Source: a virus
Taxonomy: Duplodnaviria > Caudoviricetes
IMG/VR virus record: IMGVR_UViG_3300042988_001200
Direction: 5' to 3' (one strand)
DNA: 64,000 nucleotides
Under the pieces are notes generated by a model, which was given only the letters and a program-made list of their open reading frames with translations, did not search any database and was not told the origin of the DNA. This document shows, piece by piece, positions 1 through 64,000 of the stretch; the stretch's first letter is position 1, and every line of letters begins with the position of its first letter. The translations under genes were made by a program, and so were the position numbers.

Positions 1-1002
1 GGATAGAAAATTATCAATAGAATCCTCTGCTTTGATAGGATATACCCCTTGAACAACACAGTCACATACTACTATATGCAGAGAGCATTTGCAATCTAGT
101 TGAATCTTTTTAATATGTCCTAGAGCTTCTCTAATAGAGATATCAGACATAGACCCACTAGAATCTATTATTACTACTAGATTCTTAATAGAGGGGGATG
201 GTTGTTTACCTGGTAGAACAAAGTTATAACTAGAGTTCCTTCTATTAGGTTTATTCCAAGTAGTAATTTTATCATCTCCCAACTTAGGAACTACAAAGTT
301 GATTAGATGTTTATACCAAGGTTCCTTGGGTGTAGGGATGTTATTGGATAGAATACAATGTAGACTACCAGGAGTTTTACCAGCCACCCTATTCTTAAGA
401 GAGTTGGTTATAAATGCTAGGTTTATAGAATCTATAGCCTCTTCATCTTCTATAAACTCTAAGTCATTAGGTAAAAAGTAATCAACATCCCCCATAGAAT
501 TTAATAGCTCTATTATGGGTTTACTAAGATTACTTTTAATAAGATGAAATAACCTCTCAAAGTTAAATTGAGAAGCTAGCTCCTCTCTATTTAGTAGGTT
601 TAGAATATCTTTAATAGTAGGAGTTTTCTTATCATTTGGTAATTGAAAGAATTCCTGTCTATATATAAAGCCAGAAGTAGAGAACTCTAGTACACAAGAG
701 TTAGATATTGCATGAGAAGCTAATAGAGCTATTTCTTTATCTATAGGTTCATTGATTAATTTAAACCCTCTAGAACTATGGTTAAATAAAATCTGGAAGA
801 GCTCTCTTAAAATAACGGAGCCAATATCCTTAATATTATTAGTTATAAGCGTTTCTCTTTGGATATAGAGATTCTTACCTATTACCTTAGTAGGTCCCTC
901 TTGAATCTCTATATTAATAAAAGCTATGAGTTCTACTAATTCTTCTACGTTTGATAGTTCTAGTAGAACTCTACTTAAATTAATCTCCTCTATATTCTTC
1001 AT
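1..1002 (-). CDS. DUF2201-type metallopeptidase-like/VWA domain protein, running off the window start; not in ORF track
   Basis: Manually translated open frame from ATG 1002 to base 1: MKNIEEINLS...TWNKPNRR...LVVIIDSSGSMSD (VWA MIDAS DxSxS); directly downstream of a MoxR-type AAA gene. Confidence 0.85.
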   Translation of the reverse strand, partial: MKNIEEINLSRVLLELSNVEELVELIAFINIEIQEGPTKVIGKNLYIQRETLITNNIKDIGSVILRELFQILFNHSSRGFKLINEPIDKEIALLASHAISNSCVLEFSTSGFIYRQEFFQLPNDKKTPTIKDILNLLNREELASQFNFERLFHLIKSNLSKPIIELLNSMGDVDYFLPNDLEFIEDEEAIDSINLAFITNSLKNRVAGKTPGSLHCILSNNIPTPKEPWYKHLINFVVPKLGDDKITTWNKPNRRNSSYNFVLPGKQPSPSIKNLVVIIDSSGSMSDISIREALGHIKKIQLDCKCSLHIVVCDCVVQGVYPIKAEDSIDNFLS

Positions 1003-1031
1003 ATTTATAATCCTTTTGTAAGATAATGAAG

Positions 1032-1049
1032 CCCCCTTATATAAGGGGG
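1032..1049. terminator. Perfect 18-bp palindrome/hairpin between AAA and VWA genes
   Basis: CCCCCTTATATAAGGGGG. Confidence 0.55.
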
Positions 1050-1057
1050 ATTAGACT

Positions 1058-2461
1058 TTATTGATTTAGGTTTAATAAGGAACCTTTGTTATTAACTACA
1101 TCCTTAGCCCTTTTTCCAATAGGACTATTATAGAATTCTAATAGTTTCTTATTAACCTCTTTAGAAGTAGGGTCTACTAGATTAAATTTAGTAGCAACTA
1201 GTCTAATATAAAGAACTGTATACTTAGACCCTACTTCAATAGCTCTAGGATGTAAATCTTTATTACCTTCTAGACCCTGTTCAAAACAAATGATTGGTAC
1301 AAGTAGAGCCTTAGTAAGAATCTCCTGAGTATCAATTATAGCTTGAATTCTATAAAAGAGACTGTAAAGAGTTCCTAAATCTTTAATATTACTTAATAGT
1401 TTAAGAACCTTCTTCTCATCTCCACATAAGAACTCTTCTAATGGAGGGAGTTTACAAATCTTAGTTATATGAGAACTAAACATTTGAGTAGTAAAAGTAC
1501 CTAATCTACCTTCTACACTCTTAAAACACTTCTCAATATCTCCATTACAGTGAGTGATTAACTGACTAACCTTCTCCCAGCTTCTAGGGGTTGGGAAACA
1601 ATTAGATTCACGAGTATCAAAGGGATAACCCTCTTCTTTACCATGAATATGATTAGGGTTAGCCATTAAGAAACTAATAACTGTATCATGCCAATTATGC
1701 TCTGTAGCATAATCAATGACACTAGAGGTTCTACATTCTAGACTAAAATGAGTGACCCTATCTTTAATAGCAGCACTATTCTGATGAGTATTAGGGACAT
1801 CATGCTCTACTAAGTTAGCTGCTGCCCACACTACCCATCCTGGTTTAAGCTCATATTCACCAATTCTACGTTCTTGTAATAACTGTTGAATAGCTGCTTG
1901 AGTATCATAAGTAGCATTAAACAACTCATCAAAGAATAGAATACCCTCCTCTTTATCTAGGTTTAGTAGGTTTCTAATAGATTTATTAGTGTTTAATTCT
2001 AACCAAACACCTAAATCTAATTCCTTAATATTAGTAAGAAGTGTGTTAATAACTGTAGAAGAGCCTTCTTTTAATACTTGTAAAGGTTCAATCTGTTCAA
2101 TTGATTGAAGTAAAAGTTCCTTTATTGGAGTGTTAGTAACCTTATTAGCTAACTCAATAATGAACTTTTTACAGTTGGATAAAGCTAGAGATTTGTTCTC
2201 TTGAAGGGGTAGGGAGTTAGGAGGACACCATTCTACAGCTCCATCTTTAATAGTAGGAATGCCTCTAAGGTCTAGAGCATCTACCTGAGAGAGAATGAAT
2301 ACTTGTAAAGATATGCCCTTAGATAATGCAAAATCACTAATAATAGTAGTTTTACCAATACCAACTGGACCAGTAATTAAGATAGTTTCCTTTAATTGCC
2401 ATAACAATTCTAGTTGTTTCTTTAGCTCTTCAACACTGATTTTAGTGATATTGTTATCCAT
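1058..2461 (-). CDS. MoxR-like AAA+ ATPase
   Basis: Walker A GPVGIGKT, Walker B ILFFDE, LLQERRIG, AAAN, PTPRSW; paired with VWA gene. Confidence 0.85.
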   Translation of the reverse strand: MDNNITKISVEELKKQLELLWQLKETILITGPVGIGKTTIISDFALSKGISLQVFILSQVDALDLRGIPTIKDGAVEWCPPNSLPLQENKSLALSNCKKFIIELANKVTNTPIKELLLQSIEQIEPLQVLKEGSSTVINTLLTNIKELDLGVWLELNTNKSIRNLLNLDKEEGILFFDELFNATYDTQAAIQQLLQERRIGEYELKPGWVVWAAANLVEHDVPNTHQNSAAIKDRVTHFSLECRTSSVIDYATEHNWHDTVISFLMANPNHIHGKEEGYPFDTRESNCFPTPRSWEKVSQLITHCNGDIEKCFKSVEGRLGTFTTQMFSSHITKICKLPPLEEFLCGDEKKVLKLLSNIKDLGTLYSLFYRIQAIIDTQEILTKALLVPIICFEQGLEGNKDLHPRAIEVGSKYTVLYIRLVATKFNLVDPTSKEVNKKLLEFYNSPIGKRAKDVVNNKGSLLNLNQ

Positions 2462-2515
2462 TTTTAACCTTCTTTATTACAACTTGTTTGCCTTTAACCC
2501 TAGCCAAACCCCCGT

Positions 2516-2555
2516 TAAAGCTCTAGGTATGTAAGAATATATACCTAGAGCTTTA
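2516..2555. terminator. 15-bp stem hairpin downstream of nrdJ
   Basis: TAAAGCTCTAGGTAT-10nt-ATACCTAGAGCTTTA. Confidence 0.7.
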
Positions 2556-2560
2556 GTTAT

Positions 2561-4888
2561 TTAACGAATGGGGCAACCTGATTTACAAGTATCATCAACT
2601 ACATCATCATTAGATACTCCATTAAGGATAAGTTCATGTTTATTAAGAATATCATAATCTACTAGAAATAGTATAGACTCTGATTCATTAGAACCCTTAA
2701 CCTCTTTACAATAAGAGGGGATTTTACTAAGTAAAGATTCATAATCTTCTTTAGAACACTCTTCAAAAGGTAGAGTAGGGGTACTTACATAATAGGATAG
2801 GAAAGAAGCATTAGTAAATCCATTAGACCAATTAGACTCTAACCAATTAAGAACTCTTAACCACTCAGTATCATCCTTTACAGTAATAGTACAACTAGGT
2901 AAATGCTCAACATACTCCTTAGTAAAAGCTAATAGATTATCTAATTGTTTAATAGCAGATACATCAAAACTACTTATATTAGTAGGAGCTTTAATAGGAA
3001 ATGTAAATAACCAACTATCAACTTTACTTAATATTTCATCCTTTAAACCTTTATCTAATTGGTTATAACTATCTAGTATCTCTTTAATATCGTTAGTTTC
3101 TTTATCTAGATATTCATTTATAAGTTTACATGTATGGGAGTAAGGATAAGGTACTACTGGATATCCCATATCCTTTAAAGTAAGGGATAATGCGTTCTTA
3201 GCTCCCATCTGTACTCTTCTATAGTAATAGGGAGACCAGGACCAATGTAACCCAGCGGATGAACCAAATATAAGAGAAGTAGTACCTTCTGGTTTAATAC
3301 AAGTAGTGGCTATAGGTCTATCAATCTTTAATATATCTGCATAAATATTAGCCTCCTCTCTTACCCATTCATATATCTTTTTCCTAATATCTTTTGCTTC
3401 CTCTGATAATGTATCTATATCTAATAAATACATAGCATCTTGCCAACCTGTTAGAGATACCCCTAATAATCTTTCATCTTGTTGAATAGAGTCCCAGTCT
3501 TCCCAAGGTATAGATACTAGAGTTTGTCTTACACTAGCTCTAGTAATAATTCTGGTAGATTGTTCTAGTTCTCTTAGATTAAGGGTTCCATTATAGATAT
3601 GATTAGGAATATTAATAGAAGATAGATTACATAGACCTCCTCCTTTAGAAGGAGTTAGGATACCTTTAGTAGTATTAATAATATCTTCATTACTCTTATG
3701 TCCTATAGATAGAATAATCTCATGGCAAGGATTGGTTCCACAATCTAAATATTTAAGACAATCTTTAGCTGGTCTAACCTTTCTAGCTGACTCATATCTC
3801 TTCCAACACATTAATAGATAATTATTAAACCCCGGTTCTCCAGCTTTCTTTAACGTATCTAATCTCTTTTCTAGTTCTGAATAAGAGGGTTTATACTTAT
3901 CAATTAAGGGTTTAACCTCTAAATAAGTAGCATTTGGCTTGTTATATAGATACAGAACTAGTTCATTCCAACCCTTAGAACCTATACATTCTGTATTATT
4001 ACTTTGAAACCTATAGCTTTTATTGGTAATAAAAGAGCCAATATCCTCTTTAGCTTTAGCACAAAGAATGTCTCCTTCTTCAAATAAACATATTAAAGCA
4101 GCTCTTCTAGTCCCACCTACAGCTATCTGAACTGCTATACAACAGCTAATATCCATACAATCAATGGACCTTAGTTGTTTATTTGGACACTCTTTAATAA
4201 TTAAATCTATATCTTTAATAGTTTTGATAAGAGCTTCAGGGCCAGATGCAGTACCCCCAAATGTCTTTAAGGGTTCTCCCCAAGGTCTAACATTATCTAT
4301 ATTAATACTAATAGACTTTCTTATACCACTATGAAGCTCTTCTAGAACATATAGAGTACAAGTAGTCCAACCTTCTTTAGAGTCCCCTACTACTAGTTCA
4401 TCTCCATCCCAGTATGTATGTTCTTTCCTATTAACTTTAGATATAGGCTGATATTCTTTAAAGGAGATAGATAAATCTTTATTTTTAATAAAAGGTAATT
4501 GAGATATATCTCTATCAAAGACTCTAAACCCTACACCAGCACCTAGCATAAGGTTAAACATAAGGTTAGAGAATTTATCTAGAGAATCTATAGCTAAACA
4601 TGAACAGTTATAAGCACATATAGGATTATAATCAATTGTTTTACTACCAGCAGCCCATCTAGCTCTATTACTAGTAGATACCTGTAGATTAGATAGTTTA
4701 TCTAGAAGAAGGTTATACTCCCTATCTAAATGCTCCTTATTAATATAATCCTTGGCTAAATCAATATTATATCTAGTAACCCTCTCTAAGGATTCATAAC
4801 CAGTCTCTCTAGTTCCATCAGACTTTAACCTTCTATAAGTTCTACAATCAATAACTTCACCTAGTCTTGTATAATTAACTTCTTTCAT
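2561..4888 (-). CDS. nrdJ: Class II (adenosylcobalamin-dependent) ribonucleotide reductase, monomeric RTPR type
   Basis: YNCS, GAGVGF, GGTASGP, RRAALI, TNPCHEI, TCIKPEGTTS, C-terminal Cys pair CKSGC. Confidence 0.93.
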   Translation of the reverse strand: MKEVNYTRLGEVIDCRTYRRLKSDGTRETGYESLERVTRYNIDLAKDYINKEHLDREYNLLLDKLSNLQVSTSNRARWAAGSKTIDYNPICAYNCSCLAIDSLDKFSNLMFNLMLGAGVGFRVFDRDISQLPFIKNKDLSISFKEYQPISKVNRKEHTYWDGDELVVGDSKEGWTTCTLYVLEELHSGIRKSISINIDNVRPWGEPLKTFGGTASGPEALIKTIKDIDLIIKECPNKQLRSIDCMDISCCIAVQIAVGGTRRAALICLFEEGDILCAKAKEDIGSFITNKSYRFQSNNTECIGSKGWNELVLYLYNKPNATYLEVKPLIDKYKPSYSELEKRLDTLKKAGEPGFNNYLLMCWKRYESARKVRPAKDCLKYLDCGTNPCHEIILSIGHKSNEDIINTTKGILTPSKGGGLCNLSSINIPNHIYNGTLNLRELEQSTRIITRASVRQTLVSIPWEDWDSIQQDERLLGVSLTGWQDAMYLLDIDTLSEEAKDIRKKIYEWVREEANIYADILKIDRPIATTCIKPEGTTSLIFGSSAGLHWSWSPYYYRRVQMGAKNALSLTLKDMGYPVVPYPYSHTCKLINEYLDKETNDIKEILDSYNQLDKGLKDEILSKVDSWLFTFPIKAPTNISSFDVSAIKQLDNLLAFTKEYVEHLPSCTITVKDDTEWLRVLNWLESNWSNGFTNASFLSYYVSTPTLPFEECSKEDYESLLSKIPSYCKEVKGSNESESILFLVDYDILNKHELILNGVSNDDVVDDTCKSGCPIR

Positions 4889-4907
4889 ATTTATCTATTT
4901 ATTTATA

Positions 4908-5234
4908 TCAACATTGACAATCTACTGGAGGGTAATAACTAAAATCACATATTCTAGTTACCTTATTACTACACTCAATTATACTGTTTACTTTATCTTC
5001 TATACCCGTCTTTATATCATTTATTATTGAGTTAATAAGAATTAACTTCTCTCCACTAGTTAATTCACTGGGAAAGGGTATACATATCTCTTTCTCTATA
5101 GATAAATAAACTTTTATAACCTCATATGATGGATAATCATCTAACTTATGTCGGCACTTAAGTTCTTTATATATAGCAGATTCAAGAGTTATACCCTCTG
5201 GTTTGGTGATAGAACAAGGATTATTACAAGACAT
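4908..5234 (-). CDS. Hypothetical protein with Cys-rich termini
   Basis: 108-aa ORF, ATG start, fits operon. Confidence 0.6.
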   Translation of the reverse strand: MSCNNPCSITKPEGITLESAIYKELKCRHKLDDYPSYEVIKVYLSIEKEICIPFPSELTSGEKLILINSIINDIKTGIEDKVNSIIECSNKVTRICDFSYYPPVDCQC

Positions 5235-5302
5235 AATTAATATAAATAATAGATATATCTAATAGATAGACTAAAAGATATATCTATTATTTATATTAAT
5301 TA
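5234..5302. repeat. Perfect 27-bp inverted repeat with 15-nt spacer
   Basis: TAATTAATATAAATAATAGATATATCT (5234-5260) and its exact reverse complement (5276-5302). Confidence 0.9.
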
Positions 5303-5773
5303 ACGGAGGAAAGTAGTTAATGGAGTAATAACATCCATATCTGAAAGGTAAGTATTACTATTCAAATAAGTAATATTACTATCTTGTTTCTTTATGAGGA
5401 AAAGGTTAAACTCATTAATTAAAGGAAGAAGATGTTTATTCCAAGAATTAAGAGCTAACATAATAACTCCTTTAGAATCTAAAGTAAGAATAGCTCTAGA
5501 AGATTTGTCTGTTTTAATACTATAGGCTCTACCTTCAAAGTCATATCTTTTTGTAGTTATAATCATTGTTCTAACTGCATATTTATGATTAAATCTAAAG
5601 AAATCTGTCAAATCCCTTGTTGAATATAAACGTTCAGGGACTGGACTATCGTTATTTCTACTAGATGGAGAGATAAAAGGTAGTTTAGGAAAAGCCTTTT
5701 TAATTAATTCATGGGCTTCTTCATTACTAATATCATTGATTAGATTCTGACGCAGTGTATACTTTAATTCCAT
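5300..5773 (-). CDS. Rha-like phage regulatory/DNA-binding protein
   Basis: YSTRDLTDFFRFNHKYAVR resembles the Rha N-terminal S-x-x-vA-x-F-x-K-x-H-x-x-v-R pattern. Confidence 0.45.
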   Translation of the reverse strand: MELKYTLRQNLINDISNEEAHELIKKAFPKLPFISPSSRNNDSPVPERLYSTRDLTDFFRFNHKYAVRTMIITTKRYDFEGRAYSIKTDKSSRAILTLDSKGVIMLALNSWNKHLLPLINEFNLFLIKKQDSNITYLNSNTYLSDMDVITPLTTFLR

Positions 5774-5801
5774 GATTAACCTCTTTGATTAGAAAAAACA
5801 A

Positions 5802-5827
5802 AGCTCTTAGATTTATATCTAAGAGCT
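5802..5827 (-). terminator. Intrinsic terminator
   Basis: 11-bp stem AGCTCTTAGAT/ATCTAAGAGCT followed by TTGTTTTTT on the minus strand. Confidence 0.75.
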
Positions 5828-6320
5828 ATAACTGTAAGTTAAGACTATTTGGATGAATAGTTATAAAAGGAGAGAACTCTTCATATATCTTTTTACTCCT
5901 CCATTTTGCCTCCTTTGGTAATTGATTAACATACTCTAAATAAAGATTGTTAAATATAGATTCTATATCTAAGTAGTTAACATTAGGTATTAGTTTAATA
6001 AGATTATTGGCTTTAGGGCTTATTCCTTTATCTTTAGGGGATGTAAATATAAAATAGATTTCTTTATTAAAGAACTTTTTGGCTAATTCAATATAATTTT
6101 TATCTCCTAAAGTAATAGATACTGTTTCTAAATCAATAGTATTCTTCTTTATTTCTATTACTAATACATAATTATTAAATATTTGAATAACATCAAATCT
6201 TCTAGATTTATTAACCTCTTCTATATTGGGTACAGAGAATTCTTGTATTAGTTTTATCCCTTTTATATGTGAACTTAGAAGAATGAGTTTGTTCTGTATC
6301 TGCTTTTCATTGAATTCCAT
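5826..6320 (-). CDS. PD-(D/E)xK nuclease-fold protein
   Basis: RFDVI...VIEIKK catalytic-like D...ExK. Confidence 0.55.
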   Translation of the reverse strand: MEFNEKQIQNKLILLSSHIKGIKLIQEFSVPNIEEVNKSRRFDVIQIFNNYVLVIEIKKNTIDLETVSITLGDKNYIELAKKFFNKEIYFIFTSPKDKGISPKANNLIKLIPNVNYLDIESIFNNLYLEYVNQLPKEAKWRSKKIYEEFSPFITIHPNSLNLQL

Positions 6321-6858
6321 AAGAGTAGATAAATTCTCTTACTAGGTTTTTGATATTATGCTTCTCTTCTTCTAATAGAATCTCGGGCTTATTTATAAGA
6401 GAATAACTTAGGTTACAGTTATCTACCTCTCTTTTATATAAACAATTATTTATATCTACATAACTTAATTCACTATTAAAATTGTCATAAAAACAATTGA
6501 ACTCCTTATTTTCTCTAAATAAACTAAGGAGATAATTTAACATTTCTTTATATAAAGACTGATCTATTATCCATCTAGAAGGAAACCTATCATAAGTAAA
6601 GTATAAATGAATAAGTAAAAACATCACAGCTTGGTCATTATATTCTACTAGATATAAAACTGGAGTATAACAATAGCTATATAACGTATGAATTACTACC
6701 TTATTTTGTTGGTTATAAGCATTAATAGACTCTTTATTAAGAGGGAATATAGAGATTTCTGGAAGATAGACTTCTCTATCCTTTCTTAGAATAGAGAAGT
6801 CTAAGGTGGAACTCTCTACATTTAATTCAATTAAATTAAGGAGTTCTGATACTAGCAT
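6307..6858 (-). CDS. Hypothetical protein
   Basis: 183-aa ORF overlapping neighbours. Confidence 0.65.
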   Translation of the reverse strand: MLVSELLNLIELNVESSTLDFSILRKDREVYLPEISIFPLNKESINAYNQQNKVVIHTLYSYCYTPVLYLVEYNDQAVMFLLIHLYFTYDRFPSRWIIDQSLYKEMLNYLLSLFRENKEFNCFYDNFNSELSYVDINNCLYKREVDNCNLSYSLINKPEILLEEEKHNIKNLVREFIYSYGIQ

Positions 6859-7175
6859 TTATTATTTATGGTTGTTTTTGTTATATAACCAAGGGCTTCT
6901 ATCTCTAAACATATTTCCTTGTACCCTAAAAGCGCTATGGGTTTATCTAATAATGCTATATCCCCTGAGACTAAGGGTTTTATTCTAATAGCATTACTAC
7001 CTTCTAATCTTATACTTTCTTTAATTTCTCCTTCTATATCTAAATAATAAAGGGTAGGTCCCCCACATAAGTATATATGGCTTATATCATTTATGTGGGC
7101 ACATATATTATATAGTTGTGTACTTTCATTAGCACTATACTTAAGTAAATATTTGTATTCCTCTGGTAATGGCAT
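6852..7175 (-). CDS. Hypothetical protein
   Basis: 107-aa ORF. Confidence 0.6.
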   Translation of the reverse strand: MPLPEEYKYLLKYSANESTQLYNICAHINDISHIYLCGGPTLYYLDIEGEIKESIRLEGSNAIRIKPLVSGDIALLDKPIALLGYKEICLEIEALGYITKTTINNKC

Positions 7176-7181
7176 ATAAAT

Positions 7182-7613
7182 CTAAAGAGGTAATTTAATA
7201 ATGTAGTTAGTTATGCTAAGAGGAGTCTCTTTCTTTACAATAATAGAGCTCATCTCAATATCTACTGTTAATTTACCTACTTTTGTTCCTTTAGTACCAG
7301 GACCCCCAACAGCTCCATAAAATACTGGTTGTTGATTCTTATTTAAAATGGCATACTCTTTAACAGTTCCATTATTTATAGCTATAGTAGATAAAGATTG
7401 ATTAGAAGGTATAAGTAAATAAGTCTCTAGTTTTTCATTAGGTCTAGCGAAGGCTGGTGTTGGCAATTTAAAAGAAGCTATTATGGTTCCTCCATCTATA
7501 CCTCCCACTGAATATAAATTAAGGGTAGGGTAATTAATTAAAGAACCTTCCTCTACTTTCCTTGTTAAATAAATTAAATAGTCTGTAAGTATATTTACTG
7601 GTATAGAACTCAT
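7182..7613 (-). CDS. Putative virion structural protein (beta-rich)
   Basis: LPTPAF...GTV..YAI...VFYGAVG...G.L pattern recalls small phage tail/baseplate proteins. Confidence 0.4.
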   Translation of the reverse strand: MSSIPVNILTDYLIYLTRKVEEGSLINYPTLNLYSVGGIDGGTIIASFKLPTPAFARPNEKLETYLLIPSNQSLSTIAINNGTVKEYAILNKNQQPVFYGAVGGPGTKGTKVGKLTVDIEMSSIIVKKETPLSITNYIIKLPL

Positions 7614-7644
7614 TATAATGTTATAAGTATTTATAACATTATAT

Positions 7645-8271
7645 TTAGAATTTAAGGAGAGTAGTGTAACCTTTCCAATGAATTTCCTTCTTAGTATTCT
7701 CCTTTCTTAATAACCAAAAGAATAAGGTAGATATTCTATTTATTAGACTCTTTAAGGTTTTATCTTCTATGCTTTCTATAGATAAACACTCATTAAGATA
7801 TAACTCCACAGTTCTAAGACTTATCCTTACTCGGTCTAATCTAGATAACCTCTCACTATTAAACATAAGGAAGTCCTGGCAATCCCCTATTTCTGACTTA
7901 AGTTTATATAATAAGGTCTCTACATTCCTTAGACTTTCTTCCTGTAATCTATGTCTATCACTATTACCTTTACATAAGATAAATGCAGATATATTAAAGG
8001 AGTTCTCTCTTAACCAAAATAGAGATTTATATACTTCCTCACTATAGATATAAATACCTATCTTCTCTATTAGATCTTTATACCGATATAAGGATTTATA
8101 CTTATAATCCTTTAGACATAGACTAATATCATTTCTTAAATACTCAAGAGATTGGTCTAATAAAGTCTTAGAATTAATGTTCTTAGTACAGGAGTTATCT
8201 CCTTTACCTTCTTTGTAAGAAGTTACTATTCGAGCTGTAGAAGGTTTAGACATAATATTTAAATCCAACAT
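7645..8271 (-). CDS. PduO-type ATP:cob(I)alamin adenosyltransferase-like protein (divergent)
   Basis: N-terminal GKGD; LDRVRISLRTVE and LINRISTLFFWLLR align to PduO HVARTVCRRAER and YLNRLSDLLFVLAR. Confidence 0.6.
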   Translation of the reverse strand: MLDLNIMSKPSTARIVTSYKEGKGDNSCTKNINSKTLLDQSLEYLRNDISLCLKDYKYKSLYRYKDLIEKIGIYIYSEEVYKSLFWLRENSFNISAFILCKGNSDRHRLQEESLRNVETLLYKLKSEIGDCQDFLMFNSERLSRLDRVRISLRTVELYLNECLSIESIEDKTLKSLINRISTLFFWLLRKENTKKEIHWKGYTTLLKF

Positions 8272-8316
8272 TCTAAATATAAATATAAGGGACTTTTATT
8301 AGTTTAACCATTATTT

Positions 8317-8898
8317 CTAAGGTTTATTACTTAATAATAAACTAATCCTGTCCAACTCTCTATACACTCTATTCATCTTTAATGACTTAAAAACCTCCTC
8401 TAACCTATCTATAAACAAGTACATCTTTAAATCATCCTTCCTTATTGATATATCCTCTTTACTAGATAATGTATAAAAGTTTTTTATAGTTCTAAATCTA
8501 ACTGGTAGAAATAGACCTAGTTCTATATAAGAAGAGATTATAGATTTACTAATATTATTCTCACTAAGAAATAGTTCTATAGTTATAGTATCTATAGAAT
8601 TTCTAGGACTTAGATTGGTAGTAGGTAACTCCTTTATAAGTCTAATAGTAGCAACCACCTCTTTAGGGTTAAGTAAAAAAGATAAATATACAACTACTAA
8701 TTCCTCTATAGCTGTACAACTATATTTATTAAGGTTAAGATAAAGTTCCCAAGGATATAAAGAAGGAGGTAAATAAGACTTCTCATATTTTAAATTTATA
8801 TTTTCATATAGACTCCTTCTATTTATATCTTGACTACTTATATATAAATAGGTGCTATTAATATAATAATTAAAGTAATTAATAATAAAAAATAACAT
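8317..8898 (-). CDS. Hypothetical protein
   Basis: 193-aa ORF; true start may be internal. Confidence 0.55.
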   Translation of the reverse strand: MLFFIINYFNYYINSTYLYISSQDINRRSLYENINLKYEKSYLPPSLYPWELYLNLNKYSCTAIEELVVVYLSFLLNPKEVVATIRLIKELPTTNLSPRNSIDTITIELFLSENNISKSIISSYIELGLFLPVRFRTIKNFYTLSSKEDISIRKDDLKMYLFIDRLEEVFKSLKMNRVYRELDRISLLLSNKP

Positions 8899-9145
8899 GA
8901 GCTGCTGTGGTAAAAGTAAAGTAACTAGAGTCTATAACCCTAGTAGAAATAATCAATATACTCTAGATTTATCTTCTTATAGAACTTATAGTAGTCAAAT
9001 GAGTAGTCCTTTATGTACTAGATGTCAATCTCCTACTATTCATCAAGGTCCTATAATGTATTCCCCTAATGGTGCTCCTAGAGTTAATATTCAGTGTACT
9101 AATCCTCAATGTGGGGCTATAAGAACTATATATGTAACTACTTAG
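8897..9145 (+). CDS. Small zinc-ribbon protein
   Basis: CTRC...CTNPQC, N-terminal CC. Confidence 0.6.
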   Translation: MSCCGKSKVTRVYNPSRNNQYTLDLSSYRTYSSQMSSPLCTRCQSPTIHQGPIMYSPNGAPRVNIQCTNPQCGAIRTIYVTT

Positions 9146-9611
9146 GAAAATCTATATAATCAAAAGATAAACTCCTTCTATAACATTCAACCACTATATT
9201 AGTAATATTAATAAGTAATATATAATAGAAACTTTTATAGAAACTTTTATAGAAGGATAACTTTTTTATTCTTAATAGTTTTTCACTATTTTTATTACTA
9301 ATTAAATCTTTGTATGTAAGACCTAAAGTCTTTTTTATTACATATTCATTTAGAACTGGCGAATTAATTACTTTCTTTATAGTTAATTGCCACTTAGTTG
9401 TATTCATATCAGTGGCAAAGACTTTAATTAACTGTAATAGACTATTGTTTATATGCGTTCTATTTATTTGAAAAGAGGAATTATAATATTTAACTAAGTC
9501 TTTTTTCTTATGAAGATTTTGAATCCATCTAAAGAACATATCCTTTAGTTCAGGTAGTATTCTTAGTTCTATTAATATATCTCTTTTTGGTTTAACAATA
9601 ATAAGATTCAT
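9138..9611 (-). CDS. Hypothetical protein
   Basis: 157-aa ORF. Confidence 0.55.
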   Translation of the reverse strand: MNLIIVKPKRDILIELRILPELKDMFFRWIQNLHKKKDLVKYYNSSFQINRTHINNSLLQLIKVFATDMNTTKWQLTIKKVINSPVLNEYVIKKTLGLTYKDLISNKNSEKLLRIKKLSFYKSFYKSFYYILLINITNIVVECYRRSLSFDYIDFPK

Positions 9612-9976
9612 TTTAATTGATTAAATAGATTATGCTTATATTTATCTTTTATAAAAATTTGATATTGGTTTAACCACTTATCAGGTTCAATAAGAACATC
9701 TTTAGAATCTACTCTAGTATTATGAATAAGGGTAGGCGCTCCATGATTATAAACTAGAATATCTAAGTATGAGATAGATAAAGATTCCAGATGAGTAATT
9801 GGTAACATAGCTTTTAAGGATTCTTCTATATCCTTTTGTCTTATAAAGCCAGTAATCCACCAAGTTTTATCTTTGTATTCTAATTGTTCTCCTATAGATT
9901 TACTATAGTTAAGAAGAAGAAATGATAAAGAATCTTTCTTTATTAAATTAAAAACCATAGAGCATTTAGATTCCAT
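9608..9976 (-). CDS. Hypothetical protein
   Basis: 122-aa ORF, ATGA-type overlap. Confidence 0.6.
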   Translation of the reverse strand: MESKCSMVFNLIKKDSLSFLLLNYSKSIGEQLEYKDKTWWITGFIRQKDIEESLKAMLPITHLESLSISYLDILVYNHGAPTLIHNTRVDSKDVLIEPDKWLNQYQIFIKDKYKHNLFNQLK

Positions 9977-10184
9977 ATCTTTTTTTTAGATTATTAATTT
10001 CTATATCTTCTGTTGGGTTATTAATAAGAGATTGGAATGCGGGTATAGGAATATTTCCCTTTTCGTAGTATTGACATATACTAAGAGCGTTTACTTTACT
10101 ATTAGTAGAAGTAATCTCATCTCCCCTTATAATATAGAAGATTCCACTGTTATATAATATCTCCGTTCCATATGTTAATCTCAT
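9966..10184 (-). CDS. Hypothetical protein
   Basis: 72-aa ORF. Confidence 0.5.
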   Translation of the reverse strand: MRLTYGTEILYNSGIFYIIRGDEITSTNSKVNALSICQYYEKGNIPIPAFQSLINNPTEDIEINNLKKRYGI

Positions 10185-10519
10185 TATTTTCTTTTTTTAT
10201 TAGAGTTCTAATTGTAGAAGCTATAGCTAATCTTACTACTAATACATATATATTTGAACCATATAGACAATGGATTGAAAGACTAGAGAGCTATATAAGT
10301 AAGTACACCGGTGATAAATTAACTTACTCTGTAAATTGTCACCTGTGTACTAGCACTCAGATTAGTTTAATAATTAATCTTACTTATTTATTAGATACTA
10401 ATCTTTATATATATATAGGTCTATCTATCCTTATGGGTAGAATCTCTTATGTAATTCATAATCTATATGAAGTTTTACCTAAGTTAAATACTTTTTTATT
10501 AATAAAAATGAATAAGTAA
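10172..10519 (+). CDS. Small membrane protein with CxxC (DUF1360-like)
   Basis: Hydrophobic segments flanking NCHLCTS. Confidence 0.45.
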   Translation: MLISLFSFFIRVLIVEAIANLTTNTYIFEPYRQWIERLESYISKYTGDKLTYSVNCHLCTSTQISLIINLTYLLDTNLYIYIGLSILMGRISYVIHNLYEVLPKLNTFLLIKMNK

Positions 10520-10520
10520 A

Positions 10521-11096
10521 CTAGTATAGAATCTGTTGCTGAATGTTCAAGAATTTAAGGTTTTTGCCATTACCTATAGCCAAAACATAATCCTCCGGTT
10601 TATATTTCTCTATAAAAGATTCACTATTAGGATTATCATATTCGTCCTTTATCCTAGTTAAAGCAGCTTCAAAACTAGTTTCTGTTCCTAGAAATTTCAT
10701 CTTAGGACCATAGAATATAGCAACTGGAGCCTCTTTTGTATTTTTATAATTTAATTTCCATTGATGTTTAGCTGGACTAATACACCAATTATCCTCATCT
10801 GGGTCTATAGGTTGAATATACAGAGTATTATTTTTAAACCAGAAACTTTTTAATCTAATAGCAAAAGTATTAGTTTCTATACACAGTAACTCTTCTAATA
10901 TTCTCTTCTGAGCTTTATTTAGACTTAAGAAACATCTAGTACCCTCCCATTGTTTACCTTTACCTTCAATATTTATAGCTCTTAATGTATTTTCTTGACT
11001 GGATATATAACATAACTTACTCTCAATAAACTCATCTTCAGCTTTGTAATATTCAAAAAAGAGTCTAACTAATACAATAGAATAAAAGGATTTCAT
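10521..11096 (-). CDS. Hypothetical protein
   Basis: 191-aa ORF. Confidence 0.65.
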   Translation of the reverse strand: MKSFYSIVLVRLFFEYYKAEDEFIESKLCYISSQENTLRAINIEGKGKQWEGTRCFLSLNKAQKRILEELLCIETNTFAIRLKSFWFKNNTLYIQPIDPDEDNWCISPAKHQWKLNYKNTKEAPVAIFYGPKMKFLGTETSFEAALTRIKDEYDNPNSESFIEKYKPEDYVLAIGNGKNLKFLNIQQQILY

Positions 11097-11128
11097 GTTT
11101 CTTATCTCTTATAGTTTTTACTAATTTA

Positions 11129-11176
11129 ATAGATTTATTCTTTTCTTAATAAAAATATAGTAAAGAATAAATCTAT
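11129..11176. terminator. 15-bp perfect inverted repeat
   Basis: ATAGATTTATTCTTT-18nt-AAAGAATAAATCTAT. Confidence 0.55.
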
Positions 11177-11181
11177 AATTT

Positions 11182-11421
11182 TTAATTACAACAAACAGAA
11201 AGAATATTAAACACTTGAGTTAATTCAATACTTTTAGTAGACAAAAGGTCTAGATTAATTCTGATAGCACTATCTTTTTTTAAAGATAAGTTCCCATATT
11301 GAGCTAATAACTCTACAAATTTATCCTCTTTAAAGTTATAAGGAGGATTGAACTCTACTTTTAAACTATTGATATCTCTATTAACAGCATCTGGATAATT
11401 AATTGATATATTAATATTCAT
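11182..11421 (-). CDS. Hypothetical protein
   Basis: 79-aa ORF. Confidence 0.5.
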   Translation of the reverse strand: MNINISINYPDAVNRDINSLKVEFNPPYNFKEDKFVELLAQYGNLSLKKDSAIRINLDLLSTKSIELTQVFNILSVCCN

Positions 11422-11422
11422 A

Positions 11423-11920
11423 TTATTTACTTAGATTTAACTCTTCTAATTTAACATTAAATTCTTTATTATAATCACTTAGGTCTTTACCAGTTTTATA
11501 TAAAAGGGTAATTCCAATAGCTTTTATAATTTCATTTATTACCTCTTTTGTTATAAAACCTAACTCTTTTTCTATGTCCTCCTTATATTCTCTATATAAA
11601 TTTTCTATCTCTTTTTTTAAATCTTCTATTTTCTCAATAGCTTTAACCCTTTTTCTATTCTTTAATAAAGGTACAAGGATATCATTACATAAAGAATAAC
11701 AAATGATTACATACTCCTCTTTCTCTAATTCCTCTCTTTTATATATCCTCTTTCCTATATCTTTTAATAGTTCTTTATTCTTTACTAATGGAAACTTAAA
11801 GTTTAATTCCTTTTCTATATACTTATAAGTCTCAATAATTTGTAATGTTAAATATACATCATCCTTTATTGAACCTTTATAATCTATATCTATCTTGTCA
11901 TATATAAAACTACTTAACAT
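11423..11920 (-). CDS. Hypothetical helical protein
   Basis: 165-aa ORF. Confidence 0.6.
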   Translation of the reverse strand: MLSSFIYDKIDIDYKGSIKDDVYLTLQIIETYKYIEKELNFKFPLVKNKELLKDIGKRIYKREELEKEEYVIICYSLCNDILVPLLKNRKRVKAIEKIEDLKKEIENLYREYKEDIEKELGFITKEVINEIIKAIGITLLYKTGKDLSDYNKEFNVKLEELNLSK

Positions 11921-11928
11921 AATGTCCG

Positions 11929-11971
11929 TAGGATAGATTCTTATTTATTCTATCATTCAGAATCTATCCTA
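11929..11971. terminator. 13-bp stem hairpin after M23 gene
   Basis: TAGGATAGATTCT-17nt-AGAATCTATCCTA. Confidence 0.55.
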
Positions 11972-11978
11972 GACACTA

Positions 11979-12635
11979 TCATCTTAAAAGTCTCTCTAAT
12001 AACTCTTTACTAGGAGGTACAAAGATTCTATTGTTGCTTCCTCTTTTTATAGTTATAGAAATATGAGCATGAGGACCTGTAGTAGCTGTACCTGTATTGC
12101 CAGATAAACCTATTAATTCCCCTTTATTGAAACATTTAGAAGCATGGGTTACTCCTATAGTAATAACAGCATCCTCTACTTTTGTAGATATCCTACAAGT
12201 TAAACCCCCTAGTACAGAATTAGAAAAAGAAAAAGACCATTTTACATTAGGAGTTTTAGGTACATAAATAGGGGTTCCTATTGGAGTATTTATATCTACC
12301 CCTAAATGATTACTAGAAGCTCCAGTAATAGGGCTAACTCTTCTACCAAAAGGGGAAGTTATTATATAACTATTAATCCTTACCCCTTTTCTAGGACCAA
12401 CTTTATCTGTGAATAAATCTATAACGCCTTTACTACTAAGAGTTATATCTTTTGAATTAACGCTTTTTTCTTCTTTAATAACCTCTTTGCTAGAAGAGAA
12501 TAATAAAGGTCTAAGACTATATTCTATTTGTTTATTTACACTGTCAAATAACAGATTACTTATAAGTAAAGTAAATAGTAGATAGAATATTAAATCAGAG
12601 GGAGATATTTTTAATAGATTCCATTTCTTTTCCAT
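11979..12635 (-). CDS. M23 family peptidoglycan endopeptidase with N-terminal membrane anchor
   Basis: ITSPFG, HLGVD (HxxxD), SGNTG, GPHAH (HxH). Confidence 0.85.
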   Translation of the reverse strand: MEKKWNLLKISPSDLIFYLLFTLLISNLLFDSVNKQIEYSLRPLLFSSSKEVIKEEKSVNSKDITLSSKGVIDLFTDKVGPRKGVRINSYIITSPFGRRVSPITGASSNHLGVDINTPIGTPIYVPKTPNVKWSFSFSNSVLGGLTCRISTKVEDAVITIGVTHASKCFNKGELIGLSGNTGTATTGPHAHISITIKRGSNNRIFVPPSKELLERLLR

Positions 12636-12954
12636 TAGGTTTAGTTACCCCTTCAATAATACCTTTATAAGTCTCCCAGATATAAGTATTTCCTTTTATA
12701 GAGCAGGGGGACCCTAGAATGGATTCTAATTCTTTAACTTCAATAGATTTCTTATGTCTAATAAAAGAGAACAGATGGTTAACCTGTTCTAGAGATAAGG
12801 TAAGACAAGATGAGGAATCACCTCCCTTATAAAAATAGCTAATAGATTGATTATAGAAAGAGGTAAGAAATCTATAAGATAACTTACCCCTACCAGGAAC
12901 TTGACTATCAGCTATTAATATAAGAATAATAAGAATATAGCTTATAACTCTCAT
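12595..12954 (-). CDS. Putative exported protein
   Basis: Signal-like N-terminus; ELESILGSP. Confidence 0.5.
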   Translation of the reverse strand: MRVISYILIILILIADSQVPGRGKLSYRFLTSFYNQSISYFYKGGDSSSCLTLSLEQVNHLFSFIRHKKSIEVKELESILGSPCSIKGNTYIWETYKGIIEGVTKPNGKEMESIKNISL

Positions 12955-12955
12955 A

Positions 12956-13426
12956 TTATCTTTTTTTGTTTACTACTTCTATAAATCTTTGTTTTATTAT
13001 TTCTTGTTCCCTTTTATCTTTACCTACTCCAGACACTTGTCTCATGCCTATTTCTTTAATACCTTCTCTTAATAGTTCTCCACTATTAGAAGCAGTAGAG
13101 AGAGTAGGGGAAGAACTCTCTGGAACAAATCCACCAAATAGAAGGCTTAATCCAAATACTATAGTCATGGGTATAACCCATACGTATATAACTATAATTG
13201 CACATATATCTTTCCAATTCCTTTTAGGGTTCTTTAAAGTATAAAGAATAAGAAGAATGGATAAATCAAAGGTTAAAGGCTCTGAAGATTCTTTAACTAT
13301 CTTTCTAATTTGTTCAATACTGGTATTATTGGAATTACTCATATTACTCCTGTTCTTTTCTTTATTATTATCCTTATTTGAGCTATTCTCCAATGTCTGT
13401 ATAGGTGTTATCGTTGGGTTTCCCAT
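12956..13426 (-). CDS. Membrane protein
   Basis: Two hydrophobic segments. Confidence 0.55.
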   Translation of the reverse strand: MGNPTITPIQTLENSSNKDNNKEKNRSNMSNSNNTSIEQIRKIVKESSEPLTFDLSILLILYTLKNPKRNWKDICAIIVIYVWVIPMTIVFGLSLLFGGFVPESSSPTLSTASNSGELLREGIKEIGMRQVSGVGKDKREQEIIKQRFIEVVNKKR

Positions 13427-13652
13427 TAGTCTTTAATATAAGAAATAAAGTATAACTAAAGGATAAGAGAATAAGTCCAGGAGATAATATTCTACTATAT
13501 GAAGGTGGACCTATTTTTACACTATTAATCTTAAGATTAGATGATACATCTTCTACTATAGGTAAAGGTTTATTAACTGTATGTACAACTATAAGAACTA
13601 AAATAGCTAATAGAAAATTAAATAAACTACTAATCACTGCTCCACTCTTCAT
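13383..13652 (-). CDS. Small two-TM protein (holin-like candidate)
   Basis: Two TM-like stretches near an M23 gene. Confidence 0.35.
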   Translation of the reverse strand: MKSGAVISSLFNFLLAILVLIVVHTVNKPLPIVEDVSSNLKINSVKIGPPSYSRILSPGLILLSFSYTLFLILKTNGKPNDNTYTDIGE

Positions 13653-14199
13653 CGTTTTTTAACTCTGTTAATTTACCTTCTAAATCTAATCTGTTTAATT
13701 CTACATTTAGTTTCTTTGTAGCCTCCAAATGTAATCTAATCTGCTCATTATTTAAATCTAAGCCAGAAGTGGAATTACTTCCCTTTACTAAAGCTCTAGA
13801 CTTAAATAATATATTAAATAGACTCTCCTCTTCTTCTGTTTCTTTAGCCTCTTTTATAAGCCCTTCTAAAAATATTGAATGACATTGATTAATAGAAAGT
13901 TTATAACAAGGACTCTTAGGATTTTTAGAGTTGTTTACAGCTATACTTATCGTACTTTGATATTTCTTAGCTTCTCTAGCTTTATTAAAATATTCATTCC
14001 AAAGATTAAACTGAGTTATAGCTTCTTTTATATTCTTCTTGGAATAGTTTGGATCTATTAACCAATTAGGGTCAAGTATCTTTGTTTCTTCTGGATAGTA
14101 ATAAGTTACTTTGTTGAAGGCTCTTATAAAAAGAACAGCACTAATACTATTTATCAATAAAGAAATTACAATGGAAAATATGAATAAATTTCTTTTCAT
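13630..14199 (-). CDS. Membrane-anchored hypothetical protein
   Basis: N-terminal signal anchor. Confidence 0.55.
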   Translation of the reverse strand: MKRNLFIFSIVISLLINSISAVLFIRAFNKVTYYYPEETKILDPNWLIDPNYSKKNIKEAITQFNLWNEYFNKAREAKKYQSTISIAVNNSKNPKSPCYKLSINQCHSIFLEGLIKEAKETEEEESLFNILFKSRALVKGSNSTSGLDLNNEQIRLHLEATKKLNVELNRLDLEGKLTELKNDEEWSSD

Positions 14200-14220
14200 T
14201 TATTTCACTTTATATGAAAC

Positions 14221-15210
14221 TTAAACAAAGTCAATAACACTAATATAAAGACTAGTTTTTAGAATAACTATAGCTCTGTTATAAAGTCTCCTTACCTCTT
14301 CTATTCCTATATTAAGAGTTTTTGATATAACTCTATAGGATTTATTCTTATTAGTCTCATCTAACCCATAGAATAATTTAATAACTTGTTTCATGTTCTC
14401 CTCTGGAAGTTTATCTATTAGTTTATCTATACACTCTCTTTTATTTACTTTTTCCATATAATTCTCTGGATTATATAAATCATCTTCTGGATGTGGCACT
14501 TTAATAATATCTAATAAGAATATATTTTCATGTTCTGTATTATTTCTAGGAGTATTTAATGAGATTATATTTTCATCTCTTGGTAAACTTTGAATTTCAT
14601 ATAACTTATCTCTAGATAAAATAATGCCTCTTTTTTTACCCTCTTTTATTATCTCCTGTAATAAGGGTTCTCTGTTTAATTCTTTTCTTAAATGTATTAA
14701 TATAGCGTTTATTTGACTATTTAACTTCTTTATATGAACAGGTATTTTTATATTCTTATGTTTATCTATACTATATCTAATACTCTGTTTAATCCAAGGA
14801 GTAGCATAAGTAGATAGTCTAGTCCCTTTATTAATATCAAACTTTTTTATAGCTTGTATTAACCCTATTACACCTTCTTGAATTAAATCCTCTATCCCTA
14901 ATTCACTCTTAAATAAATATCTCTTGGCTATTGATGCTATAAGTCTCTTATTTTTTTCTATTAATTCAACTTTATACTTCTCCTTCTTCCTTATCTCTAA
15001 TATACCCATCCTTAAGATTTCTTTATATAAACTAACTTGTTTTATAAGTATATCTAATCTATTATAAATTAGAATAGATTGATTTATTTCTTTTATAGAT
15101 AGATAGAATATATTAGTTTTAATAGAAAGGTAGTTATCTATAAGTATTAAACTCTTTATTTCTTTTATATGGTTTAACTCCTCTTCAGCCGTTAGTAAAA
15201 ATCTATTCAT
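14221..15210 (-). CDS. RNA polymerase sigma-70 family factor (RpoD/group 2-like)
   Basis: Region 2: NKRLIASIAKRY, DLIQEGVIGLIQAIKKFD..KGTRLSTYATPWIKQSI; region 4 HTH. Confidence 0.92.
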   Translation of the reverse strand: MNRFLLTAEEELNHIKEIKSLILIDNYLSIKTNIFYLSIKEINQSILIYNRLDILIKQVSLYKEILRMGILEIRKKEKYKVELIEKNKRLIASIAKRYLFKSELGIEDLIQEGVIGLIQAIKKFDINKGTRLSTYATPWIKQSIRYSIDKHKNIKIPVHIKKLNSQINAILIHLRKELNREPLLQEIIKEGKKRGIILSRDKLYEIQSLPRDENIISLNTPRNNTEHENIFLLDIIKVPHPEDDLYNPENYMEKVNKRECIDKLIDKLPEENMKQVIKLFYGLDETNKNKSYRVISKTLNIGIEEVRRLYNRAIVILKTSLYISVIDFV

Positions 15211-15260
15211 TTATTCATTTATATAGTTTATATTAGTTTTATATCATATGCTTAATTTAT

Positions 15261-15674
15261 ATGCTAAATAAAAAAGTGGTTACTCTTATTTGTTTTGATA
15301 AAGAAGGACAGGTTCTAGATGGTGAGCCTATTAATATAGAGGTCCAATCCTTTAATAAAAAGGAGATAGTAGATAAATCTAAGGATACTCTAGGAGATAT
15401 GGGCCTACCTATAGAAAATGTTTATAGTCCATCTTTAACATATTACCAATATGAAACAAAAGAAAAAGCTATGTTAGAAAGAACAATTATGCCTATTGTT
15501 ACTAAAGGCCAACCTCTTAAAGAAGGGTATAAATGGACTTTTATTAAAGATATGAGCACTGGTGATAAAGAAACTCTTATTAGAGCCTTTGAAGAAGTTT
15601 ATAAAGCTGGAGGTTTTCCTAATATGCTTAATCCGACTTTATATACAGATAAACTAATGCGTTCTAACTCTTAA
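15261..15674 (+). CDS. Hypothetical protein
   Basis: 137-aa ORF heading the groES/groEL-like unit. Confidence 0.6.
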   Translation: MLNKKVVTLICFDKEGQVLDGEPINIEVQSFNKKEIVDKSKDTLGDMGLPIENVYSPSLTYYQYETKEKAMLERTIMPIVTKGQPLKEGYKWTFIKDMSTGDKETLIRAFEEVYKAGGFPNMLNPTLYTDKLMRSNS

Positions 15675-15711
15675 TTTGTTATAATTTATTACAATTAATA
15701 TAGAGAATATT

Positions 15712-16035
15712 ATGCTAATAAAAACAAAAGAAGAGTTAGAATCAATGTCCTTAGTAGGAGAGTATATCCTTGTTAAGTTAAATAAAAAAGAAGGTAAGAG
15801 CCAGGGGGGTATATTTCTTCCTGATTCAGTAGTAGATAGAATTCCAATGGAGGAAGGTTTAGTAATCTCTATTGGTCCTGGATGGTTTAATGCTCAATCT
15901 AGTGCTTATGTACCAGTAGTATGTAATCCAGGGGATAATATAATCTTTAGCCCTTATGGTGAATTAAACTTTAAAACTCCAGAAGAAGAATTATATAAGA
16001 TTATCCCAGATAAATGTGTAAGAGCTATCCTTTAA
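15712..16035 (+). CDS. groES: Co-chaperonin GroES (Cpn10)
   Basis: YILVK, mobile loop KSQGGIFLPD, GLVISIGPG, GDNIIF. Confidence 0.88.
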   Translation: MLIKTKEELESMSLVGEYILVKLNKKEGKSQGGIFLPDSVVDRIPMEEGLVISIGPGWFNAQSSAYVPVVCNPGDNIIFSPYGELNFKTPEEELYKIIPDKCVRAIL

Positions 16036-16039
16036 TATT

Positions 16040-17248
16040 ATGATTTATAAGTTAGAGAAGTATAAAGTTATTAAAGTTTTAGAATCTATATTGGAAATTG
16101 TTAGTTTAAACACTAAAGGCTGGAGTATTAGTACAACTCTTAAACCTTTAACTCAAACTTCAACTCTATTAAATTCTATGGAGGATACCTTTATATCTAA
16201 AGATTCAATATATTATTTTATTATTCCTTTACTTTTGGATAATATAAGTAATCTTTATGATAAGTCTAAACTTTATATTTCTCTACTTATATATCTATAT
16301 AAGTATAAGGATAGTATTACTAATTGGGAGTTTAATGTAGAGACTTCTAGTAGTTTAAGAAGGTTAAATGGGGGTGATTTATATAACTTTATTAATGAAA
16401 GTAATGATAAGGATATATATAATCAATACCTTAAGGATATTCCAAGAGATAGTTTTATTCAATTTATAGAGGATAAAGAGCTTAAAGTTAAGATAATAAA
16501 GGGTTCTTATATAAGTGGAGAAACTGGTAATACCAATTTAATGGGAGTCTATGTACTAGTTTCTTATAGTGAACTAAAGGACTATAAAGGTCTATACCCT
16601 CTATGTGAGTATATAAAGAGTGTTAATAAATGCTTATTAATCATTAGTCCTGGTATTAGTAATGAAGTAAAAGACCTATTTGATAAGAACTTAAAGGGGG
16701 TTTGGACTTATATAAAGAACCAGGAAAACTATGATTTATATAAGGATTATGCTGCTATATGTGGCTCAGTTCTTATAGATTTACATAATGAGGTTAGTAT
16801 TAAACCCTATCATTTAGGTTATATAGAGGAGTTGAGTTGTAAGAGTTCATACTCTATAATTAAACCTTCTAGTAATGGTAATATAACTACAATTAATAGA
16901 TTAAATGATTTAGATAACTCTAATGAGAGTTTAAAAAGGAGAGCTAATATACTAGGACAGCTAGTATTCCTTTATGGAAACTCTTCTATTATGGAATATA
17001 GAATAGTGAATGACCTTATTTGTCTATTAAATAAGAGTAAATCTAACCTTTATATATTAGATAACGAGGTAGTTATTAAGGATAAAGATATAGATTGGTG
17101 TATTCAAAAAGCCATTAAGTTTTTATCAATAACCAATAAAGAGGCATATAATCTTATAGTTGATAGAGATGAAATGGATATTATAGTTAAGAAAGCTATT
17201 AGTTTAACTAATATGTTAGATTCTATAGAGTTTGTTATAAAGAAGTAA
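16040..17248 (+). CDS. Highly divergent, shortened GroEL-like protein
   Basis: Follows groES; apical-domain-like LYPLCE..KCLLIIS, KDYAAICG..I, LGYIEEL, LKRRANIL; lacks GPKG and GDGTTT. Confidence 0.6.
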   Translation: MIYKLEKYKVIKVLESILEIVSLNTKGWSISTTLKPLTQTSTLLNSMEDTFISKDSIYYFIIPLLLDNISNLYDKSKLYISLLIYLYKYKDSITNWEFNVETSSSLRRLNGGDLYNFINESNDKDIYNQYLKDIPRDSFIQFIEDKELKVKIIKGSYISGETGNTNLMGVYVLVSYSELKDYKGLYPLCEYIKSVNKCLLIISPGISNEVKDLFDKNLKGVWTYIKNQENYDLYKDYAAICGSVLIDLHNEVSIKPYHLGYIEELSCKSSYSIIKPSSNGNITTINRLNDLDNSNESLKRRANILGQLVFLYGNSSIMEYRIVNDLICLLNKSKSNLYILDNEVVIKDKDIDWCIQKAIKFLSITNKEAYNLIVDRDEMDIIVKKAISLTNMLDSIEFVIKK

Positions 17249-17657
17249 ATGTATTATTCTTATAATCTGATACGAAATAAATACTTGTTATTGGTATATC
17301 CAATAAAGAAACGTTACTAGTATTTCCACATTTAGTAACATTTTCTTTTATAGATAGGAATAAAGACTGTTCTCTAATATATAGATTATCTATAACAAAC
17401 TCTTGAATAGAGAAAGGAAAGTAACCTATTTTAATATTAAAAGGAGGTGGTAAATAGAATATAGAATATAAAAACTCTTGTATTGATATATATGAACCTA
17501 AATAAGACCCATATATTGTATTTATATAATCACCAATAATTATAGAATTAGGGTCATTCTGTCCTGTAATAAATAATAAAGAGGGTAATGACATAGCCTC
17601 TGAAATAAGAGGTTGACTATTAGATAATCCTAGTTTAATAGAAGAAATTACTGTCAT
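17235..17657 (-). CDS. Hypothetical protein
   Basis: 140-aa ORF. Confidence 0.55.
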   Translation of the reverse strand: MTVISSIKLGLSNSQPLISEAMSLPSLLFITGQNDPNSIIIGDYINTIYGSYLGSYISIQEFLYSIFYLPPPFNIKIGYFPFSIQEFVIDNLYIREQSLFLSIKENVTKCGNTSNVSLLDIPITSIYFVSDYKNNTFTSL

Positions 17658-17658
17658 A

Positions 17659-18168
17659 TTAAATTAAAGTAGATAGCCTAGATAACGATTTAAACCCTAT
17701 AACCTTTAGTTCATTCCGATAAGTAAGACCAATAAAGCAAACTATTGGGTAATCTGGAGCCCAGAACATATCTAAAGAGTTACAGAAACTTATTAGTTTA
17801 GGGTTATTAGTGCATCTATATACTTTTATTTCATTAAGAGAGTTGTAAGTATTTTTATATATTTTAGTAAGTTTACCTTCTATAAATGTAGCTAAGTATA
17901 GTTTATTCCATTTATAAGGTGGAGCTATAGAGAAAACTTTTTCATCTGGATATTTATTAATGAAATCTAATATCCCAGTAGTATGGATAATCTCTCCAAT
18001 ATTTATATCTTTAGAGGTTCTAATAAATATATAGTCTCTTATAGAAATGCTATTAACCTTAGATATAAATTTACTAGAAGATACGTCTTGAGAATCAAAG
18101 TTCCATATTACTGGGTGTAACTTGTCCTTTATGTAATAGTAATAATCAAATATAGATAAAGATTGCAT
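17659..18168 (-). CDS. Hypothetical protein
   Basis: 169-aa ORF. Confidence 0.6.
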   Translation of the reverse strand: MQSLSIFDYYYYIKDKLHPVIWNFDSQDVSSSKFISKVNSISIRDYIFIRTSKDINIGEIIHTTGILDFINKYPDEKVFSIAPPYKWNKLYLATFIEGKLTKIYKNTYNSLNEIKVYRCTNNPKLISFCNSLDMFWAPDYPIVCFIGLTYRNELKVIGFKSLSRLSTLI

Positions 18169-18178
18169 ATATATAATA

Positions 18179-18215
18179 AATAAACCTTTTTATATTATAA
18201 ATAAAAAGGTTTATT
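18179..18215. terminator. 15-bp stem hairpin
   Basis: AATAAACCTTTTTAT-7nt-ATAAAAAGGTTTATT. Confidence 0.65.
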
Positions 18216-18231
18216 AGAAGAGATTAAATAT

Positions 18232-18600
18232 TTATACTCTACCTATATATACTAATTTAGGGTTATTAAAAGTAGTAACTGGTAAGAATGAACTATAGGA
18301 TTCCTTTCTTTTAAATAGTCTGGATACTACTAAATCTTCACCTAGTACAGCTTTAGCACTAAGTATTAAGGCTTCAATAAGAAATTCTATATCATTGATA
18401 TGGTTAAAAGAGGTAGTTATAGCATACTCTTTTTTATTATTAAGGAATGGAAATTCTTCAATAGACTCTATATTAACTTTAAAGTATTCAGATAGATAAT
18501 TAGCTATTTCCTTATCTTCAAATAGAGAGTTTAACGAAGGTTCAATCCAGGATAGCAATAGAATATTTGATTCAACGATAGTTTTAACAAAGAGTTTCAT
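18232..18600 (-). CDS. Hypothetical protein
   Basis: 122-aa ORF. Confidence 0.55.
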   Translation of the reverse strand: MKLFVKTIVESNILLLSWIEPSLNSLFEDKEIANYLSEYFKVNIESIEEFPFLNNKKEYAITTSFNHINDIEFLIEALILSAKAVLGEDLVVSRLFKRKESYSSFLPVTTFNNPKLVYIGRV

Positions 18601-18621
18601 ATACTTATATTTGATTAAAGG

Positions 18622-19188
18622 TTAAAATGATTTCCATTGAATAGACAACTCCCCTACAGAATTATCTAAGGATAAGAAGTTACATAGCTTAATATCTAGA
18701 GTTTTCTTATAGCTAAAGGGCATTTTCCTATATGTAGGAAGACCTAATAACTCTAGAAGTCTACATTTATCATATTCTATTAGGGAAGTCACTAAGACTT
18801 TGTTTACATGTATCTCAATAGGTATAGTTTTATCTTCTCCAATAACATCTCCTTTTTTATTAATAAAGTAACACCAATCTATTTCATGGTCATCTAAAAA
18901 AGATACTTCAATAGTTGATTTATGTCTAGTAATAGCTTTACTACTAGAAGTATTTCTAATATGTCTCCCTTTAGGATAGGGGGATTCTATATTTATATGG
19001 TCCTCTAGTTTATAATAACACCACTCATCTATAGAATTACTATTAGAGATAAATCTAGTAGTTTTACTATCATCTGACCATTTCCATATATCTAAAATAT
19101 TATGAATAGTCTGTGAAGAGTTAGCCTTCACATAATGAGTTAGGACATCACCTCCAAGTAAGTTATAAGTTATTGATACAAATTTCAT
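18622..19188 (-). CDS. Hypothetical protein
   Basis: 188-aa ORF. Confidence 0.6.
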   Translation of the reverse strand: MKFVSITYNLLGGDVLTHYVKANSSQTIHNILDIWKWSDDSKTTRFISNSNSIDEWCYYKLEDHINIESPYPKGRHIRNTSSSKAITRHKSTIEVSFLDDHEIDWCYFINKKGDVIGEDKTIPIEIHVNKVLVTSLIEYDKCRLLELLGLPTYRKMPFSYKKTLDIKLCNFLSLDNSVGELSIQWKSF

Positions 19189-20231
19189 AAGTTTAGATAT
19201 ATAGAATAATCAGTAATAAAAGGATTATAGTCTAATAAATACACTTCAAATAAGATTTTAAGTAAGATTAAAGGTATTTCTTCTTGCTTAAAGAACTTAA
19301 CTAGCTCTATTCTATCATCGTTAGATAAGAAATTGGTTGTTATAAGTTCCTCTAAAAGATAGTTGATAGAACTATATTGAGAGGTTAAGGAAATAATCTC
19401 TTTGATTTTAGATTCATAAGAAGGGGTATAACTCTCCTTTATGAACATACTCTTATTCTTAAGGATATGGATAGAGGATAAATCTCTCCTTAGAATATTA
19501 TAAATAGAAGAGATTATCTCTTCATTTATTGACTTAGATAGAAGGATTAGTAACACTTCTCTAGGACTTATAACTCCAGTAGAAAGGTATTTACCTATAT
19601 TTAAAGAGCAGTCTCCTCTATATAAAGATAGTTGTTTAAAGATTGTATCTCTAATATCCTCTACTAAAGGAACCTCTTCTTGAGGTAGTTCGATAAAGGA
19701 AAAGGATTTATATAGAGGTTTCTTAAAGATAATAGTAGAGGCTAAGATATCAGATAAAGAGTTATAAGGTATCTCTTTAGGTTTACTAGCCCCTATAGTA
19801 TCTAATAACTTTACTAAATCTATAGAGTTCCAGGCCCCTGAGACCTCTATGTAATTAGACTTAAATATAGATTTATAGACCTGTTCCCCTCTATTAGGTA
19901 AATGAATATTACTTTTAGTAATATATACATCTGGTTTATATTTCTCTACAAGGGAAGTAGATTCCTTATAGTTATTAAATATAAAAAGATTAGTTCCATA
20001 TAATTTAAGAGTTTGTTTAAGGGATAAAGAGCAATCTTTTATAAAAGATTGTTTAGCCTTAGATAAACTTTTAAAACAAGGAACTTCCCAGTTGGTTACA
20101 CAATAAGGTAATATCCTATATTGATTAGGATAACTATTATTGATAATATTAAACTCTCCTAGAGCTCTTTCTATTAGAGGATTATCAATTAATCTAAGGA
20201 CTCCTGTAAAGTTTACTAAGGCTAGTTTCAT
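19185..20231 (-). CDS. Degenerate DNA photolyase/cryptochrome-like protein
   Basis: LRLIDNP..FIKDCSLSLKQTL..YG (N-domain); GKYLSTGVISPREV; LSNDDRI; YLLDYNP. Confidence 0.65.
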   Translation of the reverse strand: MKLALVNFTGVLRLIDNPLIERALGEFNIINNSYPNQYRILPYCVTNWEVPCFKSLSKAKQSFIKDCSLSLKQTLKLYGTNLFIFNNYKESTSLVEKYKPDVYITKSNIHLPNRGEQVYKSIFKSNYIEVSGAWNSIDLVKLLDTIGASKPKEIPYNSLSDILASTIIFKKPLYKSFSFIELPQEEVPLVEDIRDTIFKQLSLYRGDCSLNIGKYLSTGVISPREVLLILLSKSINEEIISSIYNILRRDLSSIHILKNKSMFIKESYTPSYESKIKEIISLTSQYSSINYLLEELITTNFLSNDDRIELVKFFKQEEIPLILLKILFEVYLLDYNPFITDYSIYLNL

Positions 20232-20243
20232 CTTTTATCCTTT

Positions 20244-20492
20244 TTAATAACTAGGCATCTCTATATCTAAGGAGTTATCCTCCATTAGTTTCTGTTGTAA
20301 TATAGCTCTTTTCCTCTCTATACTCTTAGCTTTAGTTAAAGTTCTTAGTTTCCTTTTTCTTTTATCTCTTTTATTCTCAAAGTAATCCTTTAGTTTACTA
20401 GTTTCTAATAATCTTTCATTATAAACCTTTTTGTTAAATCTATATAATAAAGAATCAATGGTTTCATCAGGATTCTTTCTTACTTGACACAT
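20244..20492 (-). CDS. rpsU: Ribosomal protein bS21
   Basis: ETIDSLLYRFNKKV...YFENKRDKRKRK. Confidence 0.8.
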   Translation of the reverse strand: MCQVRKNPDETIDSLLYRFNKKVYNERLLETSKLKDYFENKRDKRKRKLRTLTKAKSIERKRAILQQKLMEDNSLDIEMPSY

Positions 20493-20501
20493 ATAATTAA
20501 C

Positions 20502-20536
20502 CTTTGATATATATTACTAATAATTATATATCAAAG
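20502..20536. terminator. 12-bp stem hairpin upstream of rpsU
   Basis: CTTTGATATATA-11nt-TATATATCAAAG. Confidence 0.45.
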
Positions 20537-20794
20537 TTTAAAGTCTTGTAGTAAACAATCTTCTAAATCTAGTATTCGTATAGATAAAGGGTTTAATTTG
20601 TTATCTATAAGAACTTTATTTCTTTCATACGCTATATAAGTGGATACGTAATTGGGTCTTAATTCCTCTAATAATTCTTCTAAAAAACAATATTCTACAA
20701 ACTTTATAGGATTAGAACCTGTAATAACAAGAGACCCATTGGAGAATTTAATTATCCAATGGGCTGTTTCTTCTAACCAATTAGCTTTAGACAT
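20531..20794 (-). CDS. Hypothetical protein
   Basis: 87-aa ORF. Confidence 0.5.
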   Translation of the reverse strand: MSKANWLEETAHWIIKFSNGSLVITGSNPIKFVEYCFLEELLEELRPNYVSTYIAYERNKVLIDNKLNPLSIRILDLEDCLLQDFKL

Positions 20795-20871
20795 ATAGAT
20801 ATCCTATATAAAGTAAGAGTTATATTAGGCTTTATATACCTATTATAACTCTATATATGAACTATTCGTCC

Positions 20872-23130
20872 CTAATTGGATGAATGATATATATGTATTT
20901 CTTTATCTTTTATGGTTATATATAAGGTAGATATATCTAAATGAGTAAGAATATAATCTACAAGTAGGTCTTTAATAGAATTAACTATCCTTCCAATTTC
21001 TCTTGCTCCATAATTAAGGTTAATTTTACATGTTATTAAATGGGTGATAACCGAGGGTTCTATCTCTAATTTATACTTAATAGCCTCCTTTAACTCTTCT
21101 AATCTAAGAGCCATAATAGAAGATAAGGATATTAGATTTAATGGATTAGCCGGTAGAATCTCATCTATTCTATTAAGGAACTCTGGTGTAAAGTATTCTT
21201 TAAGAACACTTAACTTATTAGAACTAATATTGGAAGTAGATAGTTCAAACCCCAAAGATGCCGAGTTAGAATAAGAACTCCCTATATTAGTAGTTAAAAA
21301 GATGTATGAATTGTTAAAGTATATCTTTCTACCTACAGAATCTGTAACAAACCCCTCATCTAGTATTTGTAATAGAACATTATAAATAGAGGGATGGGCC
21401 TTTTCTATCTCATCAAATAGGATGATACAGAAGGGGTAGTTCTTTACATTAGAGAAGATAAAAGATTGGTTTTCATAACCAATATACCCAGGAGGAGAGC
21501 CTATAAGTTTAGATATAGAGTGAGATTCCTGAAACTCTGACATATCTATTTGGATAAACTGAGCAGGGTTAGATAGTAATAACTTAGATAATTCTTTAAC
21601 TATATAAGTTTTACCTACCCCTGTATTACCACATAGTAGGAATGAGCCTCTAGGCTTAAGTTTGGAATAAAGGAAACTTCTTTTAATACAAGAGGAGATT
21701 TTATTAATAATATCCTCTTGACCTACTACTCTTTTCCTTAGATTAGACTCTATATCCTTAAACTTATTGTAGGTATCTAAAGGGTTTTTATTAATAGGAA
21801 CTTGAGTTATAGATTCTATAGTTTCATAAACTAAGGACTCATCTAACTCTGGAAGATTAACTATAAACTTCTGTACCTCTTCATACTTATCTTCTTCAAT
21901 AAGAGAATAATACTCCTTTAAATGTTTATTAGGGGTTTTATTCTTTATCTTTAACTTACTACCAGCCTCATCTAGTACATCTATAGCTTTATCTGGATAG
22001 TTCCTATTTGTTATATATTGACTGCTATTAACTATTACCTTAAGGATAGAGTCAGGTACTATCATTCCATGATATCTCTCGTACTTAGTTCTATTTCCTC
22101 TAAGAATCTCTAGAGTCTCTTCCTTACTACATTCTTCTAGAGGGATAATATTAAACCTTCTAGTAAAGGCTTTATCCTTTTCTATATTTAATTTAAACTC
22201 CCTATAGGTAGTAGCACCTATACATTTTAATTCACCTCTACTAAGGGCAGGCTTAAGTAGATTAGATAAATCTAAGGAACCCTCATAGTTACCTAGACCT
22301 ACAATATTATGAATCTCATCTATAAAGAGAATAACGCTAGGATTAGACTTACAGTATTTAATAAGTAGAGCTACTCTCTCTTCTAACTCCCCTCTAAACT
22401 TAGTACCAGATATTAAAGCTCCAGTATCTAAAGATACAATTCTAGTATTGTCTAAAGGAGGGTATATTCCAGATACTACTAATTGAGCTAATCCCTCTAC
22501 TAACTGAGTCTTACCAAAGCCAGCTTCCCCTAGTATAAGAATATTACTCTTAGTCTTTCTTAATAAAGATTTAACTATAGAGTCTAGTTCTTTAGTTCTA
22601 CCTATTAGGGGATCTAGTTCATTCTTCTCAGCTTTTAGAGTTAAATCAATACAGAAGTCTTCAATAGATGTAGGAATAGAGCTAGATACAGTAGTAACTA
22701 ATAAGCCTTCTTGTAGAAGAGTAACAATCTGTTCTTCTATAGCCTTAATATCTACATTAGAGGTAAAGGCTTTTTCAAAGAAGGATAGATTATTATTACT
22801 TTTAAGTACATGAACAAGGGCTAAGAATATAGACTCAGGTTCTATATGCTCTAGATTAAATCTGTTACTTATTTCCTCTGCTTGTTTTAGACATATATGT
22901 ATATACTTAGAATATTGATTAGGGAAAGGATTAAAATTTATTCCTGGAATATTAATTAAATAATTAGTATCTAAGTTATTCTTCTTTAAAATGCTAGATA
23001 TTTTAGAAGACCCTTCTTGTAATAATCCTATAAGTAAATGGTTAAAGCTAACAGAGGTGTTTTGACTATTAGCAATACTCTTAGCTATACTAAGAACCTT
23101 ATCAGAACCTTGAGATAGATTTAGAGACAT
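20872..23130 (-). CDS. clpC: ClpC-type Hsp100 AAA+ ATPase (start revised to ATG 23130)
   Basis: Two Clp-N repeats, LDPLIGR, GEAGFGKT, LFIDEIH, PALSRGE, YPDKAIDVLDEA, GNTGVGKT, IDMSEFQE, GSPPGYIGY, LFDEIEKAHP, SLGF loop. Confidence 0.9.
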   Translation of the reverse strand: MSLNLSQGSDKVLSIAKSIANSQNTSVSFNHLLIGLLQEGSSKISSILKKNNLDTNYLINIPGINFNPFPNQYSKYIHICLKQAEEISNRFNLEHIEPESIFLALVHVLKSNNNLSFFEKAFTSNVDIKAIEEQIVTLLQEGLLVTTVSSSIPTSIEDFCIDLTLKAEKNELDPLIGRTKELDSIVKSLLRKTKSNILILGEAGFGKTQLVEGLAQLVVSGIYPPLDNTRIVSLDTGALISGTKFRGELEERVALLIKYCKSNPSVILFIDEIHNIVGLGNYEGSLDLSNLLKPALSRGELKCIGATTYREFKLNIEKDKAFTRRFNIIPLEECSKEETLEILRGNRTKYERYHGMIVPDSILKVIVNSSQYITNRNYPDKAIDVLDEAGSKLKIKNKTPNKHLKEYYSLIEEDKYEEVQKFIVNLPELDESLVYETIESITQVPINKNPLDTYNKFKDIESNLRKRVVGQEDIINKISSCIKRSFLYSKLKPRGSFLLCGNTGVGKTYIVKELSKLLLSNPAQFIQIDMSEFQESHSISKLIGSPPGYIGYENQSFIFSNVKNYPFCIILFDEIEKAHPSIYNVLLQILDEGFVTDSVGRKIYFNNSYIFLTTNIGSSYSNSASLGFELSTSNISSNKLSVLKEYFTPEFLNRIDEILPANPLNLISLSSIMALRLEELKEAIKYKLEIEPSVITHLITCKINLNYGAREIGRIVNSIKDLLVDYILTHLDISTLYITIKDKEIHIYHSSN

Positions 23131-25178
23131 AGGGATAATAAATCTTCTGGATAGAAACAACTAGATAAACTTAGATTAACCCCATATAGTTCATCACATA
23201 AAGGGATTAGTAATATAGAACCTGGCTTATGAATAGTATTAGTTATTTCATTTATTACTATTTTAATATTAAAACTATTAAGCACCCTTATGATTTCTGG
23301 ATTGTTTATTTCTAATATGCAATATAAGAGTTGAGACATTACAGCTATCTCTATTATGAAATTTCTATTATTAGCCTCATGGTTAGAAGTAATTATCTTA
23401 ATGAAATCCACTTTAGATATATTTATAGAATTATTTATATTAGTAAAATCTTCTATATCTATATCTTGGTTATTTATAAACTCATCTATATGCTCATATA
23501 TAGATATAAGGGATAAAAGCCCTTCACAGATAGACTCTAACTCTTTGTATGAGTCTATATAGAGATTCTGTGTAGCTCTAGTTAAAGCTACATATATTAG
23601 ATTTAGCTCCTGAATATGGTCATTATATTTATTAGTTGGTCTAAATAGAATATCTGCTGAAGGAACTATATACCAGACATTCTTTGCTTCTGCTCCTTTA
23701 GCTCTATGGATAGAACTAAGAATAATAGCATTCTTACTTGGTTTACATAATTCCTCTACATATTTCTCTATATAGGAGACATCTATGTTCTCTTTTATGT
23801 ATAAATATATATACTCTATTAAACTATTACAACAATTAAAGTAGTCTATTAAAGTATCTAAACTAATAGTAAATAGTTCTTTAGAACTTGTATTATTCTG
23901 TTTTATACAATCGTGATTATACTTATAGAAACCACTTAATAAGTTCTTATACTCATTTAAAGAGTACGTTTTATAGTCTTGTAACTTGTTATACTCTAAA
24001 GCTAGTCTAAAGAATCTACTAATAGAGATACTTAAATCTGTACATCTTATATATATCTTCTTACCTTTTGATAATAGTTCTAAGCCATATTCTACTAATG
24101 GATAGTTATATCTACTAACAATAAGGTCTTTACTCTTTACTTTATTAACTATAAATTCTTTATTAAAGCCTTTTACTACACTCCCTTGTTTAGGGTTAGC
24201 GGGTAGCATTTCTATCTTAACTAGTTCTTTAACTAGTTCTATATGACTATCTGGACATCTATAACAATATGAAAGGGGGAGTTGAATAGTATTAAAGCTC
24301 TCTTTCATAATCTTCCAAATAGAAGGTTCAGCTCCTGCAAATGCAAATATAGACTGGTTATAGTCTCCTAATAATATGATTTGACTACCATTATTAGTAA
24401 ATTTCTTATATATCTCTAACATTAATAGAGAGGAATCCTGAGCTTCATCTACTATTAGATAGTCTGTGTGAGTTGGTTCTAGGTTTAAATCAATAGAAAG
24501 TTCTAGTAATTGAGTGAAGTCTAGGATTTTATTATTAGCTTGAGTCCTTCTTAATTGACTAATATATCTAATACATTTACATATAAATTTAATATAAGGA
24601 TTTATATATTCTAACTTTAAGCCATATTTATATATAACAAAGTAGATGTTTTCATAGGTTATAGTTAATCTATTTATTCTTAGATAGTTATCTATTTGTT
24701 TAGTTGCTTGTTTAAATATATTAATATGAACATTAATATCCTTTCTTTCTTGTTTAGTTATATTAGAAGAAGGGTCTATTCTTTCCTTTGTATATATATA
24801 ACTATAAAGTTCTTGATTTAAAGATTCATCTTTAAGGAAGGAATTAACGAACTCTGAAGTCCTATCTTGAATATCTATATCACCTAATACCCTTTTTAAT
24901 AACCCATAACATAGACTATGGATAGTATTTATCCTTACATTATTTAATCCTTTAATCCTTGTATCCTCTTTTAACTGTTCAGCTATATGTTTATTAAAAG
25001 CTAGAATCTGTATCTTTTTACCGCCTAAAGCTCCACATAGACCTATGATTTGAGTAGTTTTACCTACTCCTGCATTAGCATTGACTTGAATATTATTGGT
25101 TAAAGCCTCTTGAAATATAGTTAATTGATGACTATTCCAATTAATAGCAGTTAGATAATTAGAAGTCCAATTATTCAT
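23121..25178 (-). CDS. UvrD/Rep-like superfamily 1 helicase with C-terminal extension
   Basis: NAGVGKTT, LAFN, IVDEAQD, GDYNQSIFAF, SIHRAKGAE, YVALTRA. Confidence 0.88.
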   Translation of the reverse strand: MNNWTSNYLTAINWNSHQLTIFQEALTNNIQVNANAGVGKTTQIIGLCGALGGKKIQILAFNKHIAEQLKEDTRIKGLNNVRINTIHSLCYGLLKRVLGDIDIQDRTSEFVNSFLKDESLNQELYSYIYTKERIDPSSNITKQERKDINVHINIFKQATKQIDNYLRINRLTITYENIYFVIYKYGLKLEYINPYIKFICKCIRYISQLRRTQANNKILDFTQLLELSIDLNLEPTHTDYLIVDEAQDSSLLMLEIYKKFTNNGSQIILLGDYNQSIFAFAGAEPSIWKIMKESFNTIQLPLSYCYRCPDSHIELVKELVKIEMLPANPKQGSVVKGFNKEFIVNKVKSKDLIVSRYNYPLVEYGLELLSKGKKIYIRCTDLSISISRFFRLALEYNKLQDYKTYSLNEYKNLLSGFYKYNHDCIKQNNTSSKELFTISLDTLIDYFNCCNSLIEYIYLYIKENIDVSYIEKYVEELCKPSKNAIILSSIHRAKGAEAKNVWYIVPSADILFRPTNKYNDHIQELNLIYVALTRATQNLYIDSYKELESICEGLLSLISIYEHIDEFINNQDIDIEDFTNINNSINISKVDFIKIITSNHEANNRNFIIEIAVMSQLLYCILEINNPEIIRVLNSFNIKIVINEITNTIHKPGSILLIPLCDELYGVNLSLSSCFYPEDLLSLCL

Positions 25179-25189
25179 ATTAATTAATT

Positions 25190-25426
25190 ATGTATAGAAC
25201 TAAGAAAGGTAATGTAACTTCTAAGACCAGAAAGCAATATGGCATAAAAGGTAAATATCCTATATTTGATATTAAATCTGCTATATCTGCTATTAAACTT
25301 AGACATCATAGTAAAGATATAAGTCCTAAAACTATTCTTAATAAAGTGGCAAGTAGTAAGTTCAGTTCTAGTAAAGAAGTAAAACGATTATTAGAACAAG
25401 CTAGATTAAAAGATAGGAGTAAATAA
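25190..25426 (+). CDS. Small basic protein
   Basis: K/R-rich 78 aa; KYPIFD..SAISAI. Confidence 0.6.
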   Translation: MYRTKKGNVTSKTRKQYGIKGKYPIFDIKSAISAIKLRHHSKDISPKTILNKVASSKFSSSKEVKRLLEQARLKDRSK

Positions 25427-25445
25427 TCTTTTAATCTAGCTTGTT

Positions 25446-25844
25446 TTAAATTAGGACTTCAATAATCTTAGTAGCTAATTTAACAGCATCGTAATTCCCT
25501 GTTTCAATCAAACAATTAATATTAGAAGGGTATACTTCTAAAGTTTTACATTGAAGAATGTAAACACTCTCTGATAAAAACGTCTCTAAAGAATTTTTAA
25601 GCTCTTTTAAACATCTATTACAAAGTTCTTGTTTATCTAATTCAGAGTGCTCCTTTTTTAATATATGGTAATAAAGATTATCTGTTTCTAATATATAATC
25701 TTTAAGATTATTCTGTGTATATAATATAGTTTTAGCATATGATTCTAAAGATTCTATATCTTTTACATCCCATATTCTAAATAAAAGAGTGCATATATAA
25801 AAGTAATGGGCATCTCTATATTCTCCAATACTAAGAATCCACAT
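25446..25844 (-). CDS. Hypothetical protein
   Basis: 132-aa ORF. Confidence 0.55.
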   Translation of the reverse strand: MWILSIGEYRDAHYFYICTLLFRIWDVKDIESLESYAKTILYTQNNLKDYILETDNLYYHILKKEHSELDKQELCNRCLKELKNSLETFLSESVYILQCKTLEVYPSNINCLIETGNYDAVKLATKIIEVLI

Positions 25845-25850
25845 AACTAT

Positions 25851-27227
25851 TTAACTCCTATCTAAGAATTCCTCTCTAGAATCTATGTTTATCTCTTTAT
25901 TCTCTATAAGGTTACTAAGACTATTAGCCCATTGTCTATAGGCTATATGCCCTCCAGGTCTACTTCTTAATCTACTAATATATATAAGTTCCTTTAATCC
26001 TATATCAAATACGTAATAAGTTAAATGACCATTAGGTAATATAAACTTAGATTTATCTGTTATATTATCTTTAATAAAATCATATTGAGAGTTAAATATC
26101 TCTGTATATAATTCCTTAACCTCTGGGATTAAATCTAAGTATGGACATAAAGAATACAGTTCATAGTTAGAACGATTTAGTTCATTATATATATTAAAGG
26201 TTTTATGTAATAAAGGTATAAACTTACCTATTGACCTATGTCTATTTATATCAATTAAGGACCCAATATCTAAATAACCAGTATATAGATCCTTACCAAT
26301 TGTTAGTTCATTAGAACCCTCTTCATATTGATTATATAGATTTATATAAGATATACTCCTTTTAACCACCTCATTCTCATTGTTTATACTTACTCTCTCT
26401 CCTATAGGGCTAATTAATTTAGCTATGTTATCTAATAAACCAATATTCTTTACTCTTATATTTCTATATACTGGCTTATTCACTATAACTAAATCTTTGT
26501 ATATATCTTTTATTAGATTATTTAAATAATCTATATTAGAGTAACCAGTTGTATATTTGATACAAGTCTTAGCTTCTGGAGTATAAGAAGGAGAAGTAAG
26601 GATGGATTCTAGAGTATCTCCCCAAAGAGAAGTTCTATTATCAACCCTTAAGTATTTAATATATTTACTCCATTCTCTAGAAGATTGGATAGCTCCTATA
26701 GAAGTTTTAATAGATAAAGGTAATAGGTATCTAGTACAATCCAAAGTTCTAGCTCTAAGGGCAGAAACTTCCTTAGAGTTATTTAAATCTATATTAAAGT
26801 ATTTAGATAATCCCTCAAAGGTAGGCTGATATAGACGGGTATAGGCTTCTAACCATTTATCAATAATAAAGTTGTATTCAGGTATAGATATAGAGGTGAA
26901 TATAGATTGATATCTAGTAGATCTTTCTTGTCCATCTTGTAGAGGATGATTATAAAAGAACTCAGCAGCATCTAATCTAGTTAACCCCTCTAGGAATATA
27001 TATTGATGAGCTAACCCTCTTACAGAGGAATGACCATACTCATTAACTATCCTTTTTATAACCTCTATACTCTTCTCCTTACTCCTTTCTTCTATAAGGT
27101 CTAATATACTCTTACTACTTCTAGAATAAGAGGCTATAAGAGAGGCATACTCCTCCCCCAACCCCTCTTCATTCTGTAATAAAGTACCTATGATTACTTC
27201 ATTACAAATATTATATTTAAACTTCAT
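25851..27227 (-). CDS. thyX: FAD-dependent thymidylate synthase (long two-domain ThyX/Thy1)
   Basis: YGHSSV, QERSTRY, TRYLLP, second module DINRHRS and RLRSRPGGHIAYR. Confidence 0.85.
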   Translation of the reverse strand: MKFKYNICNEVIIGTLLQNEEGLGEEYASLIASYSRSSKSILDLIEERSKEKSIEVIKRIVNEYGHSSVRGLAHQYIFLEGLTRLDAAEFFYNHPLQDGQERSTRYQSIFTSISIPEYNFIIDKWLEAYTRLYQPTFEGLSKYFNIDLNNSKEVSALRARTLDCTRYLLPLSIKTSIGAIQSSREWSKYIKYLRVDNRTSLWGDTLESILTSPSYTPEAKTCIKYTTGYSNIDYLNNLIKDIYKDLVIVNKPVYRNIRVKNIGLLDNIAKLISPIGERVSINNENEVVKRSISYINLYNQYEEGSNELTIGKDLYTGYLDIGSLIDINRHRSIGKFIPLLHKTFNIYNELNRSNYELYSLCPYLDLIPEVKELYTEIFNSQYDFIKDNITDKSKFILPNGHLTYYVFDIGLKELIYISRLRSRPGGHIAYRQWANSLSNLIENKEINIDSREEFLDRS

Positions 27228-27631
27228 ATAATCAACTCCTTAATAGATAACTCATTAGAGGTTCTAGTTATATAAACCACTCTCTTAATATTACTCTTAT
27301 TAATCCAATTCATACAATGAGAACATGGCTGCGAACTAATAATTATATTTCCATTAATAGTAGCACCGGCTACATATAAAGTACATCCTTTTATAGACTT
27401 TTTTAATAGATAATTTTTTATAGTTCTTATTTCTGAGTGATATCCTATAGAACTATTCTCAATAATTACATTACCCCTAAAGGACTTTCTATAATTATTT
27501 ATTCTAGGTGGGGTTATTATCCTATTTCCCTTAGTGATAAAGGAACATATCTTAACCCTACCTTGAGAATCTTTCTTCTTTGCTATCTCTATTGCTTTAT
27601 AAATAAAATAGATGTCTCTTTTAGTTATCAC
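27224..27631 (-). CDS. Zn-dependent cytidine/dCMP deaminase family protein
   Basis: HSE ... QPCSHC (HxE, PCxxC); ATGA-coupled to thyX. Confidence 0.8.
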   Translation of the reverse strand: MITKRDIYFIYKAIEIAKKKDSQGRVKICSFITKGNRIITPPRINNYRKSFRGNVIIENSSIGYHSEIRTIKNYLLKKSIKGCTLYVAGATINGNIIISSQPCSHCMNWINKSNIKRVVYITRTSNELSIKELII

Positions 27632-27987
27632 TTAGGTTTCATTATATATTTCTCTATAAAAGATTCTTCTACTTTTAATAAAAATAAATTACCTAGTTGC
27701 TTAAACTCTATATCTGCAATAGATTCTTTATCTGTTACCTCTAATATAAAAGCATTTAGATAAAGGTCTTTTACACCAGGATGTAAATAAGCTGGTATAT
27801 AAACAGGCATAGGATTAAGTTCCTTTAATACACCCCCTGTTTTAATAACAGCTTGGGATAATCCTTCAAAGGAGGACCATACCATTAGAGATGGAGTGTT
27901 ATTAGAACCATTACATAGAAGGTATTCCTCTGAGTCTACTGATAGTAAAAGTAGATATATATAATCAGGAGTTTCTATATTAGTCAT
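27628..27987 (-). CDS. Hypothetical protein
   Basis: 119-aa ORF. Confidence 0.55.
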   Translation of the reverse strand: MTNIETPDYIYLLLLSVDSEEYLLCNGSNNTPSLMVWSSFEGLSQAVIKTGGVLKELNPMPVYIPAYLHPGVKDLYLNAFILEVTDKESIADIEFKQLGNLFLLKVEESFIEKYIMKPK

Positions 27988-28090
27988 AATGTTTGGATGG
28001 GAAGAAATTACTAATTCTATTGTATAGTAGACCGAACCACTTGTATATAGAGATTCCTTATACTATAAGTAGTCTAAATAAATAAAGCCT

Positions 28091-28414
28091 ATGTACTATG
28101 AATTTATATACTCTGGGGTTAGAAGTTTTGGATTACCTATTAAATATGTGGAGAGTGAAGATAAATATGTAATAAATATAGATTTAATGGGAATAGACCC
28201 AAAGGACTGTGAAGTAGTAGTAGAGGAAAAGAGACTTAGTATAGGAATATCTCCTAATAAATATAAGATTTATGGAGATTTAAAGAAAGAGTTCCAATTT
28301 ATAGAGTTTATAGATATAGATAAAAGTAAGGTAGAGATTAATGATGATAAATTAAAGATAATAGTCTATAAAAATAAATCTACATCTAAAAGGAAAGTAT
28401 TACATCCTACATAA
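28091..28414 (+). CDS. Hsp20/alpha-crystallin small heat-shock protein
   Basis: YVINIDLMGIDPKDCEVVVEEKRLSI...DKLKIIVYK. Confidence 0.75.
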   Translation: MYYEFIYSGVRSFGLPIKYVESEDKYVINIDLMGIDPKDCEVVVEEKRLSIGISPNKYKIYGDLKKEFQFIEFIDIDKSKVEINDDKLKIIVYKNKSTSKRKVLHPT

Positions 28415-28421
28415 AGTATTT

Positions 28422-28451
28422 ATACCCTTTAGTAAAACTACTAAAGGGTAT
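28422..28451. terminator. Bidirectional terminator between convergent genes
   Basis: ATACCCTTTAGTA-AAAC-TACTAAAGGGTAT, T-tract after. Confidence 0.75.
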
Positions 28452-28479
28452 TTTATTAGTTTATCTATTAGATATAACT

Positions 28480-28872
28480 CTAGTTATTCTCTATTACCAT
28501 AGTCTCTTGCATGAATGGTAGAAACACTGGTAGGATAGATAACTTAGGCCCTTCATATAGGGAATTAACAGTAATCTTCCAATAGGTATTGTCTTTATAT
28601 ATAACTCTAGATAAGTTTCCTATAATTCTGTCTGGGACAATTTCTATATTAATAGGTACAAACACAGAGTATCTTAGATTATATTGTTCAGAAGAATATA
28701 CTCCATCTAGTTCAAATGATACATAAGAGGCTTTATCAAAGGGATAGATAGTAGATAAATCCTTTACTAAATTCTTTAAATATCTTTCTAAAAGGTCATT
28801 CCCCCTCTCGTAAACCTTGGAATACAACTCCTCAAACTCATTGATTTCTTGCTGTAAATTAAAATCATCCAT
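28480..28872 (-). CDS. Hypothetical protein
   Basis: 130-aa ORF. Confidence 0.55.
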   Translation of the reverse strand: MDDFNLQQEINEFEELYSKVYERGNDLLERYLKNLVKDLSTIYPFDKASYVSFELDGVYSSEQYNLRYSVFVPINIEIVPDRIIGNLSRVIYKDNTYWKITVNSLYEGPKLSILPVFLPFMQETMVIENN

Positions 28873-28930
28873 ATAATTAGATATATACTTTCTTTAATAT
28901 TGTTACTAAAATAGCACTTAAACTCTTATT

Positions 28931-29230
28931 TCACTTATCATAGATTGATACAACAAAGGTTAAACATTTAGTTAAGAGCTTAAGAATCTCTGTAGAATCC
29001 TTTTCATTTGATACTAAACCTTCAATAATCTTATCTAATTCACTGTTAATATAAGCCCAGTCTTGATGAAATATACGTTGTTCTAGAACTTTAACTTTAA
29101 GAAGAGCTAATAAATATTTACCAATTAGACCCTTGGAATAGATATTAGAACCATTTTCTATCTCTACAAGTATAGATTTAATCTGTTCATTAATAGAAAT
29201 AGTTAAATCATTATCATTATTAATTGACAT
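28931..29230 (-). CDS. Hypothetical protein
   Basis: 99-aa ORF. Confidence 0.5.
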   Translation of the reverse strand: MSINNDNDLTISINEQIKSILVEIENGSNIYSKGLIGKYLLALLKVKVLEQRIFHQDWAYINSELDKIIEGLVSNEKDSTEILKLLTKCLTFVVSIYDK

Positions 29231-29269
29231 ATTGTTATTCCTCTTTATTTTCTTTTTATTAGTTTATCA

Positions 29270-29860
29270 CTATTTATATCTAAGGATAATGGGTTCTAAT
29301 TGGTTATAGCAATCAGATAACCAATTATCTAGATTAGTATTAGTAGGTAGATTAATAGTGGGGTAGTTATATATATAGTTCCTACTATCACTATTAAAGT
29401 TATAAGGTTCATTAGTATTGGTATTAATCCTTTTCCATTGGCATATAAATAAATCTATATTAGGAAGATTAAGTATAGGTTGTATCTCCTCTGTAAATCC
29501 TCCATCTGTAACAATGTATATACCTCTTTCTTTTACTTCATTAGATAGAACTCTACCAAAGTAGTCTAACCCAAATGTAGGTTTAATCCACTCTTCACTT
29601 ATTCTCATAAGTAGTTGTCTAGGAGATAAACCATTAAGTCTAGACCAAGGAGTATCTTTATTAGATTGATAATACTCATCCCATGTAGGTTTATCAATAG
29701 AAGAACAAGTAAGAGCTATATCTATTAATTTAGATTTAAACTCTCTATGGTTAATAGTTATTCCATGTTTAGTATAGAACTCTTCATATAGATATTTAAA
29801 TAATGTATCTTTACCACTACTAGGAGGGCAATTAAATATAAGAACAATAGACTTTTCCAT
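29270..29860 (-). CDS. Deoxynucleoside monophosphate kinase
   Basis: P-loop PPSSGKDT, SPRQLLMRISEEWIK..FG.DYFG, VTDGGF..E. Confidence 0.8.
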   Translation of the reverse strand: MEKSIVLIFNCPPSSGKDTLFKYLYEEFYTKHGITINHREFKSKLIDIALTCSSIDKPTWDEYYQSNKDTPWSRLNGLSPRQLLMRISEEWIKPTFGLDYFGRVLSNEVKERGIYIVTDGGFTEEIQPILNLPNIDLFICQWKRINTNTNEPYNFNSDSRNYIYNYPTINLPTNTNLDNWLSDCYNQLEPIILRYK

Positions 29861-29912
29861 TTTATTACTTTCTTAAGAGTAGTATAATAGACATAGTTTA
29901 AGTAACATAACT

Positions 29913-30647
29913 ATGTTTAAAGAACTTTTAATTGATGGGGACCAGATAGCACATATAATGGCATATAGGGCTCCTATTGATATAGGAAGAGATATTCATT
30001 ACTATATAAAGAACTTAAAAGAAGAGACTAACTGTAATAAGTCTAAACTCTTTATTCAAGGTCCTGGTAACTATAGACATGAACTAGCTACATTAATGCC
30101 ATATAAAGGTAATAGAAAAAGAGATAATAAAGAGCTAGTAGATGAAATAAGAACCTTAATGGTAAGTGAGTTTAATGCCATTAGTGTTAAAGGAGTAGAA
30201 ACAGATGATGCTCTAGGTCTTAATCAAAGAGATGACACTATTATATGCTCTAGTGATAAAGACCTTAATATGATACCTGGATGGCACTTTAATATAAGCA
30301 AAGGTAATATCTATAAAGTTAATAAAGAAGAGGGTATAAAGAACTTCTATCTTCAATTATTAACAGGAGATAAAGTAGATAACATCCCTGGATTATCAGA
30401 GAAGGCTCCTTTAAGAGGTATAGGGCCTAAGACAGCTCAGAAGATATTAAATGGTAAAGATAACGAAAAAGATATGTTTAATACCATTAAGGAGTTATAT
30501 AAGAATAAATATGGAGAGGTTTACTCTTATGAACACTGGAAATCTAAAGAAAGGATTGAGTGTAATTATTTAACAGTATTAAATGAAAACGCTCAATTAT
30601 TATGGATTCAACAACGTTATAAAGAAAAATGGCATACACCTCTTTAA
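29913..30647 (+). CDS. 5'-3' exonuclease/flap endonuclease (T7 gp6-like)
   Basis: LIDGD, ETDDALG, SDKDLNMIPG, LTGDKVDNIPG. Confidence 0.9.
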   Translation: MFKELLIDGDQIAHIMAYRAPIDIGRDIHYYIKNLKEETNCNKSKLFIQGPGNYRHELATLMPYKGNRKRDNKELVDEIRTLMVSEFNAISVKGVETDDALGLNQRDDTIICSSDKDLNMIPGWHFNISKGNIYKVNKEEGIKNFYLQLLTGDKVDNIPGLSEKAPLRGIGPKTAQKILNGKDNEKDMFNTIKELYKNKYGEVYSYEHWKSKERIECNYLTVLNENAQLLWIQQRYKEKWHTPL

Positions 30648-30826
30648 TTAAGAATATGACCAAGATTTTAACATCTATAAAGACTACTAATATCCTGTTG
30701 ATTATTATCTTATTTCAACTTATATTAGAGAATGTAAGAAATTATGATCTAACTCCTACTACTAATTGTATGGCAGTAGATTCTAAGGGTAATTGTTTAC
30801 CACCAGACCAAGTGCATTCTCCTTAA
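30629..30826 (+). CDS. Small membrane protein
   Basis: One TM segment, Cys pair. Confidence 0.45.
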   Translation: MAYTSLIKNMTKILTSIKTTNILLIIILFQLILENVRNYDLTPTTNCMAVDSKGNCLPPDQVHSP

Positions 30827-30834
30827 TAATCTAT

Positions 30835-30863
30835 ATAATGAAACTATAATCTAGTTTCATTAT
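30835..30863 (+). terminator. Intrinsic terminator-like hairpin
   Basis: ATAATGAAACTA-5nt-TAGTTTCATTAT then TTT. Confidence 0.6.
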
Positions 30864-30866
30864 TTT

Positions 30867-31595
30867 ATGATTTATATAATTCCTATAGTCTTCTTTCTTA
30901 TATATGTATGTACTTTTTATTTATTAGATAAAAGGGATAAGGAGCCAATATCTCTTGTGTTATCTATTTGTATATATGGAGCTTTTTCTGCTTTATTTGT
31001 ATGTAGATATATACTTCCAGGAGCTAATTTATTTAATATCTCTTTTGTAGAAGAGACTATAAAGTTTATTATTGTTATAATTCTATTTCACTCTCTGTCT
31101 AAATATGTAAATAACTCTTTTGATTTAATTGTTTATTCATGTTATTCCGCTTTAGGTTTTTCTATAGCGGAATCTCTTTATTATTTATATCTAAACCCTA
31201 GTCTCTCATTGGCTTTATCTAGGTCTATATTTAGCGTTCTTCATTGTATATGGACAACTATATGTGCTTATGGTTTCTCTATATCTGTATCTTTATCTAA
31301 TCCTATATTCTCTATAGTAGGCATTACTCTTGCTATATTCCTTCATACTCTACATAACTACTTAGCCCTCTTTTCCTTTAATTATATATATATCTTTTTC
31401 TTTATACTTCAAGTATTTGCTTTATTTATTATATTTAATAATCTAATAAGTAGAGAGATTAAAATTATATCTCTTTATAAATCTAAGGACTTATCTAACT
31501 CACATATATTAGAAATATATGAGTTAGAACAAAAGAATAAATATATAACTTCTAGATTGAAATATCTATATGCCCTTACCAAATCCCTCCACTGA
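30867..31595 (+). CDS. PrsW-family intramembrane metalloprotease
   Basis: DKRDKEP, VEETIK, LGFSIAE, LHCIW, LHTLHN in a multi-TM protein. Confidence 0.85.
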   Translation: MIYIIPIVFFLIYVCTFYLLDKRDKEPISLVLSICIYGAFSALFVCRYILPGANLFNISFVEETIKFIIVIILFHSLSKYVNNSFDLIVYSCYSALGFSIAESLYYLYLNPSLSLALSRSIFSVLHCIWTTICAYGFSISVSLSNPIFSIVGITLAIFLHTLHNYLALFSFNYIYIFFFILQVFALFIIFNNLISREIKIISLYKSKDLSNSHILEIYELEQKNKYITSRLKYLYALTKSLH

Positions 31596-33582
31596 TAACT
31601 TTTATTTATTAGGTAATGAACAGGATGGTGCTGCCCTGGATATTATTAATAATAAACTTTATATTAGGTCTCATAATTTAAACCAAGCAGTACCTCTTAT
31701 ATATAATCTACCTACCAATTCCATTCCCTTTGGAGTAGATAATATCTCAGAGTATAGAATCCTTACATCTCCTAATAACTCTATTGATATAGATATAACC
31801 CCTACTGAAATACAGTTAAGGAGCTCTTATAGTGCTCCAGCTCTATCTAACGATAAGATATGGGTAGGTAAAGATAACTTACCTACTGAAGTATCTCTTA
31901 TTAGTTCGGATAATAGTGTAGTTATTACACATGGTCTTAATAGTATAGACCTACGTTCTGTTAGTAGTAGTGTTCCTATTCCTGCTCTTAGTTCTAATAA
32001 AGTATGGTTAGGGGTTCTAAATAACCCTACAGAAGTGGCATTTACTAGTGGGGATAACTCTATTTCAATAGGTCTATCCTCTACTTTTATAGATATACGA
32101 GCTGGTTCTTCTCTATCTCAACTTACTAGTCTAACTACTAATTCCCTATGGATGGGTAATAATAGTAATCAACCTATAGAGAAATCTATTACTAGTTCTG
32201 ATAGTTCTATAGTATTTAACCATCTATCTAACTCTTTAGATGTAAGGGTTAGTACCTCTTTATCTCAACTTACTAATCTAACTAGTAATAAGATATGGGT
32301 TGGTTCTACTAATCTACCTACTGAAATGTCTATAGTTAGTTCAGATTCTAGTATAGATATTAATATTGGAACTAATGAAATAGACTTAATAGCTAATGTA
32401 AGTTCTGGATTACCTGCTTTAGAGAGTAATAAAGTATGGCTAGGCATTACTGATATTGCTACTCCAGTAACTCTTAATAGTTCAGATGGGACAGTAGATA
32501 TAGCTCTAAGTCCTACTTCTATTGACTTTAAAGTAGATAATTCAATAGCTAAACTAGCAGGTCTCACTACTAATAAGGTATGGATTGGAGCTTCTAATTT
32601 ACCAGAAGAAAGGGCATTAAGTAGTTCAGATAGCTCTATTAGTATTACTGTAGGACCTACTTCTATTGACTTTACATCTAATGTAAGTTCTGGATTACCC
32701 TCTTTAGATACTAATAAGATATGGCTAGGTGTTACTAATGAGGCTACTCCAGTATTTCTAACTAGCTCAGATGGAACTATAGATATTACTTTAAGTCCTA
32801 CTTCTATAGACTTTAAAGTAGATCCATCTATAATTGAATTAACTAGTTTAACTAATAATAAGTTATGGTTAGGGGTTACTAATCTACCTACAGAGGTAGG
32901 GTTAACTAGTTCAGATAACTCTATTATTATTACTATGGGAGCTACTGAAATAGATTTAGTAGCTAATATAACTCCTGAACTACCTACTTTAGATACTGGA
33001 AAAGTATGGATTGGTGATATTAATGTACCAACTAGTAAGACTTTAACCAGCTCTGATGGGAGTCTAGATATAACTAATGGAGTTGATTTAGATATTAAAG
33101 TTAGTGATTCAATAGTTAGACTAGGTAGCTTAACTACTAATAAAATATGGGTTGGGGTCTCAGATTTACCAGAAGAAAGGTCCTTAATTAGTTCAGACAG
33201 TAGTGTTGATATAAGTATTGGGGCTAGTTCTATAGATATTAAGAGTAGAGATAAGGGTTTGTTATATAGAACTGTGATATTTAGTGATACAGGTTCTATT
33301 AATCTAGGTACTTTACCCCCTAAATCTTCTATTAGTCATATAAGTATTCAGGTAACAGAGGCGTTTGATGGTACTACTAACTTTGTATTAGGAGATACTA
33401 TTAATAATAACTTATATCTAACAACTGATGACTTTGTTCTTAATACTATAGGAGTTCTATATCTATTTCCTAATAGTATTATCCCTACTATAGTTAATAC
33501 TGATTTAATACTTACTTACTCTAATACTGGTACTACTGAGGGCTCCTTTGTTATCTGTGTTTACTATAATACTAGTCTATAA
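31570..33582 (+). CDS. Repeat-rich virion fibre-like protein (10 repeats of about 47 aa)
   Basis: Ten L..nKxWxG..N.P.E..l.SSDxSI.I....ID units. Confidence 0.7.
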   Translation: MPLPNPSTDNFYLLGNEQDGAALDIINNKLYIRSHNLNQAVPLIYNLPTNSIPFGVDNISEYRILTSPNNSIDIDITPTEIQLRSSYSAPALSNDKIWVGKDNLPTEVSLISSDNSVVITHGLNSIDLRSVSSSVPIPALSSNKVWLGVLNNPTEVAFTSGDNSISIGLSSTFIDIRAGSSLSQLTSLTTNSLWMGNNSNQPIEKSITSSDSSIVFNHLSNSLDVRVSTSLSQLTNLTSNKIWVGSTNLPTEMSIVSSDSSIDINIGTNEIDLIANVSSGLPALESNKVWLGITDIATPVTLNSSDGTVDIALSPTSIDFKVDNSIAKLAGLTTNKVWIGASNLPEERALSSSDSSISITVGPTSIDFTSNVSSGLPSLDTNKIWLGVTNEATPVFLTSSDGTIDITLSPTSIDFKVDPSIIELTSLTNNKLWLGVTNLPTEVGLTSSDNSIIITMGATEIDLVANITPELPTLDTGKVWIGDINVPTSKTLTSSDGSLDITNGVDLDIKVSDSIVRLGSLTTNKIWVGVSDLPEERSLISSDSSVDISIGASSIDIKSRDKGLLYRTVIFSDTGSINLGTLPPKSSISHISIQVTEAFDGTTNFVLGDTINNNLYLTTDDFVLNTIGVLYLFPNSIIPTIVNTDLILTYSNTGTTEGSFVICVYYNTSL

Positions 33583-33584
33583 AT

Positions 33585-36500
33585 ATGACAACTTATTATA
33601 TCTCTCCCACTGGCTCTTCTAATGGTTTATCTATTAATAATCCCTCCTCATACTCGACTATCTATCCCTCTCTAATAGAAGGGGATGAACTTATATTTCT
33701 ACCAGGTAAGTATAGATTAAATCTACTTATAGATAAACAAATAACTAGCAATAATACTTATATAACTTATAGTTCTCTAAGGAATCAGGCTAATACTCAG
33801 TTCCTAGAGACCTATACAGATATATCTCAGAAGGGTGTTATTGTATCTAAACCCTCTACTATCTATGAAGAGGCTATTATTACTGGATGTGAAATTCTTA
33901 ACCAAGTCTGGACTAATGTATCTGGATTCATATGGAAGACTAATATAACTCTTCCATATGCTAAGGGGTCTAATCAAATATTCTATAAGGATGTTCCTCT
34001 AGTAGAAGCTAGATATCCCTCTATCTCTAATCTAGAAGAGGAAATATATCATACATCCTATCTAATATCTATAGCAGGCTCTATTAATGAATCAGATGTT
34101 AATGCTGATGGATATCTATGTACCTACTCTAATACCTCTCTATCTTCATTCCCTGATAACTTCTGGAATGGTCATAGTATAACCCTTCTCCCTGGAAAGG
34201 AGTGGAGGGGTTATATCGGTAAGGTAATAAGTAATATAGGTAGTACCCTAACTTTTAGATTTCAATGGCCCTCTACCTCCCATTCAGCTCAAGCTGCTAA
34301 ACCAGAGGCTGATGATTTATTCTATCTATGGGGCTCTTTAGATACATCTCTACTTACTCCTAATAGTTATATATATGACTCTAATACCCAAGAGTTATAT
34401 ATCTATCTCCCTGATAATAAAGATCCTAATACCTGTGCTATTGGGGAAATAGAGTATAAAGCTAGATTATATGGATTAGAGTATTCAGGGGTTGTTACAG
34501 GTACTAACTCTGCTATTAGATTGGAAGGGCTAAAGTTCTTTAGTTGTGCTCTTCGTACTACTAATGATAGTAGTGGTCTTAATACTAAATACTGTGACTT
34601 TAATTATCTGACTCTAGGTTATGAAGGTACTATAGCTGGATTTGTATTAAGAGGTTCCTCTGGACTTATAGAGAGTTGTAACTGGTATGTAGCTGGTAGT
34701 AATGGATTAGAATTAAGGGGTAATGGGCATAAGGTTATTAATAATACATTCAATAAGATATCTATTAGACCTACCTCTACGCATAGTATTATTTGTTATC
34801 CAGATGTATTAGATGACCAGGGTTATAGTCTATTTGCTAACTCTGTATGGGACTTTAGTGCGTGGGGTATTGAATGTAAATATAAGCGTTCGGTCATTAA
34901 TTATAACAACTCTAATCAAGGAGGGGTTTCCTTTAATAGAGTATGGAATGGAAGTAATTGTCTATCAGATACTTCCTTTATAGGGTCCTGGGATGCAGGA
35001 GACCATAATGGTCTAGTTATCTCCTTTAATATATGCCATGACTCTAAGGATAGAAGGAATATTACTAGTCTATTTAGATTGGATTCAGGAGGGGGTAAAG
35101 GATGTTGGAATGCTGTATTCCACTCTAATATTGCCTATAACTGTAGGAACTTTAATAGTTCTATGTCTATATGGGGCCTTCTACCCTCTCAATATAATGG
35201 AGATTTAAATATAGATGTATATAACAATACAATCTGGGGTGGATTAACTATAGAAAAAGGTTCTGATACTACTAGACAATTCACTGGTATAGATATACAA
35301 AGGAATATACTTGTAGACTTTGTACCTTTAGTTTCAACTACTCACACTCTTTTAGATAATGATATTCTTAAGGCTTCTTATCTTAATAATGTACAAGTAG
35401 ACCCAGATATAGGTCTTACCTATTGTGACTTTAGACCCTCATATACTAGCTCTATCACTAACACTAGTGCTATAGCTGGTAACTTTAGTACCTCATATAA
35501 GGGAGCTGTTGTTCCTACTATTGTATCTAGTAATTTAGAAAGTCTATACCAGGCTTACCCATTTATCAATGTACCCTTTGTATCAACAGGTGCTTATTGT
35601 GTAGAAGCTATTCACTGGAATGATATAGAAGTAGAACAACTAACTCAATATCCTAATGTAGTTAAAATAACAGGATTACCTAAAGGTAGGACCCTTCCTC
35701 CTCTATGTAACTTATATCTAGGTAGTTCTATATATCTAACTAGATATGAAACAGTAGATGATGATGGTTATTTCACTATATGGTACGTTCTACCATTCTC
35801 TAGTACCTCCCAACCTTTATATCTATCTATAGGAGGTTTCTATGAGGGATGGAAGGATACTAAAGGGGCTTTAATAAACCTTAATCTATCTATAATCACT
35901 CAACCATCTATAACCTTTACTTCATATCTAGAGGGCACTCTAACTCTTAATACTAAGTCCCTATCTCTAGGGAATAAAACAATTATTCCTTTAGCTGTAT
36001 CAGCCCTCCAATGGGTAAATATAAACTCTAACCCTGTATATATACAAGTCCCTAAAAGCTCTATAGTAGGTTCTCTACATAACTATTTAGTTAAGGACTA
36101 TCAAGATAGAACTCTTAACTCCTGGATAGATAGAGAAACCTCTACTGATTATTACCTATGGATATCTCTAGTAGACACCTCTATAAGAAGAAATAATTCT
36201 CTTATAGACTATTCTCTATATCTAGAACTTTCTAATACTTATGTACCTCATAATAATGTAAATGAGATATTCCCCTCCTTTGGTCTATCTAGCTTTAAGA
36301 TATGGCTATCCCCTGATTCTATAAATAGAACAGGTAACTCTATTACCTCTTGGACTAATAAAGGACTCGCTGGTGGTACTTTTAACCTATCCACTCCATC
36401 TACTCTTGATTATGTCTCTACTGGATTAAACTCTATACCAGGAGCCTCCTTCTCTGGAGATGATAGATTACTCCCATCTAATATGGGACCTATAGATACA

Positions 36501-38543
36501 GATTTATATGTAGGTATAGTTGTATATAGAAACCCAGACCCAGGGGCTATTAGAAACCAAAGGATACTTTCTAGTGCTCTTACTGGTAATGACTACTCTA
36601 GTGGTATATATGTCATACCAGATAACACCTCTGGAGATGTAATAGCCTATCCCTCTGGTAAGTCTAAATTAGTTACATCTTCCTATGTGGCTAACCCCAC
36701 TAATCTAACTCTAGGGGGTAACTATAGTAATACTAATGCTAACTATAAAGGAGAGTTATATGAGTTAATAATCTGGGATAAACCTATAACTCCCTCTCAA
36801 AGAAACCCTATCTTAGATAACTACATTCAACCTAAATACTTTAATAACAACATAACTCTAGACCCTGAACCTAATCCCTCATTGGGCTCCTTTAACTTCC
36901 CTGTATATATAGATGGAGTTCTATATCCAGGGATTCATATAGTTCAGTCACCTATAACCAACTCTCAATCTACATTTACTCTTACTAACCTACCTCCTCT
37001 ATCAGAGGGGAATCACTCAGTATCTATTAAAGCCCCTTCTGGCTTTATTAATAACTTCTCATCCTCCTACTCCTCCTATGACTTCTCCTTTAACTACTCC
37101 TATCAAATATTTATTATGACTCGTATAACTAACCTTATAGGTACTATTACTGATAGATGGTCTATTAAATCTAAGGTTATTAAAGATAATTCTACTAACC
37201 TCTCCTTTACTGACCTCTCTAACCAACCTACCCCTATTAACTCTAAGGTTACTAATAACCGTATAGTTATTGGTAATAGCAATAATGAAATGGTGGAGGT
37301 AGACCCTAGTACATTATTTATTACACCTAGTTCTACAGTAGATGGAGATATAGAGGGTACTTTATCTACACTTAGTATTAAGACTAATAGTGTTACAGAT
37401 AATAAGCTGGGTAATAGAACATTAGACCAGAATATAGGGACTACAGCTTCTAATACTGGAACCCTTACTTCTTTATTATCCTGGTTAGTAAAGCATGTTA
37501 AGTCCATATTAGGGACTACTAACTGGTATGATGCTCCTCCTACTAATCTAACAACTGTATCCTCTCATTTATCTAATACTAGTAACCCACATGGAGTTAC
37601 TGGGGCTCAATTAGGATTAGGTTCTATTAGTGTACAAAATAGTGATGCTGTAACTATTACAGGAGGTTCTATTACTGGAGTAACTTCATTCTTATCATCT
37701 TCTAATCCATTAGTATCTGGTACTGCTAGTGCAGGTACATCCAGTCTAGCTAGTAGAGAGGACCATGTTCACCCTGTACCCTCTGCTAGTTCTATTAATA
37801 CTTATCTAGGACAGATAGCCGGGTTATCTCCATCTAGTAATAGTATTATCTACTTTAATGGTTCTTCCTGGGTTGTAGATAGTATATTAAGTCATATGAA
37901 TAGGGTTACAGCTACTAATATTATCTTTATAGATGACCATTTCATATGTGGGAGTGTTGCTAGTAATAATGGTTGGACTACTACTAGTAGCGCTGGGAGT
38001 TCTAGTTTAATTAATAGTGAAGCTGGTCGACCAGGGTTAATACAAATATTTAATAATAGTGGGGGTACAGGTAGTGCTTGTTTAGGTACTAACTTCACGA
38101 ATGGTACAGCTAGTGTATTCCTTAATACCACTTCTACTACTCTATCTATCACTAGTAGGATTCAGACCCTATCTGCTACAGGAGAAGAGTTTGAAGTTAG
38201 ACTAGGGTTCTTTGATTCTGGTATAGGTTCTATTAATAATGGTGCTTACTTTATAGCTGACCCTACTAGTAACTTCTGGAGATGTATATATGCTATTGGT
38301 GGCTCTTCTACTACTTATACTACTACTGTAGCTCTAGGTACTATATGGAATAAGTTTACTATTAATATAACTAATGGGGGATTAAACACTGATTGGTTAA
38401 TTAATGATGTAGTAGTAGCTTCTCATACGGTAGGTAGTGGTCTATCTACTGGAGTAGGATTTGGTACTTGTATTAGAAAGACTGTTGGTACTGCTCAAAG
38501 ATATGTATATATTGATAGATATACTCTATATCAACTACCTTAA
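33585..38543 (+). CDS. Giant receptor-binding/tail-fibre protein with N-terminal right-handed beta-helix and LamG-like lectin region
   Basis: TYYISPTG..GLSINNP, Asn/Gly-rich parallel beta-helix repeats, WLSPD..W..K and ELIIWD (LamG-like), fibre motif LLSWLVKHVKSILGTTNWYDAP, HLSNTSNPHGVT. Confidence 0.7.
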   Translation: MTTYYISPTGSSNGLSINNPSSYSTIYPSLIEGDELIFLPGKYRLNLLIDKQITSNNTYITYSSLRNQANTQFLETYTDISQKGVIVSKPSTIYEEAIITGCEILNQVWTNVSGFIWKTNITLPYAKGSNQIFYKDVPLVEARYPSISNLEEEIYHTSYLISIAGSINESDVNADGYLCTYSNTSLSSFPDNFWNGHSITLLPGKEWRGYIGKVISNIGSTLTFRFQWPSTSHSAQAAKPEADDLFYLWGSLDTSLLTPNSYIYDSNTQELYIYLPDNKDPNTCAIGEIEYKARLYGLEYSGVVTGTNSAIRLEGLKFFSCALRTTNDSSGLNTKYCDFNYLTLGYEGTIAGFVLRGSSGLIESCNWYVAGSNGLELRGNGHKVINNTFNKISIRPTSTHSIICYPDVLDDQGYSLFANSVWDFSAWGIECKYKRSVINYNNSNQGGVSFNRVWNGSNCLSDTSFIGSWDAGDHNGLVISFNICHDSKDRRNITSLFRLDSGGGKGCWNAVFHSNIAYNCRNFNSSMSIWGLLPSQYNGDLNIDVYNNTIWGGLTIEKGSDTTRQFTGIDIQRNILVDFVPLVSTTHTLLDNDILKASYLNNVQVDPDIGLTYCDFRPSYTSSITNTSAIAGNFSTSYKGAVVPTIVSSNLESLYQAYPFINVPFVSTGAYCVEAIHWNDIEVEQLTQYPNVVKITGLPKGRTLPPLCNLYLGSSIYLTRYETVDDDGYFTIWYVLPFSSTSQPLYLSIGGFYEGWKDTKGALINLNLSIITQPSITFTSYLEGTLTLNTKSLSLGNKTIIPLAVSALQWVNINSNPVYIQVPKSSIVGSLHNYLVKDYQDRTLNSWIDRETSTDYYLWISLVDTSIRRNNSLIDYSLYLELSNTYVPHNNVNEIFPSFGLSSFKIWLSPDSINRTGNSITSWTNKGLAGGTFNLSTPSTLDYVSTGLNSIPGASFSGDDRLLPSNMGPIDTDLYVGIVVYRNPDPGAIRNQRILSSALTGNDYSSGIYVIPDNTSGDVIAYPSGKSKLVTSSYVANPTNLTLGGNYSNTNANYKGELYELIIWDKPITPSQRNPILDNYIQPKYFNNNITLDPEPNPSLGSFNFPVYIDGVLYPGIHIVQSPITNSQSTFTLTNLPPLSEGNHSVSIKAPSGFINNFSSSYSSYDFSFNYSYQIFIMTRITNLIGTITDRWSIKSKVIKDNSTNLSFTDLSNQPTPINSKVTNNRIVIGNSNNEMVEVDPSTLFITPSSTVDGDIEGTLSTLSIKTNSVTDNKLGNRTLDQNIGTTASNTGTLTSLLSWLVKHVKSILGTTNWYDAPPTNLTTVSSHLSNTSNPHGVTGAQLGLGSISVQNSDAVTITGGSITGVTSFLSSSNPLVSGTASAGTSSLASREDHVHPVPSASSINTYLGQIAGLSPSSNSIIYFNGSSWVVDSILSHMNRVTATNIIFIDDHFICGSVASNNGWTTTSSAGSSSLINSEAGRPGLIQIFNNSGGTGSACLGTNFTNGTASVFLNTTSTTLSITSRIQTLSATGEEFEVRLGFFDSGIGSINNGAYFIADPTSNFWRCIYAIGGSSTTYTTTVALGTIWNKFTINITNGGLNTDWLINDVVVASHTVGSGLSTGVGFGTCIRKTVGTAQRYVYIDRYTLYQLP

Positions 38544-38593
38544 TATAAAGAAACCCTTCTATTATTTAATCTAGAAGGGTTTCTTTATATTAA
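38540..38593. terminator. 22-bp perfect hairpin between convergent gene blocks
   Basis: TTAATATAAAGAAACCCTTCTA-10nt-TAGAAGGGTTTCTTTATATTAA. Confidence 0.8.
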
Positions 38594-39022
38594 TTACATA
38601 GGGGGGAAGTATTCTTTATCTGCTTTAAATGCTACTTGTTTATTATCTAATGAGCAAAATTCATCATTACAACCTTCATTTTCATTTACCCAATTAGATA
38701 TAAAAGTTACTTCTTCTGGAGAATTAATGTTAATTTCTTTACCTAAATACCACCACTTTCCCTCCACCTTAATAATAGTAATGGTCTTTTTATCTAAGGA
38801 TTCTTCATTAAATTCATAGCTATTTACTAGTTTAGAGTTCTTTAATATACTATCTAACCTATCTTTATATTTAGGTTCTAGAGAAAGTATTACTTCTTTA
38901 CTTGTATGAAAAAGTTCATCTTTATTAATAAACTGTAAATTCTCTAATAGAATTATTAAAGAATATAAAGAGGAAATACCTCTTCTAGTCTTAATCTTTA
39001 CTTGCATATGTCTATTCCTCAA
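38594..39022 (-). CDS. Hypothetical protein, last gene of Ubl operon
   Basis: 142 aa; CNDEFC. Confidence 0.55.
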   Translation of the reverse strand: MRNRHMQVKIKTRRGISSLYSLIILLENLQFINKDELFHTSKEVILSLEPKYKDRLDSILKNSKLVNSYEFNEESLDKKTITIIKVEGKWWYLGKEININSPEEVTFISNWVNENEGCNDEFCSLDNKQVAFKADKEYFPPM

Positions 39023-39317
39023 TAGGGTTTACTTCAGATAAAGGAGTGGTTAACTCTTTATATACTTTATCAACTTTAGGGTTCTTATTATATTTAAAAC
39101 CTTTAAGAGCTTTAGTTAAATTAATTATTTCCTCTTCTTGAAAACTCTTAATATTAACTGTCTTACCTCCAAATGTATATTTACCTAACTTCCTATCCCA
39201 AGCATCCTCTAGAGCTTTATCTACTTTAGAGGATTCATTATTTAATTCCTTAACAGAGAACCTTTGTAAAGCCTTATTTTCTGCACTATTACTCTTAGAT
39301 TTATTAGTCTTAGACAT
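39012..39317 (-). CDS. Hypothetical protein downstream of E1
   Basis: 101 aa; AGGAGA RBS. Confidence 0.6.
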   Translation of the reverse strand: MSKTNKSKSNSAENKALQRFSVKELNNESSKVDKALEDAWDRKLGKYTFGGKTVNIKSFQEEEIINLTKALKGFKYNKNPKVDKVYKELTTPLSEVNPIEE

Positions 39318-39328
39318 CTATTTCTCCT

Positions 39329-40024
39329 TTATTTAATATCTAAATGAACTTTATCTAAACTATTAACTACTCCTTTATTAATATCAAAAGACATTAGTTC
39401 ATAGAAGTAACCATTAATAATATTATACAGAGTATTAAGCGTGAGGGAAGCTGCCATTAAATTAGCACAGATAATCTGAGTATTAGTCTCCTTTTGTAAT
39501 GAACATCCCCTATCTCCAGGAATCCTATCTGTAGGTTTATTAAGACTAGGATATAACTCTAGGGGATTGGTTCCTATGGATTTACCATTTATATAAGCCC
39601 AGGTTATTACTTGTCCATAATCTAACTCATTACCAGGAGTAATGAATATAACATCTCTATTAGACTCAGATATAGCTTCTATAACAGCTTTTCTACTAGC
39701 CTGATTATCTACACAAGCTATACAAAGGGTTAAAACACCAGAGTCTCTATTACTTAGAATATTAGAGTATACCTTTTTATTAACATAAGTTATATGTGAA
39801 TAACAAGATATATCTAAATCTAATATCTCTTTTTGTAATGGATTAACTTTATTAAATGAAATGCTAGAAGGAAAGAAACCCTGTCTTTCTATATTATTCT
39901 CCTCTACTTTATCTGCATCATATAAATGAACTTCTATATAGTTCATGTACTTTTTTAATAGTTTAGCCATTGGTATAGCTAAATAAGAGCCGGTTCCACC
40001 ACATCCAATAAGGTCTACAAACAT
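39329..40024 (-). CDS. ThiF/E1-like ubiquitin-activating enzyme
   Basis: LIGCGGTGS, YDADKVEENNIERQ, CVDNQASR, GNE, putative catalytic GCS...Q..AN. Confidence 0.9.
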   Translation of the reverse strand: MFVDLIGCGGTGSYLAIPMAKLLKKYMNYIEVHLYDADKVEENNIERQGFFPSSISFNKVNPLQKEILDLDISCYSHITYVNKKVYSNILSNRDSGVLTLCIACVDNQASRKAVIEAISESNRDVIFITPGNELDYGQVITWAYINGKSIGTNPLELYPSLNKPTDRIPGDRGCSLQKETNTQIICANLMAASLTLNTLYNIINGYFYELMSFDINKGVVNSLDKVHLDIK

Positions 40025-40051
40025 GTTTACTCTCTTAATATGAAAGGAAGA

Positions 40052-40089
40052 TAGAGTTTAGTATCTATAAAGGTAAATACTAAACTCTA
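40052..40089. terminator. 13-bp hairpin between Ubl and E1 genes
   Basis: TAGAGTTTAGTAT-12nt-ATACTAAACTCTA. Confidence 0.6.
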
Positions 40090-40095
40090 GGTTCA

Positions 40096-40503
40096 TTAGG
40101 CTTTAACAGCTACTTTTGTATATAAAGTATAGGTAGCTCCCACTTTAACGGGTTGAGACTTGTCCTTTACAATGACTCCATCCTCCTTTATATTGACAAT
40201 ATTATCCTCAAAGTAAAGAGATTCTGATGCTTTCTCAATTAAATCCTCAATGGTAAGACCCTCTACTTCTTCTATATCATATTGGATTTGTTCTCCTAAT
40301 GAAAAGGTGACAGTAGTTACAGTAGTCTTAGAGGTAGATTCTTCCATTCTAGAGGAAGAAATATTATCAACCATTACCTCCATTTCTTCATTAGAAATAG
40401 GTTTATCTAATGAGATAACTTCTGGATTAGTGTCTTTTAAAGAAGAATCTAGTTTATTTAGTAGAGAAACGGTCTTTTGAATAATAGTTTTAACGATGCT
40501 CAT
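40096..40503 (-). CDS. Ubiquitin-like (beta-grasp) protein with N-terminal extension (start revised to ATG 40503)
   Basis: C-terminal 70 aa VTFSLG...LTIEDLI...V.VGATYTLYTKVAVKA; sits between JAB and E1. Confidence 0.7.
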   Translation of the reverse strand: MSIVKTIIQKTVSLLNKLDSSLKDTNPEVISLDKPISNEEMEVMVDNISSSRMEESTSKTTVTTVTFSLGEQIQYDIEEVEGLTIEDLIEKASESLYFEDNIVNIKEDGVIVKDKSQPVKVGATYTLYTKVAVKA

Positions 40504-40504
40504 A

Positions 40505-41335
40505 TCAATACTCCACAAATTTATACTGGTTATCTAACAACAAATCTTCTATGTCAAATAAGGCTATACTTCCATATTTATTCTCCATTAACTTAAGAAA
40601 AGTGTCTAAATCCTTCTTTAACTCTGGATTAATAGTCCTAGATTGAGTCTTAAAGATGAAGGTATTAATAGGTTTACTAGGCTTATTTCCTTTAATAAAA
40701 GTAGTTGTTAAAGGATTAACTAGCTGTTTATATAGAGGAGAAATGCTTATATTAGGAATATAAGTCTCTTCTATTGGTAATAAAAGTAATGGATTAGATA
40801 CAATAAACCTTCTATTGAACTTAGTAATAGAAGGTAGAACTGAATAATTATTGTCCTTTATAGAGTGGATAAGTATATGAAACCCGGGGGATTTAAGCTC
40901 TGAATCATCATCTATAGAAGAAAAATCTCCTTTAATACCAGTAGGATGTAGATGACTATCTCCTACCATTATATAATTATCACTGGTGTAATCCTCTAAT
41001 AAAGCCTCGGATTCTATATCAAATGCTTTAAAACTTAGTCTAGTAGTAGAAGAAAGAGTGACTTGCTGCTCTGGAATTACAATTCTCCACTTATCTAACT
41101 CTTGATTATATAGAATAACTGAGCTTATTTCTAGACTTAAGGAGTTATATTCCTTAAAAATAGATACCATTCTATGCCATAAATCTAGAGGAATCTTATT
41201 AATAGGAGGTACTAATGTAAAGAGTTCTACTACTTGGTCATCTAAACCATCAGGGTCTTCTATCTTTCTATAACAAGTTCCCCAATATGAACTATCTAAT
41301 TTATAACTACCTAGAGTCTTAGTCTTTATATACAT
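40505..41335 (-). CDS. JAB/MPN metalloprotease (deubiquitinase-like)
   Basis: LEISSVIL (Glu) ... VPEQ-like IPEQQV ... SHLHP-x6-FSSIDD..E..GFHI. Confidence 0.85.
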   Translation of the reverse strand: MYIKTKTLGSYKLDSSYWGTCYRKIEDPDGLDDQVVELFTLVPPINKIPLDLWHRMVSIFKEYNSLSLEISSVILYNQELDKWRIVIPEQQVTLSSTTRLSFKAFDIESEALLEDYTSDNYIMVGDSHLHPTGIKGDFSSIDDDSELKSPGFHILIHSIKDNNYSVLPSITKFNRRFIVSNPLLLLPIEETYIPNISISPLYKQLVNPLTTTFIKGNKPSKPINTFIFKTQSRTINPELKKDLDTFLKLMENKYGSIALFDIEDLLLDNQYKFVEY

Positions 41336-42100
41336 CTATTCCTCTTCATCTTTATACTCATCTTCTGAATCATAGTCATCCTCTTCAGTATTTGTATAAT
41401 CCTCTAACTTCTCCCATTCTATTGTTAAGGATTCATCAGACTTATATGCTTCATATTTAGTAAATATTTTCTCTAGAATAGCTTCTAAAGAGTCAATATC
41501 ATTAAAGCCATCTAAATTAAATAGACTATCCCAGTAGATATCGTATAACTCTTTATGAGTGTATTCATCTATATCTATATTATCACCAAAGCATATCTGA
41601 TTATCTGCCATTCTATTGGGTAATGGAAGAAAGTAATATTCGCCTCTTATACAAGTAGTTATATAGAACTTACTTTCTCCAGATTCTTTATCATCTAAAT
41701 ACCAGAACTCATGTATAGGTAATCTAAATTCTATAGTTGTAATAATATCTTCTGGTTCTAGTTTTCTACATTTACCCTCTAATACAAATGAAATATCTCT
41801 CTCATAGGATTCCTCTAGAGAACATATATAACTCTCTTTTTTTAATAGAGAGAACCTTGTATTTAAATCCTTTATATAGGGTTCTAATTTATTGATTAAA
41901 ATCTCATCAATCTCATTAATTCTACAATAATTTCTAATTATCTTTAAATTTAAATCATTTATACTCTCTTTAAAGTTAAACCAATTATTGAACTTACAGT
42001 ATTTACATTCTTTGTTTTTAATATCTCCAGTATCTCTATTAATTATTTTAATAGTTTTTACTTGCTCTCTATAAATTTCTATTAACTCAGGATTTGACAT
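41336..42100 (-). CDS. Prokaryotic E2-like conjugating enzyme (family D-like; start revised to ATG 42100)
   Basis: YFLPLPNRMADNQICFG...YWDSLFN; acidic C-terminal tail. Confidence 0.75.
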   Translation of the reverse strand: MSNPELIEIYREQVKTIKIINRDTGDIKNKECKYCKFNNWFNFKESINDLNLKIIRNYCRINEIDEILINKLEPYIKDLNTRFSLLKKESYICSLEESYERDISFVLEGKCRKLEPEDIITTIEFRLPIHEFWYLDDKESGESKFYITTCIRGEYYFLPLPNRMADNQICFGDNIDIDEYTHKELYDIYWDSLFNLDGFNDIDSLEAILEKIFTKYEAYKSDESLTIEWEKLEDYTNTEEDDYDSEDEYKDEEE

Positions 42101-42118
42101 CTTTATACCCCTTAAAAC

Positions 42119-42146
42119 AGTAGGAGTTAGGGGTCTAACTCCTACT
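42119..42146 (-). terminator. 12-bp hairpin downstream of hli
   Basis: AGTAGGAGTTAG-4nt-CTAACTCCTACT then GTTTT on minus strand. Confidence 0.65.
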
Positions 42147-42155
42147 TTATACAAT

Positions 42156-42308
42156 TTAATGAACAATTATTAGCTTAATAAGATTACCAAATGGACCAGA
42201 TAGAGTTACTAATTCTAAGAATAGTAGACTAATAAACCCTATCATTGCTAATCTTCCATTCACTAATTCAGCAGTATTATCAAATATAAATCTAGGTTTA
42301 ATCTTCAT
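42156..42308 (-). CDS. hli: High-light-inducible protein (HliP); not in ORF track
   Basis: MKIKPRFIFDNTAELVNGRLAMIGFISLLFLELVTLSGPFGNLIKLIIVH contains the chlorophyll-binding ExxNGRxAMxG motif. Confidence 0.92.
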   Translation of the reverse strand: MKIKPRFIFDNTAELVNGRLAMIGFISLLFLELVTLSGPFGNLIKLIIVH

Positions 42309-42443
42309 AATAAGCGTATAAATTTAATGCAATTGGATTTAAATATAGAGAGTTATTCATATAAACAGTATAAATCCTTTAGTTTATATAATACTTTGGA
42401 GGATTGAATTGTATTTTTACACCTTAAGTATATATTCATAGGT

Positions 42444-42872
42444 CTAAACTCCTAGTTTACAGATAATAGAGGAAGGAATCTGGTAATTAATAAGAGTCTT
42501 TACAGTATTCCAATTACCCCCTCCTAGACCACAACCTATTTTATAAGGGATATAAACTTTAAGATTTAACTCTTGGGCTATTTCATTAACTAACCCTAAT
42601 CCTTTAGATAGAGCTTTATAGTCTGTATGTATCCCTGTATTACCATAGGTATTTTGCCCAATTAGAGATACTATTACTAGGCTCTCTATTCTAGTAGTAA
42701 TAATATCTCCCATTTCTAGATTACCTACTTGTGATTTATAATCTATTTCTACTTGAGGATATTTAGTTTTAATGGATAAAGCTAGACCTTTACCCATTAC
42801 TCCTTGTTTATTAACCTGATGGACGATGATTCCTTCTTTAATGTCTAAGATATTCTTCTCTATGATTTCCAT
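42444..42872 (-). CDS. Macrodomain protein (ADP-ribose processing)
   Basis: NIL...IVHQVN..GVMGKGLA..IK.KYP...PYKIGCGLGGGNW. Confidence 0.88.
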   Translation of the reverse strand: MEIIEKNILDIKEGIIVHQVNKQGVMGKGLALSIKTKYPQVEIDYKSQVGNLEMGDIITTRIESLVIVSLIGQNTYGNTGIHTDYKALSKGLGLVNEIAQELNLKVYIPYKIGCGLGGGNWNTVKTLINYQIPSSIICKLGV

Positions 42873-43204
42873 TAAAGACCTTTTATTAATTGGATATAAC
42901 CTTTATTTAATTGAATATAGTTGTTTAGAATTGTATTTAGTAACTCTATAAGTTGCTCTTTAGAGGCTCTATCTATACAACTTTCAAAGGTTTCTTTTAT
43001 ATCTTTATCTTCAGTATTCTCATAGAATTTACCTATACTCTTAACAAAGTATATTATCTTTAGCTTCCTATTCTCTCTATAATAGTTCTCTAAAGTCTCA
43101 ATTACTAATTGTTTTAAATCCTCTCTATTAAGATTTCTGGCCTTTAAATTATATGAAGCAATCTTAAACTGCTCTTCTAAAGTGAGATTTAAGGTAGATT
43201 CCAT
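42872..43204 (-). CDS. nblA: NblA-like phycobilisome degradation adaptor, tandem two-unit fusion
   Basis: Unit 1 LTLEEQFKIASY...LNREDLKQLVI; unit 2 F...IDRASKEQLIELL..I..YIQLIKG. Confidence 0.7.
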   Translation of the reverse strand: MESTLNLTLEEQFKIASYNLKARNLNREDLKQLVIETLENYYRENRKLKIIYFVKSIGKFYENTEDKDIKETFESCIDRASKEQLIELLNTILNNYIQLNKGYIQLIKGL

Positions 43205-43212
43205 AATATTAA

Positions 43213-43710
43213 TTAAATATAACTAAGGATGTTCTGAACTTTAACAAGAGTTTTATAACTAATCTCTTCATTTATTAACTCATTAGACTTATCTATAAAT
43301 ATAAATGTGTGTAAAAAGTTGAATAAATACAGATTATAATCCTCTGTTAAAGTACCTAAACTGTTATAAATTAATGTAACTAAGTCATCAAACTCCTCTT
43401 GTTCTGTCACCTTCTGCTCAATATATCTACTAGAAAAGAAGTTATTAAGCTCCTTTTTTTCTATATCATTTCCCTTTTCTATGTCTTCTATAGCCTTTTC
43501 TATTAGACTAGTAAGAGTGTCTTTTTCGTTTAGATACTTAAGAGTAGATAACCTAGACTTCTCCTCTTTTAGAATACTAATAACTATACTAATCCTTTCT
43601 TTTATATTAATACTCTTAATAAGAAAGTCAATAAATGTATCTAGTTTATTTATATCGTTCTGAATCTGGTTTCTCTTTTGTTGAAGACTAATGTACTTTT
43701 TATAGTCCAT
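43213..43710 (-). CDS. Coiled-coil hypothetical protein
   Basis: 165-aa ORF. Confidence 0.55.
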   Translation of the reverse strand: MDYKKYISLQQKRNQIQNDINKLDTFIDFLIKSINIKERISIVISILKEEKSRLSTLKYLNEKDTLTSLIEKAIEDIEKGNDIEKKELNNFFSSRYIEQKVTEQEEFDDLVTLIYNSLGTLTEDYNLYLFNFLHTFIFIDKSNELINEEISYKTLVKVQNILSYI

Positions 43711-43815
43711 TTACTTAGATTCCTTATTCTTAATATCTTTAATCTCAACCATCTCAGAGGAGTTTCTAGATTTATAGTTTCTAGATTTATCTTTATTAGA
43801 CTGTTCTTCTTTCAT
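43711..43815 (-). CDS. 34-aa charged peptide; not in ORF track
   Basis: MKEEQSNKDKSRNYKSRNSSEMVEIKDIKNKESK; ATGA overlap upstream, TAA-ATG abutment downstream. Confidence 0.5.
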   Translation of the reverse strand: MKEEQSNKDKSRNYKSRNSSEMVEIKDIKNKESK

Positions 43816-44078
43816 TTTAGTAGATTAGATAATAGGTAATTAATATTGATTATATATTGGTCTATCTCTGGAGTAGTACCTACTGGAAGAATATACTCTT
43901 TACCATTAAGGGTCCAGCTACATGTATCTTTAGGTAAGTCTTTGTATTCTGCCATAAGAGGGTCTAACTCCTTAAATAATAAAGAGGATTGAGTTACTAT
44001 TATACCTATATTATTTAAGGTGAATTGTAAGTCTCTGGACCACTCTTCATAATCATACTTAGATTTATCTTTATTCAT
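43812..44078 (-). CDS. Hypothetical protein
   Basis: 88-aa ORF. Confidence 0.55.
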   Translation of the reverse strand: MNKDKSKYDYEEWSRDLQFTLNNIGIIVTQSSLLFKELDPLMAEYKDLPKDTCSWTLNGKEYILPVGTTPEIDQYIININYLLSNLLK

Positions 44079-45498
44079 AATATTCTATACAATCTTCTCC
44101 ATATATGGTCTTAACAATTTCTATTTGAGTTATTGCTTGATTATTAAAAGGCCATGTATTATCTTTAATAATTACTATAACAGGTCTCTTATTAGATAAA
44201 CTATTCTTTCTTAAAGCTCTCCCTATCTGTTGAATAAGAGACCTACCTTCTTCTCCTCCCTTACCAGCTAAGGCTAATATAATCCATTGAATACTAGGTA
44301 TATTAGTCCCTTCTCTTATACTATTAGGTCCACTTATAACTACAGGGTTAGAACCTTTATTTAAACTATCTAATATCTTTAGATTAGTTTTACTTGTATT
44401 ATTTCCTTTTAGAATAGGTATATCTAATGTAGGTATCCTATCATTAAGTTTCTTCTTTAGAATATCAGCATGGGACCCTTCTTTAACTCTACTTACAACT
44501 AATAATCCACTACCTAGAGAGATAAACTCTTCTACTAAATTACATATCAACTCATTTCTATCTGGATTTTTATTAATAACTAAATCTAATAGATACTCAT
44601 AATTAAAATGGTCAAAGGTCCCATCCTTCTTCTTTAGATTTCTATTAGCTATAAGTTGTAATAATCTTTTATTATTAGTCTTATAAGAACAGTTATAGAC
44701 CCTAACTATGGGCTTTTCTATATGGTTTAAATCTATTAAATTCTTAACTTCTAAGTTATATATAAGGTTTCCAAATAGCCCAATGGATAAGTTATTAAGT
44801 GCTGGAGTAGCACTTAGACCTACTTTATAATATGTATTTACTAGATATTTAGACAGAACACATATAGTAGGGGTTATCATTAAATGAACTTCATCAGCTA
44901 TTAATACATTAACTCCTTTTAAATATTCTTTAAACTCCTCTAATCTTGTATATAAAGTATCTGGAATGGCTATGTTTACTCTCTTAATCTTTACCTTTCC
45001 ATCACCTATTTGGCCTACTTCCTCTCCTATATATTTAGATATCTCATCTATAGTCTGATATAAAAGGGTAGTTGTAGGTACTAATACTAGTAGTTTGGAG
45101 GTAGGGAAGTAGGTAATTAGTTCCCCTATAACAAAGGTTTTACCCCCTCCAGTAGGTATAGAAACTATACCTCTTTTATTAGTAAGTATCTCTTTAACTG
45201 CATCCTTCTGATAATCTCTTAGTTTATTATTAAGAGATTTGGATATAGGTTCTACTATATCTCCTTTAAATTCACCCTCTTCCTTAGTAATAAGAGGGGC
45301 TAAACCACTTAAACAGTAATAGAAATCTTTATTATCCTTATTCTTAATTTCATATAACTGTATTACTTCAGGGTCTTTAGTCTCTATATTAGGTATAAAT
45401 TCCTTTACTTTATTATCTTTTATAGTAAAGGTTTTAAAGGGATAAGGTTCTTGTAAGCCCTCAATCCTACAGATATGCCCATTATATTTATATTTCAT
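44071..45498 (-). CDS. Superfamily 2 (DEAD/DEAH, UvsW-like) helicase
   Basis: LRDYQ, PTGGGKT, DEVH, GLSATP, EGTNIP, QQIGRALR. Confidence 0.9.
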   Translation of the reverse strand: MKYKYNGHICRIEGLQEPYPFKTFTIKDNKVKEFIPNIETKDPEVIQLYEIKNKDNKDFYYCLSGLAPLITKEEGEFKGDIVEPISKSLNNKLRDYQKDAVKEILTNKRGIVSIPTGGGKTFVIGELITYFPTSKLLVLVPTTTLLYQTIDEISKYIGEEVGQIGDGKVKIKRVNIAIPDTLYTRLEEFKEYLKGVNVLIADEVHLMITPTICVLSKYLVNTYYKVGLSATPALNNLSIGLFGNLIYNLEVKNLIDLNHIEKPIVRVYNCSYKTNNKRLLQLIANRNLKKKDGTFDHFNYEYLLDLVINKNPDRNELICNLVEEFISLGSGLLVVSRVKEGSHADILKKKLNDRIPTLDIPILKGNNTSKTNLKILDSLNKGSNPVVISGPNSIREGTNIPSIQWIILALAGKGGEEGRSLIQQIGRALRKNSLSNKRPVIVIIKDNTWPFNNQAITQIEIVKTIYGEDCIEYYE

Positions 45499-45525
45499 AT
45501 TCTCTATATAACCTATCTAAATGGG

Positions 45526-45571
45526 ATTTATATCAATTTATAATCTTTGGTTATTATAAATTGATATAAAT
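45526..45571. terminator. 19-bp perfect hairpin
   Basis: ATTTATATCAATTTATAAT-8nt-ATTATAAATTGATATAAAT. Confidence 0.65.
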
Positions 45572-45576
45572 TGATG

Positions 45577-46518
45577 TTAACTAAAGAGTTTATTCATTGA
45601 AAGATTATCTCTATAAAACTCATTATTAGTTGTATATAAGACTTTATACTCGTTTTTAATAGGTATTATATCTACATCTAATATAGAAAAATTATTCTGC
45701 TTGAGTATAGTAGGAGCTAAATTAGTAGATAAAGCCTCTTCTAGATATATAACACCATTGTTATCTGTAATAATAAATGTATTTGTATTAGGTATGCTTT
45801 TAATACAGAGGATACTTTCAAGGGATAGGAATATAACTCTACCTTCACCTACTTCAAAGTTCTTATTGAAGGGGTATATAAAGATATACCCATTATTATC
45901 CCCTTTACAGATAAAGTTATTAGATACATCCATAGAAGTACATAAATATGGATGATTTTCTATTTCAAGAGCTATTTCTAGTTCATTAATAACATCCTCT
46001 GTACTAGAGATGTTCTGTAGGATAGTTAGATTAAGGTTAGAGGAGTTCAGATGATAGATTTCTACATAACCATCACAGAATAGAATAAAGATTCTATCCT
46101 TATGGACTTTTAAATCAATAGCATCATTCTTACTAAGTTCATAAGAGATGGATTTATTAGATAGAACATTAAATATAGTTAATCTATCAAAGAACAAGAT
46201 AAGAAGTAAATGGTCGTTAAACCATTGAATACTACAAGTAGTATTGTCAATAGAAATATTAGTTTGTTCTTCAATATCTCCATTACTTTTAACCTTAAGT
46301 AGAGGTAGAATGCTAGGTTGATTAATTGGTTCTAAACTAAATTGACCTACAGCGACTAATCCCCTTTCTTTATTTATTGCTAGATTACCAACAGAGAAGG
46401 GGGTTTCTACCTCTATACATTTAGAACCTTTATTAATAAATAGCTTATTTTCAAAGGCCCCAAAGATATTAATATCATTAATAAACATCTTGCCACAGGA
46501 GAGGGTTCCCTTAAACAT
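45577..46518 (-). CDS. WD40-like beta-propeller protein
   Basis: Repeated blades such as CTSMDVS.NFICKGDNNGYIFIY and CSIQWFNDHLLLI. Confidence 0.6.
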   Translation of the reverse strand: MFKGTLSCGKMFINDINIFGAFENKLFINKGSKCIEVETPFSVGNLAINKERGLVAVGQFSLEPINQPSILPLLKVKSNGDIEEQTNISIDNTTCSIQWFNDHLLLILFFDRLTIFNVLSNKSISYELSKNDAIDLKVHKDRIFILFCDGYVEIYHLNSSNLNLTILQNISSTEDVINELEIALEIENHPYLCTSMDVSNNFICKGDNNGYIFIYPFNKNFEVGEGRVIFLSLESILCIKSIPNTNTFIITDNNGVIYLEEALSTNLAPTILKQNNFSILDVDIIPIKNEYKVLYTTNNEFYRDNLSMNKLFS

Positions 46519-46523
46519 ATCTA

Positions 46524-47159
46524 CTATCCTTTTTCTAATATTTGGTTAATCTTATTTAATCTTTGCTCTTGGTTCTTCTTAATACAATGGTTTCTCCTTG
46601 ATAAAGAGCTGGAACTTGTAACATAATAACCATTGTTTCTACAATTAAAGAAGAGACCAGTAGCACTGCCCTCAAAACTATTTACCCTTGCTAGTTTAAT
46701 AGATTCATCATCTTTACCTTTAATAAACTTATAGAAGTTAGAAGCTGCACTGGGACTTTGATTATATAGGTCTAGATAATTAAGAATAACCTTTTCATCT
46801 TTATACTTAATCTTATCTAAACCTTTATCTAGGGCTTTTCTTAAGAATGATAAACAGTATTTATCAGCCTCCTCTACACTACCCTTAAACCCATTAGCAG
46901 AACAGAACCCTTTATTAAACTTACTATTACCAGGGTCTATATGACCCCCATAATGAATGGTTCTATTACCATTTATATCAAGAGTTCCTTCTGCATAGCC
47001 TATAGCTCTAATCCAATTAGACTTTACTTCTTTATCTAATACTAAAGAACTTTGTTCTACTTTTTCTTTGGGAGTAGGAATTTCAATAGGCTCATTACTA
47101 TTTGAATGAAATATTGTATATATAAATATAAGTATTGTTATTATATATAAAGAATTCAT
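46524..47159 (-). CDS. Membrane-anchored lysozyme-like protein
   Basis: Signal anchor; AIGYAEGT...YGGHIDPGN..FNKG. Confidence 0.45.
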   Translation of the reverse strand: MNSLYIITILIFIYTIFHSNSNEPIEIPTPKEKVEQSSLVLDKEVKSNWIRAIGYAEGTLDINGNRTIHYGGHIDPGNSKFNKGFCSANGFKGSVEEADKYCLSFLRKALDKGLDKIKYKDEKVILNYLDLYNQSPSAASNFYKFIKGKDDESIKLARVNSFEGSATGLFFNCRNNGYYVTSSSSLSRRNHCIKKNQEQRLNKINQILEKG

Positions 47160-47170
47160 TATACTTAATT

Positions 47171-47353
47171 ATGTTATACAAACTTAATGTTGAATATCTT
47201 GTTTATGGAGAATTAGAAGTAGAAGCTGAGACAGAAGAGGAAGCAATTAGTTCTACTTATGATATGGAACCCTCTTTTTCTATCCCAGAGGGATTTAATT
47301 ATGAGGTAAGTATTAATACTAACTACCCCTCTTCTTCCTCAGACTGTGAATAA
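47171..47353 (+). CDS. Small very acidic protein (start revised to ATG 47171)
   Basis: 60 aa, 14 D/E versus 1 K; VEAETEEEAI. Confidence 0.6.
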   Translation: MLYKLNVEYLVYGELEVEAETEEEAISSTYDMEPSFSIPEGFNYEVSINTNYPSSSSDCE

Positions 47354-47354
47354 T

Positions 47355-47927
47355 TTATGGGTTTTTACATGTTGAAATAAAGAACTTGGGAGATACTTCT
47401 CTTGTTAACCATACGGTTTTAGGCTTTGTCTCCCAAAATAATAACCCCTCCTCTTGCATTAATTTACTGTTAATACTAACTATATAACTAGGTAAATTAA
47501 CTTTTCTACCATTTCTATCTCCTATTTGTCTGGCTGATTCTCTCTTAGTAGAAAGGTGAACTAGATATCTGGATATAGGTAATATACCTTTTTCTTTTAT
47601 ATCTTTAACTCTATCTTCGGTTAATCCGTGATATAAAATAGGGGGTGGAGTTTTAGGTTTATCTAATATTGGATAAGGAAAACTATGACCATAACAAGCT
47701 CTAATAATAGTGTTATTCCTTTCAAATCTCTTATTATTCTTAATGAAACTGGTTATATCCTCACTAGTTATATCTTCTAAACCTATAATCTCATTAATTA
47801 ATTTAGTAACTTCTTGTACATTAAACCACCCTCCCTCATTAGTTTTATTACCACAGTGTCTTAATATATAACATAAAGATTTAGATAACTTAGTTAATTT
47901 AGTTTTAGTAGCATCTTTAATTGTCAT
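47355..47927 (-). CDS. kptA: RNA 2'-phosphotransferase (Tpt1/KptA)
   Basis: SKSLCYILRH, KRFE, IRACYGHS, LYHG, R.LVHLS, VWLT..V.P. Confidence 0.9.
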   Translation of the reverse strand: MTIKDATKTKLTKLSKSLCYILRHCGNKTNEGGWFNVQEVTKLINEIIGLEDITSEDITSFIKNNKRFERNNTIIRACYGHSFPYPILDKPKTPPPILYHGLTEDRVKDIKEKGILPISRYLVHLSTKRESARQIGDRNGRKVNLPSYIVSINSKLMQEEGLLFWETKPKTVWLTREVSPKFFISTCKNP

Positions 47928-48306
47928 AAGGTTCTACCTTTATAGGAGAAAAATAAAGATTATCTTTTTCTATTGAACTAGGATATTTATTCTCTGTAAC
48001 TACATAATTCTTACATTCAGGAATGTATTCTTCTAGAATGGTTAATTTCTCCTTTGAATTTAAAGGATTTATATAACTCTTTTTATCTATTAGAACTAAT
48101 TCCTTTTCTACAAAGCATCCATTAATTAGATGAATAGTTCTATTCTCTAGGTTCTTATATAACTCATTTAACTTAAATTCATTAAAAGAGTATATATCTA
48201 AAGGTTTAAAACTACTACATATAGACTTATTTCCTTTTATTAAACATATATTTTCTATATATTTAGAGCATCTTTTACATCCATTATTCTTTGAGTTAAA
48301 GTTCAT
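47917..48306 (-). CDS. Hypothetical protein with N-terminal Cys cluster
   Basis: CKRC...C...C. Confidence 0.5.
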   Translation of the reverse strand: MNFNSKNNGCKRCSKYIENICLIKGNKSICSSFKPLDIYSFNEFKLNELYKNLENRTIHLINGCFVEKELVLIDKKSYINPLNSKEKLTILEEYIPECKNYVVTENKYPSSIEKDNLYFSPIKVEPYDN

Positions 48307-48344
48307 ATTTATATACTTAGAGTCTTTTAATTCATTATATAACT

Positions 48345-48800
48345 CTAATGATAATTAAAGGATTCTATCCTTTTCTCTAATAGAAATAGACTATAGTCCT
48401 CATCAGAGGGATTAAGATTAACTACATCCTTTATATTATTTATAAGTAAACCATCTCTAAATCTATATTTAGTAATGCCAAGAAGGACTTTAGTATTAGG
48501 TAACTTAAGATTTATATAGTCATTATCTATTAGAATCTCTACTTTTCCTTCTAATAACTTATCGAGAGCATTAATGTCCTCTTCTCTAAATATAAGACTT
48601 ATTGTTTTATTTTTGTCTAATTCAATAAACTCATCTTTGTAATCTTTAATTAAAGTTCCTTTAATTACAAATTCTAATCTCTTACTTCTACTATTAAACT
48701 TCTTATCAGCTCTAATTCCTAATCCGTTTATATTACCTAACTTAATAATGTTGTTATCTGAATATCTCTTTACGGTTCTAATAAGCTGAACTTTAATCAT
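48345..48800 (-). CDS. Hypothetical protein
   Basis: 151-aa ORF; possible paralog of next gene. Confidence 0.55.
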   Translation of the reverse strand: MIKVQLIRTVKRYSDNNIIKLGNINGLGIRADKKFNSRSKRLEFVIKGTLIKDYKDEFIELDKNKTISLIFREEDINALDKLLEGKVEILIDNDYINLKLPNTKVLLGITKYRFRDGLLINNIKDVVNLNPSDEDYSLFLLEKRIESFNYH

Positions 48801-48801
48801 T

Positions 48802-49227
48802 TTAAATACATTTAAATGGTTCTATAGCTTTTAATAATCTAAGGGTTCTAATCTCCTCTTTTTGATTTATTAGTTCTTTTACTATACTAAGGGTCAAGTT
48901 ACTATAACTAATCTTAATACTAATAGTAAATATACCTACATCTTTTTCTTCTAAAATAACTCTATCATTAACTAAAAGAACCTTATTATTTTCAAATAGT
49001 AGACTTAAGTTTTCTTCTAATTGTCTTCTTTTATCTAGACTAGGAGTAAATATTAGACTAGGATTAGTAAAATATTGAATCTTTGGAGAGTAATATAGTC
49101 TAGATAGACTACTGTACTGTTCATAAATATAAGATTGCGTAGGTTCTATTTGAATATAACCTTCTAAAAGAATATATTTATTACTATAAGTATCACTTGT
49201 AATCCTATATTTAATCTCTTTATTCAT
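48802..49227 (-). CDS. Hypothetical protein
   Basis: 141-aa ORF. Confidence 0.55.
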   Translation of the reverse strand: MNKEIKYRITSDTYSNKYILLEGYIQIEPTQSYIYEQYSSLSRLYYSPKIQYFTNPSLIFTPSLDKRRQLEENLSLLFENNKVLLVNDRVILEEKDVGIFTISIKISYSNLTLSIVKELINQKEEIRTLRLLKAIEPFKCI

Positions 49228-49251
49228 TACAGTTCGACTCCTATATAAGAA

Positions 49252-49280
49252 ATATCCCTCTCATTAATAGAGAGGGATAT
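49252..49280. terminator. 11-bp hairpin
   Basis: ATATCCCTCTC-7nt-GAGAGGGATAT. Confidence 0.65.
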
Positions 49281-49285
49281 AACTA

Positions 49286-49414
49286 CTAACCACTATATTT
49301 TAAAGAACCTGGTTTAGTAAATCCACTAGAATCTTTACTTCTTTTAATGGTTAGTTCATATTCTTTAACTCTAGCTTCTAGAGTTTTCTTTACTTTTAAT
49401 ACTTTCTTATTCAT
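49286..49414 (-). CDS. 42-aa basic peptide; not in ORF track
   Basis: MNKKVLKVKKTLEARVKEYELTIKRSKDSSGFTKPGSLKYSG; overlaps upstream stop, followed by hairpin. Confidence 0.45.
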   Translation of the reverse strand: MNKKVLKVKKTLEARVKEYELTIKRSKDSSGFTKPGSLKYSG

Positions 49415-49721
49415 TGTAAGGTCCTCCATGTAGTTCAATAACACTTTCTATAACTTCTAAAGAAACATTTAAGTATACATTATCTTTAGACTTATATGGA
49501 TATAGCATAAAGCTAAAGGGGCCATTATAAATAACATTAGCTTTAAGATAATAAAAGTTCTCTAGATTCTTACTAGGATGGTTAAGATTCTTTTCTAGAG
49601 GATTAGCTTTTATTGTAATAGAAGTTCCATCCCGACATATAAACTCTGGATTACTCCAAGTAGTATAGTCTGTAAGTGAAGTATTATACTGTCTAGTTGT
49701 GTATAACCATTGTTTTAACAT
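49407..49721 (-). CDS. Hypothetical protein
   Basis: 104-aa ORF. Confidence 0.6.
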   Translation of the reverse strand: MLKQWLYTTRQYNTSLTDYTTWSNPEFICRDGTSITIKANPLEKNLNHPSKNLENFYYLKANVIYNGPFSFMLYPYKSKDNVYLNVSLEVIESVIELHGGPYNE

Positions 49722-49729
49722 ATATACCT

Positions 49730-49939
49730 CTATGAGAAATACTCATTATATAAATCTAAAAGAGCTTGTGGATTATATAAGTCTTGTCTAATATACCATT
49801 CATATGGAGACTTAGGATTAAATACTACTCCCTGAGCTCCTAGTAACTCACTCATACTCTGTCTCTCCTCTATAGTTTTAGATTGCTGTCGAAGAGTAAT
49901 TAGACTATCTACAATGGTTCTTAAATCAAATTGACTCAT
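49730..49939 (-). CDS. Hypothetical protein
   Basis: 69-aa ORF. Confidence 0.5.
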   Translation of the reverse strand: MSQFDLRTIVDSLITLRQQSKTIEERQSMSELLGAQGVVFNPKSPYEWYIRQDLYNPQALLDLYNEYFS

Positions 49940-50799
49940 TATCTTTTTAATAAATAAACGTATTTATCAGGGTTTTCTTCTTCTGGATTATATAGATATA
50001 TATCATTATCTATATAGATACTGTCAGTGGATTTGTATTTTAAGCTCTGAATATTTCTCCTTATTAACTCTTTATAATACTCTAATGCTAAACTATCATC
50101 ATTAATCTGGTCTATTTCTATATCTTTAAATATATACTTAACTCTTGAATCTAGATGTTTAAACCTAGTTATACATATAAGAGTTTCCTGTTTACTTATA
50201 TATTCGATTATAGATAGGACTTCTCTCTTATAATTACCCTTTCCTTCATATATAGAGACTAACCCAATGGGTCTTATCTTTAAGACTTCATTATAATTTA
50301 AATCCCCCTTTATTAATGTTTTATATAAACTTATATAATAAGCAGAGTTAATTATAGATAAAATACTGGGAAATATAGATAAGTTCCAATACTTATTTAT
50401 AATAATTAACTCATTACCTTTATATTTATACTCTATATACTCATCTTTAATAGGAGTAACAAAGTATTTAGGTATTATAAATACATTCTTTTCTATAGAT
50501 ATATATCTATAAAAGGGTTCTTTAATAGGATAGAAATTGTATTTATCTGTATATAAAACCTTATCTTTATAAGAGGCAATCCACTTAAGATTAAGGATAT
50601 CTATATAGTTAATATAATTATCTAAACTACTAACCTCTTTATAATCCTTTATACCCTTCCTATTTTCTTGTACTTTCTCATCTATAAAATGTAAGTATCT
50701 ACAACCTAAAGGGTCTAGTTCTAATCTATTATCTATGAAGTAATGGGTCTCATTCTCTACTTTAATTACATATAAGGAGGTGCTTCCTAGCTTATTCAT
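49939..50799 (-). CDS. NPEE-motif paralog family member
   Basis: C-terminal LYNPEEENPDKYVY. Confidence 0.7.
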   Translation of the reverse strand: MNKLGSTSLYVIKVENETHYFIDNRLELDPLGCRYLHFIDEKVQENRKGIKDYKEVSSLDNYINYIDILNLKWIASYKDKVLYTDKYNFYPIKEPFYRYISIEKNVFIIPKYFVTPIKDEYIEYKYKGNELIIINKYWNLSIFPSILSIINSAYYISLYKTLIKGDLNYNEVLKIRPIGLVSIYEGKGNYKREVLSIIEYISKQETLICITRFKHLDSRVKYIFKDIEIDQINDDSLALEYYKELIRRNIQSLKYKSTDSIYIDNDIYLYNPEEENPDKYVYLLKR

Positions 50800-50824
50800 A
50801 TATCTAATTAGTCATTAATCTAGT

Positions 50825-50848
50825 AGGGAGAGATGATTATCTCTCCCT
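50825..50848. terminator. Hairpin downstream of ileS
   Basis: AGGGAGAGAT-GATT-ATCTCTCCCT. Confidence 0.65.
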
Positions 50849-50856
50849 TAATGCTA

Positions 50857-53415
50857 TTAAGTCTCTAATTGTTTACATCTAGAACAGAGTTTAGTAGATT
50901 GATTATTAACAATAGTCTCATATAAATCCACCTTATTCCAACATCTAGGACATTTATTCTTCTCGCTTAAGGAGATTGAAAGTTCATTAATAGAGATAGA
51001 AAATAACAATTCACTTACTCCTAGATAGCAACTGATAAGTTCTTTAGAGAGGTTATCTAGAGATAAAGTCTGTACTAAATCAATAGGGAACTCTACCTTT
51101 AAATCTAGTTTAGACTTAGCCTCTTTATTAGTTTTATACCTTTCAAAGGTAAGATTCACTTCATCTCTAGTGGGGTTAAGAGTATTAAAATCATAGACTT
51201 GTTCTAGAAGATTAAATTCTACAGGGTTCTCTAGAAGGTTAGAGTCTAGATAAATACTAGTTTCATTTACTAGACTAGGACAAATGGGTTCTAATACTTT
51301 AATAAAACCCTGGAGTAAATAGAAAAGAACATATTGACATCCTACCCTTTCATTACTATTAATGCCATCAATATATAATCTATCCTTAGAAAGATTACTA
51401 TAAGAAGACATAATCCTCTTTAATTCTTGTATTGAATTGATAACTAAATGAAAGTTATAGTAGTTATACTCCTCATTACAGGACTTTAATTCTTCATTAA
51501 ACTGTTGAATAATGAAGTTATCTAGAGGAGTATAGAAACTAGAAGGATAATTAGAAGGTTTAAAGTCTTTAATATTACCCAGAATGAATTTAATAATGTT
51601 CCTAAAGTCATTATATAGAGACACCATTTGAGTTTCTACTGTCTCTGATAAGATAATATCTTTAGTGAAGTCTTGGTTTAGAACTAGTAATCTTAAGATA
51701 TCAGAGGAATAAGTCTTTAATAAATCTAGGGGATTAGTAACATTACCCTTAGATTTACTCATCTTATTACCCCTTTCATCTAGAGTAAATCCATGTACTA
51801 GTAGTTTAGAGAAGGGAATCTGTTCCTTTAGTGCATAGGTGATAATTAAAGATGATTGGAACCATCCTCTATATTGGTCTACTCCTTCAATAAAGATAGT
51901 TTCTAATGGAATAGATTCCTCTTTAGTTTGATATAAATAGACACATCCACTGTCAAACCATACATCTAAGACATCCTCTCCCTTATGACAATGGGGAATA
52001 TTAGTAAACTCTTCTACTGGTAAATCCCACCATAGGTCCATATAATCCTCTACTAAGTCTTTATACTCATTAATCTTAGATAGAAAACTATCAATAACCA
52101 TATGGACTTTACCCTTACTATCAATGACATAAGGAATGGGAATACCCCACTTCCTTTGTCTAGAAATACACCATTCCTCTCTAGAAGAGATAGTGTTGGA
52201 TAGAGCTTTCTTAGCTTGTAAAGGATGAAACTCTACATTCTCTAACTCTTTAATTACAGATTCCTTAATTGAATTGATATCTAAGAACCATTGAGCTGTG
52301 GGTCTAATGTATACAGGATTCTCGGTTCTCTCATCAAAGAAGGTTTTAATTACTTGTTTAGAACAATGCAAAATAGAATCATTATTAAGGATAATAAACT
52401 CTGATAATTCCTCTGGAGTATATTTAAAGTCTTCATATTCAATATAACCCCCTGTTTTATGGAATAAATCCTTTACTTCTAGACCATTAACTAAGCCTAA
52501 ATTATAATCATCAAACCCATGAGAGGGGTTAATATGAACAATACTTGTACCTACAGAGTCTGTAACTAGACTATTAGCCTCAATAACCTTACAAATATCT
52601 CCATTTAAATTAGTATAAGTATGGTATTTAGATAATAGTTCTGACCCCTTAACCTTCTCTAAAAGAATAGAATCCCCAAATAAATTATTAAATTCCTCAT
52701 AGAATTTAATATTAGAGATGTAATGAAGGTTCCCTCTAGAGTAAATATAATACTCAATCTCAGAGTTAATAGCTAGAGCTTTATTTCCTAATAAAGTCCA
52801 AGGAGTAGTAGTCCAAGCAATATAATAGATATTATCATTGGCTGTACTATTAACTTTGAACTTTACATATGCAGTATTAACTTCTACTTCCTTATAGATA
52901 ATCTCTGACTCAGCTAGTGCTGTCCTATTCTTAATACTCCAATAAGTAGGCTTATTACCTCTGTAGATTAATTCTTTATTGTATAACTCTTGGAGAATAC
53001 TTAGTTCATATAACTGGAACTCATTATCTAAAGTTCTATAAGTATTACTATAGTTAATCCCTAGTTTAGTTAAGGATTCCTTATGCTGCTCTACAGTTTT
53101 TAAAGCTAGTTGTCTACAGTTATTTCTAGTCTCTAAAGGATTAGCACTCCTCTTTACCTTTAACTCAATGGGTAATCCATGACAATCCCATCCAGCAATA
53201 AACTCTTTATATAAACTGTCCTGACCATTCCTTCTATTAATTACATCCTTAATAGTTTTATTAAGAAGATGACCCATATGAAGATTACCATTAGCATATG
53301 GGGGTCCATCAATGATTAATACAGACCCCTTTTTATTAGATTGGATAGAAGGGTTAAAATCATGCCCTTTATAATAACTAGGAAACTGAGTTTCTGGTTT
53401 TAGAATATTAAACAT
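50857..53415 (-). CDS. ileS: Isoleucyl-tRNA synthetase (type 1)
   Basis: DGPPYANG.LHMGH, GWDCHGLPIE, WTTTPWTL, WCISRQRKWG, DVWFDSG, EGVDQYRGWFQSS, KMSKS, C-terminal CPRCW...CSRC. Confidence 0.96.
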   Translation of the reverse strand: MFNILKPETQFPSYYKGHDFNPSIQSNKKGSVLIIDGPPYANGNLHMGHLLNKTIKDVINRRNGQDSLYKEFIAGWDCHGLPIELKVKRSANPLETRNNCRQLALKTVEQHKESLTKLGINYSNTYRTLDNEFQLYELSILQELYNKELIYRGNKPTYWSIKNRTALAESEIIYKEVEVNTAYVKFKVNSTANDNIYYIAWTTTPWTLLGNKALAINSEIEYYIYSRGNLHYISNIKFYEEFNNLFGDSILLEKVKGSELLSKYHTYTNLNGDICKVIEANSLVTDSVGTSIVHINPSHGFDDYNLGLVNGLEVKDLFHKTGGYIEYEDFKYTPEELSEFIILNNDSILHCSKQVIKTFFDERTENPVYIRPTAQWFLDINSIKESVIKELENVEFHPLQAKKALSNTISSREEWCISRQRKWGIPIPYVIDSKGKVHMVIDSFLSKINEYKDLVEDYMDLWWDLPVEEFTNIPHCHKGEDVLDVWFDSGCVYLYQTKEESIPLETIFIEGVDQYRGWFQSSLIITYALKEQIPFSKLLVHGFTLDERGNKMSKSKGNVTNPLDLLKTYSSDILRLLVLNQDFTKDIILSETVETQMVSLYNDFRNIIKFILGNIKDFKPSNYPSSFYTPLDNFIIQQFNEELKSCNEEYNYYNFHLVINSIQELKRIMSSYSNLSKDRLYIDGINSNERVGCQYVLFYLLQGFIKVLEPICPSLVNETSIYLDSNLLENPVEFNLLEQVYDFNTLNPTRDEVNLTFERYKTNKEAKSKLDLKVEFPIDLVQTLSLDNLSKELISCYLGVSELLFSISINELSISLSEKNKCPRCWNKVDLYETIVNNQSTKLCSRCKQLET

Positions 53416-53435
53416 CTATTTACCTCTAGATTAAT

Positions 53436-53930
53436 ATGCTTAACTCTCCCCCTCTTTATATACCCTATAAGGATATAATCATAGTCCAAAGAGAGGATTA
53501 TTACATTAATAGTTCTCCAGTTCTCCGTTTATTTAATAAAACATATGCCTCCTGGATTAAAACTAAGGACTACTCTTCCTATATAGAAGCTCTATCTTCT
53601 CTTATAGGTATAACTTCTTTATCTATACCCTCTAGTGAAGGACTCTGGATTCATCCTTGTCTATTTACTAAACTAGCTAAATGGCTATCACCCGCCTTTG
53701 AAGTGTTTATAGAGACTTCTATCCTATATCCCTTTAATAACATTAACTCTGTATATACTCTTAACTCTATATCCCAAGTAAACATCCTTATGGATTCCCT
53801 TAATGAAGATATAAGATTAAGTGTAAAGGATAAGGTTAGATATAAGTTAAAAGCTATAGAAAAGGTCTATCCTCATCTAACTAGAGCTATAGAATATCTA
53901 GAAAAGGAGTTTAGCTCTAATCTAACCTAA
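53436..53930 (+). CDS. KilA-N domain DNA-binding protein
   Basis: YINSS...F.K...W...GLWIHP.L...LAKWLSP.F. Confidence 0.85.
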   Translation: MLNSPPLYIPYKDIIIVQREDYYINSSPVLRLFNKTYASWIKTKDYSSYIEALSSLIGITSLSIPSSEGLWIHPCLFTKLAKWLSPAFEVFIETSILYPFNNINSVYTLNSISQVNILMDSLNEDIRLSVKDKVRYKLKAIEKVYPHLTRAIEYLEKEFSSNLT

Positions 53931-54484
53931 CTCCTTTTATAAATATAAACCATATCATATACACCACCCCATGTAGGTATAGATAATTCCTTATATAAGG
54001 ACCATTCTTTCTCTAGTAACTTAAAGAGGTTGTCCTCTCCTGTACAACCTCCGTTAGACTCTCCTATATAAATAAGAGTATCTCCTTTATAGTTCTTTAA
54101 AGAGTTATATGCCATTAGATTGTCATAAGGAGGCCAACATAGAAATAAAGTTCTATCATAATGCTGGGTTAATACTTCTTCCTCCCCTATATGAACCTCA
54201 TACCACTTACACTGGGATTGACTATTATAGTGAGGAGCTTTATCATAAGCAATGATATCCCCACCCATCTGGTCTATAAGATAACTCCAATAGCCTCCTC
54301 CAGCCCCCATTTCTACTAGAGGACTATATTCTAGTAATTCCTGAATAACCTCTTCTGTAGGTATAGCCCAGGAGTAAGAGAGAACGTATTCCTGTCTTTT
54401 ATTAAAGGACATGAAGCTATTAGTTATGGGAAATAACTTCTCTTCCTTTAATTTATCTAAGTATGGATTTAACAAATAATTCAC
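53927..54484 (-). CDS. Class I SAM-dependent methyltransferase-like protein
   Basis: SWAIP, LVEMGAGGGYW, IIAYD, LFLCWPP, YIGE. Confidence 0.7.
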   Translation of the reverse strand: MNYLLNPYLDKLKEEKLFPITNSFMSFNKRQEYVLSYSWAIPTEEVIQELLEYSPLVEMGAGGGYWSYLIDQMGGDIIAYDKAPHYNSQSQCKWYEVHIGEEEVLTQHYDRTLFLCWPPYDNLMAYNSLKNYKGDTLIYIGESNGGCTGEDNLFKLLEKEWSLYKELSIPTWGGVYDMVYIYKRS

Positions 54485-55581
54485 TCCTTATAAATATATC
54501 TAGTAGGGTCTTGCTCTTCTGGATTTATTAGAGTTAGGTTATCAATATACTTTATAGATTCTAAATCCTTATCAGCTCTTATATAATCAGGGTCTATACC
54601 ATTGATAAAGAAATCACCCTTCTCCTCTAGGAATATTCCTCTTTTATTAGGTTTAATCCATTCATAAATAGCAAAGTCTTTATAAATACTGGCTATTAGA
54701 GGTTTCATTGTAAAGACCATAAAAGTATTACTATCTTTACAATCCTCTCTAAGTCTGTTTCCTTTTATAGAATCTGTATAATTACCATATAATTTCTTTT
54801 TTAACTCCAATAGATAATAATTACTATCTAATCTTTGTAAGACTTTTACTTTACATATAGGATAGAAATTAAATAGATTGATAAATTCTTTATCTACTAA
54901 CTCTACTAGCTCTAATTTAATAATATAAAAAGAGGAGAATAAGTCCTTTACATCTACATATCTATAAAACACTTTATTTTCATTAATGTAATCTAAGCCT
55001 TCTAGAGAGGGTGATTTAATATAGAAACTTAAGGATAGATTCTTATTAACCTTAACAAATAACTTTATTTTCTTTATAGGTACTTCTAGAGAATGATTAT
55101 AAGCAGTCTTATTAGGTATATACTCTTTTATTACTATAGGTTCTTCTATTGTTTCATCACAATAATAAAGGTCCTCTTTTCTTCTAAGACTTTTAAAGAC
55201 ACCTTCTATCCCATAAAATATTGTTTTAAAGACTTCTTCTTCTATATCTTTAAAGAATCCTATGATACTACAGGATTTAAGAAAGGGAAACTTATTTCTA
55301 TAATACTCAACCCTTTCATTATAAATACCCTTATCCATATCATCCTCAATCTCTACAAAAGAATAAGGATTAAAAGTTCTTATTGCATAACAATCTTCTT
55401 CTATCTCTATACTTTCATTATTACTAAAACAAAAGAGGACTATCTCCTCTTTATAAACTAACTTATATACCTTTACTTTTAATATAGGTAAACTTGTCAT
55501 TTCTTTATAGAATAAATAATGAGTAAGGTTTTGTAAGTAATTATCTACAGAGGACTTTATTCTTCTTACTGCTTTACTCAT
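54481..55581 (-). CDS. NPEE-motif paralog family member
   Basis: LINPEEQDPTRYIY. Confidence 0.7.
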   Translation of the reverse strand: MSKAVRRIKSSVDNYLQNLTHYLFYKEMTSLPILKVKVYKLVYKEEIVLFCFSNNESIEIEEDCYAIRTFNPYSFVEIEDDMDKGIYNERVEYYRNKFPFLKSCSIIGFFKDIEEEVFKTIFYGIEGVFKSLRRKEDLYYCDETIEEPIVIKEYIPNKTAYNHSLEVPIKKIKLFVKVNKNLSLSFYIKSPSLEGLDYINENKVFYRYVDVKDLFSSFYIIKLELVELVDKEFINLFNFYPICKVKVLQRLDSNYYLLELKKKLYGNYTDSIKGNRLREDCKDSNTFMVFTMKPLIASIYKDFAIYEWIKPNKRGIFLEEKGDFFINGIDPDYIRADKDLESIKYIDNLTLINPEEQDPTRYIYKE

Positions 55582-55583
55582 AT

Positions 55584-55952
55584 TTAAATCCTATAATTCA
55601 TAACTTTATCTAATGAAATCCTATCTTTACTATTAGTAATACTAGTAAAATCTCCAATAATTAAATCAATAAACCACTACTATCTATTAGATTTAATAGC
55701 TCTTACTCTTCTCCATTCATCTACTTTTAGGAATTTATTAAGCTCTTCATAGAATAAATGAGCCTGGTTTAATAGTTCTCGGTCTGCTTTTTTAAGGGAA
55801 ACTTGCTGTTCTAATGTTAATAAACCCTTATTTTCATAGAGTAAATCCCTTACTTGAAGTAGATTAAAGTGTTCTACTCCACTCACTTCTGGATGATTAA
55901 TGCTAATAATATAGGTGTTAAGTAACTTATCTAAGTCTAATTTACTTCCCAT
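55584..55952 (-). pseudogene. Hypothetical gene interrupted by TAG TAG at 55677-55682; frame stays open 30 more codons
   Basis: ...KSNR*(TAG)*(TAG)WFIDLIIGD...YRI*; the extension fills the gap to 2 nt before the next ATG. Confidence 0.5.
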
Positions 55953-56997
55953 ATAAGTTTCTATTCTGATAATAATTTATATTTGGATACCTATAATGAT
56001 TAAAGAATTCCTCTCTATCTTTAATTCTATATATATAATTCTCTCTGTCTTCCTCTGGATTTATAATCTCGAACTGGTTAATATACTCTAATGGAATACA
56101 CTCTTTAGACTTTTCTGTGGATTTAGCTATTAGAACTAACTTATCTTCTTTAGTTAATAATTCTTCTTCCTTTCTATAATCATAGGAAGATAGGTAATCT
56201 GTACTAAGAAAAGAGGAGGTTTCATAGTTGTAATCCTCTTTATATCGTCTAAATAAGTCTATATACTGAGAGTTTGTAGATAAACAAAGGTCCTTTGCTT
56301 TTACTAATCCTTTGTCTTCATTGTAATAAGGATAGAAGATAACTACTTCTTTTTCTTTATATAACTTATTTCCTATATCTTTAAGAACTTTAAATCTACA
56401 TACAAACTCTAGTTTTAATAATTGAGAACCCTGGGAAGCTGAATCAATAGGTTCTATATATGAGTTATCTAAAAAGAAATTAGTATCAATATTAGAATAA
56501 ACCATACCTCTATCTGGGTAATGCAAATAGAGAAAAGAGTTATTTATTATATACTTAGCCCTAACTTTCTTTATAGGGAAAGAGAGTTTTCTACTCTTTA
56601 ACTTCTTTAAACCTACTTCTAGAATATTAATCCTATGGTCTATAGAATAGAATTTATTGTTTAAAAGACTCTCTAATCTATTGGAATATATAGGTTTATA
56701 ATTATCTATCTCTAATTTAGTAATATTAATACGGCATATAAGAATATATAACTCTGGACTAAACTCTTTGTTTAATTCTCCTAAGTCTAGATTAAGAGAG
56801 GATTTATATTCTAATTTCTGTATTTTAGATTCTAATAACTTAGTTAAACTCTTTAATAATTGTTCTAATAAAGCTAGATTATTAGTATCAATCTCTAAGT
56901 TATATCTCTTAACATAGAAATATAGATAACCCTTAAACTCTTTATAATAGACATTACCTTCTACATGTAAAGAAGTTAATACAATATTACTCATCAA
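55942..56997 (-). CDS. NPEE-motif paralog family member
   Basis: IINPEEDRENYIY. Confidence 0.7.
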   Translation of the reverse strand: MMSNIVLTSLHVEGNVYYKEFKGYLYFYVKRYNLEIDTNNLALLEQLLKSLTKLLESKIQKLEYKSSLNLDLGELNKEFSPELYILICRINITKLEIDNYKPIYSNRLESLLNNKFYSIDHRINILEVGLKKLKSRKLSFPIKKVRAKYIINNSFLYLHYPDRGMVYSNIDTNFFLDNSYIEPIDSASQGSQLLKLEFVCRFKVLKDIGNKLYKEKEVVIFYPYYNEDKGLVKAKDLCLSTNSQYIDLFRRYKEDYNYETSSFLSTDYLSSYDYRKEEELLTKEDKLVLIAKSTEKSKECIPLEYINQFEIINPEEDRENYIYRIKDREEFFNHYRYPNINYYQNRNLYGK

Positions 56998-57940
56998 TAA
57001 TTCTTCTATATAAGTATTTACTCTTATCTGGCTCTTCTGGATTTACAATTACAAAGTTATTACTTTTAGAAATATGCTCATAGCCTAGAAAATAGTTGCT
57101 TTTATCGTAGGGATAACTATGGTTTATATAGTCTATAACCTCCCAATCTTTTAGTAGTAAAGACTGAGAACTATGAATTAAATAGTCTGTATCAAAGTCT
57201 TTATAGATTTCTTGTATAACTTTATGAGAAAATATAACCTTAGTCTTACTATTAGTAATGACTATTTCTCCTATTATTCTTTCCTTAAGACTGTAATTAT
57301 ATCTATTACTCTTTGAAGTTTCATATAATAGAGTATTACAAAAAGGTACAAACTTAAATATACTCTTTAAACCAGACTCCTTCTTTTTTATTAAATTAAT
57401 ATTACTACTATGCAATAAATCTATTAGATTCTCATGGGATTTATCTTCTAATTTTATAAAAGGATAATCTAACCTAACTAACTTATTAACTAAATCCTCT
57501 TCTTTTACATATATAGATAAAGATTTATCTTTATTCTTAAAGATATAAAGATTTATATTACTTAGTTTCCTATCAGAATAAGTTATAATTCTAGCCTTTC
57601 CATTCTCTAGATTATGATTTTCATAGTCTATACCTATCTTATAATTAATACTATCTCTTGTATAAATTAAACTTTCATAGGTGTCTATAATAGTTTCACT
57701 TATTCTTTTAATGGTCTTAAAGCCTACTATATTAACATTTCCTAAATGATTTAATCTAGAACTATACTCTTCTTTATATCTATTAAATAGATTAATAGTA
57801 TTATCTTCTATAGTTTTGTAACCTTCCCATTTTGAATCCTTATCCTTTATATCTATATCTGGGTGTATAGGAGCAAAGTATACAAATAAATCATCAATTC
57901 TTATTACAACTATAGGAATACAATATTTAAATCCACTCAT
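56987..57940 (-). CDS. NPEE-motif paralog family member
   Basis: IVNPEEPDKSKYLY. Confidence 0.7.
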   Translation of the reverse strand: MSGFKYCIPIVVIRIDDLFVYFAPIHPDIDIKDKDSKWEGYKTIEDNTINLFNRYKEEYSSRLNHLGNVNIVGFKTIKRISETIIDTYESLIYTRDSINYKIGIDYENHNLENGKARIITYSDRKLSNINLYIFKNKDKSLSIYVKEEDLVNKLVRLDYPFIKLEDKSHENLIDLLHSSNINLIKKKESGLKSIFKFVPFCNTLLYETSKSNRYNYSLKERIIGEIVITNSKTKVIFSHKVIQEIYKDFDTDYLIHSSQSLLLKDWEVIDYINHSYPYDKSNYFLGYEHISKSNNFVIVNPEEPDKSKYLYRRIIDE

Positions 57941-58322
57941 GTTTAACTTTTTTCCATCGAAAGAATGTTACAACCTCACCCTCATCTATTGATAAAGATA
58001 CAGAGTTAAACTCCTGTTCCTCTATCTCTAAGTAGTAATCCCAGAAGATGTAATCCTTTAGTTGCTTAGTAGAAACAGAGGGTTTAGACTCATGGGAGTA
58101 ACCTAAATAGATTAATCTAGAGGGGTTAATTAATAGATTTAACTCCTCTTTTAACCCTCTAATAACTGCTTCTTCTGGAGTTTCATTATGTTCGATAGTC
58201 TCTGAGATGTTAGGAAACCTTCTATATCTGAACTTATTAGTGGACTTAACTAACTGTTTGGTTTGACAAAGAAGATTATCTTGGAACCTAACTTGAATTC
58301 TTACTACTTTATGAATGCTCAT
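57927..58322 (-). CDS. Nudix hydrolase-like protein
   Basis: SETIEHNETPEEAVIRGLKEELNL resembles a Nudix box. Confidence 0.6.
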   Translation of the reverse strand: MSIHKVVRIQVRFQDNLLCQTKQLVKSTNKFRYRRFPNISETIEHNETPEEAVIRGLKEELNLLINPSRLIYLGYSHESKPSVSTKQLKDYIFWDYYLEIEEQEFNSVSLSIDEGEVVTFFRWKKVKHEWI

Positions 58323-58819
58323 TTATAATTAACTTTATTCCTTTTATATAGATAATTATCCTTATCTTCCTCTGGATTAATAATCCTAAAACTATTTATG
58401 TTATCTATAAATATAAAGTCCCCATCTTTTATTACTGGATTTATAAAGACTTCTGAGTTTATTATCTCTTCTATTTCAAATTCTTTATATATATCTTTTA
58501 AATCATTAGAGGAAAACATAGCTTTATTCTTATTGCAATACTCCCCTCCTACATAAGAGATACCAATAAACTTCTCTATAACTTTATATAAATCATTAAA
58601 AGTTATAAAGACTAATATGTAATTACTTATATATTTATACTTAAAATATAGCTCTTGAAACTTATTAGAAAGATTATGAGTTCTATAGTGATTATCTCTA
58701 TCTGTAATCTCTAATACATCAATAGATAAACTTATATCCTTCCTCTTTAATTTAGTAAAGAGAATAATAATGTCATCTTTAATAACCTTATATACATCTA
58801 TATAGACTCTAGATAACAT
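58319..58819 (-). CDS. NPEE-motif paralog family member
   Basis: IINPEEDKDNYLY. Confidence 0.7.
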   Translation of the reverse strand: MLSRVYIDVYKVIKDDIIILFTKLKRKDISLSIDVLEITDRDNHYRTHNLSNKFQELYFKYKYISNYILVFITFNDLYKVIEKFIGISYVGGEYCNKNKAMFSSNDLKDIYKEFEIEEIINSEVFINPVIKDGDFIFIDNINSFRIINPEEDKDNYLYKRNKVNYK

Positions 58820-58846
58820 ATAATATATCTAGTTGAATGCTTCTAG

Positions 58847-59263
58847 TTGATTATGGAAAACATTGAACATAATACAGCACTAGCTATAACCCATCAACAG
58901 GGTTATGTCTATTTAATTAAGGCTCAGGGTTCTAACCCAAGTAGATTTAAGATAGGTAGAACTAATAATGTAGAGAGAAGGTTAAAGGAAATAGCTACAT
59001 GTGGCCCTTACCCATTGAAGATAGTAGACTATTTCCATACAAATAATTGTGTGTCTGCTGAGAAACAGTTACATGAAAAGATGGGTCAATATAGAGTATG
59101 GGGGGAGTGGTTTCTCCTTCCATACAAATATGAAATTAACTTAGATTGGTTCTTTATTGAACTTAAACCTAAGTTATATACCCTTAAATCTATGGATTTT
59201 ATTAATAAAGAGTGTACCTCTTATAAAGAATATGAGGCTTTAATTAATGAGTTACCCTTTTGA
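58847..59263 (+). CDS. GIY-YIG superfamily (T5orf172/MUG113-like) protein
   Basis: GYVYLI...FKIGRT..VERRL...EKQLH...R..GEWF. Confidence 0.85.
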   Translation: MIMENIEHNTALAITHQQGYVYLIKAQGSNPSRFKIGRTNNVERRLKEIATCGPYPLKIVDYFHTNNCVSAEKQLHEKMGQYRVWGEWFLLPYKYEINLDWFFIELKPKLYTLKSMDFINKECTSYKEYEALINELPF

Positions 59264-59266
59264 GGA

Positions 59267-59495
59267 TTATACTGAAGGATAAAACAATAAGGAAATAATT
59301 ATTCCACCCTCTTCTTTATTGGTTTCAATCTTATAATTATAACCTCTATACTCTATATTTAAAGGTAATTCATCCTCTGTAATATCTTCTTCATCTAAAT
59401 CTTTTTTTTGCCTCTTCTAAAGTTTCCTCGGCTACTTTATAATTAATTTCCTCTCTAATAAGATTTTCAATACTCTCTTTTGTTTGGGAATTCAT
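59267..59495 (-). pseudogene. Frameshifted small gene (A8 tract at 59402-59409)
   Basis: 34-aa frame joins a +1 frame DLDEED...IEYRGYNYKIE...YPSV* across GC-A8-GAT. Confidence 0.5.
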
Positions 59496-59713
59496 AAACC
59501 CTTCCTTTTGTTATATATATATAAGTGTTGAGGTACTCTATTTAACTCTATACAATTAACTAAGTATTCTTCTACAGCTTGTCTAAACTTATAATTAAAG
59601 TCCTCTATATTACTAGCTTGAAAAGTGTAATCCTCATTTAAAAGAGTAATATTACCTTCTATTCCATCTTCTTTATAGATTAAATTAACACTGTAACCTT
59701 TATATTTATACAT
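59492..59713 (-). CDS. HicB-like antitoxin domain protein (orphan)
   Basis: MYKYKGY...G...TFQA..IED...F..AVEEYL..C. Confidence 0.75.
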   Translation of the reverse strand: MYKYKGYSVNLIYKEDGIEGNITLLNEDYTFQASNIEDFNYKFRQAVEEYLVNCIELNRVPQHLYIYNKRKGL

Positions 59714-59715
59714 AA

Positions 59716-60549
59716 TTATTCTATCAATTTATATAAAAGGTCATCTGGATTTGACTCTTCTGAATTTATAATTAAGAGCTTAAGATTATTAGAGTTGTTA
59801 ACTAATAAATCAAACTGACTATAATCTACATTATTAAGACTAAATCCTAAGTCTAAGTTTGTTATTAATTCTATATTAATATCCTTACTTATTTCTCCCC
59901 AAGTCTGGATTAAATCTTCTTGAGGTTCTATTATATATACTAATCTTGCACTTATTTCTTTATCAATAGCTAATGCACAAAGATAATTCTTTAACTTATA
60001 TAAAGAATTGGATTCCTTCTTATAAACTTTTATAAACCCAGTGGGTATAATATAACCGCTAGTATAAGATTTATTATATAAAGAAAAGAAATTATTAGGT
60101 ATTGTTAAAGGATTAAATTTCTTTAACTGCTCTTCTAGATAACTTTTATATTCTTTATTCTCTAAATTTAAACTGAAAGAAAAGGTGTTAGGAACATTAT
60201 CTTGATAAAAAAGAGACTCTATTATAAAATAATTAATACCATTAGTAGAATATAATTCTATATTCTCTTTAAACAAAACTCTTATTTCATAACCTATATC
60301 TCTATCCTTTAGAGTTATATAAATCTTTACTTTATTATCTGAATAAGCTAGAAAGGGGTTATTGTATTTATAAATAGTTTCATATTTAACCTTTTTCTCT
60401 TCATTATCTTTTTTAATAACAATATGAAACTCTACTTTATCTTCATTATCTTTAACTTTATCTACTGATATAAACAAGTTAGGCTTATTTATTTGACGAC
60501 AAATGCTTATGTTTTTAATTATTAACTGCTTTTCTATCTCTATTTTCAT
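59716..60549 (-). CDS. NPEE-motif paralog family member
   Basis: IPTGFIKVY...LYK; IINSEESNPDDLLY. Confidence 0.7.
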   Translation of the reverse strand: MKIEIEKQLIIKNISICRQINKPNLFISVDKVKDNEDKVEFHIVIKKDNEEKKVKYETIYKYNNPFLAYSDNKVKIYITLKDRDIGYEIRVLFKENIELYSTNGINYFIIESLFYQDNVPNTFSFSLNLENKEYKSYLEEQLKKFNPLTIPNNFFSLYNKSYTSGYIIPTGFIKVYKKESNSLYKLKNYLCALAIDKEISARLVYIIEPQEDLIQTWGEISKDINIELITNLDLGFSLNNVDYSQFDLLVNNSNNLKLLIINSEESNPDDLLYKLIE

Positions 60550-60613
60550 TGTTATATAAATTCATATAAGTAATTATCCTCCATAATTATTTATATTCCC
60601 ATATCTAATATTT

Positions 60614-61063
60614 TTAATCTACTAATACATATAAGTAATTATCTGGATTTGACTCTTCTGGATTTACCAGTTTAAATAAGAAGTCCTTATTACTTTTCCT
60701 TATTATCCATTTACCAGAGTAACTATTACTACAGGGATATTTATCATGTAAATGAACATTAATATTATCCCATAACGGGAAAGGGCTAGTAGTTAATACT
60801 AAGCCTATATCAATAAATAATTCTTCTTTATTTATTAATAGACAAGAATAATAGGTCTTTTCTTTATATAAGTTAGTTACTCTTTCATATATTTCTACAC
60901 AGCCTGTAGGAATTAATATTGGTTTCTTAATAATACTTAGAGGAAAACTATTTAATTCCTTTAACTCTTTACAGTCTTCTTTTAATCTTATTACAAAAGT
61001 TTTTTGATTTCCAAAAGAGAATTCATAAGTATAAAATATATCTTTATATTTAAAGTAATTCAT
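60614..61063 (-). CDS. NPEE-motif paralog (core domain only)
   Basis: IPTGCVEIYER..NLYK; LVNPEESNPDNYLY. Confidence 0.75.
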   Translation of the reverse strand: MNYFKYKDIFYTYEFSFGNQKTFVIRLKEDCKELKELNSFPLSIIKKPILIPTGCVEIYERVTNLYKEKTYYSCLLINKEELFIDIGLVLTTSPFPLWDNINVHLHDKYPCSNSYSGKWIIRKSNKDFLFKLVNPEESNPDNYLYVLVD

Positions 61064-61535
61064 CTATTAATACATATAAGTAATCATCTGGGTTTAATTC
61101 CTCTGGATTTACCAGTTTAAACAAATAGCAACTATCACTTTTTCTTATTATCTTTTTATCAAAATAAGTTTTATTACAGGGATATTTATCTTGTAAATTA
61201 ATATTAAGACCTTCCCATGAAGGGAAGTTATGTGTTTCCTTATTAATTAGGATTAAACTTATATATATAAAAGGTAGAAAGAAGTCAAAGTCCTGTGGAA
61301 TTATTAGTAAACAAGAATAATAAGTTCTCTCTTTATATAAGTTATCTGTCACTCTTTCATATACTTTTATTACTCCTGTAGGAATAAATAAATCCTTACT
61401 AATCTCAAAGGGGATATTATCTATTAAGTTATAAAACTCTGTATAGTCTTCTTTTAGTTTTATAACTTCATATTCTTTAATTTCTATATCCTTGTGATAT
61501 ATACAATCAATATCCTTATATTTAAAATAGTTCAT
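61050..61535 (-). CDS. NPEE-motif paralog (recent tandem duplicate of 60614-61063)
   Basis: Same MNYFKYKDI start; LVNPEELNPDDYLY. Confidence 0.75.
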   Translation of the reverse strand: MNYFKYKDIDCIYHKDIEIKEYEVIKLKEDYTEFYNLIDNIPFEISKDLFIPTGVIKVYERVTDNLYKERTYYSCLLIIPQDFDFFLPFIYISLILINKETHNFPSWEGLNINLQDKYPCNKTYFDKKIIRKSDSCYLFKLVNPEELNPDDYLYVLIDELL

Positions 61536-62339
61536 TTACTTAGAGATTAAATCATAGATATAATTCTCAGGTTTACACTCTTATGGATTAAGAATCTTAA
61601 CTTTATATAAAAAAGGTGCAATATTAGTTGGTATAATCTCATTACTATAAGGAATTAAAGGTTTATTAAGATAAGTTTTATAGGATTCATATATATCCTC
61701 TAGATATATCTGTACTCCTATCTCTTCAAATAAGGCTAGGTCATTAGTATTAGTTATTGGAGTTAAACTAAGTTTACATCCATATTTCTCATATAGTGAT
61801 TCTCTAATTCTAATATAAAAACTACTTATAACTAATAAATACTTATGTATTTTATAGTAACTTCCATGATTTACAAAATATTCCATTACACCATTAGGGA
61901 TTAAACAGTTATTTTTATTGTCTCCTAATGGAAAATTAATAATGCCATCTAATAAATAACCTTCATAAGATTCAATTCTACAAAGAGAATACTTAGGGGG
62001 GAAAGTAAAATGTTTAATACTATTTTTATTTTCTTCTAAGATTAAATCTCTATTATATATAATAATTAGTGCTAATTTATCATCATGTAAATATCCTTTT
62101 ATAAAAATAAAGTCATTAGTAAATATATCTTTTATGTTTAATTTATATAGTTCTCTATTTAATTTATACTTTAAAAGGTCATTATTATTTCTTAATATCC
62201 TTAAATCTATATTATAGGTATAAGGATAGGAAACGGAAACTCTAGATTCTTTCTCTACATATAAATAGATATAAAGATTATGTAAATAAATCTCTCTCTT
62301 CTTATTAAGACCTATACTATCTTCAAATTGAACCCACAT
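61536..62339 (-). pseudogene. NPEE-motif paralog with premature TAA (61581-61583) inside the motif
   Basis: KILNP*(TAA)ECKPENYIYDLISK*; final stop abuts the next ATG. Confidence 0.7.
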
Positions 62340-62349
62340 TTAATTCTCC

Positions 62350-63231
62350 TTAAGAAGTAGTTGGAATGAAATATAAGTAATCATTAGGGTCTGATTCCTC
62401 TGGATTACTTATCTTGAAATCACATCTTTTATTTAATAAAGGGTTATAAATACAACGTTTAATAGTATCTAATACATAAGTAAACTCTGTATTATCTAGA
62501 CAGTTCATCCAATTATTAATAAGGTTTTCTTGTGGTTTTATTAGATAAATATGAGAAGTGAAGCATCTATTAGAGTGTTTAATAAACCTTTTTGCTTTTA
62601 AATATTGAGTTAGTTTATATAGATTATTACTTCCAATAACCTTTTCATATACATTAACTAACCCATTAGGAACTATAAAATGGTTATCATTAAATTCTGC
62701 ATGATGGCTATCATAGGGTACACTTATCAACTCTTTGTTAAAACTACTACAATCCTCTTTCATTTCAAAGAGATAACTATTAACTAAATCAATAAAATCT
62801 TTAGAGTGAAAGTAATATATAAACCCCTCTTCTACTGGAACTTTATGCAGAAAGAGGTTTACTTTATACTCTATTACAGCATAAAGGGTATCACTATCTA
62901 CTAGTCTCTCTATAAAGATATTTACTTTATCTTCTGAATAAACACAGAGTTTAGACCCCGGTTTCACAAGGATTTCATCTATATTAGATAAACCTAGTGT
63001 ATATTTAAAGTGTTTATATTTAGAAGTAAAGCCTACTGTATCTGTTTTTATAGTACCCTCTACTATAACTTCATTAGGTCTATATAAGAGTTGTATATCT
63101 ACAGTTAATTCTTTAGTTATAAGAAACATTTCCCATTTATATAAGGAATAAGTGGCTACATCTATAAGTTTAGCCCTAAGCGTACCTGTAATACTCTTAT
63201 CAACTTCTATTTCTATCATTGTCTTAACCAT
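62350..63231 (-). CDS. NPEE-motif paralog family member
   Basis: VPNGLVNVYEK...NLYK; ISNPEESDPNDYLY. Confidence 0.7.
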   Translation of the reverse strand: MVKTMIEIEVDKSITGTLRAKLIDVATYSLYKWEMFLITKELTVDIQLLYRPNEVIVEGTIKTDTVGFTSKYKHFKYTLGLSNIDEILVKPGSKLCVYSEDKVNIFIERLVDSDTLYAVIEYKVNLFLHKVPVEEGFIYYFHSKDFIDLVNSYLFEMKEDCSSFNKELISVPYDSHHAEFNDNHFIVPNGLVNVYEKVIGSNNLYKLTQYLKAKRFIKHSNRCFTSHIYLIKPQENLINNWMNCLDNTEFTYVLDTIKRCIYNPLLNKRCDFKISNPEESDPNDYLYFIPTTS

Positions 63232-63655
63232 TCAGTTGAAAGGAGACTAACTTAATTAATTGATTAACTTCTTTAAAAAAAGCCTTTCTAGAAATAGAAG
63301 TATTTATACTATTCTTATAGTGAATATAGTCAGAAGAGGTAGACTCAACCTCTAGTCTAACCTCCGTATTATTTCTATATAGCCGGATTAAGGGCCATAT
63401 ATAACCATTACCACATGAGGGTAACTCATGTCTCATTCTCCAATTAATAGAGGGATAAATAGGTTTACGCTCATAAAGTATAAATATAGAGGAGTCAACT
63501 AACCATTCTACAAGAGGTTTAACCGAGACTACAATACTAGGAGATGTCTCTTTAGTTACACTATTATAGTTCTCTGTTACAATAACTCCACCTATTTCTA
63601 TAATTAATCTAACTAGATTAGTATCAACCCAATCTACTTTAAATATATTACTCAT
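63224..63655 (-). CDS. Hypothetical protein
   Basis: 143-aa ORF; W..RH.L...G.GYIWP. Confidence 0.6.
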   Translation of the reverse strand: MSNIFKVDWVDTNLVRLIIEIGGVIVTENYNSVTKETSPSIVVSVKPLVEWLVDSSIFILYERKPIYPSINWRMRHELPSCGNGYIWPLIRLYRNNTEVRLEVESTSSDYIHYKNSINTSISRKAFFKEVNQLIKLVSFQLNG

Positions 63656-63709
63656 ATAGTTCTAATGAATATCTACTTATAAAAGGACTTTAAAACTTCA
63701 ATTAAACTA

Positions 63710-63976
63710 CTAATCTAACACTGTATTCTTAAGAGTTAGATATATTTGTTTAGCACTTTCTCCTCTAACATTACCTAATAGAAAGTAGTTATTATCTACT
63801 AACTCTGTATTTGGGTAGGAATCTATAGAGAGAATTAGGTAGATATAATTAGACTTTGATTTATTGTTCTTACAGAATAAGTAGTATTCATTACTACCAT
63901 CTTGAAGGTTTAATAGACTTTGTGAATGTAAAAGTTTATGGGATTTAAATATATATCCTTGCATTAGATTAACCAA
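63710..63976 (-). CDS. Hypothetical protein
   Basis: 88-aa ORF; ATG start likely at 63964. Confidence 0.5.
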   Translation of the reverse strand: MVNLMQGYIFKSHKLLHSQSLLNLQDGSNEYYLFCKNNKSKSNYIYLILSIDSYPNTELVDNNYFLLGNVRGESAKQIYLTLKNTVLD

Positions 63977-64000
63977 TCATTATCTAGAGTGTCAATAAAA

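Follow-up and report, generated by a model that had tools for sequence, protein, structure and literature searches.

The large AT-rich freshwater jumbo phage from which this DNA derives, which is probably a cyanophage, carries an array of paralogous genes in which tandem duplication has produced at least 15 copies. Their products belong to a clade-restricted family, NPEE...Y, characterized by a P-x-G...Y / N-L-Y-K hairpin and a terminal P-E-[ED] motif.

Extent of the array

A six-frame scan of the window (the whole stretch of 64 000 nucleotides analysed here) with the pattern N[PS][E*]E.{2,7}[YL][VIL]Y matched exactly ten ORFs, all on the minus strand and all within 49939-63231, whereas triplet shuffles gave a mean of 0.095 matches to the same pattern and a maximum of 2. 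This bears out the ten motif-bearing paralogs claimed in a preliminary description of the sequence, and the coordinates and lengths given there agree with our recheck of the ORFs. The consensus of the motif among the window members is h-h-N-[PS]-E-E-x(3-4)-[YL]-h-Y. The array had, however, been taken to end at 63231: five further members are found beyond the end of the window (base 64000) on an overlapping metagenome contig (L001), and it therefore comprises at least 15 members. Together these amount to about 11.6 kb of coding sequence, the family taking up about 6% of the coding capacity of the phage genome of about 204 kb. The reading frame is intact in 14 of the 15 copies. Upstream, the array is bounded by RNase HII and two non-members (231 and 72 aa). 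The members are listed below, with HMM E values referring to the family model described in the next section.

49939..50799, minus strand: p49939, 286 aa; own N-terminal region of about 86 aa plus core domain; HMM E 1.7e-28; C-terminus NPEEENPDKYVY then 4 aa
54481..55581, minus strand: p54481, 366 aa, subfamily B; N-terminal region of about 200 aa plus core domain; E 3e-16 to p56987 (BLASTP); C-terminus NPEEQDPTRYIY then 2 aa
55942..56997, minus strand: p55942, 351 aa, subfamily B; HMM E 2e-22; motif NPEEDRENYIY followed by 28 residues
56987..57940, minus strand: p56987, 317 aa, subfamily B; best profile match, E 2.7e-41; C-terminus NPEEPDKSKYLY then 6 aa
58319..58819, minus strand: p58319, 166 aa, subfamily B, core domain only; HMM E 3.7e-34; C-terminus NPEEDKDNYLY then 8 aa
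59716..60549, minus strand: p59716, 277 aa, subfamily A; all-beta N-domain of about 105 aa (as modelled) plus core domain; HMM E 1.7e-46; variant motif NSEESNPDDLLY
60614..61063, minus strand: p60614, 149 aa, core domain only; 53% identical to p61050; C-terminus NPEESNPDNYLY then 4 aa
61050..61535, minus strand: p61050, 161 aa, core domain only; sister of p60614 in the tree (support 99/98); C-terminus NPEELNPDDYLY then 7 aa
61536..62339, minus strand: p61581, subfamily A; interrupted copy, motif NP*ECKPENYIY, TAA at 61581-61583
62350..63231, minus strand: p62350, 293 aa, subfamily A; last member inside the window; C-terminus NPEESDPNDYLY then 6 aa
L001 465-1073, 1657-2481, 2493-3305, 3302-4036 and 4036-4854: the five members beyond base 64000, identified by HMM

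An IleRS gene stands between p49939 and the rest of the array, and p61050 and p60614 overlap by 14 nt at the start of the latter.

A shared core domain with differing N-terminal regions

The part common to every member is a C-terminal domain of about 150 residues, as seen in BLASTP comparisons, and not the tail alone. Sequence outside the motif and an upstream segment had been described as barely alignable, yet all-versus-all BLASTP among the members aligns 130-300 residues with E values down to 1e-51. A family HMM built without the interrupted copy p61581 matches nine window members and the five L001 members over about 150 aa at E values of 1e-22 to 1e-46. The domain can stand by itself, p60614 and p61050 consisting of it without any N-terminal extension. 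It contains three conserved blocks: [IV]-P-x-G-x3-[VIL]-Y ... N-L-Y-K, which is modelled as a long beta-hairpin; a helix containing a tryptophan; and a closing strand, followed by the N-P-E-[ED] loop and a Y-h-Y strand. Its near-invariant residues are P, G, Y, Y-K, W, N-P-E-E and Y.

The N-terminal extensions are of at least two types that cannot be aligned with each other. The hypothesis that the N-domain of subfamily A is akin to that of subfamily B was rejected in an hhalign-type profile-profile comparison (probability 0.16%), as was the idea, suggested by weak second HMM domains, that the N-domain is an internal duplicate of the core (hhalign probability 0.03%). The preliminary description of a constant module on variable N-termini thus stands as regards the shared C-terminal module and the differing N-termini, but the constant part is a folded domain of about 150 aa and not a short tag. 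The members have no strong charge bias (pI 4.7-8.3), and no signal peptide or membrane segment was seen on reading their sequences.

The motif lies in or near the C-terminus of most members, as had been noted, whereas p55942 and some others carry 18-34 residues after it (27 in the member at L001 465-1073; 18-34 in two from a relative phage). Since up to 34 residues may follow, the motif is not a free-carboxyl tail signal.

AlphaFold2 models were obtained for full-length p59716 and for the core domain p60614; they are of medium confidence (the two mean pLDDT values are 77 and 74) and were built on shallow alignments (14 rows). In these models the C-terminal module consists mostly of beta-strands with one or two helices, and the N-domain of subfamily A is an all-beta meander. 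In both, the NPEE loop is placed between two beta-strands and the pLDDT over the last 30 residues is 92-97. The motif is therefore predicted to be part of a folded domain and not a detachable tag, although the high confidence at this point may merely reflect the conservation of the motif. It had been considered that the motif might be just the last strand of a known fold; this is only half borne out, as the loop does lie between strands in both models but the fold matches nothing known. Foldseek searches (PDB, AFDB and BFVD) and the ESM atlas yielded no fold relatives, and with VIA (wide) the best Z for the core was 2.9. The fold-search rows for WapI, Pur-alpha, PCNA, a hot-dog fold and class II fusion domain I were all at background level and were rejected. 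For p59716 the ESM atlas gave no usable feature match, with a pLDDT of 0.38 for its own model. Complex prediction for the adjacent paralogs p61050 and p60614 gave a score of 0.01, compared with a mark of 0.32, which speaks neither for nor against binding.

Known families and distribution

The family, which had not been recognized from the letters, also has no match in Pfam, PHROGs, NCBIfam or a PDB sequence profile search. Pfam-A returned no family for any of the ten members at E<=1; PHROGs gave nothing significant (best E 0.0015-0.004, over short stretches and to differing families), NCBIfam gave sub-threshold noise only, and the PDB profile search found no relative. As for particular candidates, the ten members have no Pfam match to F-box or PRANC, and the C-terminal module is not predicted to be a helical box; MecA (PF05389) has no Pfam match, and the PDB searches by fold and by sequence returned no MecA chain; SUKH and Imm families have no Pfam match, and the neighbours of the array are not toxins. 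Membership of a structural-protein family is represented by one weak PHROG row ('virion structural protein', E 0.054), and the locus is non-structural. A literature search for the family or its motif found nothing relevant.

The preliminary description had proposed searching protein sets with an HMM of the C-terminal regions, and this returned members only in the source phage and two related metagenomic phage lineages. Against 1.84e9 representative proteins the profile gave 14 matches, all from the source phage or these two relatives, and two further profile searches added no lineage. Among relatives detectable in this way, the family is limited to three phage lineages. With an HMM built from the source phage only, members of the two other lineages are matched at E values of 1e-5 to 1e-12; relative members left out of the construction of a wider model score E 7e-10 to 5e-16 against that model. 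One relative phage has at least nine members, with the motif variant h-h-[NYM]-P-E-D.

Searches of other kinds returned no further members. In IMG/VR, the single-protein query p61050 found nothing, and a degenerate DNA motif pattern gave two matches (chance level), neither at a locus with a family member by HMM; one of them (L008) was rejected as an unrelated capsid/portal locus. The same type of pattern gave ten single matches in GTDB genomes, approximately the number expected by chance, none being a member by HMM. When the T5orf172 gene lying within the array served as seed for a metagenome scan, all the loci returned were distant T5orf172 loci (34-42% identity) that contain no family members; a KilA-N seed found nothing in IMG/VR. 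No RNA runs containing the source phage were found.

Divergence and gene neighbourhood

Between phages, syntenic neighbours are 48-64% identical and family members 23-30%. Judged by sequence identity, the family is diverging far faster than its neighbours, by a factor of two to three, a pattern that also fits relaxed constraint. The median terminal branch length in the tree is 1.75 substitutions per site. Subfamily A forms clades of seven rows (support 96/92) and nine rows (83/66); on this tree, it has expanded within the source phage. The array sits in a co-directional non-structural block with IleRS, NUDIX, KilA-N, T5orf172 and RNase HII genes, and the corresponding block of a relative also contains RNA ligase, Dam and a Panacea-like protein. 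As an argument for function this neighbourhood is weak.

The interrupted copy

The in-frame TAA that had been described inside the motif of p61581 is present, leaving a product of 252 aa as written and 267 aa with read-through. Against the HMM built without it this copy scores only E 0.14, and its placement in the family comes from BLASTP (E 1.4e-10 to p60614). Four metagenome runs yielded about 36 listed differences and the TAA allele was confirmed in a second study; a contig from an independent sample (run X3, record 15, 61426-61730) carries the identical TAA with zero differences. In run X4, p61581 has four nonsynonymous strain differences versus one synonymous, compared with four nonsynonymous versus five synonymous in the intact copies, a very small sample of about 14 sites from low-depth short contigs. 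At these approximately 14 sites the intact copies look constrained, and p61581 is probably a recently inactivated copy. It would thus be a decaying member of the array, in which case the last 15 or so residues would be required for function.

Possible roles of the array

Our preferred reading, which we hold tentatively and at somewhat less than even chances, is that the array constitutes an intracellular host-interaction or counter-defence set that is diversifying in an arms race. The common domain would provide one shared activity or scaffold, and the variable N-domains and indel-rich loops would direct each copy to a different target, so that the members might inhibit, bind or act as decoys for host factors that themselves vary, for example defence proteins. 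Two known kinds of array resemble this one. Like the ankyrin-PRANC/F-box and BTB-Kelch arrays of poxviruses and giant viruses, the phage family comprises many diverged paralogs per genome, is lineage-specific with fast turnover, and combines a constant C-terminal module with variable N-terminal parts. Unlike them it has no F-box, PRANC, ankyrin or BTB signature in Pfam and its host is bacterial; its constant part is modelled as a 150-aa mixed alpha/beta domain, compared with a helical box of about 40 aa. The F-box-like motif is a helical segment of about 40-50 aa that binds Skp1, and we know of no Skp1/cullin-type partner in bacteria. SUKH/Imm immunity arrays, which also occur in phages, are likewise heterogeneous tandem sets whose members, diverged paralogs with a single domain, are small (about 150 aa). 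Their products are intracellular, lack an enzymatic signature and are each thought to neutralize a different target. The phage family differs in having no Pfam match and no adjacent toxin genes. The only related structural row, a WapI-containing ESM cluster, is not significant, with TM values of 0.21 (model) and 0.41 (cluster representative).

The members could instead be built into the phage particle as decoration, baseplate-accessory or ejected internal proteins, with the C-domain as the incorporation module. The N-domain of p59716 weakly resembles the small all-beta baseplate proteins of the phages XM1, Pa193 and Pam3, with Z 4.7-5.6 for a stretch of about 80 residues, but these values fall below the background of 7-8 that the tool states for models without a true match; the top-ranking BFVD match is to a baseplate wedge protein from a cyanophage, with E 4.5e-3 but a TM of 0.16, and the core domain has no fold match at all. 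phiKZ-like jumbo phages do possess paralog families of head-internal proteins which, like the family described here, are multi-copy, diverged, clustered in the genome and without other relatives. Those families, however, are encoded among structural genes and the proteins undergo cleavage by the prohead protease, whereas the present genes lie in a non-structural block amid genes for nucleotide metabolism, RNA repair and translation, have no structural PHROG match and encode a shared C-terminal motif that is predicted to be folded. A virion role is unlikely on this evidence. We consider it quite unlikely that the conserved C-module docks the paralogs onto one phage machine, either the ClpC-like protein (20872-23160) or the putative E1/E2/Ubl/JAB cassette (about 39-42 kb), with the N-domains delivering a variety of host proteins to be unfolded, degraded or conjugated. 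The architecture would fit, with its constant C-domain, at least two types of N-domain and core-only forms. It is formally that of MecA, in which the N-domain binds the substrate and the C-domain binds ClpC, and MecA/YpbH share with the family the logic of a variable N-domain and a constant C-domain (about 120-150 aa), as well as a ClpC-like ATPase encoded in the same genome. In the phage ClpC-like protein an N-domain accompanies two AAA modules, and an LGF sequence occurs at the place expected for a ClpP-docking loop. On the other hand, MecA is single-copy as opposed to a 15-member array, the family has no MecA match in Pfam or PDB structures, nor any sequence or fold similarity to F-box, PRANC or any other adaptor, and the core-only members lack a substrate domain. 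About 30 kb separates the array from the ClpC gene, for which the adjoining putative NblA would already account. Presence in the same genome is the sole link of the family to the ClpC or E1/E2/Ubl/JAB genes. The contigs of the relatives stop short of both regions. A bank of interchangeable adaptors, in which the C-domain plugs into the ClpC-like unfoldase and host ClpP, or into E1/E2/Ubl/JAB, while the N-domains and loops capture host defence proteins, is very unlikely.

That the core is an enzyme or a nucleic-acid-binding module, with the glutamate pair and aromatic residues forming the active or binding site and the copies differing in substrate, seems distinctly unlikely to us as well. An acidic pair is indeed among the near-invariant residues, the neighbours include enzymes that act on RNA or nucleotides (NUDIX, RNase HII, RNA ligase), and weak rows of the Pur-alpha type (beta-beta-beta-beta-alpha repeat) reach Z of about 5. 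Relatives nevertheless show aspartate for the second glutamate, the preceding asparagine may be tyrosine or methionine, and the rest of the core has no conserved constellation of His, Asp, Lys or Arg. Moreover, the net charge is near neutral, no enzyme fold was matched and 15 diverged copies of one enzyme per phage would be unusual. It is most improbable that the array consists for the most part of duplicated DNA without function, expanded selfishly or neutrally, perhaps by way of the interspersed T5orf172 and KilA-N elements, and now in decay. Its extreme divergence, the nonsense codon in one copy and the mobile-element-type domain genes within it would be explained in this way. Against this, the same blocks are conserved over three phage lineages, all but one of the frames have survived more than one substitution per site, the genes are tightly packed with overlapping neighbours, and the intact copies are richer in synonymous differences than the interrupted one (about 14 sites).

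Significance

The family is a lineage-specific, multi-copy array that has been kept across a small clade of freshwater phages, without detectable relatives in sequence or fold. In eukaryotic viruses, such arrays have repeatedly proved to be host-range or immune-evasion factors. Were this the equivalent in a bacterial virus, built on a new domain, it would offer a new fold, new host-targeting proteins and possibly new cyanobacterial defence targets. Were the adaptor bank to prove true, it would give the phage a programmable and evolvable means of singling out host immunity factors to be destroyed or tagged, and the poxvirus F-box/PRANC arrays would have their counterpart in a bacterial virus. 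Should its function turn out to be mundane, the family still marks this clade of uncultured phages cleanly and makes a good target for structural genomics.

Extent of the array

The preliminary description reported ten paralogous ORFs ending in a common motif, and the ORF listing of the window contains all ten on the minus strand, at positions 49939, 54481, 55942, 56987, 58319, 59716, 60614, 61050, 61581 and 62350 (each protein is named here by this position, e.g. p60614). A six-frame search of the 64-kb window with the pattern N-[PS]-[E/*]-E-x(2-7)-[YL]-[VIL]-Y gave ten matches, exactly these ten ORFs and none elsewhere, compared with a mean of 0.095 and a maximum of 2 in 200 triplet shuffles. 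The array is therefore real and far above chance.

The sole database record for p62350 is p62350 itself. It is carried by L001, a contig from a freshwater metagenome run that overlaps the window and runs on beyond base 64000, and the extension encodes five additional members.

Additional family members on the L001 extension (length; C-terminal ending)
202 aa; NPEEPDSKEYLY
274 aa; NPEEPDPNSLLY
270 aa; NPEEVNPKNYLY
244 aa; NPEEEDPSKYLY
272 aa; NPEEPNPDNYCY

Past the window end, the first and second members are separated by 580 nt (L001 1074-1656), a gap unusually long for this genome that contains nothing but an ORF of 60 aa (L001 1461-1643), in which two segments are hydrophobic. On a third contig, L010, RNase HII and two small unrelated genes lie upstream of the first member, so that the array ends there. 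It totals 15 members (14 intact) and about 3,880 codons, approximately 6% of the contig on record for these proteins (204 kb).

A shared core domain and two types of N-terminal region

In an all-versus-all BLASTP comparison, homology among members spans 130-300 residues (53% identity and E 2e-51 for p60614/p61050, E 6e-18 for p59716/p62350 and E 3e-16 for p54481/p56987), and the 149- and 161-aa members match the final ~150 residues of the long members. The constant C-terminal module of the preliminary description is thus retained, but as a domain of about 150 aa that extends beyond the tail motif. The blocks conserved in it are [IV]-P-x-G-x3-[VIL]-Y with N-L-Y-K after it, some 35-50 residues later a Trp (in places Phe or Tyr), an Ile-Pro or Ile position and, at the close, F-x-h-h-N-P-E-[ED]-x(2-6)-Y-h-Y; indel-rich segments separate them.

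Subfamily A comprises p59716, p60614, p61050, p61581, p62350 and the five L001 members, and subfamily B p54481, p55942, p56987 and p58319; p49939 is an outlier. Profile-profile comparison found no similarity between the A-type and B-type N-terminal regions (probability 0.16%), nor between either type and the core. Within each subfamily these regions can be aligned. The 'variable N-termini' described earlier thus hold at the level of domain types, of which there are at least two, along with members that consist of the core alone.

Distribution of the family

A profile built from the ten cores was searched against 1.84 billion representative proteins (E <= 1e-3) and retrieved 14 proteins, of which the window supplied eight and the L001 extension four; the remaining two came from elsewhere. 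One of these two, P0010 (311 aa), occurs on three contigs from a related phage, which shares synteny with the window (KilA-N followed by an IleRS of 851 aa); the other, P0013 (168 aa), belongs to a more distant phage and adjoins a CysRS gene. HMM scans of both loci revealed additional members, which are more divergent and carry the variant ...I-N-P-E-D-L-x-N-x-x-Y, and, 10 kb further on the contig, brought the related phage to at least nine members, h-h-[YM]-P-E-D variants included. These are interspersed with genes for a Dam methylase, a Panacea-like protein, RNA ligase, RNase HII, a HEAT-repeat protein, T5orf172, NUDIX and a metallophosphatase. Two more profile searches gave no new lineage, and scanning IMG/VR and the genomes of 185,579 species for the motif yielded matches at chance level only. 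The HMM search proposed in the preliminary description thus found the family in the window phage and two other phage lineages only. The window DNA itself occurs in freshwater, freshwater-sediment and subsurface metagenomes (three studies).

A class I aminoacyl-tRNA synthetase lies near the family genes in each of these lineages, and further genes were noted in the family-bearing regions of the related phage.

Genes near the family members
Window phage, 50857-53415: IleRS
Close relative, L002 11510-14065: IleRS, 64% identical to the window IleRS
Distant phage, L005 6181-7524: CysRS
Related phage, L030 5746-6501: Dam-type methyltransferase (MethyltransfD12)
Related phage, L030 8530-9036: weak SocA/Panacea antitoxin-domain protein
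Related phage, L002 4309-4962: HEAT_PBS-type HEAT-repeat protein

Dam-type methyltransferase and SocA/Panacea genes are typical of anti-defence regions. The HEAT_PBS-type protein hints at a phycobilisome-bearing (cyanobacterial) host.

Predicted structures

The preliminary description recognised no family, and profile searches of Pfam, PHROGs, NCBIfam and PDB sequences likewise gave no significant match. An AlphaFold2 model of the core (query p60614, alignment of 14 rows; mean pLDDT 77, pTM 0.69) is predicted to be mostly β, with one helix and a long hairpin that bears the P-x-G/N-L-Y-K residues. Over the last 30 residues pLDDT is 92-97, and predicted strands 129-132 and 145-148 flank the NPEE loop. 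The full-length p59716 model (pLDDT 74, pTM 0.69) shows the same C-terminal arrangement, preceded by an N-domain predicted as an all-β meander. The terminal motif is thus predicted to be a structured part of the ~150-aa domain.

The core model had no fold match (Foldseek against the PDB, AFDB clusters and the ESM atlas; exhaustive VIA-align), with a best Z of 2.9, and for full-length p59716 all rows from BFVD, the PDB, AFDB and the atlas were insignificant. By Z score its top rows, all restricted to the N-domain, were domain I of class II fusion proteins (Z 7.3), small baseplate proteins of phages (Z 4.7-5.6) and Pur-alpha repeats (Z ~5); they were rejected, as they lie at or below the tool background of 7-8. 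On these two models, both of medium confidence, no known fold is recognisable in the family.

Expansion and strain variation

Between the window phage and its relative, syntenic neighbours are 64% (IleRS), 64% (KilA-N), 61% (T5orf172), 50% (a 73-aa protein) and 48% (NUDIX) identical, and the best family pairs 23-30%, except for one local match of 52 residues at 40%. Seven subfamily-A members of the window phage form one clade in a maximum-likelihood tree (support 96/92), as does the full set of nine (83/66), with no member from the relatives inside either; p60614 and p61050 are sisters (99/98), and the terminal branches have a median of 1.75 substitutions per site. This pattern indicates tandem duplication inside the window-phage lineage, followed by rapid divergence.

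In p61581, an in-frame TAA (61581-61583) replaces the first Glu of the motif, the remainder of which stays in frame. The same codon is found in a contig from a second study, a freshwater sediment metagenome (run X3, record 15; 61426-61730, 0 differences). The nonsense allele is therefore genuine and in circulation, not an assembly error. Strain differences in a further run, X4, number five synonymous and four nonsynonymous in intact members, versus one and four in p61581, a very small sample that hints that the intact copies are constrained and the truncated one is decaying. That the family as a whole reflects neutral decay we regard as very unlikely. X4 shows ~36 differences from the window, nine of them in a local hypervariable spot, the 67-nt intergenic stretch 59424-59490 between the T5orf172 gene (58847-59263, plus strand; a mobile-element-type domain) and the 73-aa gene (59492-59713).

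Genomic context and possible function

The window encodes ribonucleotide reductase, ThyX, UvrD-type and SNF2/DEAD-type helicases, an exonuclease, a sigma factor and a ClpC-like double-AAA protein, and inside the array lie IleRS, KilA-N, NUDIX and T5orf172 genes. Most neighbouring genes lie, like the family members, on the minus strand, and the stop codon of one gene often overlaps the start codon of the next; a sigma-70-type promoter scan gave matches below shuffle expectation and is therefore uninformative. The neighbourhood is one of non-structural genes; virion-associated proteins would be an unlikely reading of the family.

Between KilA-N and p54481, a 185-aa ORF (53927-54484, minus strand, GTG start) has a glycine-rich EMGAGGGYWS resembling SAM-binding motif I, with no Pfam match and no BLASTP counterpart in the relative's 15.8-kb locus L002. 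The ClpC-like protein (20872-23160, minus strand; 762 aa from a TTG start) contains both AAA modules and matches Clp_N weakly. It may couple to a ClpP protease, since ...ASLGFE... occupies the expected place of a ClpP-docking IGF/LGF-type loop.

The preliminary description proposed that the C-terminal module docks onto ClpC or the phage Ubl machinery, which we consider improbable. A tail-type signal is opposed by the 18-34 residues that follow the motif in some members and by its place between two predicted strands in both models. An enzymatic or nucleic-acid-binding function seems to us similarly doubtful. We tentatively favour, at somewhat less than even confidence, an array of intracellular host-interaction proteins in which one common scaffold or activity would be joined to variable surfaces, with diversification driven by an arms race; the analogy is with the host-range arrays of viruses and with arrays of immunity proteins.

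The family, known from a handful of metagenomic contigs alone, is clade-restricted, multi-copy and new to every library searched, and judging from the models it is possibly a new fold too. Diverged paralog arrays are well known in large viral genomes. This one shows fast divergence and lineage-specific expansion at a scale unusual for a phage, and the family is a good structural and functional target.

Follow-up and report, generated by a model that had tools for sequence, protein, structure and literature searches.

Why would a phage keep its own isoleucyl-tRNA synthetase (IleRS), and which tRNA would such an enzyme serve? This question is raised by a gene located at 50857..53415 on the minus strand of the window, by which we mean the whole 64,000-nucleotide stretch of DNA that was analysed, an AT-rich phage sequence of uniform GC content.

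The synthetase gene and its genome

The open reading frame contains no internal stop and, judged by Pfam and NCBIfam profiles and by structure matches, is predicted to encode an intact phage type-1 IleRS of 852 amino acids (ileS). The sequence-only reading had claimed the class I motifs, the TTTPWT element of the editing domain and a C-terminal zinc finger, and alignment located all of them. The HIGH motif, HMGH (residues 46-49; 53269..53280, minus strand as for all motifs that follow), is identical in Staphylococcus aureus IleRS1 and belongs to a GPPYANG-HMGH block in the N-terminal part, and KMSKS occupies residues 551-555 (51751..51765); with WDxHG and EGxDQxRGW the class I set is complete. 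The editing motif WTTTPWT lies at residues 201-207, of which TTTPWT (202-207; 52795..52812) is intact in the alignment. The zinc-binding domain, a CxxC..CxxC finger spanning residues 822-847 (C822/C825/C844/C847; 50875..50952), includes the wobble-stacking residue W826, the equivalent of Escherichia coli W905 (PMC3575796). The designation "full-length" in that reading holds for the uninterrupted frame and the motifs; the N-terminus is about 15-25 residues shorter than in cellular IleRS1, and what remains of it is divergent.

Pfam tRNA-synt_1 (E=9e-96) and Anticodon_1 both matched the protein. The top NCBIfam match was TIGR00392 ileS, whose score of 580.5 bits falls just short of the cut-off (621.4); valS scored 302. 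The profiles for IleRS2 of the MupA/MupB type reached 260 and 222 bits against a cut-off of 1900, and the zinc domain is of type 1. The nearest solved structures are the IleRS1 enzymes of S. aureus and P. megaterium. An AlphaFold (AF2) model, with a mean pLDDT of 76 and low confidence at residues 543-588, gave IleRS1 as its top fold match (TM ~0.78; Foldseek 0.76-0.79) and was nearer to IleRS1 than to IleRS2, ValRS or LeuRS. The alteration previously seen in the second editing motif, GTSIVHINPSHGFDD (residues 289-303; 52507..52551), proved real when set against 218 homologs: the G-to-S change replaces a Gly present in 215/218 and occurs in this phage only, and the AP-to-NP change replaces an Ala present in 216/218 and is common to both phages described below. 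The Thr-rich editing motif, His294 and Asp303 are all retained. Because a near-invariant Gly and Ala are altered, editing capacity is uncertain.

The source is a cyanophage of 204 kb, related to Ma-LMM01. Its helicase best matches those of Microcoleus phage My-WqHQDG and Microcystis phage Ma-LMM01, and an NblA gene (42872-43204, minus strand) and a CP12 gene just beyond the window (L047:13758-13943) support a cyanobacterial host. The window dinucleotides are strongly biased (CG 0.12, GC 0.63, CA/TG 0.66, TA 1.22), CGC codons are absent, and a promoter scan gave a result at chance level. The IleRS protein and the same neighbours recur in independent assemblies, in contigs of up to 204,120 bp. 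One close homolog alone was found, P0002 of a sister phage (63-65% identical); everything else among 1.8 billion representatives was below 40%, identity to any cellular IleRS was at most about 35%, and scans of IMG/VR, JGI and GTDB returned no close member of the clade. Catalytic motifs are invariant between the two phage products, which are 65% identical. The gene divergent to ileS, encoding a KilA-N protein (53436..53930, plus strand; ATA 12/19), is the same neighbour in the sister phage and serves as a synteny marker. Chimerism with host DNA, which had been raised as a concern, is refuted by this shared KilA-N neighbour and by the recurrence of the same neighbours in independent assemblies; GC and dinucleotides are likewise genome-like. 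The phylogenetic comparison with cyanobacterial IleRS suggested earlier was answered in part, by a quick tree that left the phage pair outside a cyanobacterial clade with 100% support, on a long branch of 1.44 substitutions per site.

Avoidance of AUA in ileS

The earlier impression that ATA is very common in this DNA was borne out by a codon count: it accounts for 1062 of the 2100 Ile codons in the window (51%), is the third commonest codon and makes up about 5.5% of all codons. The excess is partly compositional, in that every NTG codon is depleted relative to NTA. Met amounts to only 0.7% in the window, compared with 1.9-2.7% in related cyanophages. A recoding of ATA as Met was ruled out, as ATA columns align with I/V/L in the way that ATT and ATC columns do.

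What the sequence-only reading overlooked is that ileS itself holds a single ATA, that of Ile662 (51430..51432, minus strand), beside 54 ATT and 17 ATC codons. In the rest of the window 52% of Ile codons are ATA, as compared with 1/72 here (p=2e-21). The other codon families of ileS (GTA, CTA, TTA, AGA etc.) are close to genome values, and the same DNA contains ATA 65 times out of frame. Among the genes of the window, none deviates more strongly in codon or residue use. In the sister phage, ileS has 8/63 ATA against a background of 58%, and its first 388 codons are free of ATA. Avoidance of AUA in this gene is a strong, replicated and controlled signal.

The four-fold sites of the two phage ileS genes are only 52% identical. 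Lineage-specific Ile codons include ATA in 1/30 and 2/21 cases, and non-ancestral columns in 0/59. A relic of ancestral host codons was ruled out, since the four-fold sites have diverged and newly gained Ile codons also avoid ATA; the avoidance is under continuing selection. Other genes of translation or RNA repair behave differently. The ArgRS gene of the sister phage (L139:2122-3834), which is ameliorated, has 43/64 ATA and shows no avoidance. The sister CysRS gene (L139:11707-13149) is low in ATA (8/38), and many of its codon families deviate, as expected of recent acquisition. Two sister RNA ligases (L139:5548-6621 and L131:9375-10016) use ATA in 12/34 and 12/19 Ile codons and the Tpt1/KptA gene near ileS (47355-47927) in 10/19; neither this gene nor the nearby macrodomain (42444-42872, minus strand) and NUDIX (57927-58322, minus strand) genes avoid ATA significantly.

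The effect is also not a general property of ileS in Cyanobacteriota, a possibility ruled out by the lack of a difference across 28 genomes (ATA 0.110 in ileS versus 0.138 in valS plus leuS, p=0.10). Ten of these genomes cluster with named cyanobacteria, and in them ATA makes up 0-16% in ileS, valS and leuS. The ileS of Helicobacter is unbiased for ATA. S. aureus ileS contains 0/55 ATA, compared with 10/63 in valS (L156:7974-10736, a staphylococcal chromosome), so the trait is shared by some cellular ileS genes, and certain cells may be subject to the same pressure. Some GenBank records labelled as phage that carry ileS are host contigs, and one viral IleRS-like gene (L030) shows the opposite trend, being enriched in ATA (29/36 versus 33%).

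Because the sister phage repeats the effect, ArgRS does not show it, gained Ile sites avoid ATA and cyanobacterial ileS is without it, the selection is very probably tied to the job of the enzyme itself, that is, to its own product. Self-avoidance is not universal in this clade, since the sister ArgRS uses AGA freely (14/19).

Why the phage may keep the enzyme

The explanation that we favour, with a probability of roughly 45%, is that the protein is a working IleRS which the phage keeps to relieve a bottleneck in AUA decoding. ATA is rare in host-type housekeeping genes, and related phages without an IleRS match use ATA for 2.6-2.8% of codons, about half the 5.5% of this phage. In the infected cell, a small pool of AUA-reading tRNA would be recharged too slowly and would be the first to lose its charge, while tRNA-Ile(GAU) would remain charged. 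The AUA reader would most simply be the host tRNA-Ile2 with its modified C34, which should be acceptable to a zinc domain of the Trp type. Additional phage IleRS would restore the charging flux, and an ileS mRNA written in AUU and AUC would stay translatable during the very shortage that the enzyme repairs. The logic of selective charging was reportedly laid out by Elf et al. in 2003.

That charging of the GAU tRNA must persist follows from the Ile content of the protein, which is not depleted (72 residues, 8.5%, against a homolog mean of 6.2%; p=0.027 relative to the window), and a toxin that removes all Ile-tRNA is therefore disfavoured. The earlier idea of a bypass of such a toxin fits poorly with a protein that keeps 72 Ile, unlike the Ile-free phage IleRSs described below. 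Cleavage of the anticodon is disfavoured too, because the RNA-repair genes use ATA freely. A high AUA fraction does not in itself require ileS, since My-WqHQDG has ATA in 48% of its Ile codons and yet no IleRS was detected there. The suggested link between the enzyme and demand for Ile or AUA is nonetheless backed more strongly than originally stated, by the avoidance specific to ileS.

Unlikely, in our assessment, is a dedicated pair in which the phage encodes its own AUA reader, either a tRNA-Ile(UAU) or an altered CAU tRNA, that the host IleRS charges poorly and the phage IleRS switches on, so that ileS must be readable beforehand. Such a pair would neatly account for an avoidance limited to IleRS, and the enzymology is favourable: E. 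coli IleRS charges the UAU tRNA 360-fold worse than the LAU tRNA (PMC3575796), and 27 of 28 Cyanobacteriota IleRS carry Trp at the wobble site. Several other ileS phages have a tRNA-Ile(UAU). In the anticodon domain, a helix is altered in both phages (FYLD to SYSN/VFIN) and a basic residue stands two positions after W826. The phage also has a tRNA-Arg(UCU) (L042:1133-1206, about 4 kb beyond the window end; sister L003:2644-2719) that matches its own bias towards AGA, which makes up 74% of Arg codons. What speaks against the pair, however, is the residue stacked on the wobble base. Bacteria that use lysidine have Trp at this position, whereas UAU readers have Arg or Lys (PMC3575796, PMC3919564); W826 (also equivalent to S. 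aureus W890) is retained in both phages, with no Arg or Lys there, in contrast to the Arg of M. mobile and B. subtilis. A search of about 73 of the 204 kb of this genome, together with 46.9 kb from the sister, found neither a tRNA-Ile nor TilS, and Ma-LMM01 has tRNA-Tyr and tRNA-Met only.

The search for tRNAs in the full genome that had been proposed was thus carried out over about 73 of 204 kb, where it yielded tRNA-Arg(UCU), the only tRNA found in the sequenced parts examined of both phages, counting ARAGORN-confirmed matches only; a pattern search for tRNA-Ile(UAU) performed at chance level. Relaxed ARAGORN calls in the window lay mostly inside open reading frames, and none passed Rfam. 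With W826 kept and no such tRNA or TilS in these regions, the earlier suggestion that the enzyme charges a phage tRNA-Ile(UAU) appears unsupported, as it fails in its one testable feature, the wobble-site residue.

Less likely still is a role in counter-defence: a host toxin or defence would partly inhibit IleRS or strike tRNA-Ile2, the AUA reader would be the first to fail, and translation would be rescued by a phage IleRS that is divergent and insensitive. The long branch (1.44 substitutions per site) and the low identity to cellular IleRS (at most about 35%) would suit an enzyme of this kind, as would the Tpt1 and macrodomain genes nearby, the two RNA ligases and the SocA/Panacea-like protein (L131:7028-7534) of the sister, and the cognate-free synthetases elsewhere, which imply collapse of a charged-tRNA pool. 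The retention of 72 Ile (8.5%, compared with 6.2%) does not fit, nor does the unrestricted use of ATA in RNA-repair genes if tRNA-Ile2 were cleaved, and no such defence system was identified in the examined sequence.

An improbable alternative is generic tuning, by which ileS would merely be expressed early or highly and avoid a slow host codon, its product being irrelevant. Highly expressed genes in other phages do avoid ATA (1/50, 1/52), and the window holds a second ATA-poor gene by codon count (4/40), encoding a MoxR-like AAA ATPase that adjoins a DUF2201 gene (1058-2461, minus strand). However, the C-ending fraction of Tyr/Asn/Phe codons is 0.23 in ileS against a median of 0.19, while this ATPase carries the generic shift of high expression (0.36) and a probable capsid gene of another phage, likewise ATA-poor, reaches 0.76 versus 0.35. 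Since ATA-poor genes elsewhere shift these codons and ileS does not, its avoidance is not a generic effect of expression. The other codon families of ileS are also unshifted, including AGA, which is rare in the host and used freely here (16/25), and ileS is an extreme outlier in both phages while ArgRS is unaffected. An inactive relic, a non-translational protein or a host fragment is highly improbable: the score below the TIGR00392 cut-off, the shortened N-terminus, the altered editing motif and the low model confidence at 543-588 are outweighed by the same gene and neighbours in independent assemblies, sister synteny, genome-like GC and dinucleotides, conservation of all catalytic motifs and ongoing codon selection.

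Self-avoiding synthetases in other phages

A scan of viral contigs yielded 36 loci matching IleRS, a few of them probably host fragments. In 11 of the 36, from at least two lineages, the protein of 740-851 residues contains 0-4 Ile, mostly within probable upstream extensions, and in three genomes examined whole Ile is depleted more strongly in the IleRS gene than in any other (p=1e-26 to 1e-32). A 508-kb genome, IMGVR_UViG_3300049793_000366, encodes eight synthetases, many of them shortened, each of which lacks its own residue after the first 30 amino acids: IleRS (51775-54003), ThrRS (322073-323200), ND-AspRS (388279-389556), ProRS (392810-393916), ValRS (396695-398224), LysRS (409116-410324), a PheS-like protein (NF051887; 415861-416961) and TyrRS (424433-425512). 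This genome is probably more striking than the finding in the window. The 635-kb phage record LR745206.1 carries an Asp-free AspRS (336580-337944), an Ile-free IleRS (382047-384254), an Asn-free AsnRS (390522-391700), an Arg-free protein with a weak ArgRS match (391720-392898) and a Phe-free PheRS-like protein (613818-614897), and has tRNA-Ile GAU and UAU near its cognate-free synthetases. Another genome (G023) has an Asn-free enzyme whose best score is to ND-AspRS (L116:5308-6576), a Pro-free ProRS (L119:2396-3526) and an Ile-free IleRS (L038), and a Tyr-free TyrRS (L260:1241-2341) occurs in a phage (G022) whose IleRS retains Ile. In two further genomes (L022/L025; G013, G016) the IleRS is nearly Ile-free (1/851) and has Arg at the W905 position (CLRCR), with a TilS-like gene a few kilobases away. 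Near phage ileS, at L144:1471-1560, L145:1470-1562 and L142:1483-1572, lie candidate tRNA-Ile(UAU) genes that measure about 90 nt, have long variable arms and are of uncertain amino-acid identity.

Self-avoidance in these cognate-free synthetases is a real selective regime. The window ileS is outside this set, having 72 Ile and avoiding the AUA codon alone; by analogy, it looks like a codon-level version of the same rule. One could tentatively go further, to a possible yet doubtful view in which phage synthetases are, as a class, rescue enzymes that avoid their own substrate, and the codon or residue missing from each would reveal the aminoacyl-tRNA pool that is made to collapse, whether by the host or by the takeover of the phage itself; ileS would then be the member specific to a codon, pointing to a cyanobacterial defence or checkpoint on AUA decoding that has yet to be described, and the eight cognate-free synthetases the extreme form. 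In the literature searched, with subscription journals outside its coverage, we found no description of self-avoiding phage synthetases in either codon or residue form. Self-avoidance offers an answer to why phages carry synthetases that can be read from sequence and tested, namely that the enzyme has to be produced during a shortage of its own product. Such avoidance also predicts the tRNA pool that gives out in infection, and every phage genome can be scanned for it. The cognate-free enzymes (700-850 residues without Ile; Lys-, Asp-, Val- and Pro-free) are also natural models for reduced-alphabet protein design.

Phage IleRS as such is known, and the new part is the AUA self-avoidance of ileS. 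In the huge phages with synthetase genes (PMC13359090; LR745206.1), the enzyme is already a known kind; those genomes are mostly 250-630 kb and rich in tRNAs, whereas here the carrier is a 204-kb relative of Ma-LMM01 and its IleRS stands on a branch of its own. The phage enzyme resembles bacterial IleRS1 (S. aureus 1FFY, P. megaterium 8C9E/8C9F, H. pylori 8WNF; TIGR00392) in domain order, fold, HMGH/KMSKS, the editing Thr/His/Asp and the Trp zinc domain, and differs from it in its identity of about 30%, shortened N-terminus, GTS..NP motif, altered anticodon helix and avoidance of ATA against a 52% background. The M. mobile IleRS/tRNA-Ile(UAU) system (PMC3575796) and the B. subtilis U34 suppressor (PMC3919564) likewise tie IleRS to AUA decoding, but they combine Arg at the wobble site with a known UAU tRNA, whereas the phage enzyme carries Trp there, and about 73 kb of its genome revealed no tRNA of this kind. 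Finally, a parallel in which a rescue enzyme avoids the resource that it restores is offered by the cognate bias seen in enzymes of amino-acid biosynthesis (Alves and Savageau 2005, cited through PMC4209129). As described there, this bias concerns cellular pathways and is a modest bias in amino acids, whereas here it affects one codon in a phage synthetase and, in related phage synthetases, amounts to near-total absence of the residue.
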